Positions 1 through 64,000 of a stretch of 64,000 nt of DNA are shown here, piece after piece. Location of the stretch: the NCBI GenBank assembly GCA_000002445.1, contig CP000070.1:2016001-2080000 (forward strand). The letters are read 5' to 3'. The DNA comes from Trypanosoma brucei. Its lineage: Eukaryota. The translations under genes were made by a program, and so were the position numbers. Under the pieces are notes generated by a model. The model did not search any database, was not told where the DNA came from, and saw only the letters and a program-made list of their open reading frames with translations. Each line of letters opens with the position of its first letter. Within the stretch, counting starts at the first letter, position 1.

Positions 1-1419
1 AAGAGAGACTTCACACAACTGATACAACACATTGTGCCTAGTCACACTCAGTATCAACGCGTCCTCTGTTCCACAACTCTCGATCTCTTCCATAACATTC
101 GCATTGGCACCTGTGCCTCTTGCGCTCGCTAATGCGGTTTTGAGGGAGCAAACTTCAGCTTCTAGCCACGCCTTCGCTTGCTCTGCGTCGAGCGCAGCTG
201 TGAGAAATGACTGGTGGGGTGCCATGGCTTCTGCAGACAAGAGTAGCGTAGACAGTGCTTCATTCTCTCCACTCAACACGTGCAGCACTTCACTACCAGC
301 TACGGCAACTGCCGCAAATATCTCTGCTTCACGGCGCCTGTAGTGCTGAATCCACACGAGAGCTTCTTCCTCATTGCTCCCGAAAGAATGACTCAAAGGC
401 GGTTCAACACTTTGTTGCTGCGGCTGTAGCGCTTCCCATGCCGCGCCAGTGGCTGCCTCAATCACGCACAGCAATGACTTTGCTGCATGAGCTGTCGAAA
501 AGGCATTGGCTATCTGTTCATTCCCCTCCACGCACACCGCAATAAGCTGAAGAATCTCCTCCAGTGCTCGAAGAAGGCTGAAAGGAGGCATGTTATCCAA
601 GTCCGCACTCGCTATGATGCTCTTGCAGCTGTTCGCGTCGGCGGCATTGTTATCATTGCCGTCATCATATTCGGCAATGGTGTCTGTACCCGCTCCTCCT
701 AGACGACGGTTCACAATTGCCGAGTACGACGTGATTCCGCGCCGCCGCGACTCCGTTGCGCTTTCCCACGTATCAATCAGCAGCTTCACAAGCCCTTCAC
801 AAAAGTTGACCCGTTCATCCTTTGTTTCGAGTGGTGTCGTGAGGTTTGGTTCTCCTCTACCGTTGTTGTTGCTGTTACTTCCCTTTTCATTTCCAGCGCC
901 CTGTTTCTGCGATAGAGCACATGTGGAGATGGTTGCTCCTGCTAACGTGTCCACCACGACATCGTCGCTGCCGCTCACAATCATGTTTCGCAACGCTCCT
1001 GCAGCTGCTGATTTGATGTGCAGCAGTCCCCGCCTGGTTATGACTTGACGAGCATCAGCGTTCAGTTCTGCTTCTCCCTCCTCTTCAGCTTGTCCTTCTC
1101 CTTCTTGTCGACTGGAGAGCTGCACATGCGGGTTAGCCGGCTCTGCGGCGAGGAGAAGTTCGGCAAGTCGCTGCGGTACACCATGGGAGAGAAGAGTGGC
1201 ATGTGCCTGCGGCTGCAGAGCGAAGGAAATTATATTCATGCAACCCTCCTCCATTTCTTCCCATCGTGCTGCGTAGAGCTTCGCCACGCATGACGGGGCG
1301 GCAGAAATTCCTGCCCCTTCACTGGCTTTATCGGTGTAGTTACTGGCATTGTGCTTGTTTCTTGCATTCGGCGCGGTATGACGTTTAGGTCTGAAACCCC
1401 TTTTTGAGTGTGCGCCCAT
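1..1419 (-). CDS. hypothetical protein, 5' portion only (runs off the left edge; stop not in window)
   Basis: Hand translation of the minus strand from the ATG (reverse complement of cat at 1417-1419) reads MGAHSKRGFRPKRH... with no stop codon down to position 1 (more than 470 codons). It is absent from the ORF track only because it has no in-window stop. Composition is GC-rich and coding-like. The plus-strand ORFs at 32-1293 are antisense to it. No family recognised. Confidence 0.55.
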   Translation of the reverse strand, partial: MGAHSKRGFRPKRHTAPNARNKHNASNYTDKASEGAGISAAPSCVAKLYAARWEEMEEGCMNIISFALQPQAHATLLSHGVPQRLAELLLAAEPANPHVQLSSRQEGEGQAEEEGEAELNADARQVITRRGLLHIKSAAAGALRNMIVSGSDDVVVDTLAGATISTCALSQKQGAGNEKGSNSNNNGRGEPNLTTPLETKDERVNFCEGLVKLLIDTWESATESRRRGITSYSAIVNRRLGGAGTDTIAEYDDGNDNNAADANSCKSIIASADLDNMPPFSLLRALEEILQLIAVCVEGNEQIANAFSTAHAAKSLLCVIEAATGAAWEALQPQQQSVEPPLSHSFGSNEEEALVWIQHYRRREAEIFAAVAVAGSEVLHVLSGENEALSTLLLSAEAMAPHQSFLTAALDAEQAKAWLEAEVCSLKTALASARGTGANANVMEEIESCGTEDALILSVTRHNVLYQLCEVSL

Positions 1420-2148
1420 TGGTTTCCTTCGTTGTTATCGTCGTCGCTTTTCCCGCAACGTCCTCTGTGTTGAGCGGCTGTACCATGCCGTGCAAGAATG
1501 ATCAAATGTGAGAACCATGCGTCACGATGGCATGGCGGAGGGAAGAAAAAGCGGGATAATTAATTTATTCAAGTATGTGAGAAGGGGGGGGGGGAGGGAG
1601 GGTATCATGCGCATTTATGTTGTTCAGATGCATGTGCATATTTATGCAAGGTAGGCAATGCTGAGAATAGCGTAAAGCGTTTAGTGAATGAAACAATTGA
1701 ACCTCATATCATGCATTGGATGTAGAAACAAGAGAACAATTTATCTCTTTCGTGTTAAAAACGAAAAACAAAACAACAACAACAACAAAATAACTCCACT
1801 CTTTCACCCCCTCTTCCACCATGGCAAATTCATATCTCATCATTCCCTCTTCAGTCCCGGAGATATTCACCATTCAATCACTTTCATAATTGCCTTCTTT
1901 TTTTTTTTCTACTGGAGGACGACGGGGGCTGAAGTAAAAGGTGAAGCGCCACCAACAATGAAGAAGAAACGACACGTACAGGAAAACAAACAAATATATT
2001 TTTACGTGAGTGTATTTGTTTCTTTTTTTTTTTTTGCATATTTATATGTGAAATTAACGTTCAGTGGGGTGAGGTCAGTGAGCCAGGACTCTACTGCAAT
2101 TTGCAGTCCAAACAAACAAAATAAATAAACTGAGAGAAGGGGAGATAA

Positions 2149-2170
2149 GGGGTTAGGGTTAGGGTTGGGG
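2149..2170 (+). repeat. interstitial telomere-like repeat (TTAGGG)2-3
   Basis: ggggttagggttagggttgggg. TTAGGG is the trypanosomatid telomeric hexamer. Here it is a short internal tract in an AT-rich intergenic region. Confidence 0.6.
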
Positions 2171-3217
2171 AAACAAAATGAGCGAGTGGAGAACCTAACA
2201 TGCGGCCGCACACCCGCGAAGTAAAAAGATAAATAAATATCGGAAGCGAGACGTATTCAAACCAAAGCAGTTATACGGCAGCCAAAAGAAACAACAACAA
2301 CAACAACAATAGACAGTGTCCATGAAGAGAGTACACAATAATAATAGAGGAAAATACGTAAGGAAATGAAAAGAAATCACGTGCAAAGGACCGGGTGCAT
2401 AACAAATGATTCTTTTTTTTCCTTGTGTGTTTATGTGCTACTGCTTTAACGCGAGTGTGTTCATGTAAATATTGTCATGAACAGGCGAGGAGGAACGGGT
2501 GAATCAAGAGAGTTTTAGTGGGTTAAATATTTTGTCCAACGGCAGCCCCTCAAGGTATCCACGTAACTTCGCTCCGTTATTTTTATTTTTCTATTCCACG
2601 CTCTCAGCCTCTTCCTCTTCTTCTTCTTACTTCCTTCCGTCTTTTATATTCCCTCTCTTTTCCTTCTTTCCCACTATTTTTATCGTTCGCGCGTCATGAA
2701 AAAGTTTCCATGCGGTAATGCCAAACTTCAAATAAGTTGTGCGTGTGTGTGTGTGTGTGTGGGAAACCCTTGACAAAATGTAATAATGGAAGGAGAGTCG
2801 GATGCATAACTGTTGAAATATGTAACGCGATATTCATCAGCTTGGAAACCAATATCGACAACACCAAAAATAATAATAGCAGCGATATAATAATGAAGCT
2901 TTAGAGACGTAAGGATAAAAGTAGAAAAAAAATCAAATAATGATGATAAAAATGGACCGAACCCCTCCCGTGGTGAATCACCAACCGTTGTCTAATCCCT
3001 TCATCAACCATTTTTGTGAACAATAATAACAATAACAACAACAAAAGAACGATAATATAAATAAGTAAATAAATAAATAAATATATATATATTTATTACT
3101 CTTTTTTCTTTTTTCCATCTACTTCTTTCCCCTTCCACAGCCCGTACACGAACATTCAATTGCCGACCACCTTTCCGTGTCGATTGAGTTTTTTTTTTCT
3201 TTCTTCCTTTCCTTCTT

Positions 3218-3718
3218 TTACACCACACCTCTCAAGCAACCTTTTACAGCTGTTCTTGCAAAAGGAATATATGACATCATGTACCACGCCATTGCGCCGA
3301 ATTGCACCAGACACAACAACAGAACCAATAATGCACTACTGAGTAGTAATGCTGCGAGAAGTGTGAGCCCCATGGCAATAACAAACACAGTTGTGGCCAC
3401 CCAACGGCCTTCACTAAACATACGCTGAACTTGTGTTTTGGGACCTGCAAGGAATAATGTACCACCGATGGACGCCACGTTTCCAAGCGTATAAACCACA
3501 GCAAATGTGGCCACATCTGAGCGAAGGATGGCACCAAAACTCAGAAGGGAAAGGAGAGATCCAATACCCATGCAGACGCCGCAGCCAATTAACCGCTGTT
3601 TCCATGAAAGTGATGGACATATCGGCTGCGTTTCATCCTCTTCAATAATACTTCCATTACTTCCAACCGCAGCTGCTGTGGGAACCGCGTTCTTAACTAC
3701 ATCTACAAAAGCGCTCAT
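3218..3718 (-). CDS. SFT2/Got1-like vesicle transport protein (small 4-TM membrane protein)
   Basis: 166 aa with a hydrophilic N-terminus followed by four hydrophobic helices (GCGVCMGIGSLLSLLSFGAIL, FAVVYTLGNVASIGGTLFLAG, WVATTVFVIAMGLTLLAALLL, LLVLLLCLVQFGAMAWYM). Size and topology are typical of the SFT2 family. Confidence 0.55.
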   Translation of the reverse strand: MSAFVDVVKNAVPTAAAVGSNGSIIEEDETQPICPSLSWKQRLIGCGVCMGIGSLLSLLSFGAILRSDVATFAVVYTLGNVASIGGTLFLAGPKTQVQRMFSEGRWVATTVFVIAMGLTLLAALLLSSALLVLLLCLVQFGAMAWYMMSYIPFARTAVKGCLRGVV

Positions 3719-3970
3719 AACTTCCTTTGATTTTTTCTTTTCCCTTATCTTCCCTATGCTTCAACCTCCTTCCTATTCTTACTACTTTATAATACCTTCC
3801 CTTGTGTTGTCCAAGTAGAGCACGCTTTAATATCTTTCGTTTGGAGTGGGCACAAATGGACCTCTTCGTTGAATGCGATATTTTGAAAAACAAAAAGGAA
3901 AAAAAAAACAAGGGCAGATAGATAGACAGCGGTGGAAAAATAACGTAAATGATCAACTTCCCCCGTTCAC

Positions 3971-4001
<31 letters not shown>

Positions 4002-4497
4002 GCAGCAGAAGCGCAGGACCAAGTAAGCACAGGAAACGAGGAAGTCTGAAAAAAGCAAAAAGAAAAAACAACAACAACAAAAGAAGAATTGAAAGGGGCT
4101 TTGATGCGACAGTTTCGGGGAAATCAGTTTCTCTCTCTTTCTCTTTCTATATTTTTATTTTTATTAAAAAAATCGTCTTCTATTTTCCATTTTTCAAACA
4201 TGTGTTGCGCGGCCACTTATATAATAAAATTACTCAGTTTATTTTAATGTGTCTTGACCCTAATATCGTCTTCCTATTCCTTCTTCTTCTCTTTCTTGCT
4301 TGAATCCCCGTTTGTTTAATCGAAACATTCCATTATTTACCCCAGCTAATATTTGTGTTCAATGCCAAGCTTGCGAGACCTTGAATTCACCACACTGCCG
4401 ACTTTTTCTTCCCCACACTCCATTCGACCGTCACGCAATCATGTAAAGAAATGATTCAAAAAGAAAATAAATTACCAAATGTTGCTTTTTTTTTTTT

Positions 4498-5850
4498 TTA
4501 AGATCCGCGGACGGTGTACTTCATGAAATAATCGTAAAAGCTCACCCCACTAAATGACGCGTCACGATGATCATACAAGTAGCGCCGAGTTTCATAGAAC
4601 AGTGAGGGTTCCAAAGGGACCTCCAACACCGCCACTAATTCCTCTTGCTGTTGCAGACTCATCCTTTTTCCCCTTTTGCCACCCACAACATTTTTGTTAG
4701 CAGCTATATATTCAGCAAGTATTGTTTCTGCGCGTTGTTTATAATTCTTGCATGGCACTCGGTGGGCAGCGGACCAATGCTCACGCTGACACTCTTCACT
4801 GCAATAATACACCGCCTTGCAACTGCTGCAACGCAACAAACCTTCCCCGCCGCATTTAACGCCGTGCTTCTGACAGTTGGCGCACAGCAAATGACTACTG
4901 CGGGAGACGAGTGGGATGAGATGAAGTAACGTTGTGGAAGCGTCAACAAACATCAAGTCGCATGCACGTTCCAACTGCTCTGCGGACCACCTCACCACTG
5001 TGGTTTGCGAAAGAGTTGCCGTTCCTTCATCAGGTGCTTCTTCAGCTGTGACAATATCCGGTAGAGCCGCGAGGATATCCTTAAGTGCAACACGAGTGTC
5101 ATCATCACACTCCACGCCACTACTCAAATTAGTCTGACCGTTGTCATCATTTAAACCACAGCCATCACTATCCACACTACGCCTCAAACGCTGCCGCAGG
5201 GCACGGCGAAGCTCCAGTGAAGATGTTGTTGTCTTCGGCGCGGAATTAACGTCACCTTCGTTTCCAATGAGTTCCCGCACCGCTATGACAAACCACGGGA
5301 GCCGCGCCAAATACTCAAGGTTGGCACGGGCGTAATGGTTAATCTTTTGCACCACCTCTTCCTTCGGTGAGAATATCCCGTAGCTTCTGGCACCGCTAAT
5401 GGCATTTATACTGCTGGTAGAGTTTCTGTCGTTAGCTCCTGCAGAACGCAGCGGCTGCACACTCTCCATACGGCACAACTCGCCCAACAGTGCTGCCGTC
5501 TCCCAGCGACATTCCTGCGCCACAGCATTGCTGCGCTGAGCGAGAAAGAAAGCGATTCCCTTCAGCAAAGCTTCGCGGCGCCGTGTATTTTCTTCACTGT
5601 AACCCATAACTCCAGTTGCATCGGTGTTGCGTAGCGGTTCATGTTCAAATAAGAAGAGTTTCACACTCGGGTGAAAGGCCACAGTATACAATGCAACGAG
5701 ATGATAGGCACGATCCTCCATTGCGACATACGGTGCAGTAAGGCGATCAAATATTTGGTCAAGTGTCACCGGATCGGGGCGCGGCGGTAGAGGAAGTGAT
5801 GACGTGTTGCTGCTATTGTTCGAGGGCATCCTGAAACGCAATGCTAACAA
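4498..5850 (-). CDS. zinc finger MYND domain-containing protein
   Basis: The C-terminal CANCQKHGVKCGGEGLLRCSSCKAVYYCSEECQREHWSAAHRVPC fits the MYND consensus C-x2-C...C-x2-C...C-x3-C...H-x3-C exactly. The start may be the internal Met (MPSNNSS). Confidence 0.65.
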   Translation of the reverse strand: MLALRFRMPSNNSSNTSSLPLPPRPDPVTLDQIFDRLTAPYVAMEDRAYHLVALYTVAFHPSVKLFLFEHEPLRNTDATGVMGYSEENTRRREALLKGIAFFLAQRSNAVAQECRWETAALLGELCRMESVQPLRSAGANDRNSTSSINAISGARSYGIFSPKEEVVQKINHYARANLEYLARLPWFVIAVRELIGNEGDVNSAPKTTTSSLELRRALRQRLRRSVDSDGCGLNDDNGQTNLSSGVECDDDTRVALKDILAALPDIVTAEEAPDEGTATLSQTTVVRWSAEQLERACDLMFVDASTTLLHLIPLVSRSSHLLCANCQKHGVKCGGEGLLRCSSCKAVYYCSEECQREHWSAAHRVPCKNYKQRAETILAEYIAANKNVVGGKRGKRMSLQQQEELVAVLEVPLEPSLFYETRRYLYDHRDASFSGVSFYDYFMKYTVRGS

Positions 5851-6464
5851 AACGAAAATGAAATACCCCGGTATTTATATGTATTATTTATGTATATAAA
5901 CACTTACGGGAAAAAAAAAATTTACCAAGTCTGGCCGGCGCTGTCCTTTGTTAGCAAAAAAAATAATAATAATAATAATTTACACATAACAATTAAGTAG
6001 TAGGGAAATGAAGAAGAGACGACGGAATATGAGAGAAAGAGGAAGGAAAAAATAAAAGGCTGCTGTACAAAAATATAATAATAATAATAAATAGTCTCAT
6101 CTCAGTGTTTAGCCAAATATTGATTTTCTTTTTTTTTTCTTCCCCCCTTTGCGCGTTCGGGAAGTAGGGGGCTTCAAGCAGCTCATGAAGGAAATACGGG
6201 CGATACGATCAGGAATGAAGTTAATGCGTATGTTTACTGCAAGTATGTGCGCATATATCTGTGAACTACCACCAAATGTCCTTGTAGTTCGACCCATGCC
6301 TTTTCCTTTTCGTCTCGTCTCGTCATTCTCTTTTTTTTTCTTCTTCTTGCGTGCCTTCACAATACACAATTTACACAGCCTCCTCCCTCCGCTGTTGTCA
6401 ACCCACCCAAAAAGTGGGCACAATCTCCCCAATTGTTACCACTAATCAACCAACCAATCCGTCC

Positions 6465-7583
6465 TCACGCAGCCACGAAGTCCCGTAATCGCTTTAGCCA
6501 CATTTCATACTCCTGCTGTTCCACCCAAACGGAGTACTGCCCAACAAATTCCCCAAACTGATCATCCACGCAGCGCTCTGCCAACCACGCCTGTAACCCA
6601 TCAAGCACCTCCTCCTCCGCCTCGTCCAAATTAGGACCCGGGTAACCGTTGAATATATTATTGTAACGCACCTCTTCAACCTTCCCTCGTCCTCCAGTTG
6701 TGTTGTCATGTTGCCCAGCAGCAGTTGCCGCCGCCGCCTCTGGTGAAGTGTTACCACTCCTTTTACTACACGAGGACCCGGTCTTGAAGGTGCCATGAAA
6801 AACGACATTGTCAACCAGCAGCTCTCCGTCCACAAAATCCGCCCGCACCTCAATGCTTTGGTCGTAGAGGCCAAGTTCCTCCTCCTCTTCCTCCTCCTCC
6901 TTTCCTTCAGTTCTGCCCTTCACATCACCGGCAGCCGCGCTGTCTCCCATGCGGAAAGTTCCATCACGCCTCACTGCTTCACCTTTAGATGGGGCACGCT
7001 GCACAAAAAATGAAAAAGGAAAATGTTCTCCTCGCACGTCGCACTCCGGATCCAATGAGGGGTCCCGTTTCGTGAGCTGCACGCGAATCGTGTGGCGCTC
7101 AGGTGTTGCCCGAGTTTCTGCTGACGCGGTTGCGGGAAGCCACCAGCGGCGGCCATAAAAAACACTCGTTCCCGGCGCATGGTACATTTCCCAACCAGTC
7201 GGCGGGGGCGGAGGGCACTCTTCCTTGTCAAGTCGCAGCGCCTCGTCTTCAATTTCCTTTTCAATGCATTTCAGTAAAGCATTTTCAGGAAAGTCGGAAG
7301 GAGGCAACGCCCGTCGCCGAACAGTTGGTGCGGATGATGAGAAAAGGGAAGGGGAGTCCGTTACTCCGTTACCCGAATTTGTGCCTTCAACACTCGCACC
7401 GACTTTTGTGGGCTCACTTTTGTATGTTTCACCACCGTCACCACATGTTGGCCCCGCCGTACTCGTGAAGCGTCGAGTGTAAAATTGTGTTCTTACGGGA
7501 AGCAGCGACCCCGGAACTACACGACGTGCCGGATGAAGTGCTGAGAAATACGCATGGCGCAGTATTATGAGAGAACTGTGCAT
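6465..7583 (-). CDS. MAM33/p32/gC1qR-family mitochondrial glycoprotein-like protein (p22-like)
   Basis: N-terminal Arg-rich presequence-like region. Acidic run EEEEEEEEE. Family-like blocks LLKCIEKEIEDEAL, TIRVQLTKRD and YDQSIEVRADFVDGELLVDNVVFHG. C-terminal LQAWLAERCVDDQFGEFVGQYSVWVEQQEYEMWLKRLRDFV resembles the conserved MAM33 C-terminal helix. Confidence 0.5.
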   Translation of the reverse strand: MHSSLIILRHAYFSALHPARRVVPGSLLPVRTQFYTRRFTSTAGPTCGDGGETYKSEPTKVGASVEGTNSGNGVTDSPSLFSSSAPTVRRRALPPSDFPENALLKCIEKEIEDEALRLDKEECPPPPPTGWEMYHAPGTSVFYGRRWWLPATASAETRATPERHTIRVQLTKRDPSLDPECDVRGEHFPFSFFVQRAPSKGEAVRRDGTFRMGDSAAAGDVKGRTEGKEEEEEEEELGLYDQSIEVRADFVDGELLVDNVVFHGTFKTGSSCSKRSGNTSPEAAAATAAGQHDNTTGGRGKVEEVRYNNIFNGYPGPNLDEAEEEVLDGLQAWLAERCVDDQFGEFVGQYSVWVEQQEYEMWLKRLRDFVAA

Positions 7584-8879
7584 CGACTTTATTATTAATA
7601 GTTAGTTCAAGTTTCAGTTTGTTCTGTTTTCTTTTTCCCCCTTTATTTATTTATTTTTTTTTTTCCTTGGGCCCCACCTTTAATGAGGTCGTATGTTCTT
7701 GAATGCGACCACTTGGTAAAACTTTATCTTTATCTTTCTCTTTCGCACTCACGGTTTCACCAGCGCCCACTTGTACACTTTTGGACGGCACGCATACGCA
7801 AAATACGGTGGTCATTGTCCAAAACAAAGCACAATAAAGAAATAATAATAATAACAACAGCAATATGAGGAGAAAAGGACGGATACCATAAATAAATATA
7901 ACACAGAAATTACTCAGGCATTGCAATGGGGTAAAGAGAAAAACAAAAAACAAAACGAATGTCCGGGTTGTTTGGTTGAGGAAGCCTTCAAATAACATCG
8001 TACACACTTCCCCTTTCTTCCTCTTTTTTTTTTTAATTTACTCCTCTAACATTCCGTTCCATTTCCCCCCTTTCCTAATTTCTATCCATCCCTCCGTGTG
8101 TCGATACGTAAAGTCAATATAATCATAATTATAATAATGATAATAATAATAATAACAAAAGCATACCGGTAAAAAAAAAACAAATACGATAAATCCCCCC
8201 CTCCCCCACATTCCACATCATTCGTCTTCCCCATTGTTTTTATTCCTTTTCAATCATCTCACGCAGTTGTTGCGTTATTGCACGCAACCGTCTCGCGGAA
8301 GGAGCGGAAAAAAGGTAGAGGGACACGTACACGTAAGATCACAAAGAAAGGGTTAAAAAGAAAAAAAAAACAAATAAAAACAAACAAACAAACTAAAAGT
8401 AGGTAAATAAATAGATAAATAAATGAGCAGAAAATAGGACGTCAAGCGCCGGTATCAACAAATAAATATCAGTGGGAGGGTAAAAACTAACCAACTAAAC
8501 AACCAAACTGACAAGATAACGTCCGCTACACACACCCACACACACAAAAAAAAAGGAATAAAGGGGTATGCGTGTACGTGTGGTGGGAAGGCAAAAAAAA
8601 AAAAAAAGAGAACAACAAACTAGCTTACATAAAATTACATAAATGTATTTAAGGGAACAAGTTAATGATAATGGAAGGGAAAGAATAGAAGGGGCATGTG
8701 TACATAACGAAATGCATACCCGTTTCACACCATATTTTTCCCCCTGTTCCCCCCATTTCTTTTTTCCTTTTTTCTTTTCCCTTCTTCCCTTCTTCCTTCC
8801 TTTCTCTTTTTTTTTTTAAAAAAAAAAACCTAATTTCCTATCGCTGTCTTCATTCCATCTTTCCACATATCAGTCTATA

Positions 8880-9338
8880 TTACTCCATAGCGAACACCGC
8901 TCCACGATTCTTCCACTCCCAGCCATTTCTATGCATACGTAACGCATATGTCCATAAAGCGATAGACATCCCTGAACCTCCCCAAATGGCAATTCGTGCC
9001 CAAAAACGCCAGTGAAGAACACCAAAGAAATCCTTTAGAGCGAAATGTCCCATGGCAAACCAACAACCGGCCCCTTGACGTTCCACATGGCGGCATGGCG
9101 ACTGTTGAGCAAAAGGAGCCCACGGGTCTTGAAGTTTTGGATCATTCCAACCTTTCCAACCAGCAGGCCGCGCACGAAAGTTTGGCTCCTTATGACCATG
9201 CAACCGAAGTGTACTGAAGCGGGTATACGGAGCCGCACGTGTAACGGCAGCAACAGTTGCAGCAGCATGTGATGATGATGATGATGCAACTGTTGCGGAT
9301 CCCTCTTGTGTGCCTCGAAGAAGCGTACGTGCGAGCAT
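8880..9338 (-). CDS. small hypothetical protein with mitochondrial-presequence-like N-terminus and one predicted TM helix
   Basis: The track ORF 8880..9818 has a low-complexity N-terminal half (poly-I/L from AT-rich DNA) that is very unlikely to be coding. The internal Met at 9338 (cat at 9336-9338 on the plus strand) starts MLARTLLRG..., followed by a compositionally normal 152-aa sequence with the hydrophobic segment FFGVLHWRFWARIAIWGGSGMSIALW. Confidence 0.35.
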   Translation of the reverse strand: MLARTLLRGTQEGSATVASSSSSHAAATVAAVTRAAPYTRFSTLRLHGHKEPNFRARPAGWKGWNDPKLQDPWAPFAQQSPCRHVERQGAGCWFAMGHFALKDFFGVLHWRFWARIAIWGGSGMSIALWTYALRMHRNGWEWKNRGAVFAME

Positions 9339-9817
9339 AATAATAATAGTAATAATAATGATACTTTCAAATATAAAGTTATATGCACTTGTTTGCCTAC
9401 TCTCAGTTTCTTTTCCCTTATTTTTTTTTTGTGAAGTTCCTGCTGCTGGTGTTGTTCTCTGTCTCTCTGTCTCTCTTTTTCTCTCTCTCTCTCTGTGACC
9501 ACTGTTGTTATATTTGCGGTTCCTAATTTCTCTCTCTAAAAAAAAAAGATGCCTAATTTTTGCTAATGAATTTGACCTTGGTGCTCTTTTTTTTTTTTCT
9601 AAAAATAATCCCTTCTTAGACAAATGATTCTTTGTTATTACAAGGGATACGCAAATTATTATTATTATTATTAATGTTATTGTTATTTTCAATGTTTGAG
9701 TGAGTGTAAAAAAGACAGGAAAAGATAACAACAACAACAACAAAAAAAAAGGACAGAAGAAGTTGAAACACTGCGATAATACACTTGTATCGATGGGTTT
9801 GATCATACACAAACGCA

Positions 9818-10451
9818 TAAATATATTTACATTTTGTTGAGTTCATTTTATCTTCTTTTCATTTTTTTTAATTTGTTTTTTTTATTATTTCACTTTCTGA
9901 ACGCTCAAAGCTACATCTTCTTCCTTCAATATTGTCGTTGTCCTCACTGTCTTGACAACTGTTTTGTTTTTTGTGTTTCGTCTACTATTTTTATTATTGT
10001 TATTGTCGTCTCTTATAACTTGATATCACTCACTTGATGATATTCCGCCACGGCTGCGGAAATTTAAAAAAAAAACAACAACGAACAAACGCAAATACAT
10101 AAATTAATATAAGCGCATACAAAAAGGATGGGAATAATATAAATAAATAAATAAATATATATATATTATAACAAGAAGTAAGTATGAAATGGAATGGATG
10201 GGCGATCTAAAACGAATTCTCACGCACACACAAAAAAAAAAGTGAAAAGAAAAAAATGAAAAAGCAAGGGGAGAATGCTTCAGACATTTTTTATTGCATC
10301 GGCTTCTTCTCACCACACACATAATATATATATATATATATTCCTCAACTGCACTTTTTCACACAATGGGGAAATATGTTAGAAATAAATATACAAATAT
10401 ATACATTTGTCTGCACGTAATCAAAAGGGAAAATGAAGCAGCGGATCACTC

Positions 10452-10490
<39 letters not shown>

Positions 10491-12300
10491 TAACAACGAC
10501 GCCAAGGAAGAAAAGAAACCAAACAAATGAAGAGGAGGAGAAAAAAAACACAAAAGAAAAAAAAAAAGAAGAAAAGACACGCCTTTTCCTTTCACTACTT
10601 CCGCTTCATTAACTCGCTACGGTTTTGCAGCGGTGGCCTAAAATAATAAAATAATAATATAATAATAAACAGCAGTATAAATGGAGAAAAAAAAAGGTGG
10701 AAGGATTTACATCACGTCACACCTTTTTTCTTCTCTTTTTTTTCTTTCGTGTTTTTAGAGGAAGCGAAGTAAATTAAATCCAAAAGAAATGAGGTACGCG
10801 TGTAGGGAACTGCAAGAGTTTTTTTTTTTCCTTCTTTTTCCTTTTCTTTTCTTCTGAAAACTAAATTTACTTATCTATCTGTATATATATATATTTTTTT
10901 TGATGTGCATCACAGATTGTGAAAAGGCTTGCAATAAACCATAAAATTAAAAACAACAACAACAACAACAACAATGACGGAATCCCATTTAAAAAAAAAA
11001 ATTGAAGAGACATCAAACATTTTATTAAAGGGCACACAAATGCAAACACCAACACCAACAGCAGTCATTACGGCAACGGCGATGAAGTGACAGTTTCGGG
11101 TATTTTATTTTATTTTTTTCATTTCACTCAAAAAGAACGGAGGAAAGGAAAACAAAAGCAAGAAAAAAACAAAGAAAAAAAAAGAGAAAGCTAAAGAGCG
11201 AAAGGAACACAACAGCAAAACGGCGAGCCACACGTTATTATAGAAAACATGAATATAACAATAGTGTCAGTATCAATAACATCGTTTTACACATAAATAT
11301 ACAAATAAGTAGATAAGAAAATGTGAAAACATGTAAAAAAGAACAAAAGAAAGAAAAAAAAAGAGAGAAAAACAAAAGGCATTTTCAAATAGTATGAAGA
11401 GAAGATGCAAAACAATGCTCACATTGACCACTATTTATGATTGAAGCTCACAACATAATAATAATAATTTATTTTTTCTGTTTTTTTTTGTTTTCCTCCC
11501 TCCCTTTTTTTCCACTATATTTCATAAAATCACTTTGGCATTCAAAAGCCGCTTGGGTTGGCCTCCGCTTTTAGTTAAACTTCATTGCGGTTCGTGCCAT
11601 TGCCGTTTTCATAATTTTCTTTTTTATTTTTTTTTGTTTGCTGCCGCAACTTGGTTCATTTTGTGAAACAGTTTTGCGCATTTGGTTCACCCCTTCCCAA
11701 TTATATATAAATAAATATATTTCTTGCACTTCCGTTTCTTTTCTTCTAAAATTCCTCTTGCCTTTTTTCCCCTGTTATTTCCCTCCCGATCACAGCAATA
11801 CGGCTTGCCCACATTCCCCTGGTTTAAATGGTTGAAAAATATTTCAAACATATATATATATATAAATATAAATATATTCCTTGCACTTAGGTACCGTTTC
11901 GAAAATATTTCGTGTCTCTTCTCCACCCCTTCCGTCCCTACTGCGGTAAATAAAATGTGTCATTTCAGTTATTATTATTATTATTTTGTGCACTACAAAT
12001 CAAACCAAATCATTTTGTATCGTCAACAGTTTTTTTCTACAAAAGTACAAAGAAAAAAAGAAAAAGAACGAAAAGCAAAGAAAACTATTAACAATTAGGT
12101 TTGTTTTTTTTTTCCTCCCTCTTTCTCTAGAACAATTCTTGTTTTCTAATTACGCATCTATTCGATCATATGTTAATTTCTTCCTTCTCATTTTTTAAAT
12201 AACTTTATTCGTGCTTCGTTCCTTCACATATTTCAAGCACACAATCAACCAAGCAGGTATACCTTTCTCCCTTTATTCTTTCTTTATTTATCCCCTACAG

Positions 12301-12331
<31 letters not shown>

Positions 12332-12444
12332 TGCGCATGTCACGTCAGAAAGGAGAGATAGAGACAACACCAAATTCGAAAAAAAAGAAAGAAAGAAAAT
12401 AGTAACAGTTTTATTCCCTACGCTATACTTTATGACTTCTTGTA

Positions 12445-12482
<38 letters not shown>

Positions 12483-12560
12483 TATTCATATCAATCCGCT
12501 TCACTTCAGTTCGTTCCACCTCCACCTCCACCATTCATCCATTCATTTATTCATTTACTC
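9818..12560. other. 2.7 kb gene-free AT-rich low-complexity intergenic tract (homopolymer runs, (AAT)n at ~10456-10490, (CAA)n at ~10951-10975)
   Basis: No ORF with normal amino-acid composition on either strand. All track ORFs here are poly-I/L/F/N artefacts of AT-rich sequence. Confidence 0.6.
12447..12479. repeat. (TA)n microsatellite
   Basis: Direct reading atatatatat... A further (AC)n lies at 12305-12331. Confidence 0.85.
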
Positions 12561-15500
12561 TTAAGCAATATTTACACCCCGCCCGTACATGAGCTTCCCC
12601 AGACTGCCATTGCCCAACCGCTGAAAAGAGCAACCATCGTGCCCCGCATATTCATTTTTCTTTCCTTTACTGCAGCGGCTGCTGTCACTAATGTTATTAC
12701 TATTATTATTATTGTTATTCTTAATGCAACTGCGAGCACCGACACTGCTCCTTTTGCTGCTGCTAGCTATGCTACAATAACCGCTATTGGGATTGTTGCT
12801 ACCGCTGTTGTTATTCCCACCACTCGATTTGGTGCTGGCATTACTGTTACTAAAGTACGACAAACTTCCGGGCTTACTGCTAGCGATACGCTCCAAACTC
12901 CACGCACGTCTGCGTGTTTTAATATTTGTTTCAGTGCAAGGCAGCGTTGGGTTGGTTTGCGTATACGAAAAGGGACGTGCATTCACCAACGGCACACTCC
13001 GTAGCGCGTTGGGCGCTTTGAGATAAAAGGCCCGCGATATACGAGCGTCCCGACACATGTTCTCCTTTGATCCCTGACCGAAGAGACTAATACCTGGACC
13101 CGACTTGCGTTTCCTTTCCGAACTTCCGCGCGACTTGGCCAGCAATGACGTTGTTGACAGCGATCGGCCTCCCGATGGTTTGCCATTAGTTGCTGATGCC
13201 GTTTGCCGTATTTGGCATGTAACGTTAGTGCCCGATGCAGCGCGTACTGCAGTGTTATTTTCACTTTCTTTCGGACATGAGCGTTCCGGTGGGTCAACAG
13301 CAGGGGCATTCACAGGCCGGGGGAGAATTTTTGGACCCATGGAGTCTGCACAAACAACCATAGTGTCGCAACGTATTGCCCTCTCACTACCCTGCGTTCG
13401 GCAGAAATTCAGCACAGGGGCCGCAGCTTTTTTCTCACTCCTCCCCTGTTTCCCTAACTCAACCTCCTTGAGATGTGTTTGCCACGTCACGGAGACCTCA
13501 TTTGATGGCTCCGGTGAGGGACTTCCTTCACCACATGTCAGATACGAGCACCGCGTGCTGAAGGACCGCAATAATCCACGAATTTGATGCTTTCCCTGTT
13601 GTTCTAAAGGGGGTACCGCTCCAGCCACTGCTGTGAAGAACTCCGTGGACACCTGTGGCGAGCGAGCGGATGGAGAACGACTGCTTAACGCATCTTCATC
13701 AACATCCAACTCGCTTTTCCCCCCTGCCATTTGTCCTGATGGAAGAACATCACAGTTGATGGCGGATTTCCCCTGTGCCGAATTAGCAGACTGTGTGGAC
13801 ACCGTAGTTAGCGTAGAAAGTGATACGGTAAAACGGAAGGACGAAGCGTTACGAATGCTAGTACGACTTCTCTGCCGTTTCTCCGCGTATGTTCCATAAC
13901 CTGTTTCGCCGATATCAGTACGGGACTTTCCACTTCTTTTTGAGGTGACTTCCCGCGGCCCCTTCATTGCAGACGAGACGCCCACCTGCAAGTCACGGAC
14001 GTGCATGGAGTCAGTAGAGTTACCCCAATCCTCATTAACAGATGTCCCGCTATTCATTTCAACTAAATGCCCACCGGAGAATGTTGCCGGCACCCATGAC
14101 TTGTTCTTCCTACGGAAACTGCTCCCCCTTTTCCCCATAGGGTAATGTGCAGTTTTTGCACTCTCCTCGTCACCATATGGGGTGTTCACCCGCCGAATCT
14201 CCTCTCCTTCACAGCGACCGGCTACGCTTGCCGCATCTGTTGCCATCGCTATTGGTTCCTTGTCCGTTGTAGTTTGCCACCAGCCTAAACCATTTTTTGC
14301 ACCACGCGTTGGGTTGCACAAGGCGGCCCACATTTCCCTTTCCCGTCCCTCCTCATCCGGTGACATAGTTCTGCGTCGTCTATTGTTCTTTTTCCTTCTA
14401 CAACCTTCTCCATATTCTTTCTTCACAGGGTATATTGGTTCATTTTCATGAACATCATTCTGTTTGGCGGTTGAACTACGTCCCAAGCGACAGGGTGGTG
14501 TTTTTGGTAATTTTCGCAACGCTTTTTTGTGAGTCAGTCGTCGTTTCTTTTGCATACTGGCGGCAGCGACTTTGGACGGCGTTGTGTGCGTAAAATCCCC
14601 CTTTCCTTCCGTTTGTTTCTCTCCTTGCGGTTGCTGCTTCTTACTAGAGGCTTTCCCTAACTGTGGGCCACCGCGGGGCTTGCGTGTCACACGAGCAGCA
14701 TTTCTCTTTTTGCATTTCGTCGTGTGGGACACGTTGTGTCTGGCCACCACTTTTCGCCGACGACTACCAACAGCCCAACTTAGTTTTGTGGGGGAGTGCG
14801 ACGTGACGGCCTTTTCCAACCGCCTCCTGCTCACTTCTAACATAGATAATGGTAAGGGCCTTACCTTGGGGACACTGTCTCCTTCCGCTCTGGGTGCTAT
14901 TTCAACAACGTCGTCGCTGAAACTAACACAAATGAGGTCCGATCGCTCGAAACGAGATGCCACGGTAGTCTGCGGTTCCACCTGTGCGATGGGCGTACCT
15001 TCTGTTTCAGTCACTACGCGACTCATAGCGGATGCCATCGTGGTAATAACGGGTGCTACCGTCGTTTTTGGCGTTGCTGTTGGTGTAGTTGCCGTTGTGT
15101 CCGACACCGTTTTCACCGCACCCGACTTGCCCTTTTTTGTGTGAGTAGGCCGCCGGCCAAGATTAACTTTAGAGCAAAGTGGCTGCAGCGATGGCACACC
15201 TTCGGGCATGGGGGTATGCCCGCGCTTAGGCTTTTCTTCCATCCACAACTTAAGCTTACCGGAGGCTGTACGTGCCTTTACTGCCACGTCGCCTTGACCG
15301 TTGCCGAGTGTATCACGACTTCGCTGTTGCAATGCCGCTCCGGCGAGACCCTTTTTCGATTCCTGGCGTGACAGTGGTGCTGCCGTCGATGTGTGTTTTT
15401 TCGTTGCTGCTACATGGAGTGAAGTTGGTACTCTTCTGCTGTTGCACCGTGAAAACGGTGAGGTATGCGCTAAATTTGGTGTCGAGTGGTATTTTTGAAA

Positions 15501-16457
15501 CCTCCGCGTTGGCGCCTCCATCCGGCAAGCTCCAGGGTTTGTTCCGCTGGACGAAACCCTGCGTATGCCCTGTGTAAGTGAACGCTTAAAGATGGACTTC
15601 GGCGCAGGCCCACACTGTTGTTCCTTCACTTTCATGGGGGACATGCGTGAGGCCTCGGAATGAGACAACGCACCGCGACTCACGTGCGAACCAGTGGTTA
15701 CACTACGAACAAATCGCTGAAGTTCAGCTACATCGATTTTCCTACGGTTTGGTGGGGAGCACGTGCGTGATTCCTTCGTGATAACACTGCTTCCCTTATT
15801 ATTTTCCTTGTTGAACCTATTAACACTGTTCGTCCGCGACATATTACCCTTTTCACATATGTTCCGTCTTGTGTGACCCTTTTGTTCACTGGGCGTCGAC
15901 CCATCCTCCACAGCACCGCTTGCCCCAGTCTCAACCACACTCTTTTTGCCTTTTTTCATGACCTTATCTGATGTGCCAGCATGTGATGAAACCGAACTCT
16001 GTTGCGACTGTTTCGCGTTCCGCTGAGTCTGCACAAATATTTTTGTGTTTGAAGGGTCGTAATGGATTCCCTCACGCAACGACGCCACTTCTGATGCATC
16101 TGCACGATCACTTCCCAAGTCAAACAGATGGTCAAAGCGCCCACCATCAACTAAACTAGCAGCGGGAACATCAACAATAGTAAGCGGTATCGGATGCGTT
16201 GGTAGCCGCTTCGGAGAACGCTTACTATATTCACTGGCATCAGCGGTAAGTTCAGAGACACCACTCACATCAGGGTCATTCAGGCCACCCTGCCATTCAC
16301 ATTCAGCTACCATCCTTTTGAGGTAAGCAAGCGACATACAAGGAAACTTTACCCGTGAGTTTGTAGTGATCCGCTGCACTGTTGGTGCCCTATTTTTGAC
16401 TCTTCTTTGTTTTGTAGTCCCCTCTATCGTGGACACACCTTGCTTTCCACTCAACAA
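12561..16457 (-). CDS. hypothetical protein, large Ser/Thr/Arg/Lys-rich basic protein (1298 aa)
   Basis: Uninterrupted 3.9 kb minus-strand ORF with a biased Ser/Thr/basic, low-complexity composition and no recognisable catalytic motif. Its first 53 codons lie inside duplicated block A. Confidence 0.5.
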   Translation of the reverse strand: MLSGKQGVSTIEGTTKQRRVKNRAPTVQRITTNSRVKFPCMSLAYLKRMVAECEWQGGLNDPDVSGVSELTADASEYSKRSPKRLPTHPIPLTIVDVPAASLVDGGRFDHLFDLGSDRADASEVASLREGIHYDPSNTKIFVQTQRNAKQSQQSSVSSHAGTSDKVMKKGKKSVVETGASGAVEDGSTPSEQKGHTRRNICEKGNMSRTNSVNRFNKENNKGSSVITKESRTCSPPNRRKIDVAELQRFVRSVTTGSHVSRGALSHSEASRMSPMKVKEQQCGPAPKSIFKRSLTQGIRRVSSSGTNPGACRMEAPTRRFQKYHSTPNLAHTSPFSRCNSRRVPTSLHVAATKKHTSTAAPLSRQESKKGLAGAALQQRSRDTLGNGQGDVAVKARTASGKLKLWMEEKPKRGHTPMPEGVPSLQPLCSKVNLGRRPTHTKKGKSGAVKTVSDTTATTPTATPKTTVAPVITTMASAMSRVVTETEGTPIAQVEPQTTVASRFERSDLICVSFSDDVVEIAPRAEGDSVPKVRPLPLSMLEVSRRRLEKAVTSHSPTKLSWAVGSRRRKVVARHNVSHTTKCKKRNAARVTRKPRGGPQLGKASSKKQQPQGEKQTEGKGDFTHTTPSKVAAASMQKKRRLTHKKALRKLPKTPPCRLGRSSTAKQNDVHENEPIYPVKKEYGEGCRRKKNNRRRRTMSPDEEGREREMWAALCNPTRGAKNGLGWWQTTTDKEPIAMATDAASVAGRCEGEEIRRVNTPYGDEESAKTAHYPMGKRGSSFRRKNKSWVPATFSGGHLVEMNSGTSVNEDWGNSTDSMHVRDLQVGVSSAMKGPREVTSKRSGKSRTDIGETGYGTYAEKRQRSRTSIRNASSFRFTVSLSTLTTVSTQSANSAQGKSAINCDVLPSGQMAGGKSELDVDEDALSSRSPSARSPQVSTEFFTAVAGAVPPLEQQGKHQIRGLLRSFSTRCSYLTCGEGSPSPEPSNEVSVTWQTHLKEVELGKQGRSEKKAAAPVLNFCRTQGSERAIRCDTMVVCADSMGPKILPRPVNAPAVDPPERSCPKESENNTAVRAASGTNVTCQIRQTASATNGKPSGGRSLSTTSLLAKSRGSSERKRKSGPGISLFGQGSKENMCRDARISRAFYLKAPNALRSVPLVNARPFSYTQTNPTLPCTETNIKTRRRAWSLERIASSKPGSLSYFSNSNASTKSSGGNNNSGSNNPNSGYCSIASSSKRSSVGARSCIKNNNNNNSNNISDSSRCSKGKKNEYAGHDGCSFQRLGNGSLGKLMYGRGVNIA

Positions 16458-19237
16458 CTACGGTGTATCTACCGCAGTGGCGGCGCAGCACACATCAACC
16501 AAAGAATCAGAGAGAAGAGAATGTGTGACAGTAGTGAATGTGGAATGAAGGGGAAGTTTGACAACAACAACAGTGAAATATTACACATGTAAAACAGTTT
16601 GCGAGTAGCCCTGTTGTGGAAAGAAAAGAGGGTACACCGCCCCACACAACACGATATGTCAGCACGCAGTGCAACGGGGAGGGGAATCCGAATAACACTA
16701 CAACGGAAGCACATCACGTGCAATGACAAATATCATCCTTGATGAAACAGGTGACGGTAACATCTCCTCACTTTTCCATAGGAGTACTGTCTCGTTTACT
16801 CATCTTCCACTTGCTCACTTCGATATTAAGATGTGTGAGAAAACCAACCCAACCCAAGGGCAGCATTTCAGTCTCCTTCACAATGACTATCCATCCCACA
16901 ACGCGCCGCTTTTCCATCCCGAAGTCCGGAAGATCGCCGTTACTTCGTAGTGCTTATTGTGCCAACTCCTCACCACCGCAACAGATAATGTGTAAAACGA
17001 TGCCAAGGAAGAACCAACAGAGGTGTAGCGAAGTAAATTGACACACCCAAGCACAAACATATAGCAATTAGGATCAGCTGACGGTATGGCAAACCAAGGG
17101 ACCATGGCTGCCACCAACACACGTCAACTCGTTACCAACCGTGACGATTCTTAGCGGACTCGAGCACCACGACAGGCGTACGCACTGTGTGGATCTTCGG
17201 CGGTATCGGCATGTGGTCGCAGACAATCTCCTTGCAGTCAGTGAGTGTGCATGGGACACCGATTATATCATCCAAGCGTATTGAGCCACACCGTTCCAGC
17301 AGTAACCTCCCAATGGCCTTTTGGGACGCCAGCTTCTTGAGGCCCTCCGCTGCAATAGGGATGGCGCAGAGTCTCAGAACGCAAGACCGGATGGCACTTT
17401 TGTCGGCACTGATTTTTTCGAGTAACTCGCAGTCACTCAAACTCAACTCCTCGAGAGTCTTTATGGCAAATACAGGATCAACGTGTGTCAAGTGCTTGGC
17501 GTTTCTCACACATAGCGACCGCAGTGCTTCACACCGCGAGAGGTCCTCAATTTCCTTATTCCCCACGAAGGGACCCTCGAGTATCAACTTGCTGAGCTCC
17601 GGCAGCGAGGCGATGGCAGCAAATTCGGAGACGCTGCGCAGCCCACAAATATACAATTCCCTCAGTTTCTTCGGCGATGCCAACTTCGATACGTTCAGCT
17701 CCCCACCACAGTACCAGAGTCGAAGGCACGTGAGATTCGTGGCCGACTCACAAATGGTTTCCAATGTGGTGGTGGAAGCAGACCCGCTACACAACCCGAG
17801 GGTCTCCAATGGAGATCTCCGCCCGGGGAACACCACCTCGGGTGAGTCATCCAAAAACAGCCTGCGTAGATTCCGCAGGGATGCGATGGCCTTAGAAGTC
17901 TTTTTACTGAGTGTCGAGCAGAATCGCAGGTCGACTTCGCTCAGGGATGTGCTGTACAGCTTTCCCACACATTCATCAGTCACCGCAGTAGCCCGCAATA
18001 GGAGCTTCTCCAGCGGTGGCGCACAGTCCACAGGGCCAACAATTCTTGCACGACTGCATAGGCTGAGGTCCAACACCTTCAGCGACCTCAGGTTGGTCAA
18101 TGGGCTTATGTCAACAATTTCCTTGTTCCCGCTGAGGATCACCTCCTCGAGCGTAGTGAATGCTGATAGTGCCTTCACATCGGCATCCGTTACACTGCTA
18201 TTCGTCAGGCGCAACACACGAAGTAACGGCAGCTCGGTTCCCCACTCGAACGTAGAACGAACACCCACATTGTCAAGACATAACTCCACCAATTTCTTGC
18301 AGTTTTTCAGTGAGATCTTGCTATGCACCGCCGAGCAATCCCCAAGCCGCAGCACCTTTAACGACACACAATCATGAAAATACTCGACAAGTCCATTGCC
18401 AACGATAAGGGAGGTTCCGGTAATAACCAATCGTCTGAGAATTGGCCACGTCAGTGTGTCAGTGAAGGCATTCATGTTGGGACAGTTCTCAATGGTGATG
18501 CTATCGAGAAACAGGGCATTCCCTAAGAATTTGGCATCCTGTAACATCGAGATATTCTTCATTACAATCTCACGCAGTTTCTCAAGGGACTCCACACCTT
18601 TCTCCCATTCGTTATCCAGCCGTGTACCATGCAGGATAAGCGTTTGGAGGCAGGGGAATTTACCGATACACGACATGTTGGCTACAGCACCCGGCCCGAT
18701 TTCCAACAGGTATAACCCTTGATTGCTGAGTAACTCGAGGTCCAGGCGTCCACAACACCGTCGGAGGCGCAATTCTCCCACATCGCCCTTTAGTGATGAG
18801 AGTTCTTTCAGATTAAACCCCGGGTCGTCGACAACAATCACGTCTGCGGGGTCATCACATTCAAGTGGTGCGTTCTTATCGCAGTTTATAACTGCCTTCC
18901 ACGTGACTGGTCGTCTCCGATATTCATCATACTCTTCCCGCAGCTTTTCGTGTTCCGCTGCCACCATATGGACATGATTGCGCAGTTCTGCGACCTCCTC
19001 CCGCAGCTTCTCCACATCTTCATTGGTTACCATTTGTTCCCCACCTTCAGAGCCGAGTCGCTTCACCATCGCGCCTCCCCCTTTGCCTTTTGTATTTTTG
19101 GTGAGGGAAAGAGTGTGGATTGTGTAAAAAGGTGGAAAGGGCGATTTGAGTGACGTAAGAAAGGAAGGCTTGGGGAAGAAGTGGAGCTGCACACCCAGCG
19201 ACTTTGGACAATACAAACGGGTGTAACACTGTGCTGA
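16297..19237. repeat. segmental duplication block A, copy 1 (LRR gene, its 3' flank, and the 5' end of the downstream gene)
   Basis: About 2.94 kb, near-identical to 43918-46858. The six-frame ORFs are pairwise identical (16366..16548 = 43987..44169, 17187..18377 = 44808..45998, etc., with single substitutions). Homology ends abruptly at ...gtgtaacactgtgctga (19237 / 46858). Confidence 0.85.
17132..19069 (-). CDS. leucine-rich repeat protein, cysteine-containing LRR type (LRRP/ESAG8-like), copy 1
   Basis: About 20 tandem 23-25-aa LRRs of the L..L.L..C..ITD..L form (e.g. LRSLKVLDLSLCSRARIVGPVDCAPPLEKLLL, LTNSSVTDADVKALSAFTTLEEVILSGNKEIVDISPLTNL), preceded by a coiled coil (EDVEKLREEVAELRNHVHMVAAEHEKLREEYDEYRR). 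The track ORF extends to 19363. Start is placed at MVKRLGSE (19069) because the upstream ORF differs between the two copies and reads like a pyrimidine-rich 5'UTR. Confidence 0.65.
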   Translation of the reverse strand: MVKRLGSEGGEQMVTNEDVEKLREEVAELRNHVHMVAAEHEKLREEYDEYRRRPVTWKAVINCDKNAPLECDDPADVIVVDDPGFNLKELSSLKGDVGELRLRRCCGRLDLELLSNQGLYLLEIGPGAVANMSCIGKFPCLQTLILHGTRLDNEWEKGVESLEKLREIVMKNISMLQDAKFLGNALFLDSITIENCPNMNAFTDTLTWPILRRLVITGTSLIVGNGLVEYFHDCVSLKVLRLGDCSAVHSKISLKNCKKLVELCLDNVGVRSTFEWGTELPLLRVLRLTNSSVTDADVKALSAFTTLEEVILSGNKEIVDISPLTNLRSLKVLDLSLCSRARIVGPVDCAPPLEKLLLRATAVTDECVGKLYSTSLSEVDLRFCSTLSKKTSKAIASLRNLRRLFLDDSPEVVFPGRRSPLETLGLCSGSASTTTLETICESATNLTCLRLWYCGGELNVSKLASPKKLRELYICGLRSVSEFAAIASLPELSKLILEGPFVGNKEIEDLSRCEALRSLCVRNAKHLTHVDPVFAIKTLEELSLSDCELLEKISADKSAIRSCVLRLCAIPIAAEGLKKLASQKAIGRLLLERCGSIRLDDIIGVPCTLTDCKEIVCDHMPIPPKIHTVRTPVVVLESAKNRHGW

Positions 19238-20789
19238 CAAGGCATGATTATGTGTCTCATTTCTCAAGTCTACAAGGTGGTTGCTGGTGATGGCATGGTG
19301 TCTATGCGACTGGTCGATTCGTATTCGTTGAGCCATACGCTGACCCATAGATATATAGTTCATTTTCGGTACTTTACCCCGTGGACCAGTGCAGGAGGTT
19401 ACGCACGCGGCGGATAGTGAGATGATTCGTTCTTAGTCAATAATATGTGAAGGAGAGGGGCAAGATAGGATGGGCTGACAGAAGACAGTTTGGGGTGCGT
19501 CACTCAGCAGGTTGGGGATACCTTACTTCACCCTTTACGGTGTCAGTGTTGATGGCTGAACGCCGTTCTGCCTGCCTCTTCTCCTTTTTCTTTTCTCATA
19601 TCTTTTAGCTTCTGGGGTCTAAGCTGCCATGCACTTCCGACTTCTGAACCGCCCATCCACCCATTTTCCCCGCCCCATCCCTTTAACTCGTTTTATACGT
19701 CGGCAAGACATGCTAATGATGAGCACGGCTTATTTCGTTACTCATTTTTGTGCGCTCACTTGTGCGCCACCTCCTGGCGGGTGACCACGCATGAGTGAAT
19801 TGTACGTTTCCTTTCAGTTCCAGTGGAGGTAATATCTTAATGAAAGGGAAGGAGGAGACCGAGAGGGTAAGAGAACGTAAAACATTGGTGAGGTTTGTTC
19901 AGGACGTAAGGAATTGGTAAGGCAAACAGAGAAAAGAAATAGAGATGACGCTGACATCATTAGGAGTAGCTTAGAAGCTCACGTGCCACCTAATGAGCTT
20001 TCCATTTCCCTTCTAAACAGTTTATCTTTTACGAAGCGGGGCGTGATCTACGAGGAAGGCATTGGCATACGATGTTCCTTTCCTCTTTTCCCCTCCTTTC
20101 AAATGCATAAATAATGCCAACGAGCAAAAAGGATTGACTGGGGGGAGGGGGGAGGGATGGAAGGGGGAACAACAAAAGACCGCTATGGATTAGCCAATAG
20201 CGGTGCCCTGAAGGCAATGTTGGGAATTGATGTCATTTCCTTTCATTTGTGTATAATTCCCATACATTACTGTCAATATGTTGGTTTTACCATCGACTGT
20301 TCTCTTTTCTTAACGGGCACAATCTATTCCATTTCACTCCTTTTCATAACCACTCCCCGCCGCTTCCTTTCACATTATTCTTTTCGATGACCCCTCTTCG
20401 GCTTTTCCCTCGTTAAAGCGTTAAATGCCTCCCCCCTCCCCCTTAGCATTGCCCCATTCCTTCCTCTCTTTCTCTTTCTTTTCCGCATTGCTTCGTGTTT
20501 GACTCCTCAACGTTGACAATAATGATAATGGCCAACAGCAGCATCAACAGGAGGAGTTGAGCAGTTGCGTAAATTCATTTCCCCTTCCCTCCGGCCACCA
20601 TTCACCCTCCTTTTTTTTCCCTTTGCTTTTGTTCCCCAGCACAAGTGGGACAAAACTCCCTCCCCATTACCATCACCCACACGCATATTCTCCTCTCAAT
20701 AATATGGAAATTAACATACAAATGTATAAATATAAAATATATGGGTGTAAATATATACGGGGTCATGAAAGGGAACAGGTTTGCAAAAA

Positions 20790-20791
<2 letters not shown>

Positions 20792-20840
<49 letters not shown>
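20792..20840. repeat. (CA)n microsatellite, about 25 units
   Basis: Direct reading: acacacac... across 20792-20840. Confidence 0.9.
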
Positions 20841-20847
<7 letters not shown>

Positions 20848-21477
20848 GCAAAAAGGAGAAAATAGACTAGGTAAAAGGAAACAACTTTTTTATGTTTGGT
20901 TTCATTTTAAAAGGAAAGTGAGTAAAAGAGGAAAGCACCGAGATTGCGTAAAACCGCACCCCGCCACGTGAGTGATACATAAAAAAAAAGTTATGAAGGA
21001 TCTCATATTACCTTCAACGTCAGTGTGGGTAAATAGTAATAATATTAACAATAACAATAAGAGTGATCAAAACAACATTGACAGTAGAAAAAAAGGTATC
21101 ACAGTCGTGGTAGCATAAAATAAGTAAAAGGTAAATAATAACAAAAATAGCAACAGCAAAATTCTTAAAAAAAACTGGATGGGCACAGTGCGCGCATTGG
21201 CCACCGGAGGGAGAAGAAGAAAAGGGACTGGGTATTAAACTGAAGGGGTGCACACATACGCATAAACGAGGAGACACGCACATGGAAGCTCCAAAAAGGA
21301 GGAAAGGATAAAACAACAACAACAACAACAACAACAACAAAATTTTACCCATGAGCAAGTGTGAGAGCTTTCCTGTCTGTTTTATGTTGCAGCAGCAGTA
21401 GCATTAGCATTAGCAGCAACTGCACGTCCATACGTATGATCAAGCATATATACATATTTATTCATTCGGTCATATAA

Positions 21478-21508
<31 letters not shown>

Positions 21509-22135
21509 TATTATGTACGTACGTAAACATGCCTGGAGCGCAGGAACGGAACTCATTAAGTCAGAGGGGGGGGGGGAAGCAGAAAATATCAAATAAAAAA
21601 GAAAAAAAAAGCAACAGTCACATAACAAACCAAACACAAAATAAAGGCTCACAGACTTCCACCCCCTGCTATACCGTCTCGGCTACTGCTACTCGTTCCT
21701 TTCCAGCCGTCCAACCAGTTGAACCGCAAACCAAAAACAAACAAACAGAAACAAAAAGAGAAAGATGTGTGTGTAAGCTATTTCCCCTTTCCCTGCAACA
21801 CCTCTAATCCATATGCACCAACACACACACAAAAGCACAAAAAACAGGGGGAAAAAACGTTGGTAATCCTTTAGTAAGAAACTCAGCGTAAAGCGGAAAG
21901 TGATTAAGGTGCGCGGAAAGGAAAATAATCAACATCCAAGAATGAAGAAGGAAAACAACAACAACAGCAACGCCACCTACCCAATGCGCGAAGCCTAGGT
22001 CAGTATGAAACGATGCGCAGAGTGGAAAAGAAGACAAAAGGCTGGTGATGAAAGGAAATGAAAAATCCAAGAAACCAACGGTGGTGTGCGGCTGCCGTCT
22101 CCATAACACATTAATGCACATGCGAACGGTGTTAG

Positions 22136-22460
22136 CTCCCACGGAACAAGAAGACAACAAGGTATTCGCGCCGGTCCTGTAATGCGTCTCCACTGCTCAA
22201 ATGGCGTCTCACACATGACCCAGTGCAATCGTGTGCACATGAACAACTGGTGTCAATCAGATATTCAGAAGGAAAAATCAAGAGGCCCCGCTTCAGAGGT
22301 TGGTAAATAATATTTTTCATAAGGATGTCTCGCAACTCTCGGACTGTGTGGCGCGGCTGCGGCGTAGAGGAACAGTCATGCATGCAGGACAATCAGCTAC
22401 GGGAATGAATACCTCCTCTACGGGTGCTGGCAAGCATCTTACTGATGGGACAAACATGCA
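22136..22460. repeat. duplication block B, copy 1 (kinesin last ~48 codons plus ~180 bp 3' flank)
   Basis: About 325 bp, near-identical to 43585-43910. ORFs 22132..22392(-) and 43582..43845(-) encode the same 86 aa, and 21804..22193(-) and 43431..43646(-) share their first 18 aa. Homology starts at ctcccacggaacaagaag. Confidence 0.8.
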
Positions 22461-24749
22461 TAGAAGCCGCGCAGCAAATGCCCAGAAAGCGAAGCTCAGT
22501 GAAGTAAATACCGTAACTCTATAGATACGCCTGGCGCGAGCACGCATTCGTGGCTCGCTTGCAGGTGTACGTCCCACCTGTCCTTCATTGACACCGTCTT
22601 TACGCCGCAGACAGAGGTGCGGCACTATTCGACTCAGGGAAACAGGTGGTGAAGAGCACAGTGAATCCTGAAAACCTCCCAGGAACGTATCATCCGATTC
22701 CCTTTCGTGGTGCAGCGTACTCAAACGGGAAGAGCACAATCCAACAATCCGTGGATCTCTGGCTGGCGTATCTGAAAGCTCGGGGCTGTATGAAGTGGCG
22801 CCAAAACTTCCTAACCGACTACTCATTGTTGAAAGCTGCTTTTCTAGCCACTTGTTACGTACAGTTAGCCTCCTTACTTTTGCCAGTAGTTCGGCCTTCG
22901 TCTCCGTACGACCCACGACAGGTCGGTTCTGCACCCTCTTGGCGCATTTAGCAAACTGTAGTGTTGAAAGGGTTTCGGTTGCGTCCTTTAGATCCGGGGA
23001 TATGGTGCAGAGGAGCGCTGTCACGGCATTCCCGCCGATACTTTCCTGCAACAACCGTGTGAGTTTAGAGTCACGATACGGTATGTGCACGGCATCCCCT
23101 CCCTTAGGGTTCGTGGTGAGTTTCCTAATAACATTCCCCAGCAGAGTTAAGGAAAGATTAATGTGTCGTGCCTCTTCTAGTCGCTTTCCGTTAGCCTTCG
23201 TATCGGCTACCCTCTCGGAACCGGCCAAGTCCACCAGAGTCGCTAATGATCGAATTTCTGTTATTACTAATGGCGGCTGCGGTGCTAAACCCAACGCGCC
23301 CTGACCCTTATTCACCACAGGTGCCTCCCGTTGCCGTAATGCAATGTAAAAGAATAGATGAGAGCGCCCACTCCGCTGGTTCACTGCTGTCGAACCGACA
23401 TGACGCTGCACTGCTGCCCATTTGAGAACATGTAGCGCTTCCTCGGCATCACGCACCGGATGCCATGAAAGGCCTTCCACAACAACTCCCACATTTGCAA
23501 CGTCCCGTATTTTCAGTGTGGCACTGGACGCGGTGGATTTGGCGCGACGGGAGGCCGTACCAACTGCGACCCGATTCTGACACACTACCCCTTTTGCATC
23601 GATTGATTGGCCCCCAGCCCCCGTTTCATTGGTTGTGTCGCAGCCCTTTTTGGAAGTTTTGGGTTTCAAAATAAACTGCAATAAATCGTACATGTCTTCC
23701 TTGTAGATTTCCATTGCACTCACTTCCACTGCATAACCCCACTCGCGTGCAGGTTGTGAGGCCTTGCCCCCAGACATTGCTTCCGTTTTTCTCATCTGAC
23801 TTCGCTCCTGCTCTGTGGCCGTGGTTGCCGAGGACGTTTGATGTAAACCCTTGTTTTCCAACCGAGCAAACAACTCCTGCAGCATTCGCGGTAATATCCC
23901 CGCCTCATCCGGGTCAGCCAAGCGCTCAGGCAAGCCACCCGCAGGTCCAAGCATTGTATGAGTTTTACCGCTTCCGCTCTGTCCATAGCAGAGGATAGTT
24001 CCATTGAATCCTTCCAGCACATTCTGCAGAATAGGGCGACCGACGCGGTCCATTATTTCGTTCTGCGTGGTGTCACCTCCGAGTACGGCATCGAAGGCGA
24101 AGAAGCTGCCGCGCTCCTCTATTTCCCGCTGCTGCGAATTGCTGTCGAAGGGACTCCCAGAGGCGAAACCCTGAGCCTTCGGCTGCACACTAAACTCTTT
24201 CGGAGGGGGCACGTATTCAATTAAACCGTCTTCCTTGTGCAGCCGGCAACAGGTTGGTTTTACAGAGCCACGGAGTGCTGGTCGTACACGAACCGAGACG
24301 TTGATAGTTCCGCGCTTCATAGTGAACACCGCTGGGGTGTTTTTCGCGCCAACTAAAAGAGACGCCGCCTCTGTCTTTGGTGTTACCTGCGTATTTAGGC
24401 CGTTAACAGCGGCACCCCCGTACATTGTTTGGTCACTTTTCGTGAAGTCTGTTACTCCTGTTTTATCTGGGAGCTGCTCTACCTCAGGTGCAACGTGTAA
24501 ACTCAAGCGTCCCCCAAGAGAACTCAAATTCGACGGCAGGGAGCAAAAAGCCGGTTTGCTGAGGCGCGGCGTGTAGTTATCAGGTGCTGGTGTCTCTTCA
24601 AGGAATGAGGAGCTTCCAGGGACACTGTGAGGCCGGTGAAGAAAGTGGCTTTTCTCTAGAAGATCTGCACCAACGGAGGGGCAACGCTCTATTGTCCCAA
24701 GGGAGGGTTCTGGCATGGGAATAGTCGAATTTAAATGAATCCCATTCAT
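22317..24749 (-). CDS. kinesin motor protein
   Basis: Motor-domain signatures are present: P-loop GQSGSGKTHTM, switch I NQRSGRSH and switch II DLAGSE, plus LLGNVI and a neck/coiled coil (LLAKVRRLTVRNKWLEKQL). The motor is central and has loop insertions. The last 48 codons and 3' flank lie in repeat segment B. Confidence 0.8.
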   Translation of the reverse strand: MNGIHLNSTIPMPEPSLGTIERCPSVGADLLEKSHFLHRPHSVPGSSSFLEETPAPDNYTPRLSKPAFCSLPSNLSSLGGRLSLHVAPEVEQLPDKTGVTDFTKSDQTMYGGAAVNGLNTQVTPKTEAASLLVGAKNTPAVFTMKRGTINVSVRVRPALRGSVKPTCCRLHKEDGLIEYVPPPKEFSVQPKAQGFASGSPFDSNSQQREIEERGSFFAFDAVLGGDTTQNEIMDRVGRPILQNVLEGFNGTILCYGQSGSGKTHTMLGPAGGLPERLADPDEAGILPRMLQELFARLENKGLHQTSSATTATEQERSQMRKTEAMSGGKASQPAREWGYAVEVSAMEIYKEDMYDLLQFILKPKTSKKGCDTTNETGAGGQSIDAKGVVCQNRVAVGTASRRAKSTASSATLKIRDVANVGVVVEGLSWHPVRDAEEALHVLKWAAVQRHVGSTAVNQRSGRSHLFFYIALRQREAPVVNKGQGALGLAPQPPLVITEIRSLATLVDLAGSERVADTKANGKRLEEARHINLSLTLLGNVIRKLTTNPKGGDAVHIPYRDSKLTRLLQESIGGNAVTALLCTISPDLKDATETLSTLQFAKCAKRVQNRPVVGRTETKAELLAKVRRLTVRNKWLEKQLSTMSSRLGSFGATSYSPELSDTPARDPRIVGLCSSRLSTLHHERESDDTFLGGFQDSLCSSPPVSLSRIVPHLCLRRKDGVNEGQVGRTPASEPRMRARARRIYRVTVFTSLSFAFWAFAARLLCMFVPSVRCLPAPVEEVFIPVADCPACMTVPLRRSRATQSESCETSL

Positions 24750-25820
24750 ATTCTAACGCCGCGTGACGAACCAATGTAATGTTTGAATGTATATAAGTGA
24801 AATATGTTTATTTGTACTTCCCGTTCTAGCAGATGACAAGGACTACCACTACCACTACCGCACTTCACAACTACTAATATTGAAACTATAGTTACCTATG
24901 TCTTAAGACCAGCCGGCCAATGAAAGTTATCGATCTATATATCTATATCTATAGATATACAAAAAGATAGACAAATATAAACAAAAATATATAAATACGT
25001 GAGTTTGCCACCTCCCTATTATTGTTGTCCTTTTTTTTTCTTCTACTTCTCCTACTTGAGCAAATAAAACAATGATCAAGTGAGGAAACACCGGGTTCAG
25101 CGGTGCTCACCCTCCCCTTTACTCTACCACTCGAGGTGTATTAAAAAAAAATTTATACGAAACTCTACGCTTTAAGAACTACTTCCCTATATTTTCCCTC
25201 AACGAATCCCCAAACAGTCAAGGGCCTAATAAAATGCCTATGTGCGTCTCCTTTCCTGTTAAAACAAAAATAAACACGTTTGCCGTCAAGTATCCGAATG
25301 GGTATCACCGAAACGGCCAAACCCTCACGATGCATCAGTGGTGGTGGAGATGTCAACAAAGAGAAAAAGCAGTGGGAACAAACGTAGAAACAAAAAAAGA
25401 GGAGATGGAAGTGAGAGAAGAAGCAACCAAAGAAGCACATGCATATACACGGACACAAGTTCACACATACACGTATATGGGCTGGGGAAAAATTACTGAC
25501 TCCTACGTCGTTAACGCGCGAATAAGATAAGGATTGGATGTATATATTACAACGTTATTGGTAGTTACTACTCTTTTCTTTAAGTATTCCCTCTTCTCTT
25601 CTCTTCCTCCCTTTCCTTTTCTTCTCTTTGCTTCTGCCGCTGATATACACACTAGCGGCAACCATGAATGTCCCAACTCCATTTCATACTTGTGCGTATA
25701 TGACAGGGTTGCGTCTGCTCACCGTGCAATCATAAGCCTATCCATGATCCCCATACTGTTTTTTTTTTAAAAAATGCACACAAGCGCTTTAACGTGATGA
25801 TGAGTACGGATCATAATGCA

Positions 25821-28352
25821 TCAGCAGCCGGAAGTAATCACCTCTGACTTACCCGACTTCCGCATCACACGCACTTGTGTTGGATCAAACCCCCTTTCCT
25901 TCGACTGAAACACGGCCCACGGAGGGGTGGGCGCAGCATATTCCGCTGCAGTGAAGTCCCGCCTGCCGCTACGTGCCAACTCGGAAAACTTGTCGTAGTC
26001 GATCCATGTGTGCCATACGCCATCGATAAAGAAACGCCGTAGAGATATGAGAACGCAACAACTATGCTCGTGCTCGCACGCAATCCGATATGGTCCACAT
26101 AACGAACTCGTTGTCATGCCCCCTTCCACATGCGTCTCCGCACCGCTTTCAGCAGCGGCTACGGCGCCTTGCTGCTCCTCAACAATGTCTCTTCCTAACC
26201 ACATGCGTTTCTCCTTTGGCTCATTTGATGTCGCCAACTGCTGGCACAGCGCCTCACAGAACTCTACCACCTCCGTGTGACGCGGTACATTATCCTTCAT
26301 GGTGAGTGTTGATGTGCTACTCGTTCCGCAGTACGTGACTCCTTTCACTTCAATGAAGTCAGGCCAACCGAGTCGCACCAGATCGGCATAAGCTGACACA
26401 TTCTCCGTATTGTATTTATTCACGAGAGTCAGCCGAAACACCGTACGTTGAGGTTTCCGGCGCAGTTCTCGCACACAGGCGAGGCACCGCTCCCAATAGT
26501 CTTCGAACAGCGGGCGGTCAACGCGCTGAAGTTCCTCTGGCGTTGGTGCATCAATCGACAGATAGAGTTGCGTGACTGGCTTCAAATCCCGCAATTGCTC
26601 GGGGAATTGCGCGTTTGTAACCATGAAGGAAGAAATGTTCTGCTCGTGGAGTAGGTCAACGAAGGTGTTAATCTCCGGGTACATGATGGGCTCTCCAACG
26701 AGTGAGAGGGCGCAGTGCCGAACGTTAAGTGCTTCCTCGAGCCGCTGCGGTGTTACGCCCGGGACACCGCGCATTTGCTTAACCATCCGCCTATGTCCGG
26801 CGAGGCCCCCTTCAATTAACTCACGTGGAGGATCGACCTTCCAGCGAAATGAACGCCCAACCGGATTGGTGTGATGACGCCAGCAAAACACGCATTTGTT
26901 CGCACAGGCTAAACTTGGTGTCATTTCCATACACTGGTAGGATGCAATATTGTAGAAGGTATGTTTGTAACATCCACCACGGCCACGCAGCATGGCTTTG
27001 GTCCAACGGCACAGTTTCACTCCGCTGTGGGAGCCCACAAGGTGGTAGCCTTGCCGCTGTAAATTCTCCCGAAGGCGGGGGTACAAAAGCTCCGGGGGCT
27101 CTCCGTTGGTTGTGGATGAAAAATAATCATCACCCTCACCCACGATATCTTCCACATCTTCTGCATCACCGTCATCGCTATTATTATTATTATCATTTTT
27201 ATCATCATTGTTATCACTGTTTTCACTATCACTGTCACCATCGTCACTCCCGCATCCCTCCGATGGGTCTCCATTTTGACTGTTGTGATTACCACTGCCC
27301 GAGGTCACTGCTTCGTCGTCCTTCACACATTCGCCACCGACGCTTTGTTCCTCCTCCTCATTGTTTTTGTTATTTAAACGGCGGTTCAAACTCTGCGCCC
27401 CGTTCATTGATTTCTTCTTCATAACCGTTACTCCATCCGCAGTGAAAGCGGCCCGTCCAATCCACTTCACTAAAGCAGTGGAGAAGACATGAAAGAGTGT
27501 TGTGGTATTTGACTCACTCGCATAGACGGGTGGGATTACGAACTTTCCGCCGAGGCCTTTACACCATGTATACAAGTCCTTAGCGAAACGATTGAATTTC
27601 TCAGGTCCGTATGCAATGTCACCCAATCCGAATATAGCGAAATTTACTCCTGCAAAGACGTCACGCGGGACGCGGAAGTCCAAGTAGGCATCCTTCAGCA
27701 TGGAGGCGAAGCTGTGCGATGGCTCAGGTGCGGTGCCACCAGTGTATGTACTAACAAAGAAGACAACAAGCCCATAAGCCCCGCTTTCCAGCAGGTGCTC
27801 AGTGCTGCACTCTGTTGCTTCTTCCTTAAGTTGAAGTAGTTTTATTTCAGGTGCTACGCCGGCCTTGGGATCACGGCTACAACAACAAGACACCCCTGAA
27901 GCGGCGTCCAGCACCAAACTACCGCCGCAGGTCCCGTAGGCCGAGCTGTTCTCATGCAAAGCTAAATTTAGCATAGAGATGAGTTTGTTAGATAACTTGT
28001 ACGAGGTATTGGATTGCGTCGCGTATGCAACAAGAATTTTCTTCCTTTTCTGTTGCTTGCCACAGGTTTCTACATTTTCGCTGGTGATGACATCATCATT
28101 AGAGGAGCAGCAACGACAACTGCTGCCCTCACCAGCATCACGGCGATTCGGTATGATGCTTTTCCCATTATGAATTTGTGCGCCCGCAGTTGTTTGCGCC
28201 GCCTCTGGTGGTTGATCCTCAACTGACCGCCTCCGATGCATAAACCACCGAAAAAAAATAATGCCGACAAACGTTAACACCCAACAGCCAACGAGAAGAT
28301 CCCCCGGCGTAACGGATAGCAGCTCCATTGTGATGAGCGTTCGGGCGTACAC
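25821..28352 (-). CDS. TYW1: tRNA wybutosine-synthesizing protein 1 (4-demethylwyosine synthase; flavodoxin + radical SAM)
   Basis: N-terminal flavodoxin-like domain (KKILVAYATQSNTSYKLS, VVFFVSTYTGGTAPE). Acidic Asp/Asn/Ser linker. Radical-SAM cysteine triad CANKCVFC (CxxxCxxC). TYW1 hallmark blocks HLVGSHSGVKLCRWTKAMLRGRGGCYKHTFYNI and LSLVGEPIMYPEINTFVDLLHEQNISSFMVTNAQFPEQL. Confidence 0.8.
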   Translation of the reverse strand: MYARTLITMELLSVTPGDLLVGCWVLTFVGIIFFRWFMHRRRSVEDQPPEAAQTTAGAQIHNGKSIIPNRRDAGEGSSCRCCSSNDDVITSENVETCGKQQKRKKILVAYATQSNTSYKLSNKLISMLNLALHENSSAYGTCGGSLVLDAASGVSCCCSRDPKAGVAPEIKLLQLKEEATECSTEHLLESGAYGLVVFFVSTYTGGTAPEPSHSFASMLKDAYLDFRVPRDVFAGVNFAIFGLGDIAYGPEKFNRFAKDLYTWCKGLGGKFVIPPVYASESNTTTLFHVFSTALVKWIGRAAFTADGVTVMKKKSMNGAQSLNRRLNNKNNEEEEQSVGGECVKDDEAVTSGSGNHNSQNGDPSEGCGSDDGDSDSENSDNNDDKNDNNNNSDDGDAEDVEDIVGEGDDYFSSTTNGEPPELLYPRLRENLQRQGYHLVGSHSGVKLCRWTKAMLRGRGGCYKHTFYNIASYQCMEMTPSLACANKCVFCWRHHTNPVGRSFRWKVDPPRELIEGGLAGHRRMVKQMRGVPGVTPQRLEEALNVRHCALSLVGEPIMYPEINTFVDLLHEQNISSFMVTNAQFPEQLRDLKPVTQLYLSIDAPTPEELQRVDRPLFEDYWERCLACVRELRRKPQRTVFRLTLVNKYNTENVSAYADLVRLGWPDFIEVKGVTYCGTSSTSTLTMKDNVPRHTEVVEFCEALCQQLATSNEPKEKRMWLGRDIVEEQQGAVAAAESGAETHVEGGMTTSSLCGPYRIACEHEHSCCVLISLRRFFIDGVWHTWIDYDKFSELARSGRRDFTAAEYAAPTPPWAVFQSKERGFDPTQVRVMRKSGKSEVITSGC

Positions 28353-29034
28353 GCAGGGGGAAAAACAAGACAGTTACTGTGAGGATCGAGAGAAGATAGT
28401 GCGCTACAGTTTGTCAACCTTTATTAGTCGTACTTAAAGCAAAAAAGAAATGTTGCGTGCTTTATTATTACCACACACTTCGTCTTTCCACTTTAAATCT
28501 GCTTCCTTCACCCTCTCTTACTTCAGGTACCCTTGACCGGAATACACCCACAAGCACACACACAAGCTTTCTCTCACCCTGATTACCTTGTCCCGCCCTT
28601 GACCTTCCGAGAGCAGTTTCCTTCCTTGGCTTTGTTAAGTTTTTTTTTTAAGAAAAAGAAAGGGAGATCGTTGAAGAGAGAAAGAGACTGGAGCTCCGCA
28701 ACACGGCACCAGCAGCTCATTCGTACGGGTATGTGCTGCGCAGTTTTTCGCCGCGTTCTTACGAAATTCGTTTCACCTGACTCCTCCTTCCTTTCCATAT
28801 TCGCGTTTTTCCCTCTTGTGCTTCTTCTTGAAGATCACCCCCGTTTGAATCAAACATTACGAGGCGTGCTGGGGGTTAATTCACCCCTGCCACCACCGAT
28901 AATAACATGGAGAAATCAAACAAACAGAGCACCGATGAAACACAAACAACTGCAGAAAGATTTTCTGCCGTACACTTACAATCAAAGCAAAGAGACCACT
29001 GGTGTTACCGTGGGCGACGGTGGTGGCGTAGGTG

Positions 29035-29985
29035 TTAACGTTGAGCGAGCAGGTCCAGAGCAGATCGTAGCATTTTACATGCCACCTCGTGATCGTAAAA
29101 CTGCAGTGCACTAACCGCTTGCTTCGCGTAGTTTTGCGCCTCAATAATGGCGTCCATAGTTGGTCCTTTTGGGGCTGCGACGCCCGACACAGCGGCTGCA
29201 ATGTTGCTATTGTCATTACTGTTGTTAGGCTGAGCAGTTGTTTGAAACAATGGAGTGGATTGTTGTTGCTGCTGCGTGCTTGAGGTGTTAGTTGATTCGG
29301 GACCACTCCACATGGGTGTCTCTGGAGGTTCATGCGATGGAGGAGGTGGTTGAGGTGTCACATATTGCGCTGACCATTGTCCGTAGCCCGGCTGCTGCGA
29401 CTGCACGAAATTTGTGCTGAAGCCACCACCACCAGTACTCTCTCCTTCATGTTCTTTATTGCTTTCTACCATTCCCCCTGTTCTGTTGGGACTCACATAC
29501 GGCACACCTTTGTCCATCGCCTTCTTCATCTCAACAGCTATGTAGCGTGCATAGTCCCGCTTCTCCGTTGCAATAGGGTCTAAAGTACCGTCGTCTGTGA
29601 ATTGCGCCGTTGCCTCGAAGAGGAGCGAAGCAGTGAAGAAGAGCCGCACAAGGTTCATATTTGCCACGACTCCATCACTTCGCTCCTCATCGTCCGCTCT
29701 CGAAAATATTCTTAGTGCGTACTGTGTGAGCAACACCCGCCCGTCCACATCAGCGAGTTCCTGCTCCAGCCTCTTTTTCTCAGACTCAAGTGTGTCAAGA
29801 AGCTTCACGATAAACGCTTTGCCGGGGCCGTCTTCTTTGCGCCACATCTTCATGGCGAGGTACACAGCATGCGTCCTGAGGAAATACGCGACGACGGGGA
29901 CCCGCTCTTGAAATTCATCAGCTCGCTGCAGGAAAGGGCGAATGGAAGAGGCCCACTCGCGGGGGACTTCATCTGCTAAAGACAT
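29035..29985 (-). CDS. VTA1: Vta1/LIP5-like protein (Vps4 / ESCRT-III cofactor)
   Basis: N-terminal block IRPFLQRADEFQERVPVVAYFLRTHAVYLAMK matches the Vta1 N-terminal domain pattern (PYL.RA.E....PVVAY.C). Central Pro/Gln-rich linker. C-terminal MDAIIEAQNYAKQAVSALQFYDHEVACKMLRSALDLL resembles the VSL dimerisation domain. Confidence 0.5.
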   Translation of the reverse strand: MSLADEVPREWASSIRPFLQRADEFQERVPVVAYFLRTHAVYLAMKMWRKEDGPGKAFIVKLLDTLESEKKRLEQELADVDGRVLLTQYALRIFSRADDEERSDGVVANMNLVRLFFTASLLFEATAQFTDDGTLDPIATEKRDYARYIAVEMKKAMDKGVPYVSPNRTGGMVESNKEHEGESTGGGGFSTNFVQSQQPGYGQWSAQYVTPQPPPPSHEPPETPMWSGPESTNTSSTQQQQQSTPLFQTTAQPNNSNDNSNIAAAVSGVAAPKGPTMDAIIEAQNYAKQAVSALQFYDHEVACKMLRSALDLLAQR

Positions 29986-30402
29986 TCACTAAAGAGGCTA
30001 AGAGGACTTTAAAAAAAAAAAATGATAATGAAAATAATAACAATAATAATAAAGGATGGAGACTCATCGCAGCGCACAGGGGTGAGATGGGGACATGCTC
30101 ATGATGAAACAACACCGCGTGGCCGCTGCTCCTTTGAGCTTAGTAGTGAAGTACCTAGGCAAAGCAATAAAATACGCTCCGTTTCAACAAGGGGATAAAA
30201 GATTCTATGGTGGGGTGGTTGTTGGAAGGCACAAGTAAAACAGGGCATGCACATGAACATTAGTGCATATACCCCAGAAATGTGCGTTTCCACGCTCCCA
30301 CCCCTGTTGCGTCTATTCTACTCCTTTTCAGGCCTCAATCTACACCTGTAAATATCTATTTGTGTCGCTAAGCAGCCGTGGCTGTTGCCTTCTCGCGCTT
30401 TA

Positions 30403-32169
30403 TCATATGCTGTGCACAATCCTCCCTCTTGATGGACGACCCTCCAACAGCCTCCGTTCTTTTTCTGCCCGCATTTGCCGAATCAACTCCCTTTCCACTT
30501 TGATCCGCTGCAGCTGCTCCATTTCCCGCTCACCTCGAAGTATCGCGCTTCGCAGCCGCGCTAACCGCTTTTTCAGTGCATAACAACGTGCCTCGCCACC
30601 GTCCTCGCGCCGCCACAACCGCTCGTCGTTTACGGGGTAGCTCTGCAAAAGCAATTGCTCCTGCCCTTTCAGCAGTTGTAGGCGTCGCTCTGGGTCTAAT
30701 GTCCGGTTTGTTAAAATATCGCGCTCCTCCCATTCGTCCATTAAACCCGCCGAATCAGTGCGGTCGTCCCTCCACGCGGGTGGTTTGAGGTGGACACCGC
30801 TGTTGCTGCGGGAATATCTGACCGCATTTCCTTTCTTATAGTCGCTGCTGCCACCATCCCACGGTCCGCAGTGAGTTCCATCACCATTGTAAGTTTCAGT
30901 ATGATCTACATAATGATGGCCTATTTGCGCCTCACATGGTGTGCCTATGAAAGTAGGCGCTGACCTGCTGGTGCGGACAGATGACATTTTTTTTCTTATG
31001 GTGGCTTCGTCGGCATGTGGGGATGATGTGGGTCGGGCGCTACTTCCCCAATCACCTTCAATACTCATCGCTTCCATGAGAGGATTGTAGTGGTGGTAGT
31101 AGTAGTCGCTTTGGCCCCCATTCTCTGAAGAAACATCACCACCGCAGTCGCTAGTGCCATCATCAACGATTTCCACGTCTATGGTGTCTTCAATGGGCAA
31201 GTCATGAATAATATTTGGCGTAATCGAGTTATCAACAGAAGGCCTGGCGGTGTCCGCACACACGTGAGAGTGTTCTGACATGACGTCCCTGCTTTCGCTT
31301 TGTTGCCGTGACGGCTGTAGATCCCTTTCAGCAGAGAAATCACCTAATATACCCTCCTTCTCCTCATTGCTCAAGCCTGCACACTGCTCCGTGCGACCGC
31401 ATGCACTGCTTCCTTTCTCTCTCGTTAACTCTTTCTCATTTCTATCCGTGTCACCATTCATTTTGACGCCCACGAATTTGTTCATTTCGCAAAGAGTAAA
31501 TGCAAGCACGGGCGTTGTGGCCTCCGCGATGCACAGCGACAAGTGTTGAACCAACACATGTTCCTTTTCGAGTGGTGTCCCTGGGGGAAGTGCGACATCG
31601 CGGTTATTACTACAACAAGCACTGCCATCATTGCTGCCAATGTTGTGGACATGTTCCTCGCATTCCACTTTCTCCTTGCCCTCCTCCCCATTCTCCACTA
31701 CCGCGTCGTGGATGCCGAGCAATTCAGAGAGCAGTGGCTGCATTGTGCGATGGAGAAAAAGAAAATCTGCCAGCGTTTCTTCATCTGGGCTCGACTCAAA
31801 CCTATCGAAAGCCTTGTGGAGCTTTTGGAATATCTCCCGCACTTTACCCTGCAGATGAGCAAAATACATCACCCAGAGCCGCCGCATGTCTTCACAAAAG
31901 CGTGTGGCCGCGTCCGCCGCAACGATGGCGAGTGCCTCCGTTAGTTTCGCTTCCAACTCCCTTTGGGCGCTGGATGGCAGGGGTTTCTGTAACACCTTTG
32001 TTTCTTTACCGCTAGCTTCTTCTTCCCACTGCAGTTGTTGTGACTGGAGGTCCTGCGGTTCCAAACTTGCGTTCCCCAACAATTCCATTGCCACCGGAAG
32101 TATAAAAATATATATCCTCCTCTGACTTGGGCGAGGTGGGCGTGATGAAACTCTGCCCGTGTCTTTCAC
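30403..32169 (-). CDS. hypothetical protein with C-terminal coiled coil
   Basis: 588-aa minus-strand ORF. The acidic/Ser-rich middle has no recognised motif. The C-terminal heptad-like basic region (LQRIKVERELIRQMRAEKERRLLEG) suggests a coiled coil. The first ~25 codons look UTR-like, so an internal start (MELLGNAS) is possible. Confidence 0.45.
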   Translation of the reverse strand: MKDTGRVSSRPPRPSQRRIYIFILPVAMELLGNASLEPQDLQSQQLQWEEEASGKETKVLQKPLPSSAQRELEAKLTEALAIVAADAATRFCEDMRRLWVMYFAHLQGKVREIFQKLHKAFDRFESSPDEETLADFLFLHRTMQPLLSELLGIHDAVVENGEEGKEKVECEEHVHNIGSNDGSACCSNNRDVALPPGTPLEKEHVLVQHLSLCIAEATTPVLAFTLCEMNKFVGVKMNGDTDRNEKELTREKGSSACGRTEQCAGLSNEEKEGILGDFSAERDLQPSRQQSESRDVMSEHSHVCADTARPSVDNSITPNIIHDLPIEDTIDVEIVDDGTSDCGGDVSSENGGQSDYYYHHYNPLMEAMSIEGDWGSSARPTSSPHADEATIRKKMSSVRTSRSAPTFIGTPCEAQIGHHYVDHTETYNGDGTHCGPWDGGSSDYKKGNAVRYSRSNSGVHLKPPAWRDDRTDSAGLMDEWEERDILTNRTLDPERRLQLLKGQEQLLLQSYPVNDERLWRREDGGEARCYALKKRLARLRSAILRGEREMEQLQRIKVERELIRQMRAEKERRLLEGRPSRGRIVHSI

Positions 32170-35100
32170 CTAAAATACATAAAGTTGTTGGTATTTGCAA
32201 AAAGAAAAAAGAAGAAAATAAGGGGGCACAAAATGAGTGCAAATGAATCGGAAACTTTATAGTGTTGGGAAAGCAACATGCTCCGACGATTAGCGCTGGT
32301 GACGAACATTCAAATAAACTGCCAGACACACACGTGTAAAGCTATGGGAATGCAAACGCAGAATTACTGTATGGTCATATCTACATGATGAGTGTGCATG
32401 CGTGGAAACACGACATGTATATTTATGTGTATGTTGTAAAGGTGGAAACGGGCGGAGGAGTTAGTCAGCAACGGAAAAAAAATTTGTTAACGGCGAAACT
32501 GCGTCGAGCACCGAAACTTTCCCCCCTCGCTGGTAGAAAAGAGAAGGAAAAACAAAACAAAACAAAACAACAACAACACCGACGGGAGATAAACAGAAAA
32601 AAAAAAGAATCAAAAACCATGAACAATAATGATGGAGGTAACAATAATAATAATAATAACTACTTTTTTTTTAAAAAAAAGAAGTGTAACAACATACGAA
32701 ACTGCAACACTGCTACCGGTAGAAAAACCTGTCATGAAATGCAAGGTGGGATATGACACGAGGCGTATTTATATAAATTGGCACGTGTAGGGCTTGAACA
32801 TCTTCACTTTCAAAAATATACGTGCTTCACATTACGCAAAGTGTAGAAATCGCGTAAACCTGTTCGTGTGCATATGTTGAGGAGATGCTGAAATCATTAC
32901 GAATTATAAACGTACACACGCAGGCGCTAGAGAAAACGCAGAAAGAGTGAAAACAGTTGGGAGTAATGAAACAATAAAAGACACGATGAACTTCCATATC
33001 GCGGAAAAAATGTAATTCGGCAAGTGGGAAACATCCTCAAAATATAAGGCGACGCAAGCACAAGGTTGCTATAAATGGAAGGAGCTCGCGGCATTCATAC
33101 TTACAGGCGGTGACTGCCGAACAAAAAGAGGAAAAATAATAAAAAAAAAGAAAGGTAGAAATGTAGAAAGAAGAAAGGAAGGAGGGGAGAGGGAGAGGGA
33201 ACGGTCCTCACACGTGTGGGTATTAAACTTTGGTGCTCACACTTATCATGAATTTATATAGACGCACTTATCTTCCTCCTTTTCTTCATGTGAGTGGCAA
33301 CCGCATCGGCACCCGCCCCTGCTCGCCACTACTTTATTTTATTCCCTCATCCCTAATATCCTTTTGTTGTTATAATAATAATAATAATTATTATTATAAA
33401 TCTCTTCTTCCTATTTCTGTTCCTTCATCGTATTTGCCCACCTCACATTGATTTTTCTATTTTTTTCCTTTTTCGTTTTCATACCGCTTCTTATCGTAAC
33501 CCATCTCCTCTCTCTCTCACATCTCATCTCTCTCTCTTTCTGCTTGTTTGTTTTGGATCCCCTTTACCTCGCTTATTATCTAGCTTTCAAACTTTATCGT
33601 TCTTTTACTTTTCCCCCCTTTCCATTGATTTATTCATTAAACTTAACAAGAGTCACAGACAGTGAGACATGTGCAATATAATATCTGAACACGTTGTCTT
33701 TCACTTATTACCAACTCTGATGTGTTAATTCATAATATTTTCATTTTGTAATTCGCGAAGCATCGCTCCTCAACGAAGCCAAAAATTTTTTTCTTTTGTT
33801 CGTATCTTGCGCTTGTTCATTTATTTATTTTTTTTCACGCACAGGAGAAGTCGTCATGTAAACACATGAAGGATGATTAAATAAATAAATAAAGAAGCAA
33901 AGTGACGAATGGATTGGTGTGAGGCGAATAAACAACAACAACAACAACAACAACGACACGTGGCCTACGACAGAAAATATTTGTGTGAGTTTGTAAAAAG
34001 TGAAAAACAAAACGACAAAACAGAACAATAACGACAGTGCCAACAGTGGGAACCGTTGTAATAATAACAATGATAATACGTGACTACAAGAAGATCGATA
34101 GCAAACCAGTCGTTCTCAAAGCATCGTCGAAATTAGAGAAAAGCAAAAATAAGAGAGAGTGAGATAAAGAGAGAGAGAGAGAGAGAAAAAAAAAAAAGGA
34201 AACAAACGGTTGTGCCGCAAACATTATATAAATGGAGAGGGGTGTAAAAAAAAAAATCACAGACATGTATATATTTATATAAAAAATGGGGAAGAGACAC
34301 ACACAAGGATGGATGCGGCAACAGTTAAATACGGGCACGTGAATATGAGAAGGTGAAGTGCCCACACCAACCGACTTTCATTTCATTTCATTTAATTTTT
34401 TTTATTTTACTCTCCCGTTGCCCGCAGTTGCTACGTCAGAAAACACAACGACAGCAACAACATTCAAGTGACCCACTTTGCTTGCACTTGGCTTATATAT
34501 ATATATATATTATTTTCGCTTTAGTTGTTGCCGCTGTTGCTGTTAGGCCTGCAATAGGGCCATTCGCATATCCCGCTGCAGCCGTATCCGTGTCTTCATC
34601 CAGGGAATACGTGAAGAAGGAGAATCAAACCGAACGAAAACACCAAAAGAAAAAAAAAAGAAGGTTCAATAATAAATAAGCAAGAGGTGAATGGGAGGAA
34701 AAAAGAGAAAAGGGGAGAAAATACCAACAGACAGGTGCGTGCCGACCTCATACCAGAGCGGTGGTGACAGCGTACATGCAAATGACAACTGGCTGCAGAA
34801 ACACCAGCCAAATATAATTTGGATGCGCATAACGTTGCTTCATAGTTCATATAAACACAACTTCTGTGCCACCACATTATCATTCACACGTTTCTCCACA
34901 TATTCATTTCCTTTTTCTGTCATTACTAAACCAGTCGTGGCGGTCATGCTTCCGCGCACCCGCTGTCCTCATTTACGATTATTACAATTATATTTATAAT
35001 TATTTCTTACGGTTATTCCTTTCGCCTTCGCCTTCACTTTCACTCTCACCCTCATTAGTAAACGACATATCTGCTGTAATCTACTCGTCACACGTGTCAG

Positions 35101-35226
35101 AGTTCCTTTTCCTCACATCAATTCCATTCTATCCGAACAATGAACTTCTCATCCATCTCTTCGTATATATATGTATATATATATATATATATATACACGT
35201 TGCTTTTTTTTTGTCCTTTCTTTTTT
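32170..35226. other. 3.1 kb gene-free low-complexity intergenic tract ((CAA)n ~33933-33957, (GA)n ~34168-34186, (TA)n ~34495-34515)
   Basis: Same reasoning as for 9818-12560. It probably holds the long 3'UTR of the phosphatase gene plus processing signals for the downstream gene. Confidence 0.55.
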
Positions 35227-38127
35227 CTAATGCGGCGAGGCGCATTCGCCAGCAAGCGCCTGCAACGCAAGTACGAAACCAATGTTAGGACTTATGTTCC
35301 TTTTCTTTCTGAGCATTTCAAATGCCCATTGATAACTTCCTGCTGTTTTTGAGCCTTCCTCCACACTCCTGCGCGCTACACAGCAACAACAGGCACAATC
35401 GGCAATGACATCACAATCGTTCTTCCCCACATTCGGCACCTCAGCACCTCCATTATTATTACTGCTGGTGCCGGGAGTTGCACTCATGGGGATGTTGTTA
35501 CTGGCATCATTTCCACATACTGCGAATGAGCTTGCCCCAACAGCAGTAGAGGGACTTCCACTACCGCTGGTGACAGCTGCTGGTGTGGTTGTGTTGACTC
35601 CTCTTCTTGGGCTAAAGCTACAGTTGCCGGCGCGGATCATTGCACCGTTTGGGGATGAGGGGTGAGTTGACGGTGGAAGCGCAGAGCCGCAACACACGGG
35701 CGCGCAACTGCCATCACGTACCGCAGGCGCACTGTGGTTCTCTGCTTCCTTTATCAACGTTGCCACTTCATCGCTGATCCGGCCCCAGCACCCGTTAGAG
35801 GAGAGAAACTCCCCGTAAAGAATAAGATACCCCAAAACGATAGTTGCGCTACGACTCACACCCTCTCGACAATGAACAAGTATACCACCGGCACCCCACG
35901 ACTGGAACATGGGCGGAAGGACGCTGTTGCTATTATGCGTAGAGGACGCTACAGGTTTGTTACTACCGCCGCAACCGTCACCAGCATTGGTGACACCATG
36001 ACAGGTGGCGGCTCCAATGTTACCATCACCCACCATTCCCTGTTCTGCACCCTTTCCAAACTTTCTGGTGCCCACCGCACCGTTCGTAGCGACTTTTGTG
36101 GCATTACTGCCGGTGCTACCCGCGGCGCATTGCGAACTATGACAACAGTTGGTGTTGCCATTCGTCGGGTGCTTGCAGAACGGGGGAGTCGTTTCCGTTC
36201 TGGTCAGCTCAAACTGCCGACGGTGCAGCTGAGTGTGAATCAGCTGTGCGAAGGATACCAGGTACCGCGCAACATCCTCATCACTGTTATCCTTCATGTG
36301 GAATTTCATGTAGTGGACGTTGCATGGGTTATTCAGCATTTCAGGGGTCACTGCACACTCCGTCGCTACGTTTATTACCAGCGAGATGCCCCGCTCAGCT
36401 AGAACCTCAGGCCTTTTGGAGTCGGCATAGGAACCAATAAACAAGCCCGACACCACCTCTGCTGCGTTGAAGCCCGTAAGGACAGCTGGCCTTGATATAA
36501 CTGAGCCGTTTTGTGGCGGGTGATCATTATCCTTCCGCAACACCTTCCTCTTTTCGCCACTGTCCATCCCCTTCTTTCGTTTGCATGGTGAGATTTGCTG
36601 AGGAGTTCGGCTTCCTCGCCCGCCGATGGTATCGGACTCTGCCCTCCACGATTTATCCATTGGTCCTGTGAGGGCTGACATCGCTGTACTCGATGGATGC
36701 CTGCTGAGGTCCAGCCGACAGGACACAGCGCTTAATGTCGTTGAAGGGCCCCGTGGAGCCGAATGTCTGTCCGTCTCATTATTCGCTGATGCCTCCGGAG
36801 ACGCGGCAGTAACGGGTGAGAAGGAGGGTGATTGCGGTAGTGTGATGAGTAAGGGATTCGCATTGGCCGCACTGAGTCGGTCCCGAATCCTCTGCCATCT
36901 ACTGTTGGAACCAACTTCTTCTCCTCCCTCAGCCCGTGCAGCCATCGTGTCCACTCCCGGCCCCTCTTCTACCATTCCTTGGCAAGGAAGACTCGGACTA
37001 AAATCCCTCCCTTCACCTAAGCCCCTGTTTATGCTCACGCTCTGCTCCTCAAAATATGAGTATTCCCTCACTAGTGGCTGCGACACATCAACTGTGGGTG
37101 ACTGGCTCACCGCCTCAGGCGTCCGGTTCCCTTCAGTGTCTTCACTTGTATCCACACCGGGGCATATGCGAGCACCGCCCCTAAGGATGTCGCTGCATCT
37201 ACCGATGCTGAATGACCGAGCCTCATCTTTGCCAACCGAGAGTGGTGGCGTCACAATATCATCAAACTTCGCCGTGCTGCGCGGTACTCCACCTCGCGTG
37301 TTGCACACCCTTCCTTCTAAGCCTCCCAGCGCTTCACAGCGCAAAGCCCCGCCGGTGCAACTTATATTCGACCTGAAGGTCCTCTCATTTGTTCCCAAGG
37401 GAGCGCGTGCCAGTGGTGACCTTGGAGTAAAGGCTGACGTCGTTCTCGTGGAAGTTAAGCCAGCTACGAGCTGACTATCCCTACTTTCTTCCTCTCCTTC
37501 AATTCTCACACTTCCCACAAATGGTCTAACATACGAAGTTGTCTTGCACGTGGCAGGGAGTGTGGTGAGGAGACCAGCGGCACGCTCCCGTTGCGTAGGA
37601 TTACTGCGGTGATCGGGGGCCCGGCTGTTAGCGTTGCTTTGCCTTTCGTCACCGGCGGCAGCAGACATTGTGATTTTCTGTGCCCCTGTTGCCAAGCTGT
37701 CTTTTTGCACCGCCAGCGGCGGCCACAAGTCTTCGTGCTCGTCTGTCAACTCCTCATCCCAATTAAAGGTTGTAGTGAGAGGCAGCGGCATGGTTTTGCT
37801 AAATTCTTCTTCCTCTTCTTGTTGCTTTTGCCGTTGCAGTGCAACCTTCGCGCGCCCCCCAGTTGTTGTTGTTGTTATTGGTGGTACATGCAGCGGCACC
37901 GAGGAGACGAGATGCGAGTCGGGTGGCAAACTGTGTACCCTCGCCCTCGGTTCAAAACGGGTTCCACCACTGCTTCTACTAGCGCGCCCAGTTGGTTCAG
38001 TAGTGGGGTGAAGGCTTGCTGTGTTGCGTCCGTCCCAATGATCCGAACTACTTCCTGGCGGCGTCTCACCACGTTCATTTTTCTTCCCTTTCTTCCCTCT
38101 TTCCCGTTTTGTTGCTTCTCTTTCCAT
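35227..38127 (-). CDS. dual-specificity protein phosphatase with a large insertion in the catalytic domain and a long N-terminal extension
   Basis: DSP fold blocks VVSGLFIGSYADSKRPEVLAERGISLVINVATE...NVHYMKFHMKDNSDEDV and the active-site P-loop ILVHCREGVSRSATIVLGYLI (HCxxGxxRS). These are separated by a ~110-aa Gly/Ser/Thr/Asn-rich insert. About 500 aa of N-terminal low-complexity sequence precedes the domain. Confidence 0.7.
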   Translation of the reverse strand: MEREATKRERGKKGKKNERGETPPGSSSDHWDGRNTASLHPTTEPTGRASRSSGGTRFEPRARVHSLPPDSHLVSSVPLHVPPITTTTTGGRAKVALQRQKQQEEEEEFSKTMPLPLTTTFNWDEELTDEHEDLWPPLAVQKDSLATGAQKITMSAAAGDERQSNANSRAPDHRSNPTQRERAAGLLTTLPATCKTTSYVRPFVGSVRIEGEEESRDSQLVAGLTSTRTTSAFTPRSPLARAPLGTNERTFRSNISCTGGALRCEALGGLEGRVCNTRGGVPRSTAKFDDIVTPPLSVGKDEARSFSIGRCSDILRGGARICPGVDTSEDTEGNRTPEAVSQSPTVDVSQPLVREYSYFEEQSVSINRGLGEGRDFSPSLPCQGMVEEGPGVDTMAARAEGGEEVGSNSRWQRIRDRLSAANANPLLITLPQSPSFSPVTAASPEASANNETDRHSAPRGPSTTLSAVSCRLDLSRHPSSTAMSALTGPMDKSWRAESDTIGGRGSRTPQQISPCKRKKGMDSGEKRKVLRKDNDHPPQNGSVISRPAVLTGFNAAEVVSGLFIGSYADSKRPEVLAERGISLVINVATECAVTPEMLNNPCNVHYMKFHMKDNSDEDVARYLVSFAQLIHTQLHRRQFELTRTETTPPFCKHPTNGNTNCCHSSQCAAGSTGSNATKVATNGAVGTRKFGKGAEQGMVGDGNIGAATCHGVTNAGDGCGGSNKPVASSTHNSNSVLPPMFQSWGAGGILVHCREGVSRSATIVLGYLILYGEFLSSNGCWGRISDEVATLIKEAENHSAPAVRDGSCAPVCCGSALPPSTHPSSPNGAMIRAGNCSFSPRRGVNTTTPAAVTSGSGSPSTAVGASSFAVCGNDASNNIPMSATPGTSSNNNGGAEVPNVGKNDCDVIADCACCCCVARRSVEEGSKTAGSYQWAFEMLRKKRNISPNIGFVLALQALAGECASPH

Positions 38128-39930
38128 CTTTTTTTCCCCCGTTTTCCCGCACGTATGTATACGTGCTCAGACTATATTTGTTTCCCCCCTACTTTCCCTT
38201 TCCCTTGGATTTTACTCCTCTAAACTAAAAGCCGGCTTTCCCGTTTTTGTTGTATTTCCTTTTGCACTTCTCCCTCCACACCACAGAGATGGTGGGAGCG
38301 GTTTGAACAACTTTTTCTCACGAGAATGTACCGATGACTGATTAGAATTACCACGTATGACCGCAAGATGCATTCACGCATATATATTATATGCGGTTAC
38401 GTTTGCATGTGGTGGTAAACGGTGCATGGGTAACATAAAGGCGACACCGAACGGGAAGGGTGGCAACAAAAAGAAAGAGATAGAGGGGGAAAGAGATCAA
38501 AAATAAAGTGGTATTTTACGAGTGAAAAGACAACAATATTATCCTATGGTGATTTGTGGTGGCCGCGTTTAGCCAAGCCATCACCTAAACGTAACTGCGG
38601 TTGTATTTACTGCTAACAATTATACGAGGAATACAGGAATGGCTCGAGGGAGAGGTGTTGTGTTGTGCTGTTTTTGCTTTCCTGCGATTATTACTATCAT
38701 TTCCTTTTGTTTGTTAGTTATATATGTTTTGTTCATGATTAATATTTCTTTTTTTTTCTTTCTCCTCAGTTTCATTACCTTTTTTCGCTTACTCGTGCGT
38801 GCAAGGGAAGTGAAAAAAGAAGGGATCGCCATGAACATCATGATCACCATAATAACGAAAGGAGGAAGAGCTCGAACAGTAAAGAACGTGTTGGTGAATC
38901 CGTTCTTAATGATCATTTCCTTCCTTCCCGCTATTTCATTCCCCCCTTTCGTCCCTTTCGCAGGTATTCTTATTCTTCCCTTTATGCTAATAAATATATA
39001 TTTAAATATATTTGAATGGCATCAGTGTCACTCCTTTTTTTGTTTACACTCAGTTACACTTATTTTAGGTTTCCTTTTCTTTTCTCTCTCTCTCTTATCG
39101 CTGATTGACGTTTAAAACATGAAAGACGGGCACGGAGGGAGCAAAAATAAAGCACAAACACATACGCGCAAAGAAAAAAAAGATGAAAGTGTGAGGGGTA
39201 AAGAGGGAAAAAAAAGAGGCTGAGGAAACGGTTAAACGAAACAAAGAAAAAAAAAGGTGGGCGGATAAATGACACGCTCAACATCACCACTGCTTCCATC
39301 TGTTGCCATACCTTTTACTTACAGTAATAAGTCGTGTTACAATAATAATCATAGTAATAATAACTGTAACTGTGGTAATAACACACTGACCAAAGAAAAA
39401 AGAAGGAGATGACGAAGCTGACGAAATGTACGAGGGGAACGCGACGAGGCCAGTGTGATATACCTCCACAGCAATAATAATGATAGAAATAGTTGGAACA
39501 ATAACTGTAAGTAAAGAACAAACATGGCAAATGAAACAATACAAAAAAAAGATAAGAAACAATATAAAAGATATTTTTTAACGACCTGAAAAATGAAAAC
39601 ATTATAAAAGGAGGACGAAAAACATTTACACGTGAGTTTGTGCCCGCGTGGGTTGACGGAATCAGGGGGAAATGCAGTAACAAGTTGCTTTTGAATCACA
39701 GCACGACAAACCACGACAATTAAAATGAATGCAATACATACCGTAATAATGCTACTTCCATATCTTCCCCTATAAATTAGCGCCGCGCCGTGTTAATCGA
39801 TGGACATATGCAAAAACAAAGCACACACACGCACAAACACGGGGTCATCCATTTATATAAGTATCAATGTCTGACTGAAAGTTCATGCGCATTCATGGTC
39901 CCTGGTGAGCCAGGAGAGTGAGAATAAAAC

Positions 39931-39950
39931 CTACCTACCTACCTACCTAC

Positions 39951-40006
<56 letters not shown>
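39931..40006. repeat. (TACC)5 followed by an (AC)n microsatellite, about 27 units
   Basis: Direct reading: ctacctacctacctacctacc then acacac... to about 40006. Confidence 0.9.
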
Positions 40007-40013
<7 letters not shown>

Positions 40014-40392
40014 ATTCACATATTAATATATATATATACATATATAAATGCACGGAAATATAGGGATTGATAGACAAGCAGAATCGTGCTGTCGTTACTT
40101 GACTGACTCAAGACCAATGGAAAGTAAGATGAAGCGGAGGATCTTCCCTCCCTTTCCTTCTGCATCCCCTCCAGTCTCCACATTTTCACTTCACTCTTCA
40201 TTCATTTTCCTCTTCTCAGCCTCTTACTTCTTCCTCCCCTTTAACCTTCTTTTCCCATGTTTTCTTTTCCACTCGCATCCCCATTCCCCCTTCAGCTTCC
40301 TTTTTCTTCCTTCTTAAATATTCCCTTTTACCTCTCCTTTTCCCTTTTCGTTAGTTTCACATCTCCATTTCAAAAGTTTGTGCCGTGTTTGA

Positions 40393-42567
40393 TTATCGGT
40401 AGTCCCTGTAGTGATCAGGTTTACGCCGCTTCGCTCCTACACCTCTTTCACCCCTTTGCCATGGCAGTCCTTTTTCTGCTGGTGGCTGCTGCTGCTGCTC
40501 ATCCGACACTGCGATCGCGGATGCGTGCTGTATTTTGCTTCGTACCGTGCGCGAGAACCATTTATTTGAGCCTGTGTTGGAGGCATCAGTGCCGCTACTA
40601 CCATTAACAACAACGATATCGTTGGTGTTGTTATTATTATGGTTTTCACTGACGTTACCCCTACGTTGTTGCTTCACTGCTGAGCCAGTTGTACCGTTTC
40701 CTACTGAAGTCCCACTAGCGTAGCGATGGCCGTTATTAACGCCGTTACCAACGGTGTCACAACTTACACCGGCGCCTCCAACACTACCGGTCACAGAGGT
40801 CTTTAAATCTTTCTTGAATGGATCCACACAACTTTGCCCATTGGTGTGGTCGAAGTTGTGAGGGCGTGGCGCGGAAGAGGAAGAGCCATCAACAACGTAT
40901 TGACCTTTTGTAGTAACCAGCGAGCCTCCATCCATGCGGACGGAATTTCCAAATGACGAGAAGCCATTAGCTACGGTACCCGACGCCCCCACCATTGTCG
41001 CGCATGCCGATGCCGCAGTAACAGAGCTTGAAGCTGCTGCGGCAGCTACGCTGTGGTCAGTGCCAAGTTCTCGACTGTTACGATTGGCAATGCCAAACTG
41101 CTGCTGCTGTTGTTGTTGTTGCTGACGGAAGTCTACCTTCTTGTCCATACAAGCCTCTCCACTCCTGTTGATCATCACTGGTGTGGTCATCTGGTACATT
41201 TGGCGACCGTATATGGTAGGCACCAATACAGCAGAACAGCCATAACCGTTAATCCCGTTGCTCTCCGAAAGGTAAAACTGGCGGCTCCTTTCTCGAATTC
41301 GGTTCAGGAAAATCCGATCGCTCTGTTCCATGCGCTGGGCCCGTCGTGCGAGGTTTGACTCGAGCCCACATTTCCAGGGACGGAGGTGTTCAGCCCAAAA
41401 GCGGGCCCCAAACTCCCGTAGCGCTACCTCGTTCTGTGCGCTAACGTCCTCTCCAACGCAGTCATTGTTGCTGCTGACCTCCACTTCGGCAAGTTCCTTA
41501 ACGAGCCGCCTCATGAGTCTCGCTAGCGTTTCATAGTCCTCGTCATCTATCCACAGATCCCACCCTAGCACTGAACAGAAGCGCAGCTCGAGTTTGTTCA
41601 TCTCCGATAGTTTAATACCACCAAGAAAACTATAATACCTATTGTCGAAGAACCGATCTTCACGCATCTTAGCACTGAGCATAGCGCTGGTGATCATGAG
41701 GCGGTGCACGTTATAGTACGTAACGGGGTGGGAAATGGTAAAAGAATACTTGAGCAGCATAATGAGGCTTACCAGAAGCGTCTCCCCACTGAAGGAACCC
41801 CTCAACCTGAAGCGCTGGGTATAGGCAGCTATTGACGTCCCAGGAATCGAGGAGGAATGGAAATCTGTTGTGAGAAGCGGCTCCGATGAGTTTTCCTCGC
41901 ATAAGCTCTCCAAGAAAAGCACGAGGCCCCTGCATACTGTGTCCAGTTCAATTGGAAGCGTCACAGCTCTCTTCTCTCCATCAGCATTATCATCCCCGTT
42001 GACAACACCATTACTATCGTGGCCATCAGCAGGACGGCCATCACCATCTGGTGCAATAAACCCACTGCCTTTCGTCGTGTCACGTCCCCCCGCAACTTCG
42101 TTGTTTTCGTGGCCACACTTTTGCCCCAGTTCATCTCGTGCTTCCTCCTCTTGCCCACACGAAGGAGATAATCCGTTCACTGCACCCCTCTCATCCACAG
42201 CACCACTAGCGGCACTTGTGTCGCTGTTGTTGTTGTTTTTAACCCCTTTGTTGCACACCACTTCGGTGTTATTACGATTGTCGTCGCTACTACCTATAAG
42301 GGCTACGTGCCTACCTTTATCATCATTACCATTGCTCGTGCAGCTACTACAATTTGAATTAATGTGGGCGACTGTTGTGACATCGTGAGCAGTCCCTGTC
42401 CTTGCTCGTTTTACCTTTTTATGCATTTCATGATTACGATGGTAATCACATGCATCGTCCTCGCCGTCGTTATCATTGATATTGTCCAGCATGTCGGTGT
42501 GTATGTTGTCTCGCTGTGGCGAAAGGGGCTTCCACGAATTAGAAACACCACAGGCGTGTGGATTCAT
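40393..42567 (-). CDS. PHO80-like cyclin
   Basis: Cyclin box of the PHO80/PCL class: LVSLIMLLKYSFTISHPVTYYNVHRLMITSAMLSAKMREDRFFDNRYYSFLGGIKLSEMNKLELRFCSVLGWDLWIDDEDYETL. It is flanked by long Asn/Asp/Ser/Gly-rich low-complexity N- and C-terminal regions, including a Q10 run. Confidence 0.65.
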   Translation of the reverse strand: MNPHACGVSNSWKPLSPQRDNIHTDMLDNINDNDGEDDACDYHRNHEMHKKVKRARTGTAHDVTTVAHINSNCSSCTSNGNDDKGRHVALIGSSDDNRNNTEVVCNKGVKNNNNSDTSAASGAVDERGAVNGLSPSCGQEEEARDELGQKCGHENNEVAGGRDTTKGSGFIAPDGDGRPADGHDSNGVVNGDDNADGEKRAVTLPIELDTVCRGLVLFLESLCEENSSEPLLTTDFHSSSIPGTSIAAYTQRFRLRGSFSGETLLVSLIMLLKYSFTISHPVTYYNVHRLMITSAMLSAKMREDRFFDNRYYSFLGGIKLSEMNKLELRFCSVLGWDLWIDDEDYETLARLMRRLVKELAEVEVSSNNDCVGEDVSAQNEVALREFGARFWAEHLRPWKCGLESNLARRAQRMEQSDRIFLNRIRERSRQFYLSESNGINGYGCSAVLVPTIYGRQMYQMTTPVMINRSGEACMDKKVDFRQQQQQQQQQFGIANRNSRELGTDHSVAAAAASSSVTAASACATMVGASGTVANGFSSFGNSVRMDGGSLVTTKGQYVVDGSSSSAPRPHNFDHTNGQSCVDPFKKDLKTSVTGSVGGAGVSCDTVGNGVNNGHRYASGTSVGNGTTGSAVKQQRRGNVSENHNNNNTNDIVVVNGSSGTDASNTGSNKWFSRTVRSKIQHASAIAVSDEQQQQPPAEKGLPWQRGERGVGAKRRKPDHYRDYR

Positions 42568-43240
42568 ACCGGCGGCAGCGCTGACAGCGTCCTAAGCGGG
42601 AATGTCGCAACAGGCTGAACAGAAAACACTAGTTTGCGTAAGCCCGTCCACTCGGTCCCCTTCTCTCTCTTTTTTTTTTAAATCTTAAAAAGAGAATAAT
42701 TCCTACTATCTTCTCCCCCTTACCTATCACAGCGTCTCCTGAGTCAGGGCCTCTACCGTGTCTTACTTTATTACAAACTCAACTTATTCACCTACAACCC
42801 AAATGACACTACCACCGCAACTTTCCTTTATTTTTCAAAAGCTTTCCTTATTTATAATATTTGCTACCGTGTTCACTAGTTACTACGCTCCCGCGCTTGA
42901 GCGACTGCAAGTCCTGCGTATCCCGATCACCCCTTAAGCGAGTGCTAGAGAAGGAACCGAGGAAAATAAATATTTGTGAATTTGTACACACACAAGTGCA
43001 GACGGACGTAAGGACAAGACCGGATATGTTGGCGTGTAGTGGCAAAAAAAATAAATAAATAAAAATAATGAAACCCACCCGTCCCATCTTGTTACGGCCG
43101 GAGTGGACGTTACCCTTGTGACAGTGACGCGCGCAACAAATGGAAACACAAACCGTGCTGCACTATGAAGAGAAGAGGAAGCATACCGCGATCCGTCCCC
43201 CCTTTTCCCAATGGGGAAAAGGTGTGAGAATTGAGTGGAT

Positions 43241-43248
43241 GGAAAACG
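43241..43248 (-). terminator. RNA polymerase III T-run terminator immediately 3' of tRNA-Ala
   Basis: On the minus strand the tRNA 3' end is followed directly by CGTTTTCC. A run of 4 or more T residues right after a tRNA is the canonical Pol III terminator. Confidence 0.5.
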
Positions 43249-43320
43249 TGGACGAGTAGGGGATCAAACCCTAGGCCTTCCGTATGCGAAACGGATGCTC
43301 TACCACTGAGCTACACGCCC
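43249..43320 (-). tRNA. tRNA-Ala: tRNA-Ala (anticodon CGC)
   Basis: Folded by hand from the reverse complement: GGGCGTG TA GCTC AGTGGTA GAGC A TCCGT TTCGCAT ACGGA AGGCC TAGGG TTTGATC CCCTA CTCGTCC A. Acceptor stem pairs at 6 of 7 positions and includes the G3:U70 Ala identity pair. D-stem GCTC/GAGC. Anticodon stem TCCGT/ACGGA with loop TTCGCAT (anticodon CGC). T-stem TAGGG/CCCTA with loop TTTGATC. Discriminator A73. No encoded CCA. Confidence 0.8.
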
Positions 43321-43584
43321 CGTAGTGCAATCGGTGCGCTGCATTCGTTTACCGTTGCGTGGCTACAAGCCATAACCGCCACAAGCCACAACATAAAGTG
43401 CGGGGGAGACACAACCGATGCTATCCATCATTACCACCTCCATTCCTTCCCCACCCATCTTGGTTTTGCACACGTGGCTTCTACGGAAGGCTTTTCCACC
43501 ACATATACGGCTGCATTTGCATCGAAAGCATGCGTTGTTGGGTACCAGGCAGCTGCGTATTCTCCAGTTAGTAATGCAATTTCA

Positions 43585-43910
43585 CAAACTCCCACGGAAC
43601 AAGAAGACAACAAGGTATTCGCGCCGGTCCTGTAATGTGTCTCCACTGCTCAAATGGCGTCTCACACATGACCCAGTGCAATCGTGTGCACATGAACAAC
43701 TGGTGTCAATCAGATATTCAGAAGGAAAAATCAAGAGGCCCCGCTTCAGGGGTTGGTAAATAATATTTTTCATAAGGATGTCTCGCAACTCTCGGACTGT
43801 GTGGCGCGGCTGCGGCGTAGAGGAACAGTCATGCATGCAGGACAATCAGCTACGGGAATGAATACCTCCTCTACGGGTGCTGGCAAGCATCTTACTGATA
43901 GGACAAACAT
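43585..43910. repeat. duplication block B, copy 2 (fused to block A copy 2)
   Basis: See copy 1. In this copy the kinesin-derived codons are detached from any motor domain. Confidence 0.8.
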
Positions 43911-44078
43911 GCGTGGAACACATTCAGCTACCATCCTTTTGAGGTAAGCAAGCGACATACAAGGAAACTTTACCCGTGAGTTTGTAGTGATCCACTGCAC
44001 TGTTGGTGCCCTATTTTTGACTCTTCTTTGTTTTGTAGTCCCCTCTATCGTGGACACACCTTGCTTTCCACTCAACAA
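43770..44078 (-). pseudogene. chimeric gene fragment: first 53 codons of the 1298-aa Ser-rich gene fused in frame to the last ~49 codons of the kinesin
   Basis: The 102-aa ORF starts MLSGKQGVSTIEGTTKQRRVKNRAPTVQ.ITTNSRVKFPCMSLAYLKRMVAEC, which matches the N-terminus of the CDS at 16457. It ends ...FVPSVRCLPAPVEEVFIPVADCPACMTVPLRRSRATQSESCETSL, which is identical to the C-terminus of the kinesin CDS ending at 22317. The fusion lies exactly at the B|A duplication junction (about 43910-43918). Confidence 0.55.
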
Positions 44079-46858
44079 CTACGGTGTATCTACCGCAGTG
44101 GCGGCGCAGCACACATCAACCAAAGAATCAGAGAGAAGAGAATGTGTGACAGTAGTGAATGTGGAATGAAGGGGAAGTTTGACAACAACAACAGTGAAAT
44201 ATTACACATGTAAAACAGTTTGCGAGTAGCCCTGTTGTGGAAAGAAAAGAGGGTACACCGCCCCACACAACACGATATGTCAGCACGCAGTGCAACGGGG
44301 AGGGGAATCCGAATAGCACTACAACGGAAGCACATCACGTGCAATGACAAATATCATCCTTGATGAAACAGGTGACGGTAACATCTCCTCACTTTTCCAT
44401 AGGAGTACTGTCTCGTTTACTCATCTTCCACTTGCTCACTTCGATATTAAGATGTGTGAGAAAACCAACCCAACCCAAGGGCAGCATTTCAGTCTCCTTC
44501 ACAATGACTGTCCATCCCACATCACGCCGCTTTTCCATCCCGAAGTCCGGAAGATCTCCGTTACTTCGTAGTGCTTATTGTGCCAACTCCTCACCACCGC
44601 AACAGATAATGTGTAAAACGATGCCAAGGAAGAACCAACAGAGGTGTAGCGAAGTAAATTGACACACCCAAGCACAAACATATAGCAATTAGGATCAGCT
44701 GACGGTATGGCAAACCAAGGGACCATGGCTGCCACCAACACACGTCAACTCGTTACCAACCGTGACGATTCTTAGCGGACTCGAGCACCACGACAGGCGT
44801 ACGCACTGTGTGGATCTTCGGCGGTATCGGCATGTGGTCGCAGACAATCTCCTTGCAGTCAGTGAGTGTGCATGGGACACCGATTATATCATCCAAGCGT
44901 ATTGAGCCACACCGTTCCAGCAGTAACTTCCCAATGGCCTTTTGGGACGCCAGCTTCTTGAGGCCCTCCGCTGCAATAGGGATGGCGCAGAGTCTCAGAA
45001 CGCAAGACCGGATGGCACTTTTGTCGGCACTGATTTTTTCGAGTAACTCGCAGTCACTCAAACTCAACTCCTCGAGAGTCTTTATGGCAAATACAGGATC
45101 AACGTGTGTCAAGTGCTTGGCGTTTCTCACACATAGCGACCGCAGTGCTTCACACCGCGAGAGGTCTTCAATTTCCTTATTCCCCACGAAGGGACCCTCG
45201 AGTATCAACTTGCTGAGCTCCGGCAGCGAGGCGATGGCAGCAAATTCGGAGACGCTGCGCAGCCCACAAATATACAATTCCCTCAGTTTCTTCGGCGATG
45301 CCAACTTCGATACGTTCAGCTCCCCACCACAGTACCAGAGTCGAAGGCACGTGAGATTCGTGGCCGACTCACAAATGGTTTCCAATGTGGTGGTGGAAGC
45401 AGACCCGCTACACAACCCGAGGGTCTCCAATGGAGATCTCCGCCCGGGGAACACCACCTCGGGTGAGTCATCCAAAAACAGCCTGCGTAGATTCCGCAGG
45501 GATGCGATGTCCTTAGAAGTCTTTTTACTGAGTGTCGAGCAGAATCGCAGGTCGACTTCGCTCAGGGATGTGCTGTACAGCTTTCCCACACATTCATCAG
45601 TCACCGCAGTAGCCCGCAATAGGAGCTTCTCCAGCGGTGGCGCACAGTCCACAGGGCCAACAATTCTTGCACGACTGCATAGGCTGAGGTCCAACACCTT
45701 CAGCGACCTCAGGTTGGTCAATGGGCTTATGTCAACAATTTCCTTGTTCCCGCTGAGGATCACCTCCTCGAGCGTAGTGAATGCTGATAGTGCCTTCACA
45801 TCGGCATCCGTTACGCCGCTATTCGTCAGGCGCAACACACGAAGTAACGGCAGCTCGGTTCCCCACTCGAACGTAGAACGAACACCCACATTGTCAAGAC
45901 ATAACTCCACCAATTTCTTGCAGTTTTTCAGTGAGATCTTGCTATGCACCGCCGAGCAATCCCCAAGCCGCAGCACCTTTAACGACACACAATCATGAAA
46001 ATACTCGACAAGTCCATTGCCAACGATAAGGGAGGTTCCGGTAATAACCAATCGTCTGAGAATTGGCCACGTCAGTGTGTCAGTGAAGGCATTCATGTTG
46101 GGACAGTTCTCAATGGTGATGCTATCGAGAAACAGGGCATTCCCTAAGAATTTGGCATCCTGTAACATCGAGATATTCTTCATTACAATCTCACGCAGTT
46201 TCTCAAGGGACTCCACACCTTTCTCCCATTCGTTATCCAGCCGTGTACCATGCAGGATAAGCGTTTGGAGGCAGGGGAATTTACCGATACACGACATGTT
46301 GGCTACAGCACCCGGCCCGATTTCCAACAGGTATAACCCTTGATTGTTGAGTAGCTCGAGGTCCAGGCGTCCACAACACCGTCGGAGGCGCAATTCTCCC
46401 ACATCGCCCTTTAGTGATGAGAGTTCTTTCAGATTAAACCCCGGGTCGTCGACAACAATCACGTCTGCGGGGTCATCACATTCAAGTGGTGCGTTCTTAT
46501 CGCAGTTTATAACTGCCTTCCACGTGACTGGTCGTCTCCGATATTCATCATACTCTTCCCGCAGCTTTTCGTGTTCCGCTGCCACCATATGGACATGATT
46601 GCGCAGTTCTGCGACCTCCTCCCGCAGCTTCTCCACATCTTCATTGGTTACCATTTGTTCCTCACCTTCAGAGCGGCTTCGCTTCGCCATCGCGCCTCCC
46701 CCTTTGCCTTTTGTATTTTTGGTGAGGGAAAGAGTGTGGATTGTGTAAAAAGGTGGAAAGGGCGATTTGAGTGACGTAAGAAAGGAAGGCTTGGGGAAGA
46801 AGTGGAGCTGCACACCCAGCGACTTTGGACAATACAAACGGGTGTAACACTGTGCTGA
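43918..46858. repeat. segmental duplication block A, copy 2
   Basis: See copy 1. Preceded directly by block B copy 2. The junction sequence is ...acaaacatgc|gtggaa|cacattcagctaccatcc... Confidence 0.85.
44753..46690 (-). CDS. leucine-rich repeat protein, cysteine-containing LRR type (LRRP/ESAG8-like), copy 2
   Basis: About 99 % amino-acid identity to copy 1 over 646 aa, with a handful of substitutions (MAKRSRSEGEEQ vs MVKRLGSEGGEQ, SLRNL, SVTPL). Intact reading frame. Start at 46690 (cat at 46688-46690). The track ORF extends to 46963 into copy-specific upstream sequence. Confidence 0.65.
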   Translation of the reverse strand: MAKRSRSEGEEQMVTNEDVEKLREEVAELRNHVHMVAAEHEKLREEYDEYRRRPVTWKAVINCDKNAPLECDDPADVIVVDDPGFNLKELSSLKGDVGELRLRRCCGRLDLELLNNQGLYLLEIGPGAVANMSCIGKFPCLQTLILHGTRLDNEWEKGVESLEKLREIVMKNISMLQDAKFLGNALFLDSITIENCPNMNAFTDTLTWPILRRLVITGTSLIVGNGLVEYFHDCVSLKVLRLGDCSAVHSKISLKNCKKLVELCLDNVGVRSTFEWGTELPLLRVLRLTNSGVTDADVKALSAFTTLEEVILSGNKEIVDISPLTNLRSLKVLDLSLCSRARIVGPVDCAPPLEKLLLRATAVTDECVGKLYSTSLSEVDLRFCSTLSKKTSKDIASLRNLRRLFLDDSPEVVFPGRRSPLETLGLCSGSASTTTLETICESATNLTCLRLWYCGGELNVSKLASPKKLRELYICGLRSVSEFAAIASLPELSKLILEGPFVGNKEIEDLSRCEALRSLCVRNAKHLTHVDPVFAIKTLEELSLSDCELLEKISADKSAIRSCVLRLCAIPIAAEGLKKLASQKAIGKLLLERCGSIRLDDIIGVPCTLTDCKEIVCDHMPIPPKIHTVRTPVVVLESAKNRHGW

Positions 46859-47714
46859 GAATGCTTTCACCTTCTCTCTGCTTAACTCTCCCCATGCATT
46901 TGGCCGTGAGCACCAGATATCCCTTCGGATGCTGAGAATGGCCTCTGAGGAACTGTGCACCACTTCTTGGCAAGCGTAGATTCCACCGGAAGTTATTTAG
47001 TGGTTGCGCAAAAATAGGATTGGCGAATGTTTCCGTAGATTGATGCTTTGTTCCCCAGATCTTTCTCTAGTATAAAGTATGTTGAGCACTTACAAATTCG
47101 TACGTTATGTCAAAACCTTCTCATATTTGGTAATTCAGGAGCTTTTTACAAAAAATCTCATTTACCAACACTGTTTTGCATTTTGCAGAGAAGGCAAATA
47201 ACCGCAAAAAATTCTACGCAGACCACATGAGCTTTGGTGGGGCGTAATTTGTACATGTAAAACGTGTACATGGAGTTTACAGTTGTTAAACACATGCACT
47301 GGAAAGCCTCAAACAATAGGAGCAGCAGTAACAAGTAGACGTGCTTGTAATGATGGATGAAAAAGATGTGCTTGTAGCGGAGTGTTGCCGCCCAGTAAAG
47401 CAAGTACCGCCCAAAGATTAATGACCCCCCTTCCCCGAAGATACCGGTGTCGTTACCGCCAAGCGAACCAGTTAAAGCAAAAACAAAAAAAACACAAAAA
47501 AGCGAAGTAAGGCGTACATGCTTACGCTTGTAAAGGGATATAATACATAAAAAATGTAAAAAAGAAGTATGGTAAGTTAAAGGAGGCGGGGGGGGGGAGA
47601 GGGAAAGGAACAAAGGACTGGGTAAATCGTTGTCGTAACAGCTTCTTGTGGTAACTGAGGGCGGGATAACTCAAGAAAAGCAACCTTTTAAAAACTCATC
47701 GGGGTATCTCTGCA

Positions 47715-50700
47715 TTACACTCCGACACTGCCGGGCCGTGTTCGCCGGAACTTTGGCTGCGACAGGCGCTCCGACAAGCAGCGCTGCGCCTCTACGGCTT
47801 TGGGCCCGTGCGGTATCTCTCGGATTAGGACATACGGCCTGCCTTGCTCGTCCAGCTTTACCTCCTCTAAAACCACTACGGAGGTTGACGATGTGTCCTC
47901 ATTCCTTTTCCCCTCCTGTGATATTGTCCGCCTTATACTCCGGCGGCGCAGTAGAGGGGAATCTCCTGTATCCTGCCGCCCTGAACAGCTAAACGCTCGT
48001 GTTGGCTGCCACGTTGATTTTCTTCTCGCCGACGTGGACGAAAGCTCCCTTAGTAGCAGCCTTGTCACATCTGCCGTGCGACGGGTGCCACCGCATGAGC
48101 TTACGCTCATACTGCGCGCAGGATCCGTTCTTTTCGATGGCGTTGGACCCGTTCGATCCCGCCGCCGGTCGTGGGCAGCGCTGAAGTTGGAAGCATGTGG
48201 TGCCCGAACATTCCTAACCGGAGTATTGGACCCGGCGCTTGATGAGCTGCGAGGCCTAAACGCCCAGCGGAGGTCTACTACGGGAATGGCAACGCCGCCC
48301 ACATTTCGCTCGGTGGTGGCTGCTGAGGGATCACTGCCTTCCGGCCCGGTCTTTCTAGAGGTTCCTGTCGGCGCGTCATCCATCCACGAGGCTGAGGTGG
48401 ACAGAGAGCCGGGCACGCGACCACTAATACGCTCATCGCTCACGTGGAGCTTTTCAGCACATTGTCTACGCGAGCGTTGCGATTCTTCCTTACTAGGTGA
48501 CCTGCAAGTTTCCCGTTGTGTCTCGAAAACTGACGGCTTGCACGGAGAAACGTTTGTGGAAAGTTTCTTGTCGGGGGGCACTGTGGAAGATATGCATCCA
48601 TCTGCGTCGATGACCCTCGCTGGTGCCTTCAGGTTACGGTCTCGTTTCAAACCGTCAGCATCTGATGGGGCTGCAGCCATGCCGGCTGGTGTTCTGCGTC
48701 TCTCCGCGCTACTATGACCACTCTCAGCTGCACGGGTTCCCCTTCCCTTGCGTGTCGAGTCCCGTGTCTCATCTTTGGGCTCGGCAGATAGTCTCCGTTC
48801 TTGCATTTGGCTCGCCTTTCGCTGGCTCAGATTTTTATGCAGGTCAGCTGCACCGTCGCCGCGGGCGTGGCTACGTCTACGTGCCATATGGCTGCACCTG
48901 TGCGTGCAGGTTGAGCGGCAACAGCAACAACTGGGTGAGCGGTCGAATGTGTGTGACGCGCGACGTGGGCGGTCTGCCCGGCCCGAATCACTGGAGCGAC
49001 ACCGGTCGCTCGTGTAGTTGTCTCTGGTGCTCATTGAGCGCGAGGACCTCCTTCTTCCACCACTGACGTACCCCATCGAAGACGGAGGAGGAGCACCGGG
49101 CAACAGGAAGTCCAAACAACCTCTGCCGTGCCTCCACGGGGACCTCCTTTCTTCCCCTTCGTGCATGTATCCGGTGCAACGGCCGCCGTGGAGTGCTCGC
49201 CTGGTCGGCGTCCTCATGCAGGTTAAGCGAGAGGACTTGTGCCTACGCGATTCTTCCATCTCTTGCTTAAGCAGAAAGTACAACTTGTACACGTCTGTTG
49301 CACGGAATATAGAGGATGGCGAAGAGGAACGATCGTTATGGGAGGCACCACGGCTACGCCCATGCGCTTTAGTCCTACGTTGCCCCCTGTCGGTGTAACC
49401 GTGCGTGTGGCCTGGCTGATGCCCACCATGCTTGTCTGGTGAAGTTCCCCCCTTGTCACATTTATCTCCCGAATATGATTCCACGGATGCATCGCTGTCG
49501 GTGTCACTGTCTTCTTCCTCTTCCCTCTCGTCTTCGCTGCTGTCGGGTTGCGGTGGCCTCCGTTTCTTATTCTGCCCTACACGGCAATCAACCAATTTGG
49601 AAGCTGAAGGCTTACGCCGTGGCGAAGGTTTCTTCACCGGACTCGAAGTGTCCTTTTCCCTTTCCTTAGTACGACCGCGACTGTGACGATCGTTGGCTCC
49701 TACTGGTGTGGCTCTTTTGCCCGAGCTGGACGGACTGCGATTTGGTTCCCTGCAGTTCGTTGCCGTGCTCTTTACTTCCCGTAGGACCTCCTCACCTCGT
49801 TCGGACGCTATTTCACCGTGGTGGGAACGTGGGGGATGCGTGGACCGCTTATCCTCTCCCCGCGTGCCGCCGTGTTCTCGCTCATCTGTGGCATGTTTTC
49901 TATTCGGTTCGGGACTCTTGGCCTTCTGAATTTCTCGGATTACCCTTCCCGCCCCCGCTCTAGAGGTGTTGACAGTGGGTGACACATCATTACTTACTGT
50001 CTCTTTCTTTTGAAAAGAAGTTACACCACTTCCCGTTGTGGATGCCCCTGTGCCAACACCACTTTTAACCACGGGCTGGGGTGGTGTTGGAGTTTCTTTG
50101 GGGGTGACGGCAGGGGAGGGGATGCGTTCCTTAGTAGGCTGAGTTTCTTCGTGCTTCGTTTTCATTGGGGCGGTGCCCTTTACTGGCGCCGCATGATTTG
50201 CGAAAGGTGCGGGGGTTTCCAAACTTTTGGCCTCAGCTGGAGCTTCTTTGACAACAGGTTCAACATTATCAGCACGTCTCGGTGCCTGCGTTGCGCTACT
50301 TTCCTGATTTCGACCAGTCATACCGCGGCGATCGTCTGACTTTTTTACTTTCTCCGTGGTCGTCGGGATCTCTACTGTTGCCCGCTTCTTGGCCTTCGCG
50401 TCTACCTCCTCGGAGTCCGAATCTGAATCGGAGTTACGGGGGCGGGGCACCGGCATGGACATGATGGGTTTCAGCTGCGCGTTGCGGTTGCGCTGATTAC
50501 CAATACCAACAGCACTGAGTCCGTCACTGCTGCTGCTGTCATCATCTAAAGCTCTTGTTGTAGATAAAGAGGCTGTCGCTCCCTCATCCTTCTGCCTCCT
50601 TTTGTTCGTTTGGTTTTTCTCGTGAGAGGCGGACTGGATCTCCCGGGAGGAAACGGGGTTGGATCTTCGTTTCCCACTGGAACAAGGTGTGTCGGCTGCC

Positions 50701-51671
50701 GGCAGTGTCCTGCTCTGCGTCATGTCAGCAGTATGACGCAAAGGCGATGCCCCACCCGTGCCACCGCTTCCACTTTGCATGACCCTTTGCCTAAAGGGTG
50801 TTGCATTAGCAGATTGAGAGTGTTTCGTAGGATCGACATAACTTGTTCCTGGTGTGGCGTTCGCCAGCATGTTTGAGCGGAACCGCTGCTCGGGGTCCGC
50901 TACAGGCTGTTGTAGCATCGTGTTGTGATTTCGTGCCGCCGGCGCTGATGCCTCTTCTTGTTGCTGCTGTTGCTCCGCATTCCCCTTTTTGTTTCCCTTC
51001 TTGAACACATTAAATATCCCCTTCACGGATCCCCATACTCCCTTTGAACTTGACTTCTTTGAAGCGGATGATTCTGTTGGAGCAGACTCCTGCTCCACTT
51101 TGTCTTCGGTGGTATTTGTGGTGGATGGGGGTGGTGCAACGGGACCGTGAGCAGCGGATCCCTGCTGGGGTTGTAAAGGCATAGTTTGACGCTGGTTGTT
51201 TATGTAAGGGTACAAATGCGTGTTCTGGTGCAGTGGAGGCTGCGAAGCAGGAATCATACCACCTGGGTGCATCAAAATGCCGCTCCTGGAAAGAGGTGCC
51301 GGAGCCCCCGGGTTGTAAGGTTGGACCTGAGACGGGTCCTGCCTGAAAGTCATTGGTCGCATTTGGGGTTGACAGAAGCGTGGGTCCATTCCCTCAGCAA
51401 CTCTAAGTGGGGATTGCTGACTAACGAGCCTTGGGTCTCCTCGCGACAAGTGCCGGACGTTTGGGGCCATTCCCCCGGGACCAACTAACATATAATTCCC
51501 TGGCGGTGGTTGCCCTGGTGGTGCCTGACCAGCGGCCAACCCACCCCGCGGTTGCGCATTCGCTGTTCCATACCCGTGCTGCATCTGCACGGGCACACTT
51601 CCTGGGGGAGCGGAGCCCAACATGTCGGTAAGTGACAGCTCCTTATCCCTTTCCGCCTTCTTTTTTCCCAT
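47715..51671 (-). CDS. hypothetical protein, 1318 aa, Pro/Gln-rich N-terminus and Ser/Arg/Asp-rich body
   Basis: Continuous 3.96 kb minus-strand ORF. N-terminal Pro/Gln/Gly-rich region (PPGQPPPGNYMLVGPGGMAPN...). SDSDSDSEE and RS/SP-rich stretches. Cys cluster SPSCCCCRSTCTHRCSH. No catalytic motif recognised. Confidence 0.5.
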   Translation of the reverse strand: MGKKKAERDKELSLTDMLGSAPPGSVPVQMQHGYGTANAQPRGGLAAGQAPPGQPPPGNYMLVGPGGMAPNVRHLSRGDPRLVSQQSPLRVAEGMDPRFCQPQMRPMTFRQDPSQVQPYNPGAPAPLSRSGILMHPGGMIPASQPPLHQNTHLYPYINNQRQTMPLQPQQGSAAHGPVAPPPSTTNTTEDKVEQESAPTESSASKKSSSKGVWGSVKGIFNVFKKGNKKGNAEQQQQQEEASAPAARNHNTMLQQPVADPEQRFRSNMLANATPGTSYVDPTKHSQSANATPFRQRVMQSGSGGTGGASPLRHTADMTQSRTLPAADTPCSSGKRRSNPVSSREIQSASHEKNQTNKRRQKDEGATASLSTTRALDDDSSSSDGLSAVGIGNQRNRNAQLKPIMSMPVPRPRNSDSDSDSEEVDAKAKKRATVEIPTTTEKVKKSDDRRGMTGRNQESSATQAPRRADNVEPVVKEAPAEAKSLETPAPFANHAAPVKGTAPMKTKHEETQPTKERIPSPAVTPKETPTPPQPVVKSGVGTGASTTGSGVTSFQKKETVSNDVSPTVNTSRAGAGRVIREIQKAKSPEPNRKHATDEREHGGTRGEDKRSTHPPRSHHGEIASERGEEVLREVKSTATNCREPNRSPSSSGKRATPVGANDRHSRGRTKEREKDTSSPVKKPSPRRKPSASKLVDCRVGQNKKRRPPQPDSSEDEREEEEDSDTDSDASVESYSGDKCDKGGTSPDKHGGHQPGHTHGYTDRGQRRTKAHGRSRGASHNDRSSSPSSIFRATDVYKLYFLLKQEMEESRRHKSSRLTCMRTPTRRALHGGRCTGYMHEGEERRSPWRHGRGCLDFLLPGAPPPSSMGYVSGGRRRSSRSMSTRDNYTSDRCRSSDSGRADRPRRASHTFDRSPSCCCCRSTCTHRCSHMARRRSHARGDGAADLHKNLSQRKASQMQERRLSAEPKDETRDSTRKGRGTRAAESGHSSAERRRTPAGMAAAPSDADGLKRDRNLKAPARVIDADGCISSTVPPDKKLSTNVSPCKPSVFETQRETCRSPSKEESQRSRRQCAEKLHVSDERISGRVPGSLSTSASWMDDAPTGTSRKTGPEGSDPSAATTERNVGGVAIPVVDLRWAFRPRSSSSAGSNTPVRNVRAPHASNFSAAHDRRRDRTGPTPSKRTDPARSMSVSSCGGTRRTADVTRLLLRELSSTSARRKSTWQPTRAFSCSGRQDTGDSPLLRRRSIRRTISQEGKRNEDTSSTSVVVLEEVKLDEQGRPYVLIREIPHGPKAVEAQRCLSERLSQPKFRRTRPGSVGV

Positions 51672-52787
51672 TAAGGAGGCGGCGGAAGAAACCGGAAGAA
51701 AATCGCCCTAAAAGGATTCCCGGCTCTTCCTAGCTCCTCGTATTCCTGGCTTGCACTTCGTATATATTTGTATAAATCTATATCTCTCAGTATAAACAAT
51801 TATGTATATGTGTGTCTATCTATAGTTTACTTTCCTTCTCTGCCTCAGCCTTCCCCCTGGCTGCAGAAGGCTCGAAACAGGTTTACTTAATATATATGTT
51901 TGCAGTGAAGGGTAAAGTGGGAAGAGGGTTAATGTAGAAATGGAAAGGAGGGTGTTTGACTGAACGCCAAACTACTTTCCACGCACACCTCTAAGTAGCA
52001 GAGGAGGAGGGTGTGCAAAAACAAACACACACACACACGCAGAAAAAGGAAGCGGGAAATGGGCCGATACGGTCATTTTTTTTTTCAAAATTAACTTGCT
52101 TATTGCTTCTTAGTTTGTAACTAAAGAAGATGTCTGGGGCGGGGATGGCAACATATAGCCACTCGAATTGTGCAAAGGTTGGCGCGGGGGCGCCCTCTTA
52201 CGCTATACACTTCATTTTTACCTCCTTCATTTTCTGAAGAATTCTGTGCGTAAGGTACAACAAATATCAACATTCAGTTTCTATCGAAACCAACTCAACG
52301 TATGCCTGAAAAAAAAAATATCTATGCGTTCTAACCCCCATACAAATGTCAAAACAAAAAAAAAACACACGTACGGGGCCATGTTTCTATGGCACATATA
52401 TGATAGGAGAACAAAGAAAGCCATTGCTGTCTGCGTCACCCCATTCCACTCCCTCTTTTTCTCCACTCAGCAGCATGCCCTGTGGCGCGGGGGAATGATA
52501 TCTGCTGCGTAAAGATTCTACATTCCTTTCCCTTTCCTCCCTTTCGGCGGCCGCATCAGCTGTTCGGTCGTCACACGTCGTGGAGTGTGTTTGCTCCCAC
52601 CCTCACCAGACAATTGCCGTTTTGTAAGCGGCACCTGGACCGGCCATCTTGTACCATATCCCATCTCCCAATGGAGTACTACGTGATGTCTCGCCATATG
52701 CTTCCCCACTCTCTGACGCTTAAAACGGCGCCACGTATCGGCATGCGTGCGTCATGTGCCACACTTTGGACATTTGTTCGCGACCGC

Positions 52788-55700
52788 TCAAGCAGCACGC
52801 ATAGATTTGGGGAATCTGAAGGCCGGACCACCGTGGGTCTCGGTAGGGTACGGGTGGTAATATTCACCGGGACCCACGCCATTGCCTGCTTCAAACTCAG
52901 CGAAGCGATCGGCAGAAGCGAATGTGAAGGCAAGTACGGTGGGTCTTGCGTCAACGGGGTGGTGATATTCACCGGGACCGGGTGCGTCCTCCTGGGCAGA
53001 TTCCAGCGTCATAGAGCGTGGCCCCCTGCCGAAGGTAAATGCGGGGCCGGGTTTTAAGACGACTGGGCCACCTGTTAGATATGCCCCCGGTCCTGGAACA
53101 TCTTCTGCTCTGCACTGCACCTCCCGCTCCGCTGCCCCAAACGGTACGGCCTTTTGGTTTAGTGTGGAAGGGATAACGTACGCTGCAGGCCCGGGTGTTG
53201 CGTTCACCCGCACTTCAAATACGGCTGTCGAATCAACGGTGGGCAATGGACCGAAGGAAACTGCACGAGTTGTTTCGGTAGGTCGTGGACAATAGGCACC
53301 GGGGCCAGGGACATCTTCCGTTTGGCGGCCATCGCCGTACGTTGGTTTCCCTTTCAGAGTGAAGGCGGGACCTGAATGGCATTGCTGCATGTATCGATCC
53401 GTGTCGTAACTTCCGGGCCCAGGTAAACCATCACTGTTCTCGGCAGCGCCCGATGGCTTCCCCTTCACCGTAAAAGCTGGTCCCGGTTTAAACTGTTCTG
53501 CGTAGCTGCTTACGTTGTAGCTTCCGGGACCGGGGACGTCGGCGTCGACCCCGTCGCTGGTCACTTGTTTTCCTTTGAGCGTGAAGGCAGGGCCCGACTG
53601 AAATTGTTCCGTATAGCGGCTAACGTCGTAGCTACCGGGGCCAGGTACATCGGCGCTACCTTCAACTTGGGATGCTTTTCCTTTCAAAGTAAAGGCTGGG
53701 CCCGCCTGACACAGTTCCATGTAGCGATTGATATCGTAACTGCCAGGTCCCGGAGCATCAATACCATTCTCGCCATTATACGTGGCCTTGCCCTTTAGGG
53801 TAAACGACGGCCCTGCGTGGTGTTGTTCGAGGTAACGATTCGGATCGTAGCTCCCCGGACCTGGAGCGTCAGCTTCGTTGTCGTTTTGCGCTGATTTTCC
53901 CTTCAAAGTAAATGAAACCCCCGACTGACACTGCTTCAAATATCGATTCACATCGTAGCTTCCCGGCCCAGGAACGTCGCCATCGGCACTGTTACTGTTA
54001 AACGCATCCCTCCCTCGGAGAGTGAAGGCAGGACCCGCTTGACACCGCTCCAAGTACTGACTGGCATCATAGCTTCCAGGACCAGGGATATCAGGCCCCT
54101 TCTGCCCAGTGTCGCTTGGTTTCCCCCTTAACGTGAATGAAGGACCTGCCTGAGACTGTTCCATACAGCGATTGATATCATAACTGCCAGGTCCCGGAGC
54201 ATCAATACCATTCTCGCCATTATACGTGGCCTTGCCCTTTAGGGTAAACGACGGCCCTGCGTGGTGTTGTTCGAGGTAACGATTCGGATCGTAGCTCCCC
54301 GGACCTGGAACGTCAGCTTCGCTGTCATTGCCATTACACGCACCTTTTCCTCGAAGTGTGAACGCGGGTCCTGACTGAAACTGCTCCAAGTATCGGTTCG
54401 CATCATAACTACCGGGGCCGGGAATGCCAGCACTGTTTTCGTCAACGCAGGTTGGTTTTCCCTTCAACGAGAAGGCGGGGCCCATTTGGCACCTTTCCAA
54501 GTAGCTACTCGCGTCATAGCTTCCGGGACCGGGGACGTCAGCATCATGTCCGCCGACGGGGGCTGCTTTCCCTCTCAATGAGACCGACGGGCCGGCTTGG
54601 CATTGTTCGAGATAGCGATTTGGGTCGTAGCTTCCCGGACCAGGAACATCACCATTGCCACTGCTGCCGTTAAATGTACTTTTCCCTCGAAGAGTAAACG
54701 CACGACCCGCCCTACTTTCATCTATGTAGCGACTTGCATCGTAGCTCCCAGGACCAGGAAGGTCACCACCGTTTTCATTCTGTCCTGGTTTACTTTTAAG
54801 AGTGAATGCGGGCCCAGCTTGATATGCGTTCAGGTAACGGTTCGTATCGTAGCTACCGGGCCCCGGTACATCGGCATCTACCGTGGGGGCTTTCATGCGC
54901 TCTTCAGCACCAAAGGAATAGGTGTTGCCCGCTGTGGTGTTCCAGGTAGAGGGGATATCATAATCACCAGGTCCAGGACGCGATGAAGCATCATTCAGCT
55001 CTGCCGGCGAATGGCGCGGTGCCTGTGGGAACGACACACCATCCTTCGTACCTCTGGCCTCTGCGGGACTGTACGACGCCGGACCTGGACTCTCTCCCAC
55101 TGCGCCACCGCTGAGCCCAGGGAAGCGCTCGCTCGTGAAACGCATCGCTACGCCACCGTCCACAATACTCCCAAGCCCTCCACTGCTGACCTCGTAGTGA
55201 CCTGGTCCTGGCTGTTCTCTGAGATCGTTATTGTTGGCACCAACCCCTGTGGCAACACGGGGCGCTCGACCAATAAAGGGCCCTGAGGTCCGTTGCGCCG
55301 ATTGAATGCTGTATGCACCGGGCCCAGGTCCTTCGGTTTGGGCAGCTTGGCCATCTGGGAACCGCGCAGCCTTGACAAATGAAGTGGCCCCGCTCCCACC
55401 ATCGACCGCAGGAAATGCGGGCTGCACCGAGTACGTGCCAGGGCCTGGAAGTTCGGCTTTTTGCATATCAACCGCCATGCGATCCTGGGCAGCAGCCCGT
55501 CCGATGGAATACGCTATCCCCTCACGGTTTTCCACCCTTAGGTCGTAAGAACCTGGCCCTGGGGCATCTTCAATGCCACCCGTGTTTGCTACGTCCCTTT
55601 GTGCGGTGCCAAAAATAACGGAAGGTGTATCCGTCGGCAGCGCAGGGTTGTAGTGTCCAGGTCCCGGATGGTTTTGTCCACTGAGGTTGTTCAAACCTCC

Positions 55701-58700
55701 GCTTGTTTGGCGCGGCCCAATACCAAAGAGAGCTGCTGTTGCCGTTAGTGAGGGTTCTTGTGGGCTATATGTTCCTGGTCCGGGCCCATCCGTTCCTAGA
55801 GTGAGCGAAGCGTTTCTTCCTCCCATGGGGAAAGAGTATGCTTGGGAAGAGTCCCATTGCGGATGGTGGGGCATGTACTGCCCGGGTCCAGGGGCTTCGT
55901 CCTCCCCTCTCTCGGTTGCAAAGCGAGGACTTATGGGAAAGGCGGAAACAACGGCTCGGCGATGAGATAAATCTTCCCCAGTGTAGTCGTACTGCCCAGG
56001 CCCAGGGACGTCGCTTCCCTCAAGACTGGGCGCCTCCCGGGTAGCTGTGGGGAAGCGATAGACAGGTGCCGTCGGTGACGTTGTACGCGACGCCCCAACA
56101 TTATACGTTCCTGGTCCCGGCCCTTCCTCATGGTTCAAAGAACCCAAGGCACGTGGTTCGACACCGAACCGTGTGCCTGTAGCTGTGAGTGTGGGGATGG
56201 TGACATCGTAGGCTCCGGGGCCGGGTGTGGTTCCATCGTTCTCGGTAGCATCCTGTGGCATGCGAGGTTCCACTCCAAAAGAGTAGGCTGCTCCACCTAC
56301 CTTGGTGCTTAGGTCCTCCGGATGATATTGGCCAGGCCCGGGAAGAAGTGCGTGTTCTCGTTCCTTCAGATCGAGGACACGTGGCCCCCTGCTGAACACA
56401 GGAACACCAGCAGCCGCTGTGAGGGTTCCACGATCTTCTATTGAATAGTATCCAGGTCCCGGAGTGACGTCGTTGTCACCACCTGCAGCAGCCCCCGCAA
56501 CATTGTCGAACCGGGGTGCTGTTGTGAAGGAGACCGGACCGACTGGTGACGCGCCTCCAGTGGTCGGGTCTAACGAATACGCTCCGGGTCCCGGGATGCT
56601 CCAACTGTCTTCATGAGACTGTAGACGAGGTGCCATGCCAATTATGGCGGAGCGCGCACAAGAGGCCTTGCTATCGTGGGGATTGTAGTGACCCGGACCA
56701 ACCGCCAACTCGCCGTGCCGCTCCTCCTGTATTCGTCCATCCGCGGCGCTACCGAACGTGGTGTGAAAGGTGTGCGGGACGGGAAGGATAACTTCGTATG
56801 ATCCTGGACCGACACCGGGTCGCATAAGCGCTTCACGCTCTTCTGGTGATGTCGGGTGTTGCGGCGACGAACCAAAGACTACACCTGGGATCGTGCGTCC
56901 ATGTGGGTCTTTTGGAGCATACGCCCCAGGACCAGGGACAGCCTCTGCGGGATCAGCCCGCTGGGACGGTTTGCCACAAGATATGCCGAAGTTCACGACA
57001 TTAGTTGGGGTTGGGCTCTGCCGAGTGTCATATGCTCCAGGACCCGGTACCTCATTAAGTGTATCGGCAGCAAACCTGGGACCGGCGCTCCACACTGCCC
57101 CCGATGCAGGACCTTTAGGCACTTGGGGATCGTATGAACCTGGTCCAATCCCGTCGTTGCCATCGTGGTTCCCCACGGAGTGGTCGATGGTTAAAAGGCG
57201 TGGCTCTGTGCCAAACACTGCCGCCCCCCTGTACTCCGGAGGTCTCTCTATTGTGTAGGCCCCTGGTCCTGGGACATCTTGACGATCTTTTTCCCCACCG
57301 CTAGTCTGAAACCTTGCAGCTTCACCAATCACAACGGCCCGGGTGTTCGGCATCGGATCTTGTGGATCGTATTCTCCGGGTCCGGGAACTGACACACTGG
57401 GCTCTGGGCCGTCAAGTTTCTGACCGATTGAAAAAGACGGGCTATTCTTCGGCATGGCGATCTCGTACGCACCCGGGCCTGGTTTTTTTGCAGCTTCATC
57501 CTCGTTGAATGGTAATTCTCGTGGGGCACTTCCGAAGACAGCGGCACGGCCCCTCGTTCCCACATCCCCACAATCAGCATCGTAGTGTCCTGGTCCGGGG
57601 GTGGCCACCACACCGGCAGCCCCTTCAGCACCCGGTTCGCTACTCTCCGCAAATCGCGGTGCGGCGGCATTTAATAGAGGCGACACGACCCGTGGCTCCT
57701 GTACAGTGGTAAGTGCTGTGTAAGTGCCTGGCCCCGGCACATCAGCACAGCAGTCGAAGCCAAGCGTTGATACTCGTTGTGCGGTACCCATGATGGCAGA
57801 CCGCACGGGACTGGTCTGTCTCTCTGTCTCGTAAGTTCCCGGTCCGGGGAGCGTCTCAGCAACTTTCGTCCCTTCGTGCAGCACACGCGGCGCTGTAGGG
57901 AATAAGGGCGCAGAGGAATGCGAATGTTTTAGCTCATATGTGGAAACACTGTACTCACCAGGTCCTGGGGTAGGATGGGGCTCGAGAGGTGCCGAGGGCG
58001 ACTCCGACACAAGCCACCGTGGACCGGTAGACATTTGTGGCAATTCGTAGTGGCCGGGACCAGGCGTTGTATCCACCCGCTCTGCTGGTCGGCGTCCCAT
58101 AAGGTAGGCTGGACCACTTTCCCTCCTGACGGGTTCATATGCCCCAGGTCCAGGTACTTCATGAGGGGAAGTGCGCTCCTTGCTCCACGGAGATCCACCA
58201 CGTCTTACGTTCGTTATCACGGCACTGCGACCACTGACGGCTGTGCACCTGTCGCTTGGCACAGAAGCGGTATCGTACGTGCCTGGACCTGGTACGTTCG
58301 CTGGTTCAGAAGGTGGTGAAGAAGTGAGTGGCACTCGTCCATAACGTAGTAACTTCGCACGACCAAATGAGAAAGCAGGAGGGCTCCTCCGCCGCGCGTC
58401 GGAGAGTGTCGCGGCTTCTGGGTGATATTCGCCAGGTCCTGGTATGAGCACCGCCTCCTTTGTGGGAAGTATAGAAAGCTGACGACGACTACTCGATAGG
58501 GTGCGGGCACTTTTCTTTGATGAGGTTTCTGTCATACTCTTTTCCTTGACGTCGTACGCTCCGGGCCCGGGAAAATTATTGACAGCATGCAACTTTCGTT
58601 CTGCCCGTCCAATTAGCACCCCCCCAGTGGCCGTTTTCCCGGGGGACAATGCAGACATACCTAATTCACCAGACACATCGTACGCCCCAGGACCCGGTGA

Positions 58701-59975
58701 CACCCCCGCCGAGGCACCATCAACTCGTTTTGTTGGTTTCAAGTATGAAGGCACGCTGCCATGTACGTCTGAGTCTCCCACTGCCCGCTGACCGCTTCGG
58801 ACTTCCTCCTCACTTCTGCCGCGCCTTCGTTGACTGGAGCGGTGCTTCGGATGTGTATTAGTGTCAGATGTGTCTACAGCGAAAATAGTGCACCGAGGTG
58901 AAATTCCGAATACGGCACCCCGATTGGAGAGCCGTCCTACAAGCCGCGGCGACACCACCGAGGGAGATTTCTGAAAACTATCATGTGCCTTTGTCGCACC
59001 GCTTTTTTTGTTGCTATTTTTCTTTGTGCTGCTGCCGCAAGGTTGAGCAGCCTCACTGCCGGAGTTGCTGCGGCTGCTGGTGTGATCGTCATTGTCCCCC
59101 TCTGTACACACTGTTCTCAGTGACTGACAAGGGCAGTCGGACGCGTGAGCCGCGGGATTCTTCGGTGCGTCGATATCAGGCATTTGCTTCCAATAACACT
59201 GACAGAGTATTTCCATTTGTCTCTTGAGTAGCTCATTCTTCTCCGCCTTCTGTTCCACCACCTCAACCCCCGTGTGATGTGGACCGCTTGTGTGACTTTT
59301 CTTACTATGCCCAGCTTCAGCACCCCGTCCGCGGTAGCAGTCCCCACTGTCGTTATTGCTGTCATCCGCAATGAAGTACGATCCGGGCCCTGGTGACGTA
59401 TCTTTTCGTATCGGTTCAGACATCCCCTTCCGACCACTTCCGAATGTAGATGGGGGGAAGCGATGCTGTGAACTTCTAGTGACCGTAGCAGCATTAACCA
59501 CCCGACCAGTCGGAGTGCTATAAGGTATCTTCACTTTCTCCGCTGATGCCTCATGAGGCCGACGGCACTTTGTAGCAGCCAACTGGGAGTTGTGACGACG
59601 AACGTGCTGGCATCCGGAAGACGCCTTGGGGCCCATGGACGTGCACTCGTGAGCACACGAGCACCCACATTGAGATGCGCAAGTCTCTGCAGCTTCGTCA
59701 GGCTCCTTCGTCTCCGTTGCTGGAAGTGCGCATCTTGTCTCTGGTTTTGGTGGTGCCGCTGATGCGCAAGAGGACGCAGCCTGCGTACCTCGCTGCTTGA
59801 AGTGGTGAGCTGCCCCGCGCGTGGGAGCCCCTTTTCTGGCTGCAGCCGCTTCCTTCTCCATTATCATATCGACGGAGGCCAAAATACTCGCGTACATAAC
59901 ATCTACTTGCGCTTGGACATCGTTCACATCGACATCATTCTCCTTCACTAGCGACAACTTACTGTACGTATCCAT
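52788..59975 (-). CDS. giant PGPG-repeat protein (sperm-tail PG-rich repeat / STPGR-type), 2395 aa, probable flagellar/cytoskeletal protein
   Basis: More than 60 degenerate ~35-aa repeats, each with the core (D/E)(V/A/I)PGPG(S/A/T/E/H)Y. In the C-terminal third they become very regular: YLEQxQAGPxFTLKGKxxxxxxxxxDVPGPGSYDxNR. The PGPGxY core is the defining motif of STPGR repeats. Confidence 0.7.
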   Translation of the reverse strand: MDTYSKLSLVKENDVDVNDVQAQVDVMYASILASVDMIMEKEAAAARKGAPTRGAAHHFKQRGTQAASSCASAAPPKPETRCALPATETKEPDEAAETCASQCGCSCAHECTSMGPKASSGCQHVRRHNSQLAATKCRRPHEASAEKVKIPYSTPTGRVVNAATVTRSSQHRFPPSTFGSGRKGMSEPIRKDTSPGPGSYFIADDSNNDSGDCYRGRGAEAGHSKKSHTSGPHHTGVEVVEQKAEKNELLKRQMEILCQCYWKQMPDIDAPKNPAAHASDCPCQSLRTVCTEGDNDDHTSSRSNSGSEAAQPCGSSTKKNSNKKSGATKAHDSFQKSPSVVSPRLVGRLSNRGAVFGISPRCTIFAVDTSDTNTHPKHRSSQRRRGRSEEEVRSGQRAVGDSDVHGSVPSYLKPTKRVDGASAGVSPGPGAYDVSGELGMSALSPGKTATGGVLIGRAERKLHAVNNFPGPGAYDVKEKSMTETSSKKSARTLSSSRRQLSILPTKEAVLIPGPGEYHPEAATLSDARRRSPPAFSFGRAKLLRYGRVPLTSSPPSEPANVPGPGTYDTASVPSDRCTAVSGRSAVITNVRRGGSPWSKERTSPHEVPGPGAYEPVRRESGPAYLMGRRPAERVDTTPGPGHYELPQMSTGPRWLVSESPSAPLEPHPTPGPGEYSVSTYELKHSHSSAPLFPTAPRVLHEGTKVAETLPGPGTYETERQTSPVRSAIMGTAQRVSTLGFDCCADVPGPGTYTALTTVQEPRVVSPLLNAAAPRFAESSEPGAEGAAGVVATPGPGHYDADCGDVGTRGRAAVFGSAPRELPFNEDEAAKKPGPGAYEIAMPKNSPSFSIGQKLDGPEPSVSVPGPGEYDPQDPMPNTRAVVIGEAARFQTSGGEKDRQDVPGPGAYTIERPPEYRGAAVFGTEPRLLTIDHSVGNHDGNDGIGPGSYDPQVPKGPASGAVWSAGPRFAADTLNEVPGPGAYDTRQSPTPTNVVNFGISCGKPSQRADPAEAVPGPGAYAPKDPHGRTIPGVVFGSSPQHPTSPEEREALMRPGVGPGSYEVILPVPHTFHTTFGSAADGRIQEERHGELAVGPGHYNPHDSKASCARSAIIGMAPRLQSHEDSWSIPGPGAYSLDPTTGGASPVGPVSFTTAPRFDNVAGAAAGGDNDVTPGPGYYSIEDRGTLTAAAGVPVFSRGPRVLDLKEREHALLPGPGQYHPEDLSTKVGGAAYSFGVEPRMPQDATENDGTTPGPGAYDVTIPTLTATGTRFGVEPRALGSLNHEEGPGPGTYNVGASRTTSPTAPVYRFPTATREAPSLEGSDVPGPGQYDYTGEDLSHRRAVVSAFPISPRFATERGEDEAPGPGQYMPHHPQWDSSQAYSFPMGGRNASLTLGTDGPGPGTYSPQEPSLTATAALFGIGPRQTSGGLNNLSGQNHPGPGHYNPALPTDTPSVIFGTAQRDVANTGGIEDAPGPGSYDLRVENREGIAYSIGRAAAQDRMAVDMQKAELPGPGTYSVQPAFPAVDGGSGATSFVKAARFPDGQAAQTEGPGPGAYSIQSAQRTSGPFIGRAPRVATGVGANNNDLREQPGPGHYEVSSGGLGSIVDGGVAMRFTSERFPGLSGGAVGESPGPASYSPAEARGTKDGVSFPQAPRHSPAELNDASSRPGPGDYDIPSTWNTTAGNTYSFGAEERMKAPTVDADVPGPGSYDTNRYLNAYQAGPAFTLKSKPGQNENGGDLPGPGSYDASRYIDESRAGRAFTLRGKSTFNGSSGNGDVPGPGSYDPNRYLEQCQAGPSVSLRGKAAPVGGHDADVPGPGSYDASSYLERCQMGPAFSLKGKPTCVDENSAGIPGPGSYDANRYLEQFQSGPAFTLRGKGACNGNDSEADVPGPGSYDPNRYLEQHHAGPSFTLKGKATYNGENGIDAPGPGSYDINRCMEQSQAGPSFTLRGKPSDTGQKGPDIPGPGSYDASQYLERCQAGPAFTLRGRDAFNSNSADGDVPGPGSYDVNRYLKQCQSGVSFTLKGKSAQNDNEADAPGPGSYDPNRYLEQHHAGPSFTLKGKATYNGENGIDAPGPGSYDINRYMELCQAGPAFTLKGKASQVEGSADVPGPGSYDVSRYTEQFQSGPAFTLKGKQVTSDGVDADVPGPGSYNVSSYAEQFKPGPAFTVKGKPSGAAENSDGLPGPGSYDTDRYMQQCHSGPAFTLKGKPTYGDGRQTEDVPGPGAYCPRPTETTRAVSFGPLPTVDSTAVFEVRVNATPGPAAYVIPSTLNQKAVPFGAAEREVQCRAEDVPGPGAYLTGGPVVLKPGPAFTFGRGPRSMTLESAQEDAPGPGEYHHPVDARPTVLAFTFASADRFAEFEAGNGVGPGEYYHPYPTETHGGPAFRFPKSMRAA
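53725..53880. repeat. intragenic repeat within the PGPG-repeat gene, unit 1 of an identical pair
   Basis: A ~150 bp stretch (gcgattgatatc...taactgccaggtcccggagcatcaataccattctcgccattatacgtggccttgccctttagggtaaacgacggccctgcgtggtgttgttcgaggtaacgattcggatcgtagctccccggacctgga) recurs at 54169-54324. Neighbouring repeat units differ substantially at the DNA level. Confidence 0.75.
54169..54324. repeat. intragenic repeat within the PGPG-repeat gene, unit 2 of the identical pair
   Basis: See 53725-53880. The protein shows DVPGPGSYDPNRYLEQHHAGPSFTLKGKATYNGENGIDAPGPGSYDINR twice. Confidence 0.75.
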
Positions 59976-60514
59976 ACAAATGTCCCTGCGTGATAGTGTG
60001 AATTATTGAAAAAGATAAAGGCAACAATGTAGCAATCAGTGGTTTTAGGGGAAACGGTACTTGCACGCGCAGCGACGCACGGAAGGTGGTGGGGACAAAC
60101 AAACAAGTGCCGCCCCTACAATAATAGTAATAATAACGATAATAATAGCGGTAATATAGGGGGTAATAACAGATTCCAAGGAAACGTACGCTCAAAATTC
60201 AGAAGGTGCTTTGGTCTGCAAGCAGTAACTCACCGTGGATTAATACACACGGTTTCATACTAGCAACTCAAGAAAAGCACCTGCACTTGCACATGCATGA
60301 AAAATAGAAATAAAAAAAAATTAAAGTAATTTGAGAAAATAAGCAACCGTAACCGTAAATAATGAAACTACTGCACCGTCTCAAATAATTCATTCGTACC
60401 GAACCCTCCTAAGAGAAAAAAAAAACGTACGACGCAAACACATCCCTCTCAGAACCATTCCTTCCCTGCGTTAATCCGCGTCGTTTCCCCTCCTTTTCCC
60501 CACGTCTGCTTGCT

Positions 60515-62605
60515 TCACAGTCCGTATATACGGGACTTGCGCGGGGCGTCTATCACGAAGGAAAAATCAACTCTTCGTGACTCTCCAGGCTTAAGAACAA
60601 CTTCGATGTTCACCTCTCCTTCCGTCTCGAAGCCCCGTCTCTTTTCCTCGTCGTCAACTGCGTAATTTGCAGGCTCAATGAGCTGCACGACGAGCTCTTC
60701 GTCATCCGACTTGGGTATGTGTTCCCGCAACGTTAGCGTCACAGTCTCCATCGGCTTTTTGTTTGTGAGCGTAGTGGTGTAGGAGTACGTGACGCGACTC
60801 CTTCCGTTGGATCCGGGGAGACTGAATCCGAGAAATTTATCAGCATCATCGTGCTTTTTGGTGAGGAAATCCCTGCGAACCTCGATGCTGGGGTCCACGC
60901 CAAAGTAAATTCTCAGCTTCTCCCCGGGTGGGGTGCGTTCAAGCATGGAATTGGCGACAAAATCACCATCGAGCTGCACAGATGCTTTACCGGCAAGTAT
61001 CAGTAACGCACCCTCACTGTCGTTTGTCCCTTCGTTCGTGCACGTTGCCGTAGCATAAGCAGCTTCCGATACACCGGGTACAGTAACATAATTCACCTCC
61101 GCCTCCCAGCGGCGGGTGGCGATGGGGACTCGAAGCTCCGTCTGTGCGTCCACGGCAGATCGAGTCAAGGCCCGGATTGAGTAGCGACCCGGCAATGTGA
61201 AGTTCATCACACCTCCGGGTCCATCTTCGTTGCCAGCCACATTCCAAGGTTCATCCGGTAGCTCTTGCTCGTCATCGCTACTGTCGCTGCTTTCACCCGA
61301 AGCGTCACCGAAGGGCCCAGCGGGTTTGCCCTCCTTAGCATTACCAGTACTGGAGGTGCCACACGAATTTACTCCGGAGACTTCTAGCCGCCATGGCTTA
61401 AGTTTGGCCCCCCTTCCGGCATGACGCCGTGGTGCCGCTGAAGAAAGTGTAAGGGCCACATCATCGAAGTCCTCCACGCCGCCAGAGACAACAGCATTGT
61501 ACTGAAGTGTTACCTCACGTTTTTGGCTGTCTAGGGCAACTTCATACTCACACCGCCAGGAGGCATCGTGCGAAATATACAACACAAACACCGTCGACTC
61601 TAATATCCTTTCCATTGTTCTCACCACAATACAGCAAAAGCGATGACGACCCGCGGAAGCCGATGACTCTCTCGTACTTGTTGCCTCCACGTCTGGTATA
61701 TCTAACCACCGCAGAGCAGTGTTGCGTTCTCCCTCAACTTCAAAGATACGGCGGTTCATTAGTTCGATTTGACGTTCAATATCCATCTCCTCCTTCTCCA
61801 GCTGCGTGTCCTCACTCTGCAGCCGCCGCTTCTCTTTGAGGTACTGTCGTGTCCGTTCCTCCACGCCGTCAATCTGCATCTTCCAAAAATCTGTCACCAG
61901 GGCGTCAGCGAGTTCATCGGTGAGGGGGCCGCACGCGCGGTCGAATAAATTCGTGGCTATATCTACCCCGTGGTTCAGTTCCTCCTGCTGAAGTTTGTTC
62001 ACAGCCCGTTTCCTTACCACCCGCTCTAACTTCGCCTCCATGGTACGGAGATCCTTTTTCACATTCAGCGCATCCTCGGCAACACCTTCGTGGCTGCCGT
62101 CCGTGGCGGGATCCTCTTCAATGTTCTCGAAGAACACCCCACAGACGAGAACGCGCTCGCTAGTGTACGCATCGAAGCGAACCTGCACCGAGTCTTGATC
62201 AAATGACGGGGGCATAGCGAAGTAAATGTGCACCTCCCTTCCCTCCACTTCTTCTTCTTCCAAGTCTTCCTTGTTTTTTTCATTAACCAGGCGCCGTTGT
62301 GGTTCTACAACTCCACTGGGGTAACTTCCTGCATCTGTTTCCACCTTGACACTACTATTACTACTGTCCCTGGTATTGGCAGTGACGTCACGAACACTCA
62401 TTTGGTCCACAACGTCCGTGGAGGCAACCGGGGTATTCGCTGGCGTGCGGGGAGAAGTGTTTATGGTGTCGTCGAATGGCAGCTTTATCTTCGCGTAGCG
62501 CCGTACATGTGCCTGTCCCTTGTACATCGTGACTGCGTCCACCTTGGAGGCCGTGCGAATAATATCCGCACTCCAGTTGCCATTACCACTTGGCAGGGAT
62601 GACAT
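60515..62605 (-). CDS. conserved hypothetical protein (N-terminal beta-rich domain, central coiled coil, C-terminal beta-rich domain)
   Basis: 696-aa ORF with normal, non-low-complexity composition. Central heptad region (LNVKKDLRTMEAKLERVVRKRAVNKLQQEELNH..., LQSEDTQLEKEEMDIERQIELMNRRIFEVEGER). The architecture is reminiscent of DUF4140/DUF4139-type proteins, but I cannot confirm this without a profile search. Confidence 0.45.
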   Translation of the reverse strand: MSSLPSGNGNWSADIIRTASKVDAVTMYKGQAHVRRYAKIKLPFDDTINTSPRTPANTPVASTDVVDQMSVRDVTANTRDSSNSSVKVETDAGSYPSGVVEPQRRLVNEKNKEDLEEEEVEGREVHIYFAMPPSFDQDSVQVRFDAYTSERVLVCGVFFENIEEDPATDGSHEGVAEDALNVKKDLRTMEAKLERVVRKRAVNKLQQEELNHGVDIATNLFDRACGPLTDELADALVTDFWKMQIDGVEERTRQYLKEKRRLQSEDTQLEKEEMDIERQIELMNRRIFEVEGERNTALRWLDIPDVEATSTRESSASAGRHRFCCIVVRTMERILESTVFVLYISHDASWRCEYEVALDSQKREVTLQYNAVVSGGVEDFDDVALTLSSAAPRRHAGRGAKLKPWRLEVSGVNSCGTSSTGNAKEGKPAGPFGDASGESSDSSDDEQELPDEPWNVAGNEDGPGGVMNFTLPGRYSIRALTRSAVDAQTELRVPIATRRWEAEVNYVTVPGVSEAAYATATCTNEGTNDSEGALLILAGKASVQLDGDFVANSMLERTPPGEKLRIYFGVDPSIEVRRDFLTKKHDDADKFLGFSLPGSNGRSRVTYSYTTTLTNKKPMETVTLTLREHIPKSDDEELVVQLIEPANYAVDDEEKRRGFETEGEVNIEVVLKPGESRRVDFSFVIDAPRKSRIYGL

Positions 62606-63836
62606 TTGTATGGAATGACGACACGGGATAATATCAAAAATAACGGACGATATTACGCGTATATGTTTGTTTGCATCCTAATAGCGTTTTCCGTTTATTA
62701 ACGGGTTTGCAAACGGTGACCGGTAAGTGGTGGGGAAAGGAGAAATGCAAAAGAAAAAAGAAGCGATTGTGGTAAAAAACTCACACACACCAAATGTATA
62801 CACAAACGTATATATACGCGGTGTGTGTGTGTGGGGAATGCACAGGGAAGTTCTTGTATATTTTTCGGTTACAGGGAATCACTACGGGTCCTGCGCCGGA
62901 TCTTCGCCTTGCATATCTCCCCTTTCTTTCTTTCTCCCTCTCTTGATATGCACATGCTACCGATATCACTGACTGAATCAAGTGAGAGCTCCCCCCAATC
63001 CCGGGAAGATTTCCTCCCTTTTGTGGGTAACGCGTTCACGCATCATCCTAACCTCAAGCCTTCCAACACGGTTATATTTGCAGGCAGTATGATCTCCATC
63101 GGTTCCTCACAAGCCGTGATCTGCATTATTCTCCCGTTCACACACCTCCTCGCTTTTGCCACAAAGACTGCTGTTTCGTTACTGCATTCAATAGTTACCG
63201 CCTCACGACATCATTCCAATAACCAACACCTTACCGTCCAATTGCGGTTGCTGCCCTTTCGAACCTCTTCGTGTATGTGGAGGCGCATGAACACTTCCCC
63301 CCCCCCCCAACAACAACAGAACAACAAAGACAGCACACATGTACACGTTTGTGTCTCACGCACGTGCGCTCTCCACCACATCACATATTTGCCAAGTTAT
63401 GCATACAAGTTTGTATTCGCGCTTGCGGCAAGACATACAGGCCAGGCGGGCAAGGGGGAGGGGAGCTACAGTACTGTGTGATTTTACGCTACGAAAACAT
63501 GGAATTGGCTGACCATTAACTTGCAAAAACAGAGAAAAAACGATTGCAACCGAACGCATAAGGCGCAAGAGACCGAGCATGCTGCAGACGGCATAAAAAT
63601 AAATCATATCCAGTACACTAGGCAAAAAAGACATACAATACACGAACCAATTCACTGACTGCCACAATGACACTTTCACTCCAATGTACACCCAGAAACG
63701 TAATTCTCCCTTTCCATTCGTTCTTCCCCTATCTAGCTCCCTATTTGTTTTTCTATGAAAATGTTCATGTATGAGTTTTTTCTATCGTTATCGCAATTGT
63801 GCATAGAACGACCGTGCAGCAACATAACTTTGCTAT

Positions 63837-64000
63837 TGTTCGTGAGAGGCAGGCACCGCCGAAGTTACGACTTCACCGCCCCTCGACGCAGTTCCCCTTA
63901 GAGCCGTCTCTGCAGGAGTTTCATATAGCGATTTCTTCTCTAACCGTACGAGTAACTGACTGCTCTTCACACCAGTTAGAAGTTCTAACAACCACAGCTC
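63837..64000 (-). CDS. possible C-terminal end of a further minus-strand gene entering from the right edge
   Basis: Minus-strand frame reads ELWLLELLTGVKSSQLLVRLEKKSLYETPAETALRGTASRGGEVVTSAVPASHEQ and stops at TAG (cta at 63834-63836). No start in window. Only 54 codons, so this is weak. Confidence 0.25.

What the first reader, a model, noticed from the sequence alone, without database searches (positions are those of the whole stretch)
17132..19069. Duplicated cysteine-containing LRR protein gene, ESAG8/LRRP-like
Both copies encode intact 646-aa proteins. Each has an N-terminal coiled coil and about 20 LRR-CC repeats of the type seen in F-box/GRR1-like proteins and in T. brucei ESAG8/LRRP family members.

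The few amino-acid differences between copies (e.g. KRLGSEGG vs KRSRSEGE near the N-terminus) all change the protein, with no obvious synonymous noise. The real start is probably the internal MVKR/MAKR, because the upstream extension differs between copies and reads like UTR.

Duplicates of this family inside an otherwise housekeeping transcription unit are unusual.
Basis: partly seen in the sequence, partly recalled or inferred. Interest (0 to 1): 0.55.

Follow-up and report, generated by a model that had tools for sequence, protein, structure and literature searches.

The report
Twin LRR genes kept identical
The two leucine-rich-repeat genes are the already annotated Trypanosoma brucei genes Tb927.7.7110 and Tb927.7.7180, not ESAG8 or F-box relatives; they sit at two chromosome positions that T. 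vivax also has, and gene conversion most likely keeps them about 99.4% identical.

Summary
A 2,940-bp block (16298-19237) recurs at 43919-46858 with 18 mismatches and no gaps. Each copy holds an intact 645-codon LRR gene.

The window is T. brucei TREU927 chromosome 7. The proteins match GenBank AAZ12772.1 and AAZ12779.1, both named "LRRP, putative" (Tb927.7.7110 and Tb927.7.7180).

- The protein is one long N-terminal helix plus about 23 LRRs of about 23 residues.
- No RING or F-box was found, and Pfam LRR_6 is not significant.
- ESAG8 matches at 25% identity, in the LRRs only.
- Three of the 12 coding differences are synonymous. dN/dS is about 1, and the non-coding flanks differ at the same rate.
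- The internal MVKR/MAKR start is supported.

The main result is about evolution. T. vivax has the same two positions bracketing the same six genes. Its own 2.8-kb block is 99.5% identical between copies, yet the orthologues are only about 32% identical. T. congolense also has two near-identical proteins.

Between TREU927 and T. b. gambiense DAL972, 15 sites changed in both copies together. Only a 25-nt island at codons 2-10, plus one other site, stays copy-specific.

Best reading: an old dispersed duplicate homogenised by interlocus gene conversion. The genes are ordinary and known; this is a modestly interesting example of concerted evolution.

The parts
16298..19237 (-). Repeat block A (copy 1). 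It holds 168 nt of 5' flank, the LRRP coding sequence, 794 nt of 3' UTR/intergenic sequence (16338-17131), and the first 40 nt of the next gene's coding sequence.
   Evidence: blastn of the window against itself: 2,940 bp, 18 mismatches, 0 gaps versus 43919-46858.
17132..19069 (-). LRRP copy 1 coding sequence, 645 aa plus stop. This is Tb927.7.7110. GenBank AAZ12772.1 is annotated from the upstream ATG at 19363 as 743 aa.
   Evidence: The gene ID follows from the neighbour IDs.
19070..19237 (-). 5' flank shared by both copies. It has a pyrimidine-rich tract (about 19100-19186) followed by AG dinucleotides at 19, 13 and 7 nt upstream of the ATG. This is the inferred trans-splice acceptor region.
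   Evidence: No differences between the copies here; sequence. The acceptor itself is inferred, not mapped.
19041..19065 (-). 25-nt island (codons 2-10) holding 5 of the 18 differences. It is copy-specific in both TREU927 and DAL972.
   Evidence: Clustering simulation gives P about 1.7e-4.
43919..46858 (-). Repeat block A' (copy 2).
44753..46690 (-). LRRP copy 2 coding sequence, 645 aa plus stop. This is Tb927.7.7180, identical to GenBank AAZ12779.1.
22136..22459 (-). Block B: the last 143 nt of the kinesin (Tb927.7.7120) coding sequence plus 181 nt of its 3' UTR. This is the native copy.
   Evidence: The tail motif PVA[DG]CP[AS]C is shared with the T. vivax kinesin.
43589..43912 (-). Block B': a 324-bp copy of the kinesin 3' end (3 mismatches) lying directly downstream of A'. 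In the direction of transcription the order is A' then B', whereas locus 1 reads B, a 2.9-kb spacer, then A.
43913..43918 (.). 6-bp filler GTGGAA at the A'|B' junction.
43770..44078 (-). Chimeric junction ORF (102 codons from a TTG; about 62 from the ATG). The 5' end of the 1298-aa gene is fused in frame to the last residues of the kinesin.
   Evidence: translation compared.
19238..22135 (.). Unique 2.9-kb spacer (X) between the kinesin 3' end and block A. It is absent from locus 2 and contains (CA)n and (TA)n microsatellites.
22317..42567 (-). The six-gene block bracketed by the two repeats: kinesin (7120), TYW1, Vta1, a 588-aa protein, dual-specificity phosphatase (7160) and cyclin CYC4 (7170).
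   Evidence: Pfam hits; gene IDs; the same block sits between the two LRRPs in T. vivax.

Best explanation
The feature is the annotated T. brucei gene pair Tb927.7.7110 and Tb927.7.7180.

**The protein.** Each gene encodes a soluble 645-aa protein: one long N-terminal helix (a likely coiled coil for self-association) followed by about 23 LRRs of about 23 residues. This is most likely a protein-protein interaction scaffold, not an E3 ligase subunit.

**The repeat unit.** Each copy lies in a 2.9-kb repeat that forms a complete mRNA-processing unit. It includes the gene's own pyrimidine tract and splice-acceptor region, the coding sequence, the whole 3' UTR, and the splice-acceptor region and first codons of the next gene. 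Both copies lie in one minus-strand run of ORFs, which I take to be one polycistronic unit. They therefore probably act mainly as a two-fold gene dose with identical regulation (inferred).

**History.** The two positions bracket a six-gene block and are older than the T. brucei / T. vivax split. The copies stay about 99.4-99.5% identical within each species because of recurrent interlocus gene conversion, that is, non-crossover homologous recombination. A crossover between the direct repeats would delete the six intervening genes and should be selected against (inferred).

**Direction.** In T. brucei at least one transfer ran from locus 1 to locus 2. It copied past the end of the gene into the next gene, then switched template to the kinesin 3' end and joined with a 6-bp filler.

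**Shown versus inferred.** Shown: identity, architecture, synteny and the substitution patterns. Inferred: the conversion mechanism, the dosage role and the splice site.
For: **Identity**
- The translations equal AAZ12772.1 and AAZ12779.1 of TREU927 chromosome 7.
- Neighbour IDs match published ones: 7120 kinesin, 7160 DsPhos, 7170 CYC4.

**Architecture**
- Pfam LRR_14 and LRR_4 pass threshold.
- The AlphaFold2 model has a helix at 16-51 and about 23 strands.
- Foldseek returns generic LRR solenoids: internalin, TLR8 and Roco.

**Deep concerted evolution**
- One T. vivax contig reads SHIPPO-like gene, LRRP, cyclin, DSPc, 532-aa gene, Vta1, TYW1, kinesin, LRRP, 911-aa gene, then MAM33 and zf-MYND. 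This is the order seen in the window.
- The T. vivax repeat is 2,783 bp at 99.53% identity. It starts 131 nt before the ATG and ends 125 nt into the next gene, an architecture like that in T. brucei.
- The T. brucei and T. vivax LRRPs share only 32% identity. The neighbouring genes share 32-64%, except the 1298-aa/911-aa pair, which has no detectable similarity.
- T. congolense has two proteins that differ at 4 of 643 residues.
- T. grayi has an orthologue at locus 2. T. cruzi has none at locus 1.

**Recent conversion**
- At 15 sites both TREU927 copies carry one base and both DAL972 copies carry another.
- Only 6 sites are copy-specific in both strains.

**No sign of selection between the copies**
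- dN/dS is about 1, and flank divergence (6 in 834 nt) matches coding divergence (12 in 1,938 nt).

**Direction of transfer**
- The junction ORF fuses the 5' end of the 1298-aa gene to the kinesin tail.
- That tail is native to the kinesin, because its motif is shared with T. vivax.
Against: - The T. congolense loci could not be fetched, so its two copies are not placed on the map.
- T. grayi locus 1 and T. cruzi locus 2 were not seen.
- The DAL972 assembly has 100-N gaps inside both repeats, one chimeric contig and poor read ends. Some 'both-copies' sites away from the unique flanks could therefore reflect collapsed reads.
- Both reference genomes are haploid consensus sequences of diploids, so some copy differences may be allelic.
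- The block ends differ between species: 13 codons into the next gene in T. brucei against 41 in T. vivax. B' is absent from T. vivax. The present boundaries may therefore come from separate overwriting events, not from one ancestral event.
- No experiment bears on the protein's function.
- Published expression data cannot separate copies that share their whole 3' UTR.
Confidence: 0.8

Rival explanations
1. Independent recent duplications. Each species (T. brucei, T. vivax, T. congolense) copied its LRRP gene separately and recently, so the copies are similar because they are young, not because they are being converted.
For: - Divergence is very low in all three species.
- The block ends are not identical between T. 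brucei and T. vivax.
- B' exists only in T. brucei.
- T. cruzi lacks a copy at locus 1.
Against: - It needs the same donor unit to land in the same intergenic slot, between the 1318-aa/SHIPPO-side gene and the cyclin, in separate lineages.
- T. grayi already has the gene at locus 2, and both salivarian species have it at locus 1.
- Within T. brucei, 15 sites changed in both copies after the TREU927/DAL972 split, although both strains share the same junctions and the same N-terminal island. That requires conversion.
Confidence: 0.1
2. Functionally diverging paralogues. The copies are being driven apart by selection on the protein, especially the N-terminus (MVKRLGSEGG versus MAKRSRSEGE).
For: - Five of the 18 differences cluster in 25 nt (P about 1.7e-4).
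- All five change amino acids.
- The island is copy-specific in both TREU927 and DAL972, while sequence on both sides has been homogenised.
Against: - Overall dN/dS is about 1, and the flanks differ as much as the coding sequence.
- Five non-synonymous changes out of five is not unusual when about 76% of coding sites are non-synonymous.
- The T. vivax and T. congolense pairs show no N-terminal island.
- A dense mismatch patch can persist simply because it blocks heteroduplex extension (inference from general knowledge of mismatch-repair control of recombination).
Confidence: 0.15
3. Assembly artefact. The second copy is a mis-assembled or mis-placed repeat in the reference sequence.
For: The DAL972 assembly is visibly broken at both loci, with 100-N gaps and a chimeric contig.
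Against: - In the window each copy is continuous with different unique flanks, and the two differ at 18 sites.
- An independent T. vivax contig has the same two-locus layout.
- DAL972 fragments anchor to all four unique flanks.
Confidence: 0.02

Closest known systems
Trypanosome 'LRRP' proteins (GenBank name for the many T. brucei leucine-rich repeat proteins, e.g. the chromosome 1 LRRPs CAB95333.1 and CAJ16709.1)
   Same: Both copies carry this GenBank name. They share the LRR style (LxxLxLxxC...D(V/I)SPL...L) and give BLASTP E-values of 1e-17 to 1e-25 at 24-28% identity to other T. brucei LRRPs.
   Different: This is a distinct orthologue group. It has a fixed length of 643-651 aa, an N-terminal helix, and full-length collinear orthologues in T. 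congolense (38%), T. vivax (32%) and T. grayi (28%). 'LRRP' is a descriptive label, not a defined family.
ESAG8 (expression-site-associated gene 8; P26337, CAQ57457.1)
   Same: An LRR protein of similar length (630 aa) with repeats of similar period. The pairwise BLASTP E-value is 3e-13.
   Different: ESAG8 has an N-terminal RING (residues 8-49) and lies in telomeric VSG expression sites. Our protein has a helix in place of the RING, lies in a conserved internal gene cluster, and matches at only 25% identity in the LRRs. The published ESAG8-like internal genes are Tb927.1.3670 and Tb927.3.580 (PMC3605285).
F-box/LRR proteins (FBXL, GRR1, AMN1; CC-type LRR)
   Same: Cysteine-containing LRRs. 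One plant model for F-box-associated LRRs (PF24758) passes threshold at 31 bits.
   Different: No F-box is present. LRR_6 is below threshold. The period is about 23 residues, not about 26. The best solved-structure matches are internalins, TLR8 and Roco, not Skp2/FBXL.
Concerted evolution of duplicated genes in trypanosomatids (tandem arrays in T. brucei, PMC1855330; beta-tubulin loci in Leishmania, PMC1533823)
   Same: Paralogues are more alike within a species than orthologues are between species, and the homogenisation extends into the UTRs.
   Different: Here there are two dispersed copies 22-28 kb apart that bracket six unrelated genes, not a tandem array. This pair is not mentioned in PMC1855330.

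Membership tests
Leucine-rich repeat superfamily | Repeated LRR motifs detected by curated profiles above their thresholds | tested here: met
   LRR_14 scores 47.8 bits (cut-off 40) and LRR_4 scores 45.9 bits (cut-off 27) for both copies. Internalin chains match at E 2e-9.
Leucine-rich repeat superfamily | Solenoid of parallel beta strands with a regular period | tested here: met
   The AlphaFold2 model has mean pLDDT 78 and about 23 strands from residue 99 to 610, with a mean spacing of about 23 residues. Foldseek hits to LRR structures reach probability 1.00.
ESAG8 | N-terminal RING zinc finger | tested here: not met
   No RING family appears at E <= 1 in either copy. ESAG8 itself shows zf-C3HC4_3 at residues 8-49 in the same kind of scan. 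Our N-terminus is a helix with no Cys/His pattern.
ESAG8 | Location in a telomeric VSG expression site | tested here: not met
   The flanking genes are kinesin, TYW1, Vta1, DsPhos, CYC4, MAM33 and zf-MYND, in an order conserved with T. vivax and T. cruzi.
ESAG8 | Close sequence relationship to ESAG8 | tested here: not met
   The best HSP covers 359 columns of LRR at 25% identity, E 3e-13. This is weaker than the match to several other LRRPs.
ESAG8 | Nuclear localisation signal or nuclear location | not tested
   No localisation data were found and no NLS predictor was available.
F-box/LRR (FBXL, GRR1, AMN1; CC-type) | F-box domain | tested here: not met
   No F-box family appears at E <= 1.
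F-box/LRR (FBXL, GRR1, AMN1; CC-type) | CC/RI-type repeats (Pfam LRR_6) with a period of about 26 residues | tested here: not met
   LRR_6 scores E 0.05-0.16, 12.5-14 bits against a 23.4-bit cut-off. The period is about 23 residues.
Interlocus gene conversion / concerted evolution | Paralogues within a species far more similar than orthologues between species | tested here: met
   Within species the pairs are 98.8% (T. brucei) and 99.4% (T. congolense, T. vivax) identical at protein level. Between species they are 28-38% identical.
Interlocus gene conversion / concerted evolution | Both loci positionally conserved across species, meaning the duplication predates the split | tested here: met
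   T. vivax loci L001 and L002 have the same gene order as the window. T. grayi has the gene at locus 2. The T. congolense positions were not retrievable.
Interlocus gene conversion / concerted evolution | Homogeneity extends through non-coding flanks to sharp boundaries | tested here: met
   In T. brucei the 168 nt of 5' flank has 0 differences and the 834 nt of 3' flank has 6. The T. vivax block runs from -131 to +717 nt around the coding sequence.
Interlocus gene conversion / concerted evolution | Substitutions shared by both paralogues within a strain but not between strains | tested here: met
   15 such sites separate TREU927 from DAL972, against 6 sites that are copy-specific in both strains. 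Caveat: the DAL972 assembly is gapped in the repeat.

The most novel reading that the evidence does not exclude
The pair may be more than a passive dose duplicate. It could be a long-lived recombination module made of two directly repeated 2.9-kb units that have been held identical since before the salivarian radiation. On this reading:
- the 25-nt island at codons 2-10 resists conversion and gives T. brucei two distinct N-termini;
- the repeats allow reversible excision or amplification of the six-gene block between them, which includes the stumpy-pathway phosphatase Tb927.7.7160 and cyclin CYC4, as direct repeats do in Leishmania;
- the permuted A'|B' junction with its 6-bp filler could be a scar of such a circular or tandem intermediate.
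Probability: 0.1. Interest if true: 0.6.

Novelty: already known. Interest (0 to 1): 0.3.

Why it matters
The genes themselves are ordinary. Both are annotated in the 2005 T. brucei reference as putative LRRPs, and neither has a known function.

What the analysis adds:
- It corrects the ESAG8/F-box label and the over-long 743-aa gene model.
- It shows that the differences between the copies look neutral.
- It documents, apparently for the first time in the literature searched, that two dispersed copies 22-28 kb apart occupy the same positions in T. vivax, and are near-identical within each of three species.

Practical consequences:
- Short-read mapping, RNA-seq and single-cell marker calls cannot separate 7110 from 7180. 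Both are reported in expression studies (PMC3957582, PMC3973304, PMC8939820).
- The repeat breaks assemblies, as seen in DAL972.

If the repeats also mediate copy-number change of the six-gene block between them, that would be of wider interest. Nothing here shows that they do.

Tried and rejected
**Searches that gave nothing useful**
- Exact look-up of the two 645-aa products in the contig index found nothing on record.
- The word-index protein search with the single protein, and again with the 7-sequence alignment, returned only the T. brucei cluster plus unrelated LRR proteins. It missed the orthologues because LRR words saturate the candidate list. The exhaustive representative search did find them.
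- Contigs for the two T. congolense proteins are not on record.
- The second-best T. grayi LRRP (P0031) turned out to lie in an unrelated locus, not locus 1.
- The T. grayi sequence downstream of its LRRP is full of N gaps, so it could not be checked for a stub.
- A literature search by UniProt and RefSeq accession found nothing.
- The T. brucei tandem-array paper does not mention this pair.

**Ideas rejected**
- ESAG8 membership: no RING, wrong location, weak similarity.
- An F-box/CC-LRR protein.
- Positive selection between the copies: dN/dS is about 1.
- An assembly artefact.

**Considered but left open**
- Whether the stub at locus 2 is the original sequence from which the 1298-aa gene took its start. 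For block B this reverse direction is rejected, because the kinesin tail is conserved with T. vivax. For the 5' stub of the 1298-aa gene it remains open.
Full report
**1. Observation**

The minus strand carries an ORF at 17132-19363 (743 aa) whose internal ATG at 19069 gives 645 aa plus a stop. A second ORF at 44753-46963 holds the same 645-aa reading frame.

A blastn of the window against itself shows one 2,940-bp direct repeat, 16298-19237 = 43919-46858, with 18 mismatches and no gaps (99.39%). A second repeat of 324 bp, 22136-22459 = 43589-43912, has 3 mismatches.

**2. Differences between the copies**

- Twelve of the 18 mismatches are in the coding sequence, six are in the 834-nt 3' flank, and none are in the 168-nt 5' flank.
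- The coding differences fall in 10 codons and cause 8 amino-acid changes.
- L113 and E508 are synonymous, and S292G (AGT to GGC) includes one synonymous step.
- With 467 synonymous and 1,468 non-synonymous sites, pS is about 0.0064 and pN about 0.0061, so dN/dS is about 1.
- Flank divergence is 0.0072, essentially the same.
- Five differences do cluster within 25 nt at codons 2-10 (19041-19065). In a simulation, 18 random sites produce such a cluster with P of about 1.7e-4.

**3. Identity**

A cluster look-up shows that copy 2 equals AAZ12779.1 / XP_846338.1 (645 aa). The 743-aa ORF of copy 1 equals AAZ12772.1 / XP_846331.1. [quoted passage not shown]

Pfam hits on the neighbours give kinesin, TYW1, Vta1, DSPc and cyclin. 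Published IDs give Tb927.7.7120 as kinesin, 7160 as dual-specificity phosphatase and 7170 as CYC4. Together with a table listing 7110 and 7180 as LRRPs, these assign copy 1 to Tb927.7.7110 and copy 2 to Tb927.7.7180.

**4. The start codon**

Homology between the copies ends 168 nt upstream of the ATG. That stretch holds a pyrimidine-rich tract (about 19100-19186), and the first AG dinucleotides after it lie 19, 13 and 7 nt before the ATG.

Copy 2 is annotated at 645 aa. The orthologues are 643-651 aa and align from the same start. The splice site itself is inferred, not mapped.

**5. What the protein is**

- Pfam LRR_14 and LRR_4 pass their cut-offs. LRR_6 does not (E 0.05-0.16). No F-box or RING appears at E <= 1.
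- The best solved relatives by sequence are internalins.
- An AlphaFold2 model built from a 7-sequence alignment (mean pLDDT 78.3, pTM 0.72) shows a helix at 16-51 and about 23 strands from residue 99 to 610, spaced about 23 residues apart.
- Foldseek returns generic LRR solenoids: internalin A, TLR8 and Roco.
- Weak coiled-coil-type Pfam hits (TSC22, CENPU, ZapB) cover residues 8-59.
- ESAG8 was identified by name and shows a RING at residues 8-49. It matches our protein at 25% identity over the LRRs only, with E 3e-13. Other T. brucei LRRPs score E 1e-17 to 1e-25.
- The literature names Tb927.1.3670 and Tb927.3.580, which carry an NLS and a RING, as the ESAG8-like internal genes (PMC3605285).

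Conclusion: this is an LRR scaffold with an N-terminal helix. It belongs to the loosely named trypanosome LRRP set. It is not ESAG8 and not an F-box protein.

**6. Orthologues and synteny**

The exhaustive representative search found full-length collinear relatives:
- T. congolense: 38% identity, two proteins.
- T. vivax: 32% identity, two proteins on one contig.
- T. grayi: 28% identity.

The T. vivax loci read SHIPPO-like gene, LRRP, cyclin, DSPc, 532-aa gene (L002) and 532-aa gene, Vta1, TYW1, kinesin, LRRP, 911-aa gene, 148-aa gene, MAM33, zf-MYND (L001). The two loci overlap by 146 bp. This is exactly the order seen in the window.

The T. vivax repeat is 2,783 bp at 99.53% identity. It runs from 131 nt before the ATG to 717 nt after the stop, which includes the first 125 nt of the 911-aa gene. 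Its 8 coding differences are 4 synonymous and 4 non-synonymous.

The T. congolense pair differs at 4 of 643 residues.

Between T. brucei and T. vivax, the neighbouring proteins are 32-64% identical, and the 1298-aa/911-aa pair has no detectable similarity at all. Copies evolving independently since before that split could therefore not be 99% identical, least of all in their UTRs.

T. grayi has the gene at locus 2, after its SHIPPO-like and 1490-aa genes. T. cruzi has only 1.6 kb with no LRR signal between its kinesin and its 999-aa gene. Locus 2 therefore looks ancestral. Locus 1 is either a salivarian gain or a loss in T. cruzi.

**7. Recent conversion within T. brucei**

In T. b. gambiense DAL972 both loci are interrupted by 100-N gaps inside the repeat, and one contig is chimeric across it. 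Fragments nevertheless anchor to all four unique flanks.

Aligning them with the two TREU927 copies gives:
- 15 sites where both TREU927 copies share one base and both DAL972 copies share another. Three of these lie within 100 nt of the unique 5' flank.
- 6 sites that are copy-specific in both strains: the five island sites and 16695.

Without conversion, each of the 15 sites would need two parallel mutations. Caveats are the quality of the DAL972 assembly and the fact that both genomes are diploid.

**8. Junction structure**

At locus 2 the repeat ends 40 nt into the coding sequence of the 1298-aa gene. It is then joined through a 6-bp filler (GTGGAA) to a copy of the last 143 nt of the kinesin coding sequence plus 181 nt of its 3' UTR.

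In the direction of transcription, locus 1 reads B, a 2.9-kb spacer, then A. Locus 2 reads A' then B', which is a permuted order. The kinesin tail motif PVA[DG]CP[AS]C is shared with T. vivax, so B is the native copy and B' was copied from locus 1.

This pattern fits a replicative repair event that copied from locus 1, ran past the end of homology, switched template and ended by end-joining. It also fits copying from a tandem or circular intermediate. Which of these happened is not resolved. T. vivax has no B'.

**9. Function and expression**

No functional study was found. Published data report:
- Tb927.7.7110 as translationally up-regulated in procyclic forms (PMC3973304).
- Both genes as slightly up-regulated by a stumpy-inducing compound (PMC3957582).
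- Tb927.7.7180 as a marker of the meiotic/gamete cell cluster in tsetse salivary glands (PMC8939820).

Because the copies share their whole 3' UTR, these assignments to one copy or the other are not reliable (inference).

**10. Verdict**

The genes are known and ordinary, and the ESAG8/F-box reading is rejected.

The most useful result is that the pair is an old dispersed duplicate, conserved in position, and most likely kept near-identical by interlocus gene conversion. A small copy-specific island at codons 2-10 persists in T. brucei. This is a further example of a well-known process, here in a dispersed rather than a tandem setting. I did not find it described in the papers searched.

Noticed in passing
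window 43589-44078: There is a chimeric junction downstream of copy 2. The 5' end of the 1298-aa gene (Tb927.7.7100-side neighbour) is fused in frame, through a 6-bp filler GTGGAA, to the last residues and 3' UTR of the kinesin. This gives an ORF of 102 codons from a TTG, or about 62 from the ATG. The order of the blocks is permuted relative to locus 1. Whether the ORF is expressed is unknown.
   Followed up: partly
window 19070-19363: The GenBank model for copy 1 (743 aa, AAZ12772.1) starts at an upstream ATG. Part of that extension lies in unique sequence, and all of it lies upstream of the likely splice acceptor, so the model is probably over-extended by 98 codons.
   Followed up: partly
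L005 11087-11186 and L008 18063-18162 (T. b. gambiense DAL972, FN554970.1): Both LRRP loci in the DAL972 assembly contain 100-N gaps inside the repeat. One contig joins locus-1 upstream sequence to locus-2 downstream sequence. The annotation therefore shows a 362-aa fragment next to a 743-aa LRRP. This is most likely a misassembly caused by the repeat.
   Followed up: partly
window 12561-16337; L001 12528-15263; L007 18008-21007: The large protein downstream of copy 1 (1298-codon ORF; about 1258 aa from the ATG) has no BLAST-detectable similarity to its positional counterparts in T. vivax (911 aa) or T. cruzi (999 aa). The next gene (148 aa) is 69% identical between T. vivax and T. cruzi. The large gene is either evolving very fast or has been replaced.
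   Followed up: partly
L007 16420-18007 (T. cruzi MBSY01000635.1): T. cruzi has only about 1.6 kb between its kinesin and its 999-aa gene, and tblastn finds no LRRP signal there. The locus-1 copy is therefore absent from T. cruzi.
   Followed up: yes
window 53343-54665: There are internal direct repeats (units of about 111 and 333 nt, 61-91% identical) inside the 2395-aa ORF at 52788-59975. Its DAL972 counterpart carries faint SHIPPO-repeat hits.
   Followed up: no
window 20794-20841 and 21491-21510: A (CA)24 and a (TA)10 microsatellite lie in the 2.9-kb AT-rich spacer between the kinesin and copy 1. T. vivax has only 275 nt at the equivalent place.
   Followed up: no
window 35227-38127: The dual-specificity phosphatase inside the bracketed six-gene block is Tb927.7.7160, which was reported as a hit in the RNAi screen for stumpy formation (PMC4403954). 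The neighbouring cyclin is CYC4 (PMC1914216).
   Followed up: partly

Follow-up and report, generated by a model that had tools for sequence, protein, structure and literature searches.

Trypanosome protein-coding genes stand in long units that are transcribed by Pol II, and a tRNA gene enclosed in such a unit raises the question of what it does to its surroundings: whether it stops or pauses Pol II, whether it serves as promoter for a divergent small RNA gene, and whether it is connected with the end of a DNA duplication nearby. The question applies to the one tRNA gene found in the 64 kb window of Trypanosoma brucei DNA analyzed here (the window being the whole stretch of 64,000 nucleotides), for which an earlier note, made from the sequence alone, had brought up all three roles. 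The gene was followed through its structure and flanking signals, its sister copy on chromosome 11, its position in the Pol II unit, published factor occupancy, the adjoining spacer, and the evolutionary history of the locus.

Identity and Structure of the tRNA-Ala(CGC) Gene

ARAGORN called a single tRNA across the entire window, a minus-strand tRNA-Ala(cgc) at 43248-43320, and RF00005, the sole Rfam family to reach its gathering score within the 64 kb, matched 43249-43320 on the same strand with 63.2 bits, well over the gathering score of 29. The gene sequence is GGGCGUGUAGCUCAGUGGUAGAGCAUCCGUUUCGCAUACGGAAGGCCUAGGGUUUGAUCCCCUACUCGUCCA (43249-43320, minus strand). The supplement of Padilla-Mejia et al. 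(2009; PMC2695483) lists Tb07_tRNA_Ala_3 (Tb927.7.7175), anticodon CGC, on chromosome 7 at 2059249..2059320 complement, with a 3' flank (CGTTTTCCATCCACTCAATTCTCACACCTTTTCC) that matches the window exactly; since both the coordinates and this terminator flank agree, the tRNA gene in the window is Tb927.7.7175, an already annotated and known T. brucei gene, and the window spans 2,016,001-2,080,000 of TREU927 chromosome 7.

Tb927.7.7175 carries the alanine identity elements, namely the G3:U70 pair, A73 and the anticodon CGC. Its acceptor ends read GGGCGUG on the 5' side and CUCGUCC, followed by A, on the 3' side; the 6:67 pair formed between them is a U.U, flagged as non-canonical by Infernal. 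The T loop is UUUGAUC and has U instead of C at position 56, where C is near-universal among tRNAs. The same base lies in the internal promoter: the A box (TAGCTCAGTGG, tRNA positions 8-18) fits the consensus TRGCNNAGTGG and is intact, whereas the B box (GGTTTGATCCC) departs from the consensus GGTTCGANTCC, with its invariant C56, by the change C56 -> T. The description of the gene as a well-formed tRNA-Ala with G3:U70, A73 and a T4 terminator therefore stands as far as cloverleaf, identity elements and terminator are concerned, on the evidence of ARAGORN, the Rfam score and the sequence itself, but it does not extend to the U.U at 6:67 and the U56 of the T loop.

On the 3' side, an oligo-T Pol III terminator (a T4 run at 43243-43246, minus strand) begins 2 nt past A73, and a back-up T4 (43217-43220, minus strand), in the flank given in Additional file 2 of PMC2695483, follows 22 nt beyond the first. 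The back-up run is contained in a perfect 9 bp hairpin (CCTTTTCCC / GGGAAAAGG; 43201-43222, minus strand), located 27-48 nt downstream of the gene and kept in all three T. brucei subspecies; this hairpin produces the sole weak folding signal near Tb927.7.7175 (z = -2.5 for 43130-43249, minus strand). About 85 nt downstream of the tRNA, a polypyrimidine tract (TTCCTCTTCTCTTCA) followed by AG (43163-43180, minus strand) would, judged from its sequence, be a candidate trans-splice acceptor for CYC4, the next protein gene. A search for short repeats near the tRNA returned an inverted match of 9 nt that joins the tRNA 5' end to 43031-43039 and is at chance level.

A metagenomic pattern search for relatives of the kinetoplastid tRNA-Ala(CGC) gave 0 matches with the full-length pattern and two contigs with a shorter pattern. 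Both contigs are eukaryotic and carry tandem tRNA-Ala(CGC/AGC) genes (L009, positions 1993-2221; L010, positions 1526-1920), whose D and anticodon arms are nearly those of Tb927.7.7175; U6.U67 occurs in these genes too, and C56 is normal. Since U6.U67 is also present in these unrelated tRNA-Ala genes with a normal C56, it is not in itself a mark of decay.

The Second Ala(CGC) Gene on Chromosome 11

The T. brucei genome contains two Ala(CGC) genes, Tb07_tRNA_Ala_3 and Tb11_tRNA_Ala_1, which are 97% identical (70/72 bases) (PMC2695483). Among the few departures from consensus across three species, the same survey records "a T at position 5" of Box B in Tb07_tRNA_Ala_3, no other T. brucei tRNA gene being listed with T in place of the conserved C at this position; this is the C56U seen in the window sequence. 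The locus is catalogued there as a single-gene locus, without an associated small RNA. Tb11_tRNA_Ala_1 shares the anticodon and 97% of the sequence with Tb927.7.7175, yet its Box B position 5 is the consensus C, its terminator is a T6 and its 3' flank is a different one; it resides in a tRNA cluster (Ala-Arg-Phe) on chromosome 11 (3469847..3469918 in TREU927), at termination region sTTR_8, where it is bound by all factors discussed below. Since the window has a single tRNA-Ala copy and the whole genome two Ala(CGC) genes, copy number rules out a SINE-like or otherwise dispersed repeat, and the view that this is a gene rather than a tRNA-derived, SINE-like element is upheld.

Position Within the Pol II Unit

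The minus strand carries every non-shadow ORF of at least 300 aa across the 64 kb, and Tb927.7.7175 is co-directional with all of these ORFs; the ORF map bears out the statement in the earlier note that the tRNA shares the strand of its flanking protein genes. The next protein gene downstream is CYC4 (Tb927.7.7170; 40393-42567, minus strand), whose ORF is 100% identical to the CYC2-like cyclin CYC4 of T. b. brucei TREU927 and whose ATG lies 681 bp from the tRNA 3' end. The upstream neighbor is the LRRP gene Tb927.7.7180, a paralogue of Tb927.7.7110, and the intergenic distance from this LRRP gene to CYC4 is 2185 bp. According to Aeby et al. (2010; PMC2943599), every T. brucei tRNA gene other than tRNA-Sec is situated in a region of 5 kb or more that is free of genes; located in a 2185 bp intergenic region, Tb927.7.7175 is an exception to this statement.

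Pol III-Type Factors and Pol II Termination Regions

Statements that link trypanosomatid tRNA genes in general to Pol II termination, as made in the earlier note, are present in the literature. Of the T. brucei termination regions, 20 are found at tRNA or snRNA genes (Staneva et al., 2021), and approximately one third of the tRNA loci are found in convergent strand-switch regions (PMC2695483). No TFIIIC has been characterized in T. brucei (PMC5359979). The occupancy of individual tRNA genes is documented by the ChIP-seq survey of Staneva et al. (2021), which covers eight Pol III/termination-associated factors, including TBP, in bloodstream-form Lister 427. For Tb927.7.7175 it was read from the yes/no peak-overlap table of that study (Supplemental Table S8), which covers every tRNA gene and represents one strain and one life stage; the Box B sequence is that of TREU927, and the factor occupancy is that of the Lister 427 orthologue.

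Table S8 lists the Ala cgc gene at Chr7_core 2057285-2057357 with "no" for TTR regions and "no" for TTR factors, and the Ala cgc gene of chromosome 11 with TTR region sTTR_8 and "yes" for factors (Staneva et al., 2021). In bloodstream-form cells, neither TBP nor any other of the eight factors was recorded at the Lister 427 orthologue of Tb927.7.7175 (Table S8), nor does this orthologue overlap a Pol II termination region in the same table. Only five tRNA genes in Table S8 are without any factor: the chromosome 7 Ala cgc gene, the two tRNA-Sec genes, and two odd-sized subtelomeric Chr11_3B entries; other solitary tRNA genes outside of termination regions are bound by at least TBP (Staneva et al., 2021). 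The two "no" entries argue against the proposal that Pol II pauses or terminates at this particular tRNA-Ala(CGC) gene, and in the published ChIP data, consulted through this table, no Pol II boundary is recorded at the locus and no Pol III-type complex is bound there. The tRNA genes that do mark Pol II termination regions (a tRNA gene on chr3 of L. major, and those at the 20 T. brucei TTRs) likewise occur among Pol II-transcribed genes; unlike them, Tb927.7.7175 overlaps no termination region and no factor, and is placed head-to-tail inside a unit, with no strand switch.

The Spacer Between the tRNA and the Duplicated DNA

The DNA on the 5' side of the tRNA (43321-43585) is unique within the window by self-BLAST, and the report of a unique 265 bp spacer next to a duplicated block is confirmed, with a length of 265-267 bp depending on how the block edge is defined. 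It had also been called ORF-free; short ORFs of up to 134 aa do cross it, but such ORFs are expected by chance. Rfam models found no match in the spacer on either strand at E<=10; a scan of 42600-44750 returned only the tRNA and two noise matches. Folding of the whole spacer is indistinct from that of its shuffled versions on either strand (plus, z = -0.25; minus, z = +1.21), and none of the sliding windows of 80 or 120 nt inside it reached z < -2. Comparison of T. b. brucei, T. b. equiperdum, and T. b. gambiense yielded substitutions at 4 of the 265 spacer positions (1.5%; 43562, 43497, 43356, and 43347), vs. 0 substitutions in the remainder of the 551 bp alignment; the surrounding 12 kb region is approximately 1.0-1.1% divergent. 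The spacer looks like ordinary intergenic DNA without sign of constraint. The suggestion that it could hold a small RNA finds no support in the covariance-model scan, in the folding analysis, in TBP peaks, or in the subspecies comparison, where divergence is at least at background.

Gene Order and Duplicated Blocks

In T. cruzi, T. rangeli, and T. conorhini, the corresponding gene order is a protein of ~1300 aa, CYC4, a dual-specificity phosphatase, a protein of ~550-600 aa, and Vta1, in agreement with T. brucei; a wyosine radical-SAM enzyme comes next in T. rangeli. The gap between the ~1300 aa gene and CYC4 measures 0.9-1.7 kb in these three species vs. 5.1 kb in T. brucei. In all three species this gap contains no LRRP gene, no tRNA detectable by ARAGORN, and no tRNA remnant at Rfam E<=1; alignment of the T. 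brucei intergenic DNA to the T. cruzi clade produced low-complexity matches only. The T. cruzi clade lacks at this position the LRRP copy, the kinesin fragment described below, the spacer, and the tRNA, which makes the tRNA part of a lineage-specific gene-order break. T. b. equiperdum and T. b. gambiense share the whole arrangement, T56 included, and the tRNA sequence is identical in these subspecies at 72/72 positions including T56, where ~0.7 changes would be expected in 72 bp at ~1% divergence. As an observation on the wider neighborhood, a 2395 aa ORF in the window (52788-59975, minus strand) is the counterpart of an upstream gene of ~1850-2070 aa with a faint SHIPPO-rpt (PF07004) match in T. 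cruzi and T. conorhini; inside this ORF, degenerate tandem repeats with spacings of 111, 222, and 333 bp occupy 53343-54758.

Read in the direction of transcription, the 5.1 kb gap upstream of CYC4 consists of 856 bp of unique DNA, a copied block A, a copied block B, the spacer, the tRNA, and 681 bp leading to CYC4; the copies were defined by self-BLAST of the 64 kb window. Block A (43919-46858, minus strand) is a copy of 16298-19237 with 99.4% identity and comprises the LRRP gene Tb927.7.7180, its 3' flank, and 13 codons that form the start of the gene lying downstream at the source locus. Block B (43586-43918, minus strand) is a copy of 22136-22459 (43589-43912, 99.1% identity) and comprises the last 143 nt of a kinesin CDS with 181 nt of 3' flank; at its edge, identity to the source begins at 43588, apart from a lone matching base at 43586.

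Structural RNA genes and gene-family expansion are reportedly found at breaks of trypanosomatid gene order. The closeness of this tRNA to a block edge carries little weight, since the non-duplicated intergenic DNA at the locus amounts to ~1.87 kb and a random insertion would fall within 265 bp of the tRNA in (2x265+72)/1874, or ~0.32, of cases, approximately 30% by chance; only one junction of copied blocks is near the tRNA. The lack of a Pol III complex, moreover, removes the mechanism that had been proposed for the duplication edge, for the gene in its current state.

The copied blocks have features of their own. Their joint creates an in-frame chimeric ORF of 62 aa (43770-43958, minus strand), which opens with the 13 codons (MSLAYLKRMVAEC) copied from the gene that lies downstream of LRRP-1, crosses the junction in three codons, and closes with the final 46 codons of the kinesin, the kinesin part being read in the kinesin's own frame and ending at the kinesin stop; since the copied stretch upstream should also carry the splice acceptor of that gene, a trans-spliced chimeric transcript running toward the tRNA is plausible. 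On the plus strand, the blocks follow each other in the order 22136-22459, then 16298-19237, which corresponds to the end of a 6.16 kb unit and then its start. This order is the signature of a tandem-duplication or circular-intermediate junction that was later copied 21-27 kb away; no clear microhomology was seen at the joint of blocks A and B.

The two LRRP copies of TREU927 (16298-19237 and 43919-46858) are 99.4% identical, above the identity of orthologous regions between subspecies (98.7-99.0%), and the loci of the other two subspecies also have the LRRP copy, the kinesin-fragment block, and the tRNA upstream of CYC4. Since the LRRP copies are closer to each other than subspecies orthologues are, although the duplication is common to the subspecies, the sequence comparison suggests gene conversion between them. 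The T. b. gambiense DAL972 chromosome 7 locus (L005, 3377-7809) has ~2.5 kb of extra DNA relative to TREU927, containing a truncated LRRP gene, a gap of 100 N (4463-4562), and a full LRRP gene with an upstream flank of the LRRP-1 type; the cause is either a longer or tandem copied block in this subspecies or a misassembly of the repeat.

Interpretation and Rival Readings

The reading that best accommodates these data, to which we assign a probability of roughly 60%, is that Tb927.7.7175 is a redundant, Pol III-disabled copy that forms no boundary and is read through by Pol II. The gene would be a redundant second Ala(CGC) copy beside the cluster gene on chromosome 11; its B box would have been disabled by the C56 -> T change, which affects a base that belongs to the promoter box and also pairs with G19 when the tRNA is folded. 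Consistent with this defect, neither TBP nor any other Pol III/termination-associated factor would assemble on the gene, Pol II would proceed past it without an annotated stop or restart, and the tRNA sequence would be transcribed along with the rest of the 2.2 kb intergenic stretch between LRRP and CYC4. Since there are no factors on the gene and no annotated Pol II stop or restart, it would be neither a unit boundary nor a small-RNA promoter. In this chain, we infer that C56T is the cause of the absent occupancy and that the gene is functionally redundant. Against the reading as a silent copy, Tb927.7.7175 may be a gene still in use, which would fit with its intact A box, its two T4 runs, and its perfect conservation among subspecies; the conservation, though, is a weak argument when only ~0.7 changes are expected in 72 bp at ~1% divergence.

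A gene still in use could also be served by Pol II. The precedent is set by the T. brucei tRNA-Sec genes of chromosome 9, whose transcription inside a polycistron is the work of Pol II and for which insertion into a polycistron suffices for expression (PMC2943599). By analogy, Tb927.7.7175 would be Pol III-silent, and some functional tRNA-Ala(CGC) with U56 would be cut by RNase P and 3' nucleases from the LRRP-CYC4 intergenic RNA of a Pol II precursor, an outcome that we regard as rather unlikely. The layout is that of the tRNA-Sec genes: co-directional orientation on the same strand as adjacent protein genes, a single Pol II unit in which the intergenic region is short (2185 bp at Tb927.7.7175, 1640 and 833 bp at the tRNA-Sec genes), a deficient internal promoter, and no boundary chromatin, which for Tb927.7.7175 is judged from the lack of overlap with an annotated termination region. 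The ChIP-seq entries are likewise shared, with "no TTR/no factors" status and no Pol III/termination-associated factor for Tb927.7.7175 and for both tRNA-Sec genes, and the cloverleaf and alanine identity elements are intact. The analogy has its bounds, however: Tb927.7.7175 encodes a canonical elongator and its deficiency is confined to a single B-box change, with the A box intact, whereas tRNA-Sec is without both consensus boxes; dependence on Pol II and a mature product, both shown for tRNA-Sec, would be predictions for Tb927.7.7175; and, unlike tRNA-Sec, it has a second gene copy of Pol III type elsewhere, the chromosome 11 gene, which is able to supply tRNA-Ala(CGC). The product may be unstable, given that the elbow pair G19-C56 is weakened by U56, and literature searches found no expression data for the U56 isodecoder. 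In its most far-reaching form, the analogy would make Tb927.7.7175 the first conventional elongator tRNA, and after tRNA-Sec the second tRNA, that the trypanosome matures from a Pol II polycistron, caught in transition between the two modes: the B box would be broken by C56T and TBP and Pol III factors lost, and the cloverleaf, the identity elements, and the position between poly(A) site and splice acceptor kept. We consider this form equally doubtful; if a U56 tRNA did come from a Pol II precursor, Pol II-driven tRNA synthesis would be extended beyond tRNA-Sec.

In line with the earlier note, an active Pol III gene would stop or pause Pol II, and fragility of the site, for which Pol III-replication conflict would account, would have fixed the duplication end 265 bp away. 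The 20 termination regions at tRNA or snRNA genes and the third of tRNA loci in convergent strand-switch regions lend this idea general credit, as do the intact A box and T4 terminators, the position of the tRNA adjoining a lineage-specific insertion, and the structural RNA genes and gene-family expansion that El-Sayed et al. 2005 (Science 309:404) reportedly described at gene-order breaks in trypanosomatids; but at this gene Table S8 has no termination region and none of the eight factors, the B box is without C56, the proximity is not significant (~0.32 for random insertion), and just one copied-block junction is near, so that we hold this account to be improbable. A further idea is that of a companion promoter, in which a divergent small RNA gene would begin on the plus strand near 43420, at ~100 bp from the 5' end of the tRNA. 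This arrangement is known in T. brucei, where U6 and tRNA-Thr are 100 bp apart in Table S8, with 7SL/tRNA-Lys for comparison, and is discussed in PMC2943599; plus-strand T4 runs are found at 43464-43467 and 43492-43495; like the tRNAs that accompany U-snRNA and 7SL genes in trypanosomes (Nakaar et al., 1994), Tb927.7.7175 has free upstream space of fitting size. It differs from them in having a mutated B box, no TBP, and no detectable divergent small RNA gene ~100 bp upstream: at ~95-105 bp from the tRNA 5' end no such gene was detected, the stretch near 43420 is pyrimidine-rich and unstructured, plus-strand windows of 80 and 120 nt from 43390 to 43510 had z-scores between -0.71 and +0.54, and Rfam (E<=10, either strand) gave no match. 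The absence of a TBP peak, the 1.5% spacer divergence among subspecies, and the catalogue entry as a single gene without small RNA (PMC2695483) also speak against a companion gene; the proposal is largely refuted, and a very small chance is all that we would leave to it.

Implications

As a catalogued gene next to an ordinary spacer, Tb927.7.7175 matters little in itself; its modest value is that of a natural control. It is the sole core, non-Sec tRNA gene of T. brucei that looks Pol III-silent and is co-directional in a short intergenic region. Since its mutated B box is paired with the absence of TBP and of termination factors, the locus suggests that it is the assembled Pol III complex, and not the mere tRNA sequence, that accompanies the stopping of Pol II at other tRNA loci.

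What the first reader, a model, noticed from the sequence alone, without database searches (positions are those of the whole stretch)
43585..46858. Composite segmental duplication: LRR-gene block fused to a non-adjacent kinesin-tail block
Two non-adjacent pieces of an upstream locus have been copied and fused.

What the sequence shows:
- Block A (16297-19237) carries a complete LRR protein gene, its 3' flank and the first 53 codons of the next gene. It is copied at 43918-46858 at about 99 % identity.
- Block B (22136-22460) carries the kinesin's last 48 codons plus 3' flank. It is copied at 43585-43910.
- In the source locus, A and B are separated by 2.9 kb of unique sequence (19237-22136), with A to the left of B.
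- In the copy, the right end of B is joined directly to the left end of A. That is the junction a tandem duplication or an excised circle of the 16297-22460 interval would create, yet the 2.9 kb spacer is absent.

At the junction, ...acaaacatgc|gtggaa|cacattcagc, only about 6 unmatched bases separate the two blocks. The near-identity points to a recent event.

This is not a simple retro-copy or tandem array. It looks like the footprint of a replication-template-switch or circle-reintegration event in a trypanosome core chromosome, giving an extra expressed-looking LRRP paralog.
Basis: seen in the sequence. Interest (0 to 1): 0.75.

Follow-up and report, generated by a model that had tools for sequence, protein, structure and literature searches.

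The report
Two-piece LRR gene duplication in trypanosome
A 3.3-kb patchwork copy of a leucine-rich-repeat gene, stitched to the tail of a nearby kinesin gene, really does sit 21 kb from its source on Trypanosoma brucei chromosome 7, but it is an old, shared, already-annotated paralogue kept near-identical by gene conversion, so it is a tidy but fairly ordinary case of genome evolution.

Summary
Block A (16298-19237) recurs at 43919-46858: 2940 bp, 18 mismatches, no gaps. Block B (22136-22465) recurs at 43589-43918. In the copy the two blocks are joined in permuted order, and all outer edges are sharp.

The window is T. brucei brucei TREU927 chromosome 7, and both LRRP genes are annotated there. 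The same junctions occur in independently assembled T. b. gambiense DAL972 and T. equiperdum IVM-t1 (all three), and J3 in T. equiperdum OVI. This rules out an assembly or haplotype artefact.

- The "6 unmatched bases" are block B continuing with point substitutions, so the join is blunt and has no filler.
- Only 13 codons of the next gene are copied, not 53.
- Near-identity does not mean the event is recent. The duplication predates the split of the T. brucei subspecies. The copies share strain-specific variants (14 sites, against 6 locus-specific), which is the mark of gene conversion.

The copy carries a complete LRRP mRNA-processing unit. It lies 268 bp upstream of a tRNA-Ala gene and is flanked by an imperfect 11/13-nt direct repeat.

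The mechanism is not resolved. A replication-based multi-template switch is my best guess. A tandem-duplication or circle intermediate is nearly as likely. Interest is low to moderate.

The parts
16298..19237 (-). Block A, source copy. On the minus strand it holds 168 nt of LRRP upstream sequence (polypyrimidine tracts and AGs), the LRRP1 CDS, 797 nt of 3' UTR/intergenic sequence including gene X's 5' region, and the first 13 codons of gene X.
17132..19069 (-). LRRP1 coding sequence (645 aa from the Met shared by both copies). TREU927 annotates an over-extended 743-aa ORF reaching 19363 (AAZ12772).
19238..22135 (-). 2898-bp unique spacer between the source blocks. It is AT-rich and low-complexity, with (TG)n, (TA)n and (TTG)n runs, and is probably the kinesin 3' UTR and intergenic region. 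It is absent from the copy.
22136..22465 (-). Block B, source copy: the last 49 codons of the kinesin gene (CDS 22317-24749) plus 181 nt of its 3' flank. The tail is conserved in the T. congolense orthologue, so this is the original.
43919..46858 (-). Block A, derived copy (18 mismatches to the source).
44753..46690 (-). LRRP2 coding sequence: 645 aa, intact, identical to TREU927 AAZ12779. It differs from LRRP1 at 8 residues, 4 of them within residues 2-10.
43589..43918 (-). Block B, derived copy (5 mismatches over 330 bp). It is joined blunt to the end of block A at 43918|43919.
43770..43958 (-). Chimeric in-frame mini-ORF (62 aa) made by the A|B junction: 13 codons of gene X plus 49 codons of kinesin tail. 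Its ATG is GTG in the IVM-t1 and DAL972 copies, so it is probably a relic and not a gene.
46860..46870 (.). Upstream member of an imperfect direct repeat flanking the insert (AATGCTTTCAC on the + strand), 1 nt from junction J1.
43573..43585 (.). Downstream member of the flanking repeat (AATGCAATTTCAC on the + strand), 3 nt from junction J3. Together the two look like a target-site duplication (11 of 13 positions, with a 2-nt indel).
43248..43320 (-). tRNA-Ala(CGC) gene on the same strand as the polycistronic unit, 268 bp beyond the end of the inserted copy. It gives context for the insertion site.

Best explanation
This is a real, single-origin duplicative insertion on T. brucei chromosome 7. 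Two non-adjacent pieces of the kinesin-LRRP-geneX locus were copied in the same orientation. One is 2.94 kb and holds the whole LRRP gene with its own trans-splicing signals, its 3' UTR, and the next gene's splice/5' region plus 13 codons. The other is 330 bp and holds the kinesin tail plus 181 nt of its 3' flank. They were joined blunt in permuted order (A then B in the direction of transcription) and inserted 21 kb upstream in the same polycistronic unit, between a 1318-aa gene and a tRNA-Ala gene.

Block A is a self-contained mRNA-processing unit: its own polypyrimidine/AG signals upstream, and the next gene's signals downstream to direct polyadenylation. The copy therefore yields a functional second LRRP wherever it lands. 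This last step is inferred from the known coupling of trans-splicing and polyadenylation in trypanosomes.

The event predates the split of T. b. brucei, T. b. gambiense and T. equiperdum. Since then the two copies have been kept about 99.4 % identical by patchy, bidirectional gene conversion.

For how it formed, my preferred but unproven mechanism is one replication-based event with serial template switches (MMBIR/FoSTeS-like). The order of switches would be locus 2 to 19237, copy down to 16298, jump to 22465, copy down to 22136, then return to locus 2 about 12 nt behind the point of departure. That return would leave the short flanking direct repeat.

Confidence differs by part: about 0.95 that it is a real, old, gene-converted composite duplication, and about 0.4 that it arose by a one-step template switch. 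The single figure given (0.5) is a compromise between the two.
For: Shown:
- Block limits, identity and sharp edges; no residual homology in the flanks.
- The proteins are an LRR protein and a kinesin.
- The organism is T. brucei, and both LRRPs are annotated in TREU927.
- Identical J1, J2 and J3 in IVM-t1 (gapless locus, de novo PacBio plus MiSeq assembly) and in DAL972 contigs. J3 is also present in OVI.
- The kinesin tail is conserved in T. congolense, so locus 1 is the donor.
- J2 is blunt, with no filler and 0 bp of microhomology.
- Gene conversion: 14 sites where both 927 copies differ from both DAL972 copies, against 6 locus-specific sites. The N-terminal variant block sits at locus 2 in 927 and DAL972 but mostly at locus 1 in OVI (4 of its 5 variant sites). 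Block B shows the same kind of pattern.
- Paralogue divergence is 0.61 %, lower than the roughly 0.8-1.0 % between 927 and DAL972 in the unique flanks (mismatch counts).
- The LRRP ORF is intact in every reliable copy.
- The 168 nt upstream of the ATG, with polypyrimidine tracts, is identical in both copies.
- A flanking 11/13-nt direct repeat is seen in 0.14-2.9 % of random control positions.

From the literature: T. brucei has no detectable NHEJ, and its end joining uses 5-20 bp microhomologies (PMC3045614). A blunt junction is therefore more easily produced by a polymerase switching templates than by ligating ends.
Against: - No junction shows the 2-5 nt perfect microhomology typical of MMBIR. 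J2 has none, and J1 has only an imperfect GCaTT/GCcTT patch.
- The empty target site is not available, so J1 and J3 cannot be fully analysed.
- The flanking repeat is imperfect, offset by 1 and 3 nt from the junctions, and was found post hoc.
- One 'mutation' next to J2 is also present in DAL972's own kinesin gene. It therefore cannot be counted as a breakpoint-associated error.
- Part of the evidence for concerted evolution rests on draft assemblies, where near-identical repeats can be blended. IVM-t1 was Pilon-polished. DAL972 has gaps inside both copies.
- No expression data were examined.
Confidence: 0.5

Rival explanations
1. Tandem-duplication or circular intermediate. The A|B junction arose first, either as the head-to-tail joint of a 6.17-kb tandem duplication of 22465-16298 at locus 1 or as an excised or rolling circle of that interval. 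A stretch spanning the joint was then copied or integrated at locus 2. This stretch was either just A|B, or a longer A-B-spacer-A-B piece later collapsed by homologous recombination. Any tandem copy at locus 1 was lost by unequal crossing-over.
For: The junction 16298|22465 is exactly the joint expected from a tandem duplication or circle of one contiguous interval. Tandem duplication and array collapse are common in T. brucei (PMC1855330, listed; title and abstract only). In the DAL972 scaffold, locus 2 reads LRRP 5' part - gap - 1.1 kb of the locus-1 spacer - A - B. If real, that would be the predicted A-B-spacer-A-B intermediate.
Against: - It needs three events rather than one.
- No assembly shows a tandem at locus 1.
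- IVM-t1 and TREU927 have a simple A|B at locus 2.
- The DAL972 arrangement is best read as a chimeric contig. Its start overlaps the end of the locus-1 contig by 138 identical bases that include DAL-specific SNPs. Its 5' part carries the locus-1 N-terminal haplotype, and about 850 bp of identical repeat lie between the diagnostic sites.
- Forming and integrating a circle by end joining would need microhomology in T. brucei, and J2 has none. No direct repeats flank the source interval that could excise a circle by homologous recombination.
Confidence: 0.3
2. Chimeric retro-copy. The reverse transcriptase of an ingi-type retroposon, priming at a staggered nick, copied a piece of the polycistronic pre-mRNA ending in the kinesin 3' UTR. 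It then jumped to a second position on the RNA (gene X codon 13) and copied back through LRRP. The result is A-B in sense orientation, flanked by a roughly 12-bp target-site duplication.
For: - The order 5'-A-B-3' in the direction of transcription is what a template jump during target-primed reverse transcription gives.
- The A|B junction is blunt.
- The flanking imperfect repeat is 11-13 nt long, close to the fixed 12-bp duplication of ingi-clade elements (PMC3820030).
Against: - There is no A or T run of 7 or more within 60 nt of any junction, and no spliced-leader sequence anywhere in the window.
- Block A contains unprocessed intergenic sequence.
- The repeat is imperfect and not flush with the insert. 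The bases between it and the insert are TTT in the sense orientation, the opposite of a poly(A) remnant.
- The site does not fit the published ingi6 target motif. The Tbingi (ingi4) motif was not available to test.
Confidence: 0.07
3. Two old paralogous loci in which long gene-conversion tracts create the appearance of freshly copied blocks. On this reading there was no composite insertion.
For: Gene conversion demonstrably acts on these copies.
Against: - All outer edges are abrupt, and the flanks show no residual similarity above shuffled controls.
- Block B is the end of a kinesin gene, and there is no kinesin paralogue at locus 2.
- Block A ends 13 codons into gene X, and nothing of the rest of gene X is present at locus 2.
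- The A|B joint has no counterpart at locus 1.
Confidence: 0.02
4. Assembly artefact: a collapsed or chimeric contig, or two haplotypes joined.
For: Near-identical 3-kb repeats are a classic cause of misassembly. The DAL972 scaffold is indeed mis-joined within this repeat.
Against: The same three novel junction sequences, embedded in the same unique flanks, occur in assemblies made from different strains, technologies and laboratories: TREU927, IVM-t1 and DAL972, plus J3 in OVI. The two copies differ at 18 + 5 positions and carry different flanks.
Confidence: 0.01

Closest known systems
[quoted passage not shown]
   Same: Duplicated protein-coding units inside a polycistronic transcription unit. 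The copies are more alike within a strain than orthologues are between strains. The genes involved are specific to the T. brucei lineage.
   Different: This one is not tandem: 21 kb and seven unique genes lie between the copies. It is built from two non-adjacent source pieces in permuted order. It is shared by all subspecies examined and is not subspecies-specific. It is not listed in the gambiense paper's text or tables as searched.
Complex genomic rearrangements from serial replication template switching (FoSTeS/MMBIR), as described in human and yeast genomes (own knowledge)
   Same: Several breakpoints. Short templated segments taken from within a few tens of kb. Same-strand copying. Little or no homology at the joints. 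A small duplication at the re-entry point.
   Different: The usual 2-5 nt perfect microhomology is absent at the one junction that can be fully analysed. No such event has, to my knowledge, been documented in a trypanosome core chromosome.
One-sided MMEJ-based ectopic gene conversion and MMEJ deletions in T. brucei (Glover, Jun & Horn 2011, PMC3045614)
   Same: An experimentally shown route by which T. brucei duplicates an ectopic segment into a broken site without homology on both sides.
   Different: Those events use homologous recombination on one side and 5-20 bp of microhomology on the other. Here neither flank shows homology and J2 has 0 bp of microhomology.
L1-type template-switch chimeric retro-copies, and ingi/RIME retroposition with 12-bp target-site duplication (PMC3820030)
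   Same: Two-part insert in sense orientation. The 3'-most RNA piece sits at the 3' end. Flanking short direct repeat of about 12 nt.
   Different: No poly(A), no 5' retroposon signature, an imperfect and offset repeat, and unprocessed intergenic sequence inside the insert.

Membership tests
Segmental (dispersed, intrachromosomal) duplication | Non-allelic copies of at least 1 kb with at least 90 % identity, embedded in different unique flanks | tested here: met
   2940 bp at 99.39 % plus 330 bp at 98.5 %. The flanks are unrelated.
Segmental (dispersed, intrachromosomal) duplication | Present in the organism and not only in one assembly | tested here: met
   The same junctions occur in TREU927, IVM-t1 and DAL972; J3 also occurs in OVI.
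Concerted evolution by gene conversion | Variants shared by both paralogues within a strain but differing between strains, in a duplication older than the strain split | tested here: met
   14 strain-shared against 6 locus-shared sites for 927 versus DAL972. The haplotype block is at locus 2 in 927 and DAL972 but mostly at locus 1 in OVI (4 of 5 sites). Block B shows the same kind of pattern. Caveat: these are draft assemblies.
FoSTeS/MMBIR complex rearrangement | Two or more template segments from nearby loci joined in one insertion | tested here: met
   A (19237-16298) and B (22465-22136) come from the same 6.2-kb interval and are inserted 21 kb away.
FoSTeS/MMBIR complex rearrangement | Microhomology of about 2-5 nt or more at the breakpoints | tested here: not met
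   J2 has 0 nt. J1 has an imperfect 4-of-5 patch set 1 nt back. J3 cannot be assessed without the empty site.
FoSTeS/MMBIR complex rearrangement | Excess point mutations next to the breakpoints | tested here: inconclusive
   In 927 there are 2 substitutions within 6 nt of J2. One of them is also present in DAL972's source gene.
T. brucei MMEJ junction | 5-20 bp microhomology, possibly imperfect, shared by both parents at the joint (PMC3045614) | tested here: not met
   At J2 the parents share only an in-register GCTG patch 6 nt before the joint, and it was not the switch point.
Extrachromosomal circle reintegration or tandem-duplication joint | Head-to-tail joint of one contiguous interval | tested here: met
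   16298|22465.
Extrachromosomal circle reintegration or tandem-duplication joint | The full content of the interval is present in the copy, or an intermediate array is retained in some strain | tested here: not met
   The 2898-bp spacer is absent in 927 and IVM-t1. The DAL972 arrangement that includes spacer is best explained as a chimeric contig.
ingi/RIME-mediated retroposition | 12-bp target-site duplication flush with the insert | tested here: inconclusive
   An 11/13-nt imperfect repeat, offset 1 and 3 nt from the junctions and seen in 0.14-2.9 % of random control positions. The 12-bp rule is from PMC3820030.
ingi/RIME-mediated retroposition | 3' poly(dA) tail | tested here: not met
   No A or T run of 7 or more within 60 nt of any junction.
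ingi/RIME-mediated retroposition | Conserved endonuclease recognition motif upstream of the duplication (ingi4 type for Tbingi) | not testable with these tools
   The ingi4 consensus is only in a figure that is not held. The ingi6 motif TTTTxxxxxA|A is not matched (sequence).
Leucine-rich repeat protein (LRRP) of T. brucei | LRR domain hits; annotated as LRRP | tested here: met
   Pfam LRR_14 and LRR_4 above their cut-offs for both copies. Both are identical to AAZ12772 and AAZ12779, 'LRRP, putative'.

The most novel reading that the evidence does not exclude
The insert is a chimeric retro-copy made by the ingi retroposon machinery acting in trans on polycistronic pre-mRNA. The reverse transcriptase would have jumped between templates, from the kinesin 3' end to gene X/LRRP, and left a roughly 12-nt target-site duplication. 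If so, this would be the first documented functional retrogene-like duplication in a trypanosome, and a new route for gene duplication in genomes that lack individual promoters.
Probability: 0.07. Interest if true: 0.6.

Novelty: new member of a known kind. Interest (0 to 1): 0.25.

Why it matters
The finding gives a clean, datable example of how a trypanosome gains a working gene copy without a promoter. The duplicated piece runs from one trans-splicing signal to the next, so it is expressed wherever it lands in a polycistronic unit.

It also shows concerted evolution acting across 21 kb of unique genes. That is a warning against dating duplications in this genome by identity.

The blunt, permuted junction is a natural footprint of a repair or replication pathway not accounted for by the microhomology-mediated joining seen in T. 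brucei experiments.

There are practical consequences too. The two LRRP genes cannot be told apart by most short reads or RNAi fragments. The TREU927 743-aa model of LRRP1 is probably over-extended. The DAL972 reference is mis-joined at this repeat.

None of this changes the current understanding of trypanosome biology.

Tried and rejected
- Exact-sequence look-ups of the window's LRRPs and of the TREU927 entries found no contig. Other strains had to be reached through the kinesin, the cyclin and the DAL972/IVM-t1 LRRP entries.
- Smith-Waterman search for residual homology between the spacer or source flanks and the flanks of the copy found nothing above shuffles. This rejects the 'old paralogous loci' reading.
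- The T. cruzi syntenic locus (L011) keeps DSP-597aa-Vta1-TYW1-kinesin. It gave no tblastn hit for LRRP or gene X, so it could not supply an empty site or show whether LRRP1 is ancestral there.
- The homologue search for LRRP found only the T. brucei cluster and a 27 % T. congolense paralogue. No outgroup orthologue is available.
- No spliced-leader sequence and no poly(A) tract were found. The SL sequence used was recalled from memory.
- Rfam and tRNA scans found only the tRNA-Ala gene.
- Literature searches found no description of this duplication. They covered LRRP with chromosome 7 and duplication, segmental duplication with gene conversion, the gambiense genome paper, a 2026 T. brucei pangenome preprint, and the protein accession numbers.
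- The DAL972 'third' LRRP copy was considered as a real A-B-spacer-A-B intermediate. I rejected it as most likely a chimeric contig.
- The Logan contig L012 covers locus 1 only and does not span J2.


Full report

Yes. Self-BLAST of the window returns two direct matches.
- 16298-19237 against 43919-46858: 2940 bp, 18 mismatches, no gaps, 99.39 %.
- 22136-22459 against 43589-43912: 324 bp, 3 mismatches.

Register-by-register comparison shows identity collapsing to random at all four outer edges. The only other repeats in the window are microsatellites and a 185-bp internal repeat in a large gene. Smith-Waterman alignment of the spacer and source flanks against the flanks of the copy gives scores no higher than shuffled controls. 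These are therefore sharply bounded copied blocks, not the conserved cores of two old paralogous loci.

**2. Anatomy, read on the coding (minus) strand**

All long ORFs lie on the minus strand, so the window is one polycistronic unit read from right to left. The gene order, with Pfam assignments, is:
- a 2395-aa gene;
- a 1318-aa gene (47715-51671);
- LRRP2 (44753-46690);
- the junction relic;
- tRNA-Ala (43248-43320);
- a CYC2-like cyclin;
- a dual-specificity phosphatase;
- a 588-aa gene;
- Vta1;
- TYW1;
- a kinesin (22317-24749);
- the 2.9-kb low-complexity spacer;
- LRRP1 (17132-19069);
- gene X (12561-16337).

Block A contains 168 nt upstream of the LRRP start codon, with polypyrimidine tracts and AG dinucleotides, identical in the two copies. 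The annotated product in other strains is 1257 aa and starts at MSLAYLKR.

Block B is the last 49 codons of the kinesin plus 181 nt of 3' flank.

In the copy, the end of A is fused in frame to the start of B. This gives a 62-aa chimeric ORF (43958-43770).

**3. The junction**

The six 'unmatched' bases are block B. On the minus strand the copy reads GAATGTG|TTCCACGCATG in this strain and GAATGTG|TTCTACGCATG in IVM-t1 and DAL972. The source kinesin reads TTCTATGCATG, and DAL972's own kinesin reads TTCTACGCATG.

The join is therefore blunt. There are no filler bases and there is no microhomology between the two parents at the switch point.

**4. Organism, and whether it is an artefact**

The kinesin is 100 % identical to the T. 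equiperdum protein. The cyclin is exactly TREU927 AAZ12778. The two LRRP ORFs are exactly TREU927 AAZ12772 (743-aa model) and AAZ12779 (645 aa). The window is T. b. brucei TREU927 chromosome 7, or something indistinguishable from it. Both LRRP genes are already annotated as 'LRRP, putative'.

I fetched both loci from three other assemblies.
- **T. equiperdum IVM-t1.** The assembly is de novo PacBio plus MiSeq, in 45 contigs (PMC6395869). Its locus 2 (L006) is gapless and collinear with the window from 52568 to 39991, and includes A and B. Its locus 1 (L005) is collinear too.
- **T. b. gambiense DAL972.** Contigs span J1, and separately J2 plus J3 (L002).
- **T. equiperdum OVI.** A contig reaches 32 bp into the B copy across J3 (L004). 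Its locus 1 (L001) is collinear.

The three junction sequences are the same in all of them. Misassembly and haplotype joining are excluded, and the event had a single origin before these lineages separated.

**5. Which locus is the donor?**

The C-terminal tail of the T. congolense kinesin orthologue aligns with the T. brucei tail: FWA...PAPVEEVF.PV.DCPAC. Block B is therefore native to the kinesin gene. Block A continues without a break into the rest of gene X only at locus 1. Locus 1 is the source and locus 2 the derived copy.

**6. Age and concerted evolution**

This does not hold.
- *Strain-shared versus locus-shared sites.* In an alignment of all available copies, 14 sites have the same base in both TREU927 copies and a different base in both DAL972 copies. 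Only 6 sites are locus-specific across the two strains. Five of those 6 form one cluster in the first 10 codons: MVKRLGSEGGEQ at locus 1 against MAKRSRSEGEEQ at locus 2.
- *Movement between loci.* In OVI, most of the 'locus 2' N-terminal haplotype (4 of its 5 variant sites, MAKRSRSEGGEQ) sits at locus 1.
- *Block B.* It shows strain-shared variants as well.
- *Divergence.* Paralogue divergence within TREU927 is 0.61 %. That is lower than the roughly 0.8-1.0 % substitution divergence between TREU927 and DAL972 in the adjacent unique DNA (mismatch counts).

This is the signature of patchy gene conversion in both directions, a process well documented for T. brucei gene arrays (PMC1855330, listed).

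Caveat: draft assemblies can blend near-identical repeats. IVM-t1's two copies are suspiciously alike after Pilon polishing. The TREU927/DAL972 comparison rests on separately assembled contigs that still differ at the diagnostic cluster.

**7. Is the extra LRRP functional?**

The ORF is intact in both TREU927 copies, in IVM-t1 copy 2, in OVI copy 1 and in the complete DAL972 copy. IVM-t1 copy 1 has a 1-bp deletion in a G run, which is probably an assembly error.

In TREU927 the two proteins differ at 8 residues, against 2 synonymous changes. The numbers are too small to say more than 'not strongly constrained'.

The copy retains its own upstream splice signals, and the downstream gene's signals that would direct its polyadenylation. 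I therefore infer that it is expressed. That step rests on the known coupling of trans-splicing and polyadenylation and was not tested here.

The chimeric mini-ORF has lost its ATG (now GTG) in IVM-t1 and DAL972. It is best seen as a relic.

**8. How did it form?**

What the sequence shows:
- two same-strand segments from one 6.2-kb interval;
- permuted order;
- a blunt internal joint;
- no homology at the insertion flanks;
- insertion 856 bp after the stop codon of the upstream gene and 268 bp before a tRNA-Ala gene;
- an imperfect direct repeat bracketing the insert. On the + strand it reads AATGCTTTCAC at 46860-46870 and AATGCAATTTCAC at 43573-43585. A match this good occurs at 0.14-2.9 % of random control positions, depending on how strictly position is constrained.

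T. brucei lacks detectable NHEJ, and its end joining uses 5-20 bp microhomologies (PMC3045614). The blunt J2 does not fit that.

I therefore favour a polymerase-driven serial template switch (MMBIR/FoSTeS-like), with re-entry about 12 nt behind the departure point to explain the flanking repeat. My confidence in this is only about 0.4, because the expected short perfect microhomologies are not there.

The main rival, at about 0.3, is a tandem-duplication or circular intermediate of 22465-16298. It explains the head-to-tail joint naturally but needs more steps.

The DAL972 scaffold looks at first like the predicted A-B-spacer-A-B intermediate. However, its extra piece overlaps the end of the locus-1 contig by 138 identical bases that include DAL-specific SNPs. 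It also carries the locus-1 N-terminal haplotype. It is most likely a contig that switched copies inside the repeat.

A retro-copy made by ingi reverse transcriptase with a template jump would give the same A-B order and a 12-bp target duplication (PMC3820030). There is, however, no poly(A), no spliced leader and no flush duplication. I give it about 0.07.

**9. Comparison with what is known, and verdict**

This is a dispersed segmental duplication with a complex breakpoint, followed by concerted evolution. Both phenomena are known in T. brucei and elsewhere. The gene pair is already annotated.

I found no paper describing the composite structure. It is a new, well-resolved example of a known kind of event and not a new kind of thing.

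Its value is as a natural footprint of a repair or replication pathway not accounted for by the MMEJ seen in experiments, and as a caution about dating duplications by identity in this genome. Interest is about 0.25.

Noticed in passing
window 43248-43320 (minus strand): A lone tRNA-Ala(CGC) gene sits inside the Pol II polycistronic unit, between the inserted copy and the cyclin gene, 268 bp from the insert. Internal tRNA genes can mark transcription or replication boundaries, which may be relevant to why the insertion landed here.
   Followed up: partly
window 19070-19363 (minus strand); TREU927 AAZ12772, DAL972 CBH12995: The 743-aa gene model of LRRP1 is probably over-extended by 98 codons. 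The extension runs through a polypyrimidine-rich 5' region and crosses the duplication boundary. The paralogue, and short-read (Logan) gene calls from other T. brucei-group sequencing runs, start at the shared internal Met (645 aa).
   Followed up: partly
L002 8886-13395 and L003 14485-14584 (T. b. gambiense DAL972, FN554970.1): The DAL972 chromosome 7 scaffold places locus-1 spacer plus a full LRRP at locus 2 and leaves a gap in locus 1. The contig ends overlap by 138 identical bases. This looks like a repeat-induced chimeric contig or mis-scaffold in that reference.
   Followed up: yes
window 19041-19065: Five substitutions lie within 25 bp at the very start of the LRRP CDS, and all change amino acids (V2A, L5S, G6R, G10E). 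They form the only block that stays locus-specific between TREU927 and DAL972. In OVI, 4 of the 5 sit at the other locus.
   Followed up: partly
window 53698-53882 and 54142-54326: A 185-bp direct repeat at 95 % identity lies inside the 2395-aa ORF (52788-59975), which carries only a faint SHIPPO-repeat hit on record for its DAL972 counterpart. It is probably an internal protein repeat.
   Followed up: no
window 20789-20847 and 39953-40014: (TG)n microsatellites in two intergenic regions account for the remaining self-BLAST hits. The 2.9-kb spacer also holds (TA)n, (TTG)n and C-run tracts.
   Followed up: no
L005 around 9990-10000 (IVM-t1 locus 1): Single-base deletions in homopolymer runs truncate LRRP1 to a 523-aa model in the IVM-t1 annotation. 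They are likely long-read indel errors and not real pseudogenisation.
   Followed up: partly
L003 12290 (DAL972 kinesin), equivalent to window 22460: DAL972's kinesin carries the base otherwise seen only in the locus-2 copy, changing Cys to Arg in the tail. This may be gene conversion from the relic back into the functional kinesin gene.
   Followed up: no

What the first reader, a model, noticed from the sequence alone, without database searches (positions are those of the whole stretch)
43770..44078. In-frame chimeric ORF at the duplication junction
A 102-aa open frame fuses two gene fragments exactly at the B|A junction, with no stop codon across it. Its first 53 residues match the start of the 1298-aa Ser-rich gene. 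Its last ~49 residues are identical to the kinesin C-terminus.

Block A includes the intergenic region upstream of the Ser-rich gene. In trypanosomes, polyadenylation of the upstream mRNA is coupled to trans-splicing of the downstream one. The copy has therefore probably imported a functional splice-acceptor/poly-Y region. That would give the duplicated LRRP a proper 3' end and could produce a trans-spliced chimeric transcript.

This is either a young pseudogene or a tiny novel fusion peptide.
Basis: partly seen in the sequence, partly recalled or inferred. Interest (0 to 1): 0.5.

Follow-up and report, generated by a model that had tools for sequence, protein, structure and literature searches.

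The report
Chimeric short ORF at duplication scar
A small gene-fragment fusion left at the seam of a 3.3-kb duplication on Trypanosoma brucei chromosome 7 lies on an mRNA that published maps show as spliced and polyadenylated, but it looks like an unselected by-product rather than a new functional protein.

Summary
The window is T. brucei TREU927 chromosome 7 (window coordinate = chr7_v4 coordinate minus 2,016,000). The open frame at 43770..44078 (-) exists and crosses the junction in frame. It starts at TTG, not ATG. Its first 40 codons are the duplicated 5'UTR of Tb927.7.7100. The real ORF is 62 codons (ATG 43958): 13 codons of Tb927.7.7100 fused to the last 48 codons of kinesin Tb927.7.7120.

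The seam joins 16298 to 22465 bluntly, inside a 3,270-bp composite insertion that carries the LRRP copy Tb927.7.7180. The same junction is present in T. b. gambiense DAL972.

- Kolev 2010 lists transcript Tb7.NT.107, which starts at window 44089, directly after an AG that follows the duplicated polypyrimidine tract, and ends at 43038.
- Ericson 2014 lists exactly this 62-aa ORF.
- Vasquez 2014 lists it as a ribosome-footprint candidate CDS.

No peptides were found in any of these data sets. The footprints and 5' reads are confounded by multi-mapping to the two parent genes. DAL972 has lost the AUG (GTG).

Verdict: a real but ordinary duplication scar on a by-product mRNA, with no evidence of selection for a peptide.

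The parts
43770..44078 (-). It has a TTG at its 5' end. Codons 1-40 are duplicated 5'UTR of Tb927.7.7100.
43770..43958 (-). The ATG-initiated 62-codon chimeric ORF plus stop (MSLAYLKRMVAEC|V|PRMFVLSV...TSL). It equals Tb7.NT.107_2 [132-317] and candidate CDS getorf_Tb927_07_v4_-_22182 (chr7 2059770-2059958).
43038..44089 (-). Published SL-bearing, polyadenylated transcript Tb7.NT.107 (chr7_v4 2060089->2059038, 1,051 nt, 4.39 RNA/cell). Its first AUG is nt 132.
44090..44091 (-). AG splice acceptor. It is the first AG downstream of the polypyrimidine tract and is paralogous to 16469-16470, upstream of Tb927.7.7100.
44122..44180 (-). Duplicated polypyrimidine-rich tract (75-85% C+T in 20-nt windows), identical to the parent tract.
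44222..44222 (-). Inferred poly(A) site of the LRRP copy, paralogous to the mapped parent site at 16601 (chr7 2032601, 3'UTR 531 nt).
   Evidence: for the parent site; identity of the flanks; the copy site itself was not mapped
43919..46858 (-). Block A' (copy of 16298-19237). It holds the LRRP splice signals, the LRRP CDS, its 3'UTR, the intergenic region, and the 5'UTR plus first 13 codons and 1 nt of Tb927.7.7100.
43589..43918 (-). Block B' (copy of 22136-22465). It holds the last 48 codons plus 2 nt of kinesin Tb927.7.7120, the stop codon, and 181 nt of the kinesin 3'UTR.
44753..46690 (-). LRRP copy Tb927.7.7180 (645 aa, AAZ12779.1/XP_846338.1). The 5' boundary of its published coordinates is 46707.
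43248..43320 (-). tRNA-Ala(CGC) gene. It lies 268 bp downstream of the insertion's distal breakpoint, on the same strand, inside the mapped span of Tb7.NT.107.
12561..16337 (-). Parent 1: Ser-rich hypothetical protein Tb927.7.7100 (intact; ATG at 16337; the 5' boundary of its published coordinates is 16468).
22317..24749 (-). Parent 2: kinesin Tb927.7.7120 (intact, 810 aa, AAZ12773.1).
17132..19069 (-). Parent LRRP Tb927.7.7110. The mapped splice site at 19086 lies inside the annotated 743-aa ORF.

Best explanation
The ORF is the seam of a composite segmental duplication on T. brucei chromosome 7.

A 3,270-bp insert lies between Tb927.7.7190 and CYC4 (Tb927.7.7170). It has two parts. The first is 2,940 bp holding LRRP Tb927.7.7110, its flanking RNA-processing signals, and the 5'UTR plus first 13 codons of Tb927.7.7100. 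The second is 330 bp holding the last 48 codons and proximal 3'UTR of kinesin Tb927.7.7120. The two parts are joined bluntly and, by chance, in frame.

RNA polymerase II reads through the whole polycistron. The insert brought along the polypyrimidine tract and AG acceptor of Tb927.7.7100. That signal therefore (i) directs polyadenylation of the LRRP copy at its native site (inferred) and (ii) yields a separate SL-capped mRNA, Tb7.NT.107 (published mapping). This mRNA is polyadenylated upstream of the CYC4 acceptor.

The first AUG of that mRNA is the Tb927.7.7100 start codon. Scanning ribosomes should therefore initiate there and read 62 codons into the kinesin tail (inferred; consistent with published footprints).

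Nothing indicates that the peptide is stable or selected. I regard it as a neutral by-product, an expressed pseudogene-like scar.
For: Identity of the locus:
- Three window proteins are exactly AAZ12772.1, AAZ12773.1 and AAZ12779.1 of TREU927.
- Gene IDs come from PMC1914216, PMC3957582 and PMC3008729.
- The coordinate offset of 2,016,000 comes from the Tb927.7.7110 row of Kolev Table S1.

Duplication:
- Blocks; breakpoints.
- Both parent genes are intact.
- The same junction occurs in the independent DAL972 assembly.

RNA:
- Tb7.NT.107 spans 2060089->2059038 in Kolev Table S7. That table counts only transcripts with both SL and poly(A).
- Its start falls on the base after the first AG downstream of the polypyrimidine tract.
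- The paralogous base, 16468, is the 5' boundary given for Tb927.7.7100.
- RNA covers 98% (BF) and 92% (PF) of the transcript, including the unique 3' half.

Translation:
- The first ATG of the transcript is nt 132.
- The ORF is listed as Tb7.NT.107_2.
- It is a candidate CDS with 45x footprint coverage over 100% of its length.

Lack of constraint:
- DAL972 has ATG->GTG at 43958.
- The only two copy-specific changes (43958 and 43915) are both nonsynonymous.
- No peptides were found in the MS sets mined by Kolev, Ericson or Vasquez.
- The peptide is absent from a 15-billion-protein collection.
Against: - The first 501 nt of Tb7.NT.107 (44089-43589) are entirely duplicated sequence. Kolev allowed 2 mismatches in 28 nt and measured abundance in the 500 nt after the splice site.
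- Vasquez used bowtie2 local mode. Identical multi-copy ORFs all receive coverage in their table. SL reads, RNA abundance and footprints over the ORF could therefore derive partly or wholly from Tb927.7.7100 and Tb927.7.7120.
- I saw no read that demonstrably spans 43913-43918.
- The frame stays open in DAL972, with a second in-frame AUG at codon 9, so weak selection for a shorter peptide is not excluded.
- The retained tail contains a motif conserved in the T. congolense kinesin.
Confidence: 0.75

Rival explanations
1. Silent relic. The junction is real, but no discrete mRNA or translation arises from it. The published transcript 5' end and footprints are mapping spill-over from the two parent genes. 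The unique 3' half would be processing debris or a tRNA-associated signal.
For: - All 501 nt downstream of the proposed splice site are 99% identical to parental sequence.
- The mapping policies keep ambiguous reads.
- Footprint coverage of the whole transcript is only 35-40%.
- No peptides were found.
Against: - The acceptor, polypyrimidine tract and surrounding 320 nt are identical to a site treated as the 5' end of Tb927.7.7100. From established knowledge of trypanosome trans-splicing, I know of no mechanism that would silence only the copy within a transcribed polycistron.
- RNA covers 92-98% of the 1,051-nt interval, including 551 nt of unique sequence ending at a mapped poly(A) site.
- No other splice site or transcript is listed between the LRRP copy and CYC4.
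Confidence: 0.12
2. Functional micropeptide. The 62-aa (or 54-aa) product is made and used, for example as a free copy of the conserved kinesin tail motif that competes for the tail's partner.
For: - The ORF opens at the first AUG of a roughly 4-copy-per-cell mRNA.
- Footprints cover 100% of the ORF.
- The frame stays open in DAL972.
- The retained PAPVEEVF[IV]PV.DCPAC motif is conserved between the T. brucei and T. congolense kinesin tails.
Against: - The AUG is lost in DAL972.
- Both copy-specific substitutions are nonsynonymous.
- No MS peptides, predicted TM segment or signal peptide.
- The junction cuts through the hydrophobic segment that precedes the motif.
- Its 'conservation' in Ericson 2014 is explained by the parental kinesin.
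- The footprints are confounded by multi-mapping.
Confidence: 0.06
3. Assembly artefact. The permuted A|B seam was created by mis-joining reads in the reference assembly.
For: - The LRRP repeats cause gaps and a probable mis-join in DAL972.
- The T. equiperdum OVI contig stops about 46 bp short of block B'.
Against: - The identical seam, flanked by the same unique sequences on both sides, is present in the separately sequenced DAL972 genome with its own private substitutions.
- Both LRRP genes are separately annotated, and their expression values differ.
Confidence: 0.02

Closest known systems
Tb7.NT.107 / ORF Tb7.NT.107_2 / getorf_Tb927_07_v4_-_22182 (Kolev 2010 PMC2936537; Ericson 2014 PMC3942054; Vasquez 2014 PMC3973304)
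   Same: This is the same object. The transcript coordinates are 2060089-2059038 and the 62-aa sequence is identical.
   Different: In the tables I read, those papers list it only as an unannotated transcript or candidate small CDS. Ericson scored it as 'conserved' because of a T. congolense hit. None of the tables notes that it is a fusion of Tb927.7.7100 and Tb927.7.7120 fragments at a duplication seam. No main text in the searchable library mentions it.
Chimeric genes formed at segmental-duplication breakpoints (general class; own knowledge, e.g. partial-duplicate fusion genes in Drosophila and primates)
   Same: Two partial copies of intact parent genes are fused in frame. The regulatory or processing signals are inherited from the 5' parent.
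   Different: Expression needs no captured promoter here. A duplicated trans-splice acceptor inside a polycistron is enough. The product is very short, and the start codon is not conserved.
Validated T. brucei small proteins from novel transcripts (e.g. Tb11.NT.29, Tb11.NT.28, Tb10.NT.87; Ericson 2014)
   Same: A short ORF opening at the first AUG of a short SL-capped, polyadenylated transcript, with ribosome footprints.
   Different: Those proteins have MS peptides and RNAi phenotypes, and they are conserved as independent genes. This ORF has none of these.
Coupled polyadenylation/trans-splicing of trypanosome polycistrons (established knowledge; invoked in Kolev 2010)
   Same: The duplicated polypyrimidine tract lies about 130 nt downstream of the expected LRRP poly(A) site and 31-90 nt upstream of the acceptor AG. 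This is the normal geometry.
   Different: Nothing differs. The locus behaves as the rule predicts.

Membership tests
Chimeric ORF at a segmental-duplication junction | Each half has a longer, intact parental copy elsewhere. | tested here: met
   Block A matches 16298-19237 and block B matches 22136-22465. Both parent genes are intact.
Chimeric ORF at a segmental-duplication junction | The reading frame is continuous across the seam. | tested here: met
   13 codons + 1 nt | 2 nt + 48 codons, ending at the kinesin stop codon.
Chimeric ORF at a segmental-duplication junction | The junction is real, i.e. seen in independent sequence. | tested here: met
   Same seam in T. b. gambiense DAL972.
Trans-spliced, polyadenylated trypanosome mRNA | AG acceptor preceded by a polypyrimidine tract. 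| tested here: met
   AG at 44091-44090 is the first AG after a 75-85% pyrimidine tract.
Trans-spliced, polyadenylated trypanosome mRNA | Experimentally mapped SL addition and poly(A) sites. | tested here: inconclusive
   Published as Tb7.NT.107, 44089->43038. The 5' 501 nt are duplicated and multi-mapping reads were tolerated. The poly(A) end lies in unique DNA.
Translated small protein (sORF product) | Ribosome footprints attributable to this ORF. | tested here: inconclusive
   45x coverage over 100% of the ORF. Mapping used bowtie2 local mode and identical paralogues all receive reads. The phase statistic of 21.8% lies within the 6.6-33% range of other entries in the part of the table I read, including some with peptide support.
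Translated small protein (sORF product) | Peptide evidence. | tested here: not met
   No peptides in Kolev Table S10, Ericson Additional file 3 or Vasquez Table S5.
Translated small protein (sORF product) | Start codon and sequence conserved under purifying selection. | tested here: not met
   ATG->GTG in DAL972. The two copy-specific changes are both nonsynonymous. Only two genomes were compared.
Processed pseudogene / retrocopy | Copy limited to mature mRNA sequence, with a poly(A) remnant. | tested here: not met
   The copy includes intergenic DNA, sequence upstream of the LRRP splice site, and parts of three genes in permuted order.
Kinesin | Motor domain (PF00225). | tested here: not met
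   Only the last 48 codons are retained. The motor domain maps to residues 202-606 of the parent.

The most novel reading that the evidence does not exclude
The chimeric mRNA yields a stable 54-62-aa peptide. This peptide displays the conserved kinesin Tb927.7.7120 tail motif (PAPVEEVFIPVADCPAC) free of the motor domain and modulates that kinesin's cargo or partner binding. It would be a recently born regulatory micropeptide, created solely by duplicating a splice acceptor inside a polycistron.
Probability: 0.05. Interest if true: 0.55.

Novelty: new member of a known kind. Interest (0 to 1): 0.3.

Why it matters
- It is a clean, fully dissectable example of a general consequence of polycistronic genomes. 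Copying an intergenic splice-acceptor region is enough to create a new capped, polyadenylated mRNA with a ready-made start codon, so duplication scars are expressed by default.
- It explains one entry in the published T. brucei small-proteome and ribosome-profiling candidate lists. The ORF's 'conservation in T. congolense' comes from the parental kinesin tail.
- It flags that read-based evidence at this locus is confounded by 99% identical paralogous sequence.
- It has no evident medical or mechanistic consequence unless the peptide proves to be functional.

Tried and rejected
- Homology search with the 102-aa frame found nothing.
- Exact-product look-ups found nothing on record for the window's kinesin, the LRRP copy, TREU927 proteins P0059 and P0068, the 62-aa ORF and CYC4. 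I could therefore not fetch the copy locus from T. evansi, T. equiperdum or Lister 427.
- Ten sequence variants of the peptide are absent from the protein collection.
- Logan contigs L005 and L006 turned out to be RNA-seq contigs of the parent LRRP mRNA, not of the junction.
- A tblastx self-comparison found no older, diverged duplication around the blocks.
- Rfam found only the tRNA in 42500-47800, so Tb7.NT.107 does not match any known snoRNA or other ncRNA family.
- Siegel 2010 and Jensen 2014 supplements gave nothing: the former has no files held as text and the latter has no hit.
- I initially counted '4 of 4 nonsynonymous' TREU927-DAL972 differences as evidence of relaxed constraint. I withdrew half of that after seeing that two of the four are polymorphisms shared with the parental kinesin.
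- I considered a 6-nt filler at the seam and rejected it.
- I considered retroposition and rejected it, because intergenic DNA and a permuted gene order are present.
- The mechanism of the duplication could not be decided. The candidates are a fragment of a circular or tandem intermediate of 16298-22465, or replicative template switching. No microhomology is visible at the seam.

Full report
**Where we are.** Three proteins encoded in the window are residue-for-residue identical to T. brucei brucei TREU927 chromosome 7 proteins. They are LRRP AAZ12772.1 (743 aa), kinesin AAZ12773.1 (810 aa) and LRRP AAZ12779.1 (645 aa). The literature gives the gene names:
- CYC4 = Tb927.7.7170 (PMC1914216).
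- The two LRRPs = Tb927.7.7110 and Tb927.7.7180 (PMC3957582).
- The kinesin = Tb927.7.7120 (PMC3008729).

Kolev et al. 2010 Table S1 lists the Tb927.7.7110 CDS at chr7_v4 2035363..2033132, which corresponds to window 19363..17132. Window coordinate therefore equals chromosome coordinate minus 2,016,000. All genes in the window lie on the minus strand of one polycistron.

**The observation.** The frame 44078->43770 (-) is open for 102 codons.
- Self-BLAST shows two duplicated blocks that abut inside it. Block A is 16298-19237 = 43919-46858 (2,940 bp, 99.4%). Block B is 22136-22459 = 43589-43912 (324 bp, 99.1%).
- In DAL972 the intervening hexamer reads TTCTAC against parental TTCTAT. Block B therefore really runs to 22465, and the seam 16298|22465 is blunt, with no filler and no microhomology.
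- The frame ends at the paralogue of the kinesin stop codon.
- The first codon is TTG, not ATG. The first ATG is codon 41 (43958). The orthologues of Tb927.7.7100 called in two other genomes start at the paralogous ATG, 16337.
- The real ORF is therefore 62 codons: 13 codons + 1 nt of Tb927.7.7100, then 2 nt + 48 codons of the kinesin tail. Of those 48 residues, 45 equal the TREU927 kinesin.
- An in-frame join has a one-in-three prior.

**Anatomy of the insertion.** Read in the direction of transcription, the 3,270-bp insert contains the following:
- 151 nt upstream of the LRRP splice site. The parent site is mapped at 19086, and the paralogous position 46707 is the 5' boundary used for Tb927.7.7180.
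- The LRRP CDS.
- The LRRP 3'UTR, with the parent poly(A) site at 16601 (paralogue 44222).
- The intergenic polypyrimidine tract and AG.
- The 131-nt 5'UTR and first 13 codons of Tb927.7.7100.
- The last 48 codons and 181 nt of 3'UTR of the kinesin.

The insert sits between Tb927.7.7190 and a tRNA-Ala/CYC4. The two blocks are in permuted order relative to the parent interval. That pattern fits either a fragment of a circular or tandem intermediate of 16298-22465, or replicative template switching. I cannot discriminate between these.

**Independent support for the seam.** The DAL972 (T. b. gambiense) chromosome 7 has the same seam and the same outer breakpoints. This makes an assembly artefact very unlikely, and it dates the event before the brucei/gambiense split.

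Comparing parents and copies across four genomes shows that several variants are shared by parent and copy within a strain. In DAL972 these are at 44037, 43795 and 43717. The TREU927 copy equals the T. equiperdum OVI parent at 43900 and 43750. High identity therefore reflects concerted evolution or shared polymorphism as well as age. Only two changes are copy-specific:
- 43958 A>G in DAL972, which destroys the AUG.
- 43915 T>C in TREU927, which changes L15 to P.

**RNA evidence (published).**
- Kolev 2010 Table S7 lists novel transcript Tb7.NT.107, chr7 2060089->2059038. This equals window 44089->43038 (1,051 nt, 4.39 RNA/cell). That table admits only RNAs with both SL and poly(A).
- Base 44089 is the base immediately after the first AG (44091-44090) downstream of a 75-85% pyrimidine tract.
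- The paralogous base, 16468, is the 5' boundary given for Tb927.7.7100 by Vasquez 2014.
- Copy and parent are 100% identical from 44315 to 43995.
- Vasquez Table S6 gives RNA at 62 (BF) and 50 (PF) rpkm, covering 98% and 92% of the transcript, including its unique 3' half.

**Translation evidence (published).**
- The transcript's first ATG is nt 132, which is 43958.
- Ericson 2014 lists the ORF verbatim as Tb7.NT.107_2 [132-317].
- Vasquez Table S5 lists it as a candidate CDS: 62 aa, footprint coverage 45.35 per nt, 100% covered, no peptides.
- Ericson placed it among 'conserved' sORFs for a T. congolense hit. That hit is explained by the kinesin tail: the ORF matches residues 795-830 of the T. 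congolense kinesin at 54% identity, E = 1e-10. Neither a TM segment nor a signal peptide was predicted, and no peptides were found in three MS sets.

**Caveats.**
- The first 501 nt of the transcript are entirely duplicated DNA.
- Kolev allowed two mismatches in 28 nt and measured abundance in the 500 nt after the splice site.
- Vasquez used bowtie2 local mode, and identical paralogues all receive coverage.
- The 5' reads, the abundance and the footprints can all be contaminated by Tb927.7.7100 and Tb927.7.7120.
- The tRNA inside the transcript may add footprint-sized fragments. This is my inference.
- I have not seen a read that demonstrably spans the seam.

**Interpretation.** The ORF is most likely a duplication scar that is expressed by default. 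The copied acceptor gives the LRRP copy its native 3' end. It also releases the downstream spacer as an mRNA whose first AUG is the old Tb927.7.7100 start codon. Loss of that AUG in DAL972, the absence of peptides and the absence of synonymous-biased change all argue against a selected peptide (confidence about 0.75).

The rivals are a fully silent relic (0.12), a functional tail-mimic micropeptide (0.06) and an assembly artefact (0.02).

**Novelty.** The transcript and the ORF are already in published catalogues. Their chimeric origin is not mentioned in the tables I read or in any searchable main text. This is an ordinary member of a known class, chimeric fragments at duplication breakpoints. 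It has modest didactic value for polycistronic genomes and serves as a correction to a 'conserved sORF' call.

Noticed in passing
window 43248-43320 (-): A tRNA-Ala(CGC) gene lies on the coding strand inside a Pol II polycistron, within the mapped span of Tb7.NT.107. It is 268 bp downstream of the insertion's distal breakpoint. Whether tRNA proximity favoured the insertion, or adds footprint-sized reads, is unknown.
   Followed up: partly
L002 9833-15596 and L004 14485-14584 (T. b. gambiense DAL972): DAL972 has 100-N gaps in both LRRP loci. After the gap at the copy locus, the contig begins with parent-type upstream sequence (window 20378-19238) and a parent-type LRRP N-terminus, and then runs into the seam. 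This is either a chimeric contig, with a crossover between 19041 and 18196, or a genuine extra unit (A|B-X-A|B), which would favour a tandem or circular origin.
   Followed up: partly
window 17132-19363 (-): The annotated 743-aa Tb927.7.7110 ORF is over-extended. The mapped splice site at 19086 lies inside it (Kolev Table S1). The likely start is the ATG at 19069, giving 645 aa like the copy. The two LRRPs differ in a cluster of N-terminal residues (MVKRLGSEGG vs MAKRSRSEGE).
   Followed up: partly
L005, L006 (Logan ERR7929157, ERR7929156) = window 19836-16603: These RNA-seq contigs fuse the 3' end of the spliced leader (CAGTTTCTGTACTATATTG) to window 19836, the 5' end of Tb7.NT.106. They then continue through the whole parent LRRP to its poly(A) region. 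This suggests an alternative long-5'UTR LRRP mRNA that contains Tb7.NT.106.
   Followed up: partly
window 43589-44089 vs 16298-16468 and 22136-22465; L001-L004: Parent and copy share strain-specific variants (copy/parent positions 44037/16416, 43795/22342, 43717/22264 in DAL972). This points to ectopic gene conversion or trans-locus polymorphism between sites 21-28 kb apart.
   Followed up: partly
L001 (T. equiperdum OVI contig CZPT02000081.1): By my extrapolation, the 98-kb contig ends about 46 bp before the position of block B'. That is what a repeat-induced assembly break would give. It hints that the insertion is present there too, but does not prove it.
   Followed up: no
window 22317-22460 (-); P0002 residues 795-830: The kinesin C-terminal tail motif PAPVEEVF[IV]PV.DCPAC[ML] is conserved between T. 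brucei and T. congolense. It is absent from the T. cruzi, T. grayi and T. theileri homologues retrieved. The residues preceding it are polymorphic among T. brucei strains (C/R, P/L) and there is an S/F polymorphism downstream of it.
   Followed up: partly
window 53343-54665 (-), inside the 2,395-aa ORF 52788-59975: A diverged repeat array with a 111-bp register (37 aa) lies in a very large protein that has only a faint SHIPPO-repeat hit.
   Followed up: no
L004 about 14585-14960 (window 18693-18336): The DAL972 parent-locus sequence next to the gap is strongly divergent from all other LRRP copies over about 350 bp. It is probably low-quality or misplaced sequence.
   Followed up: no
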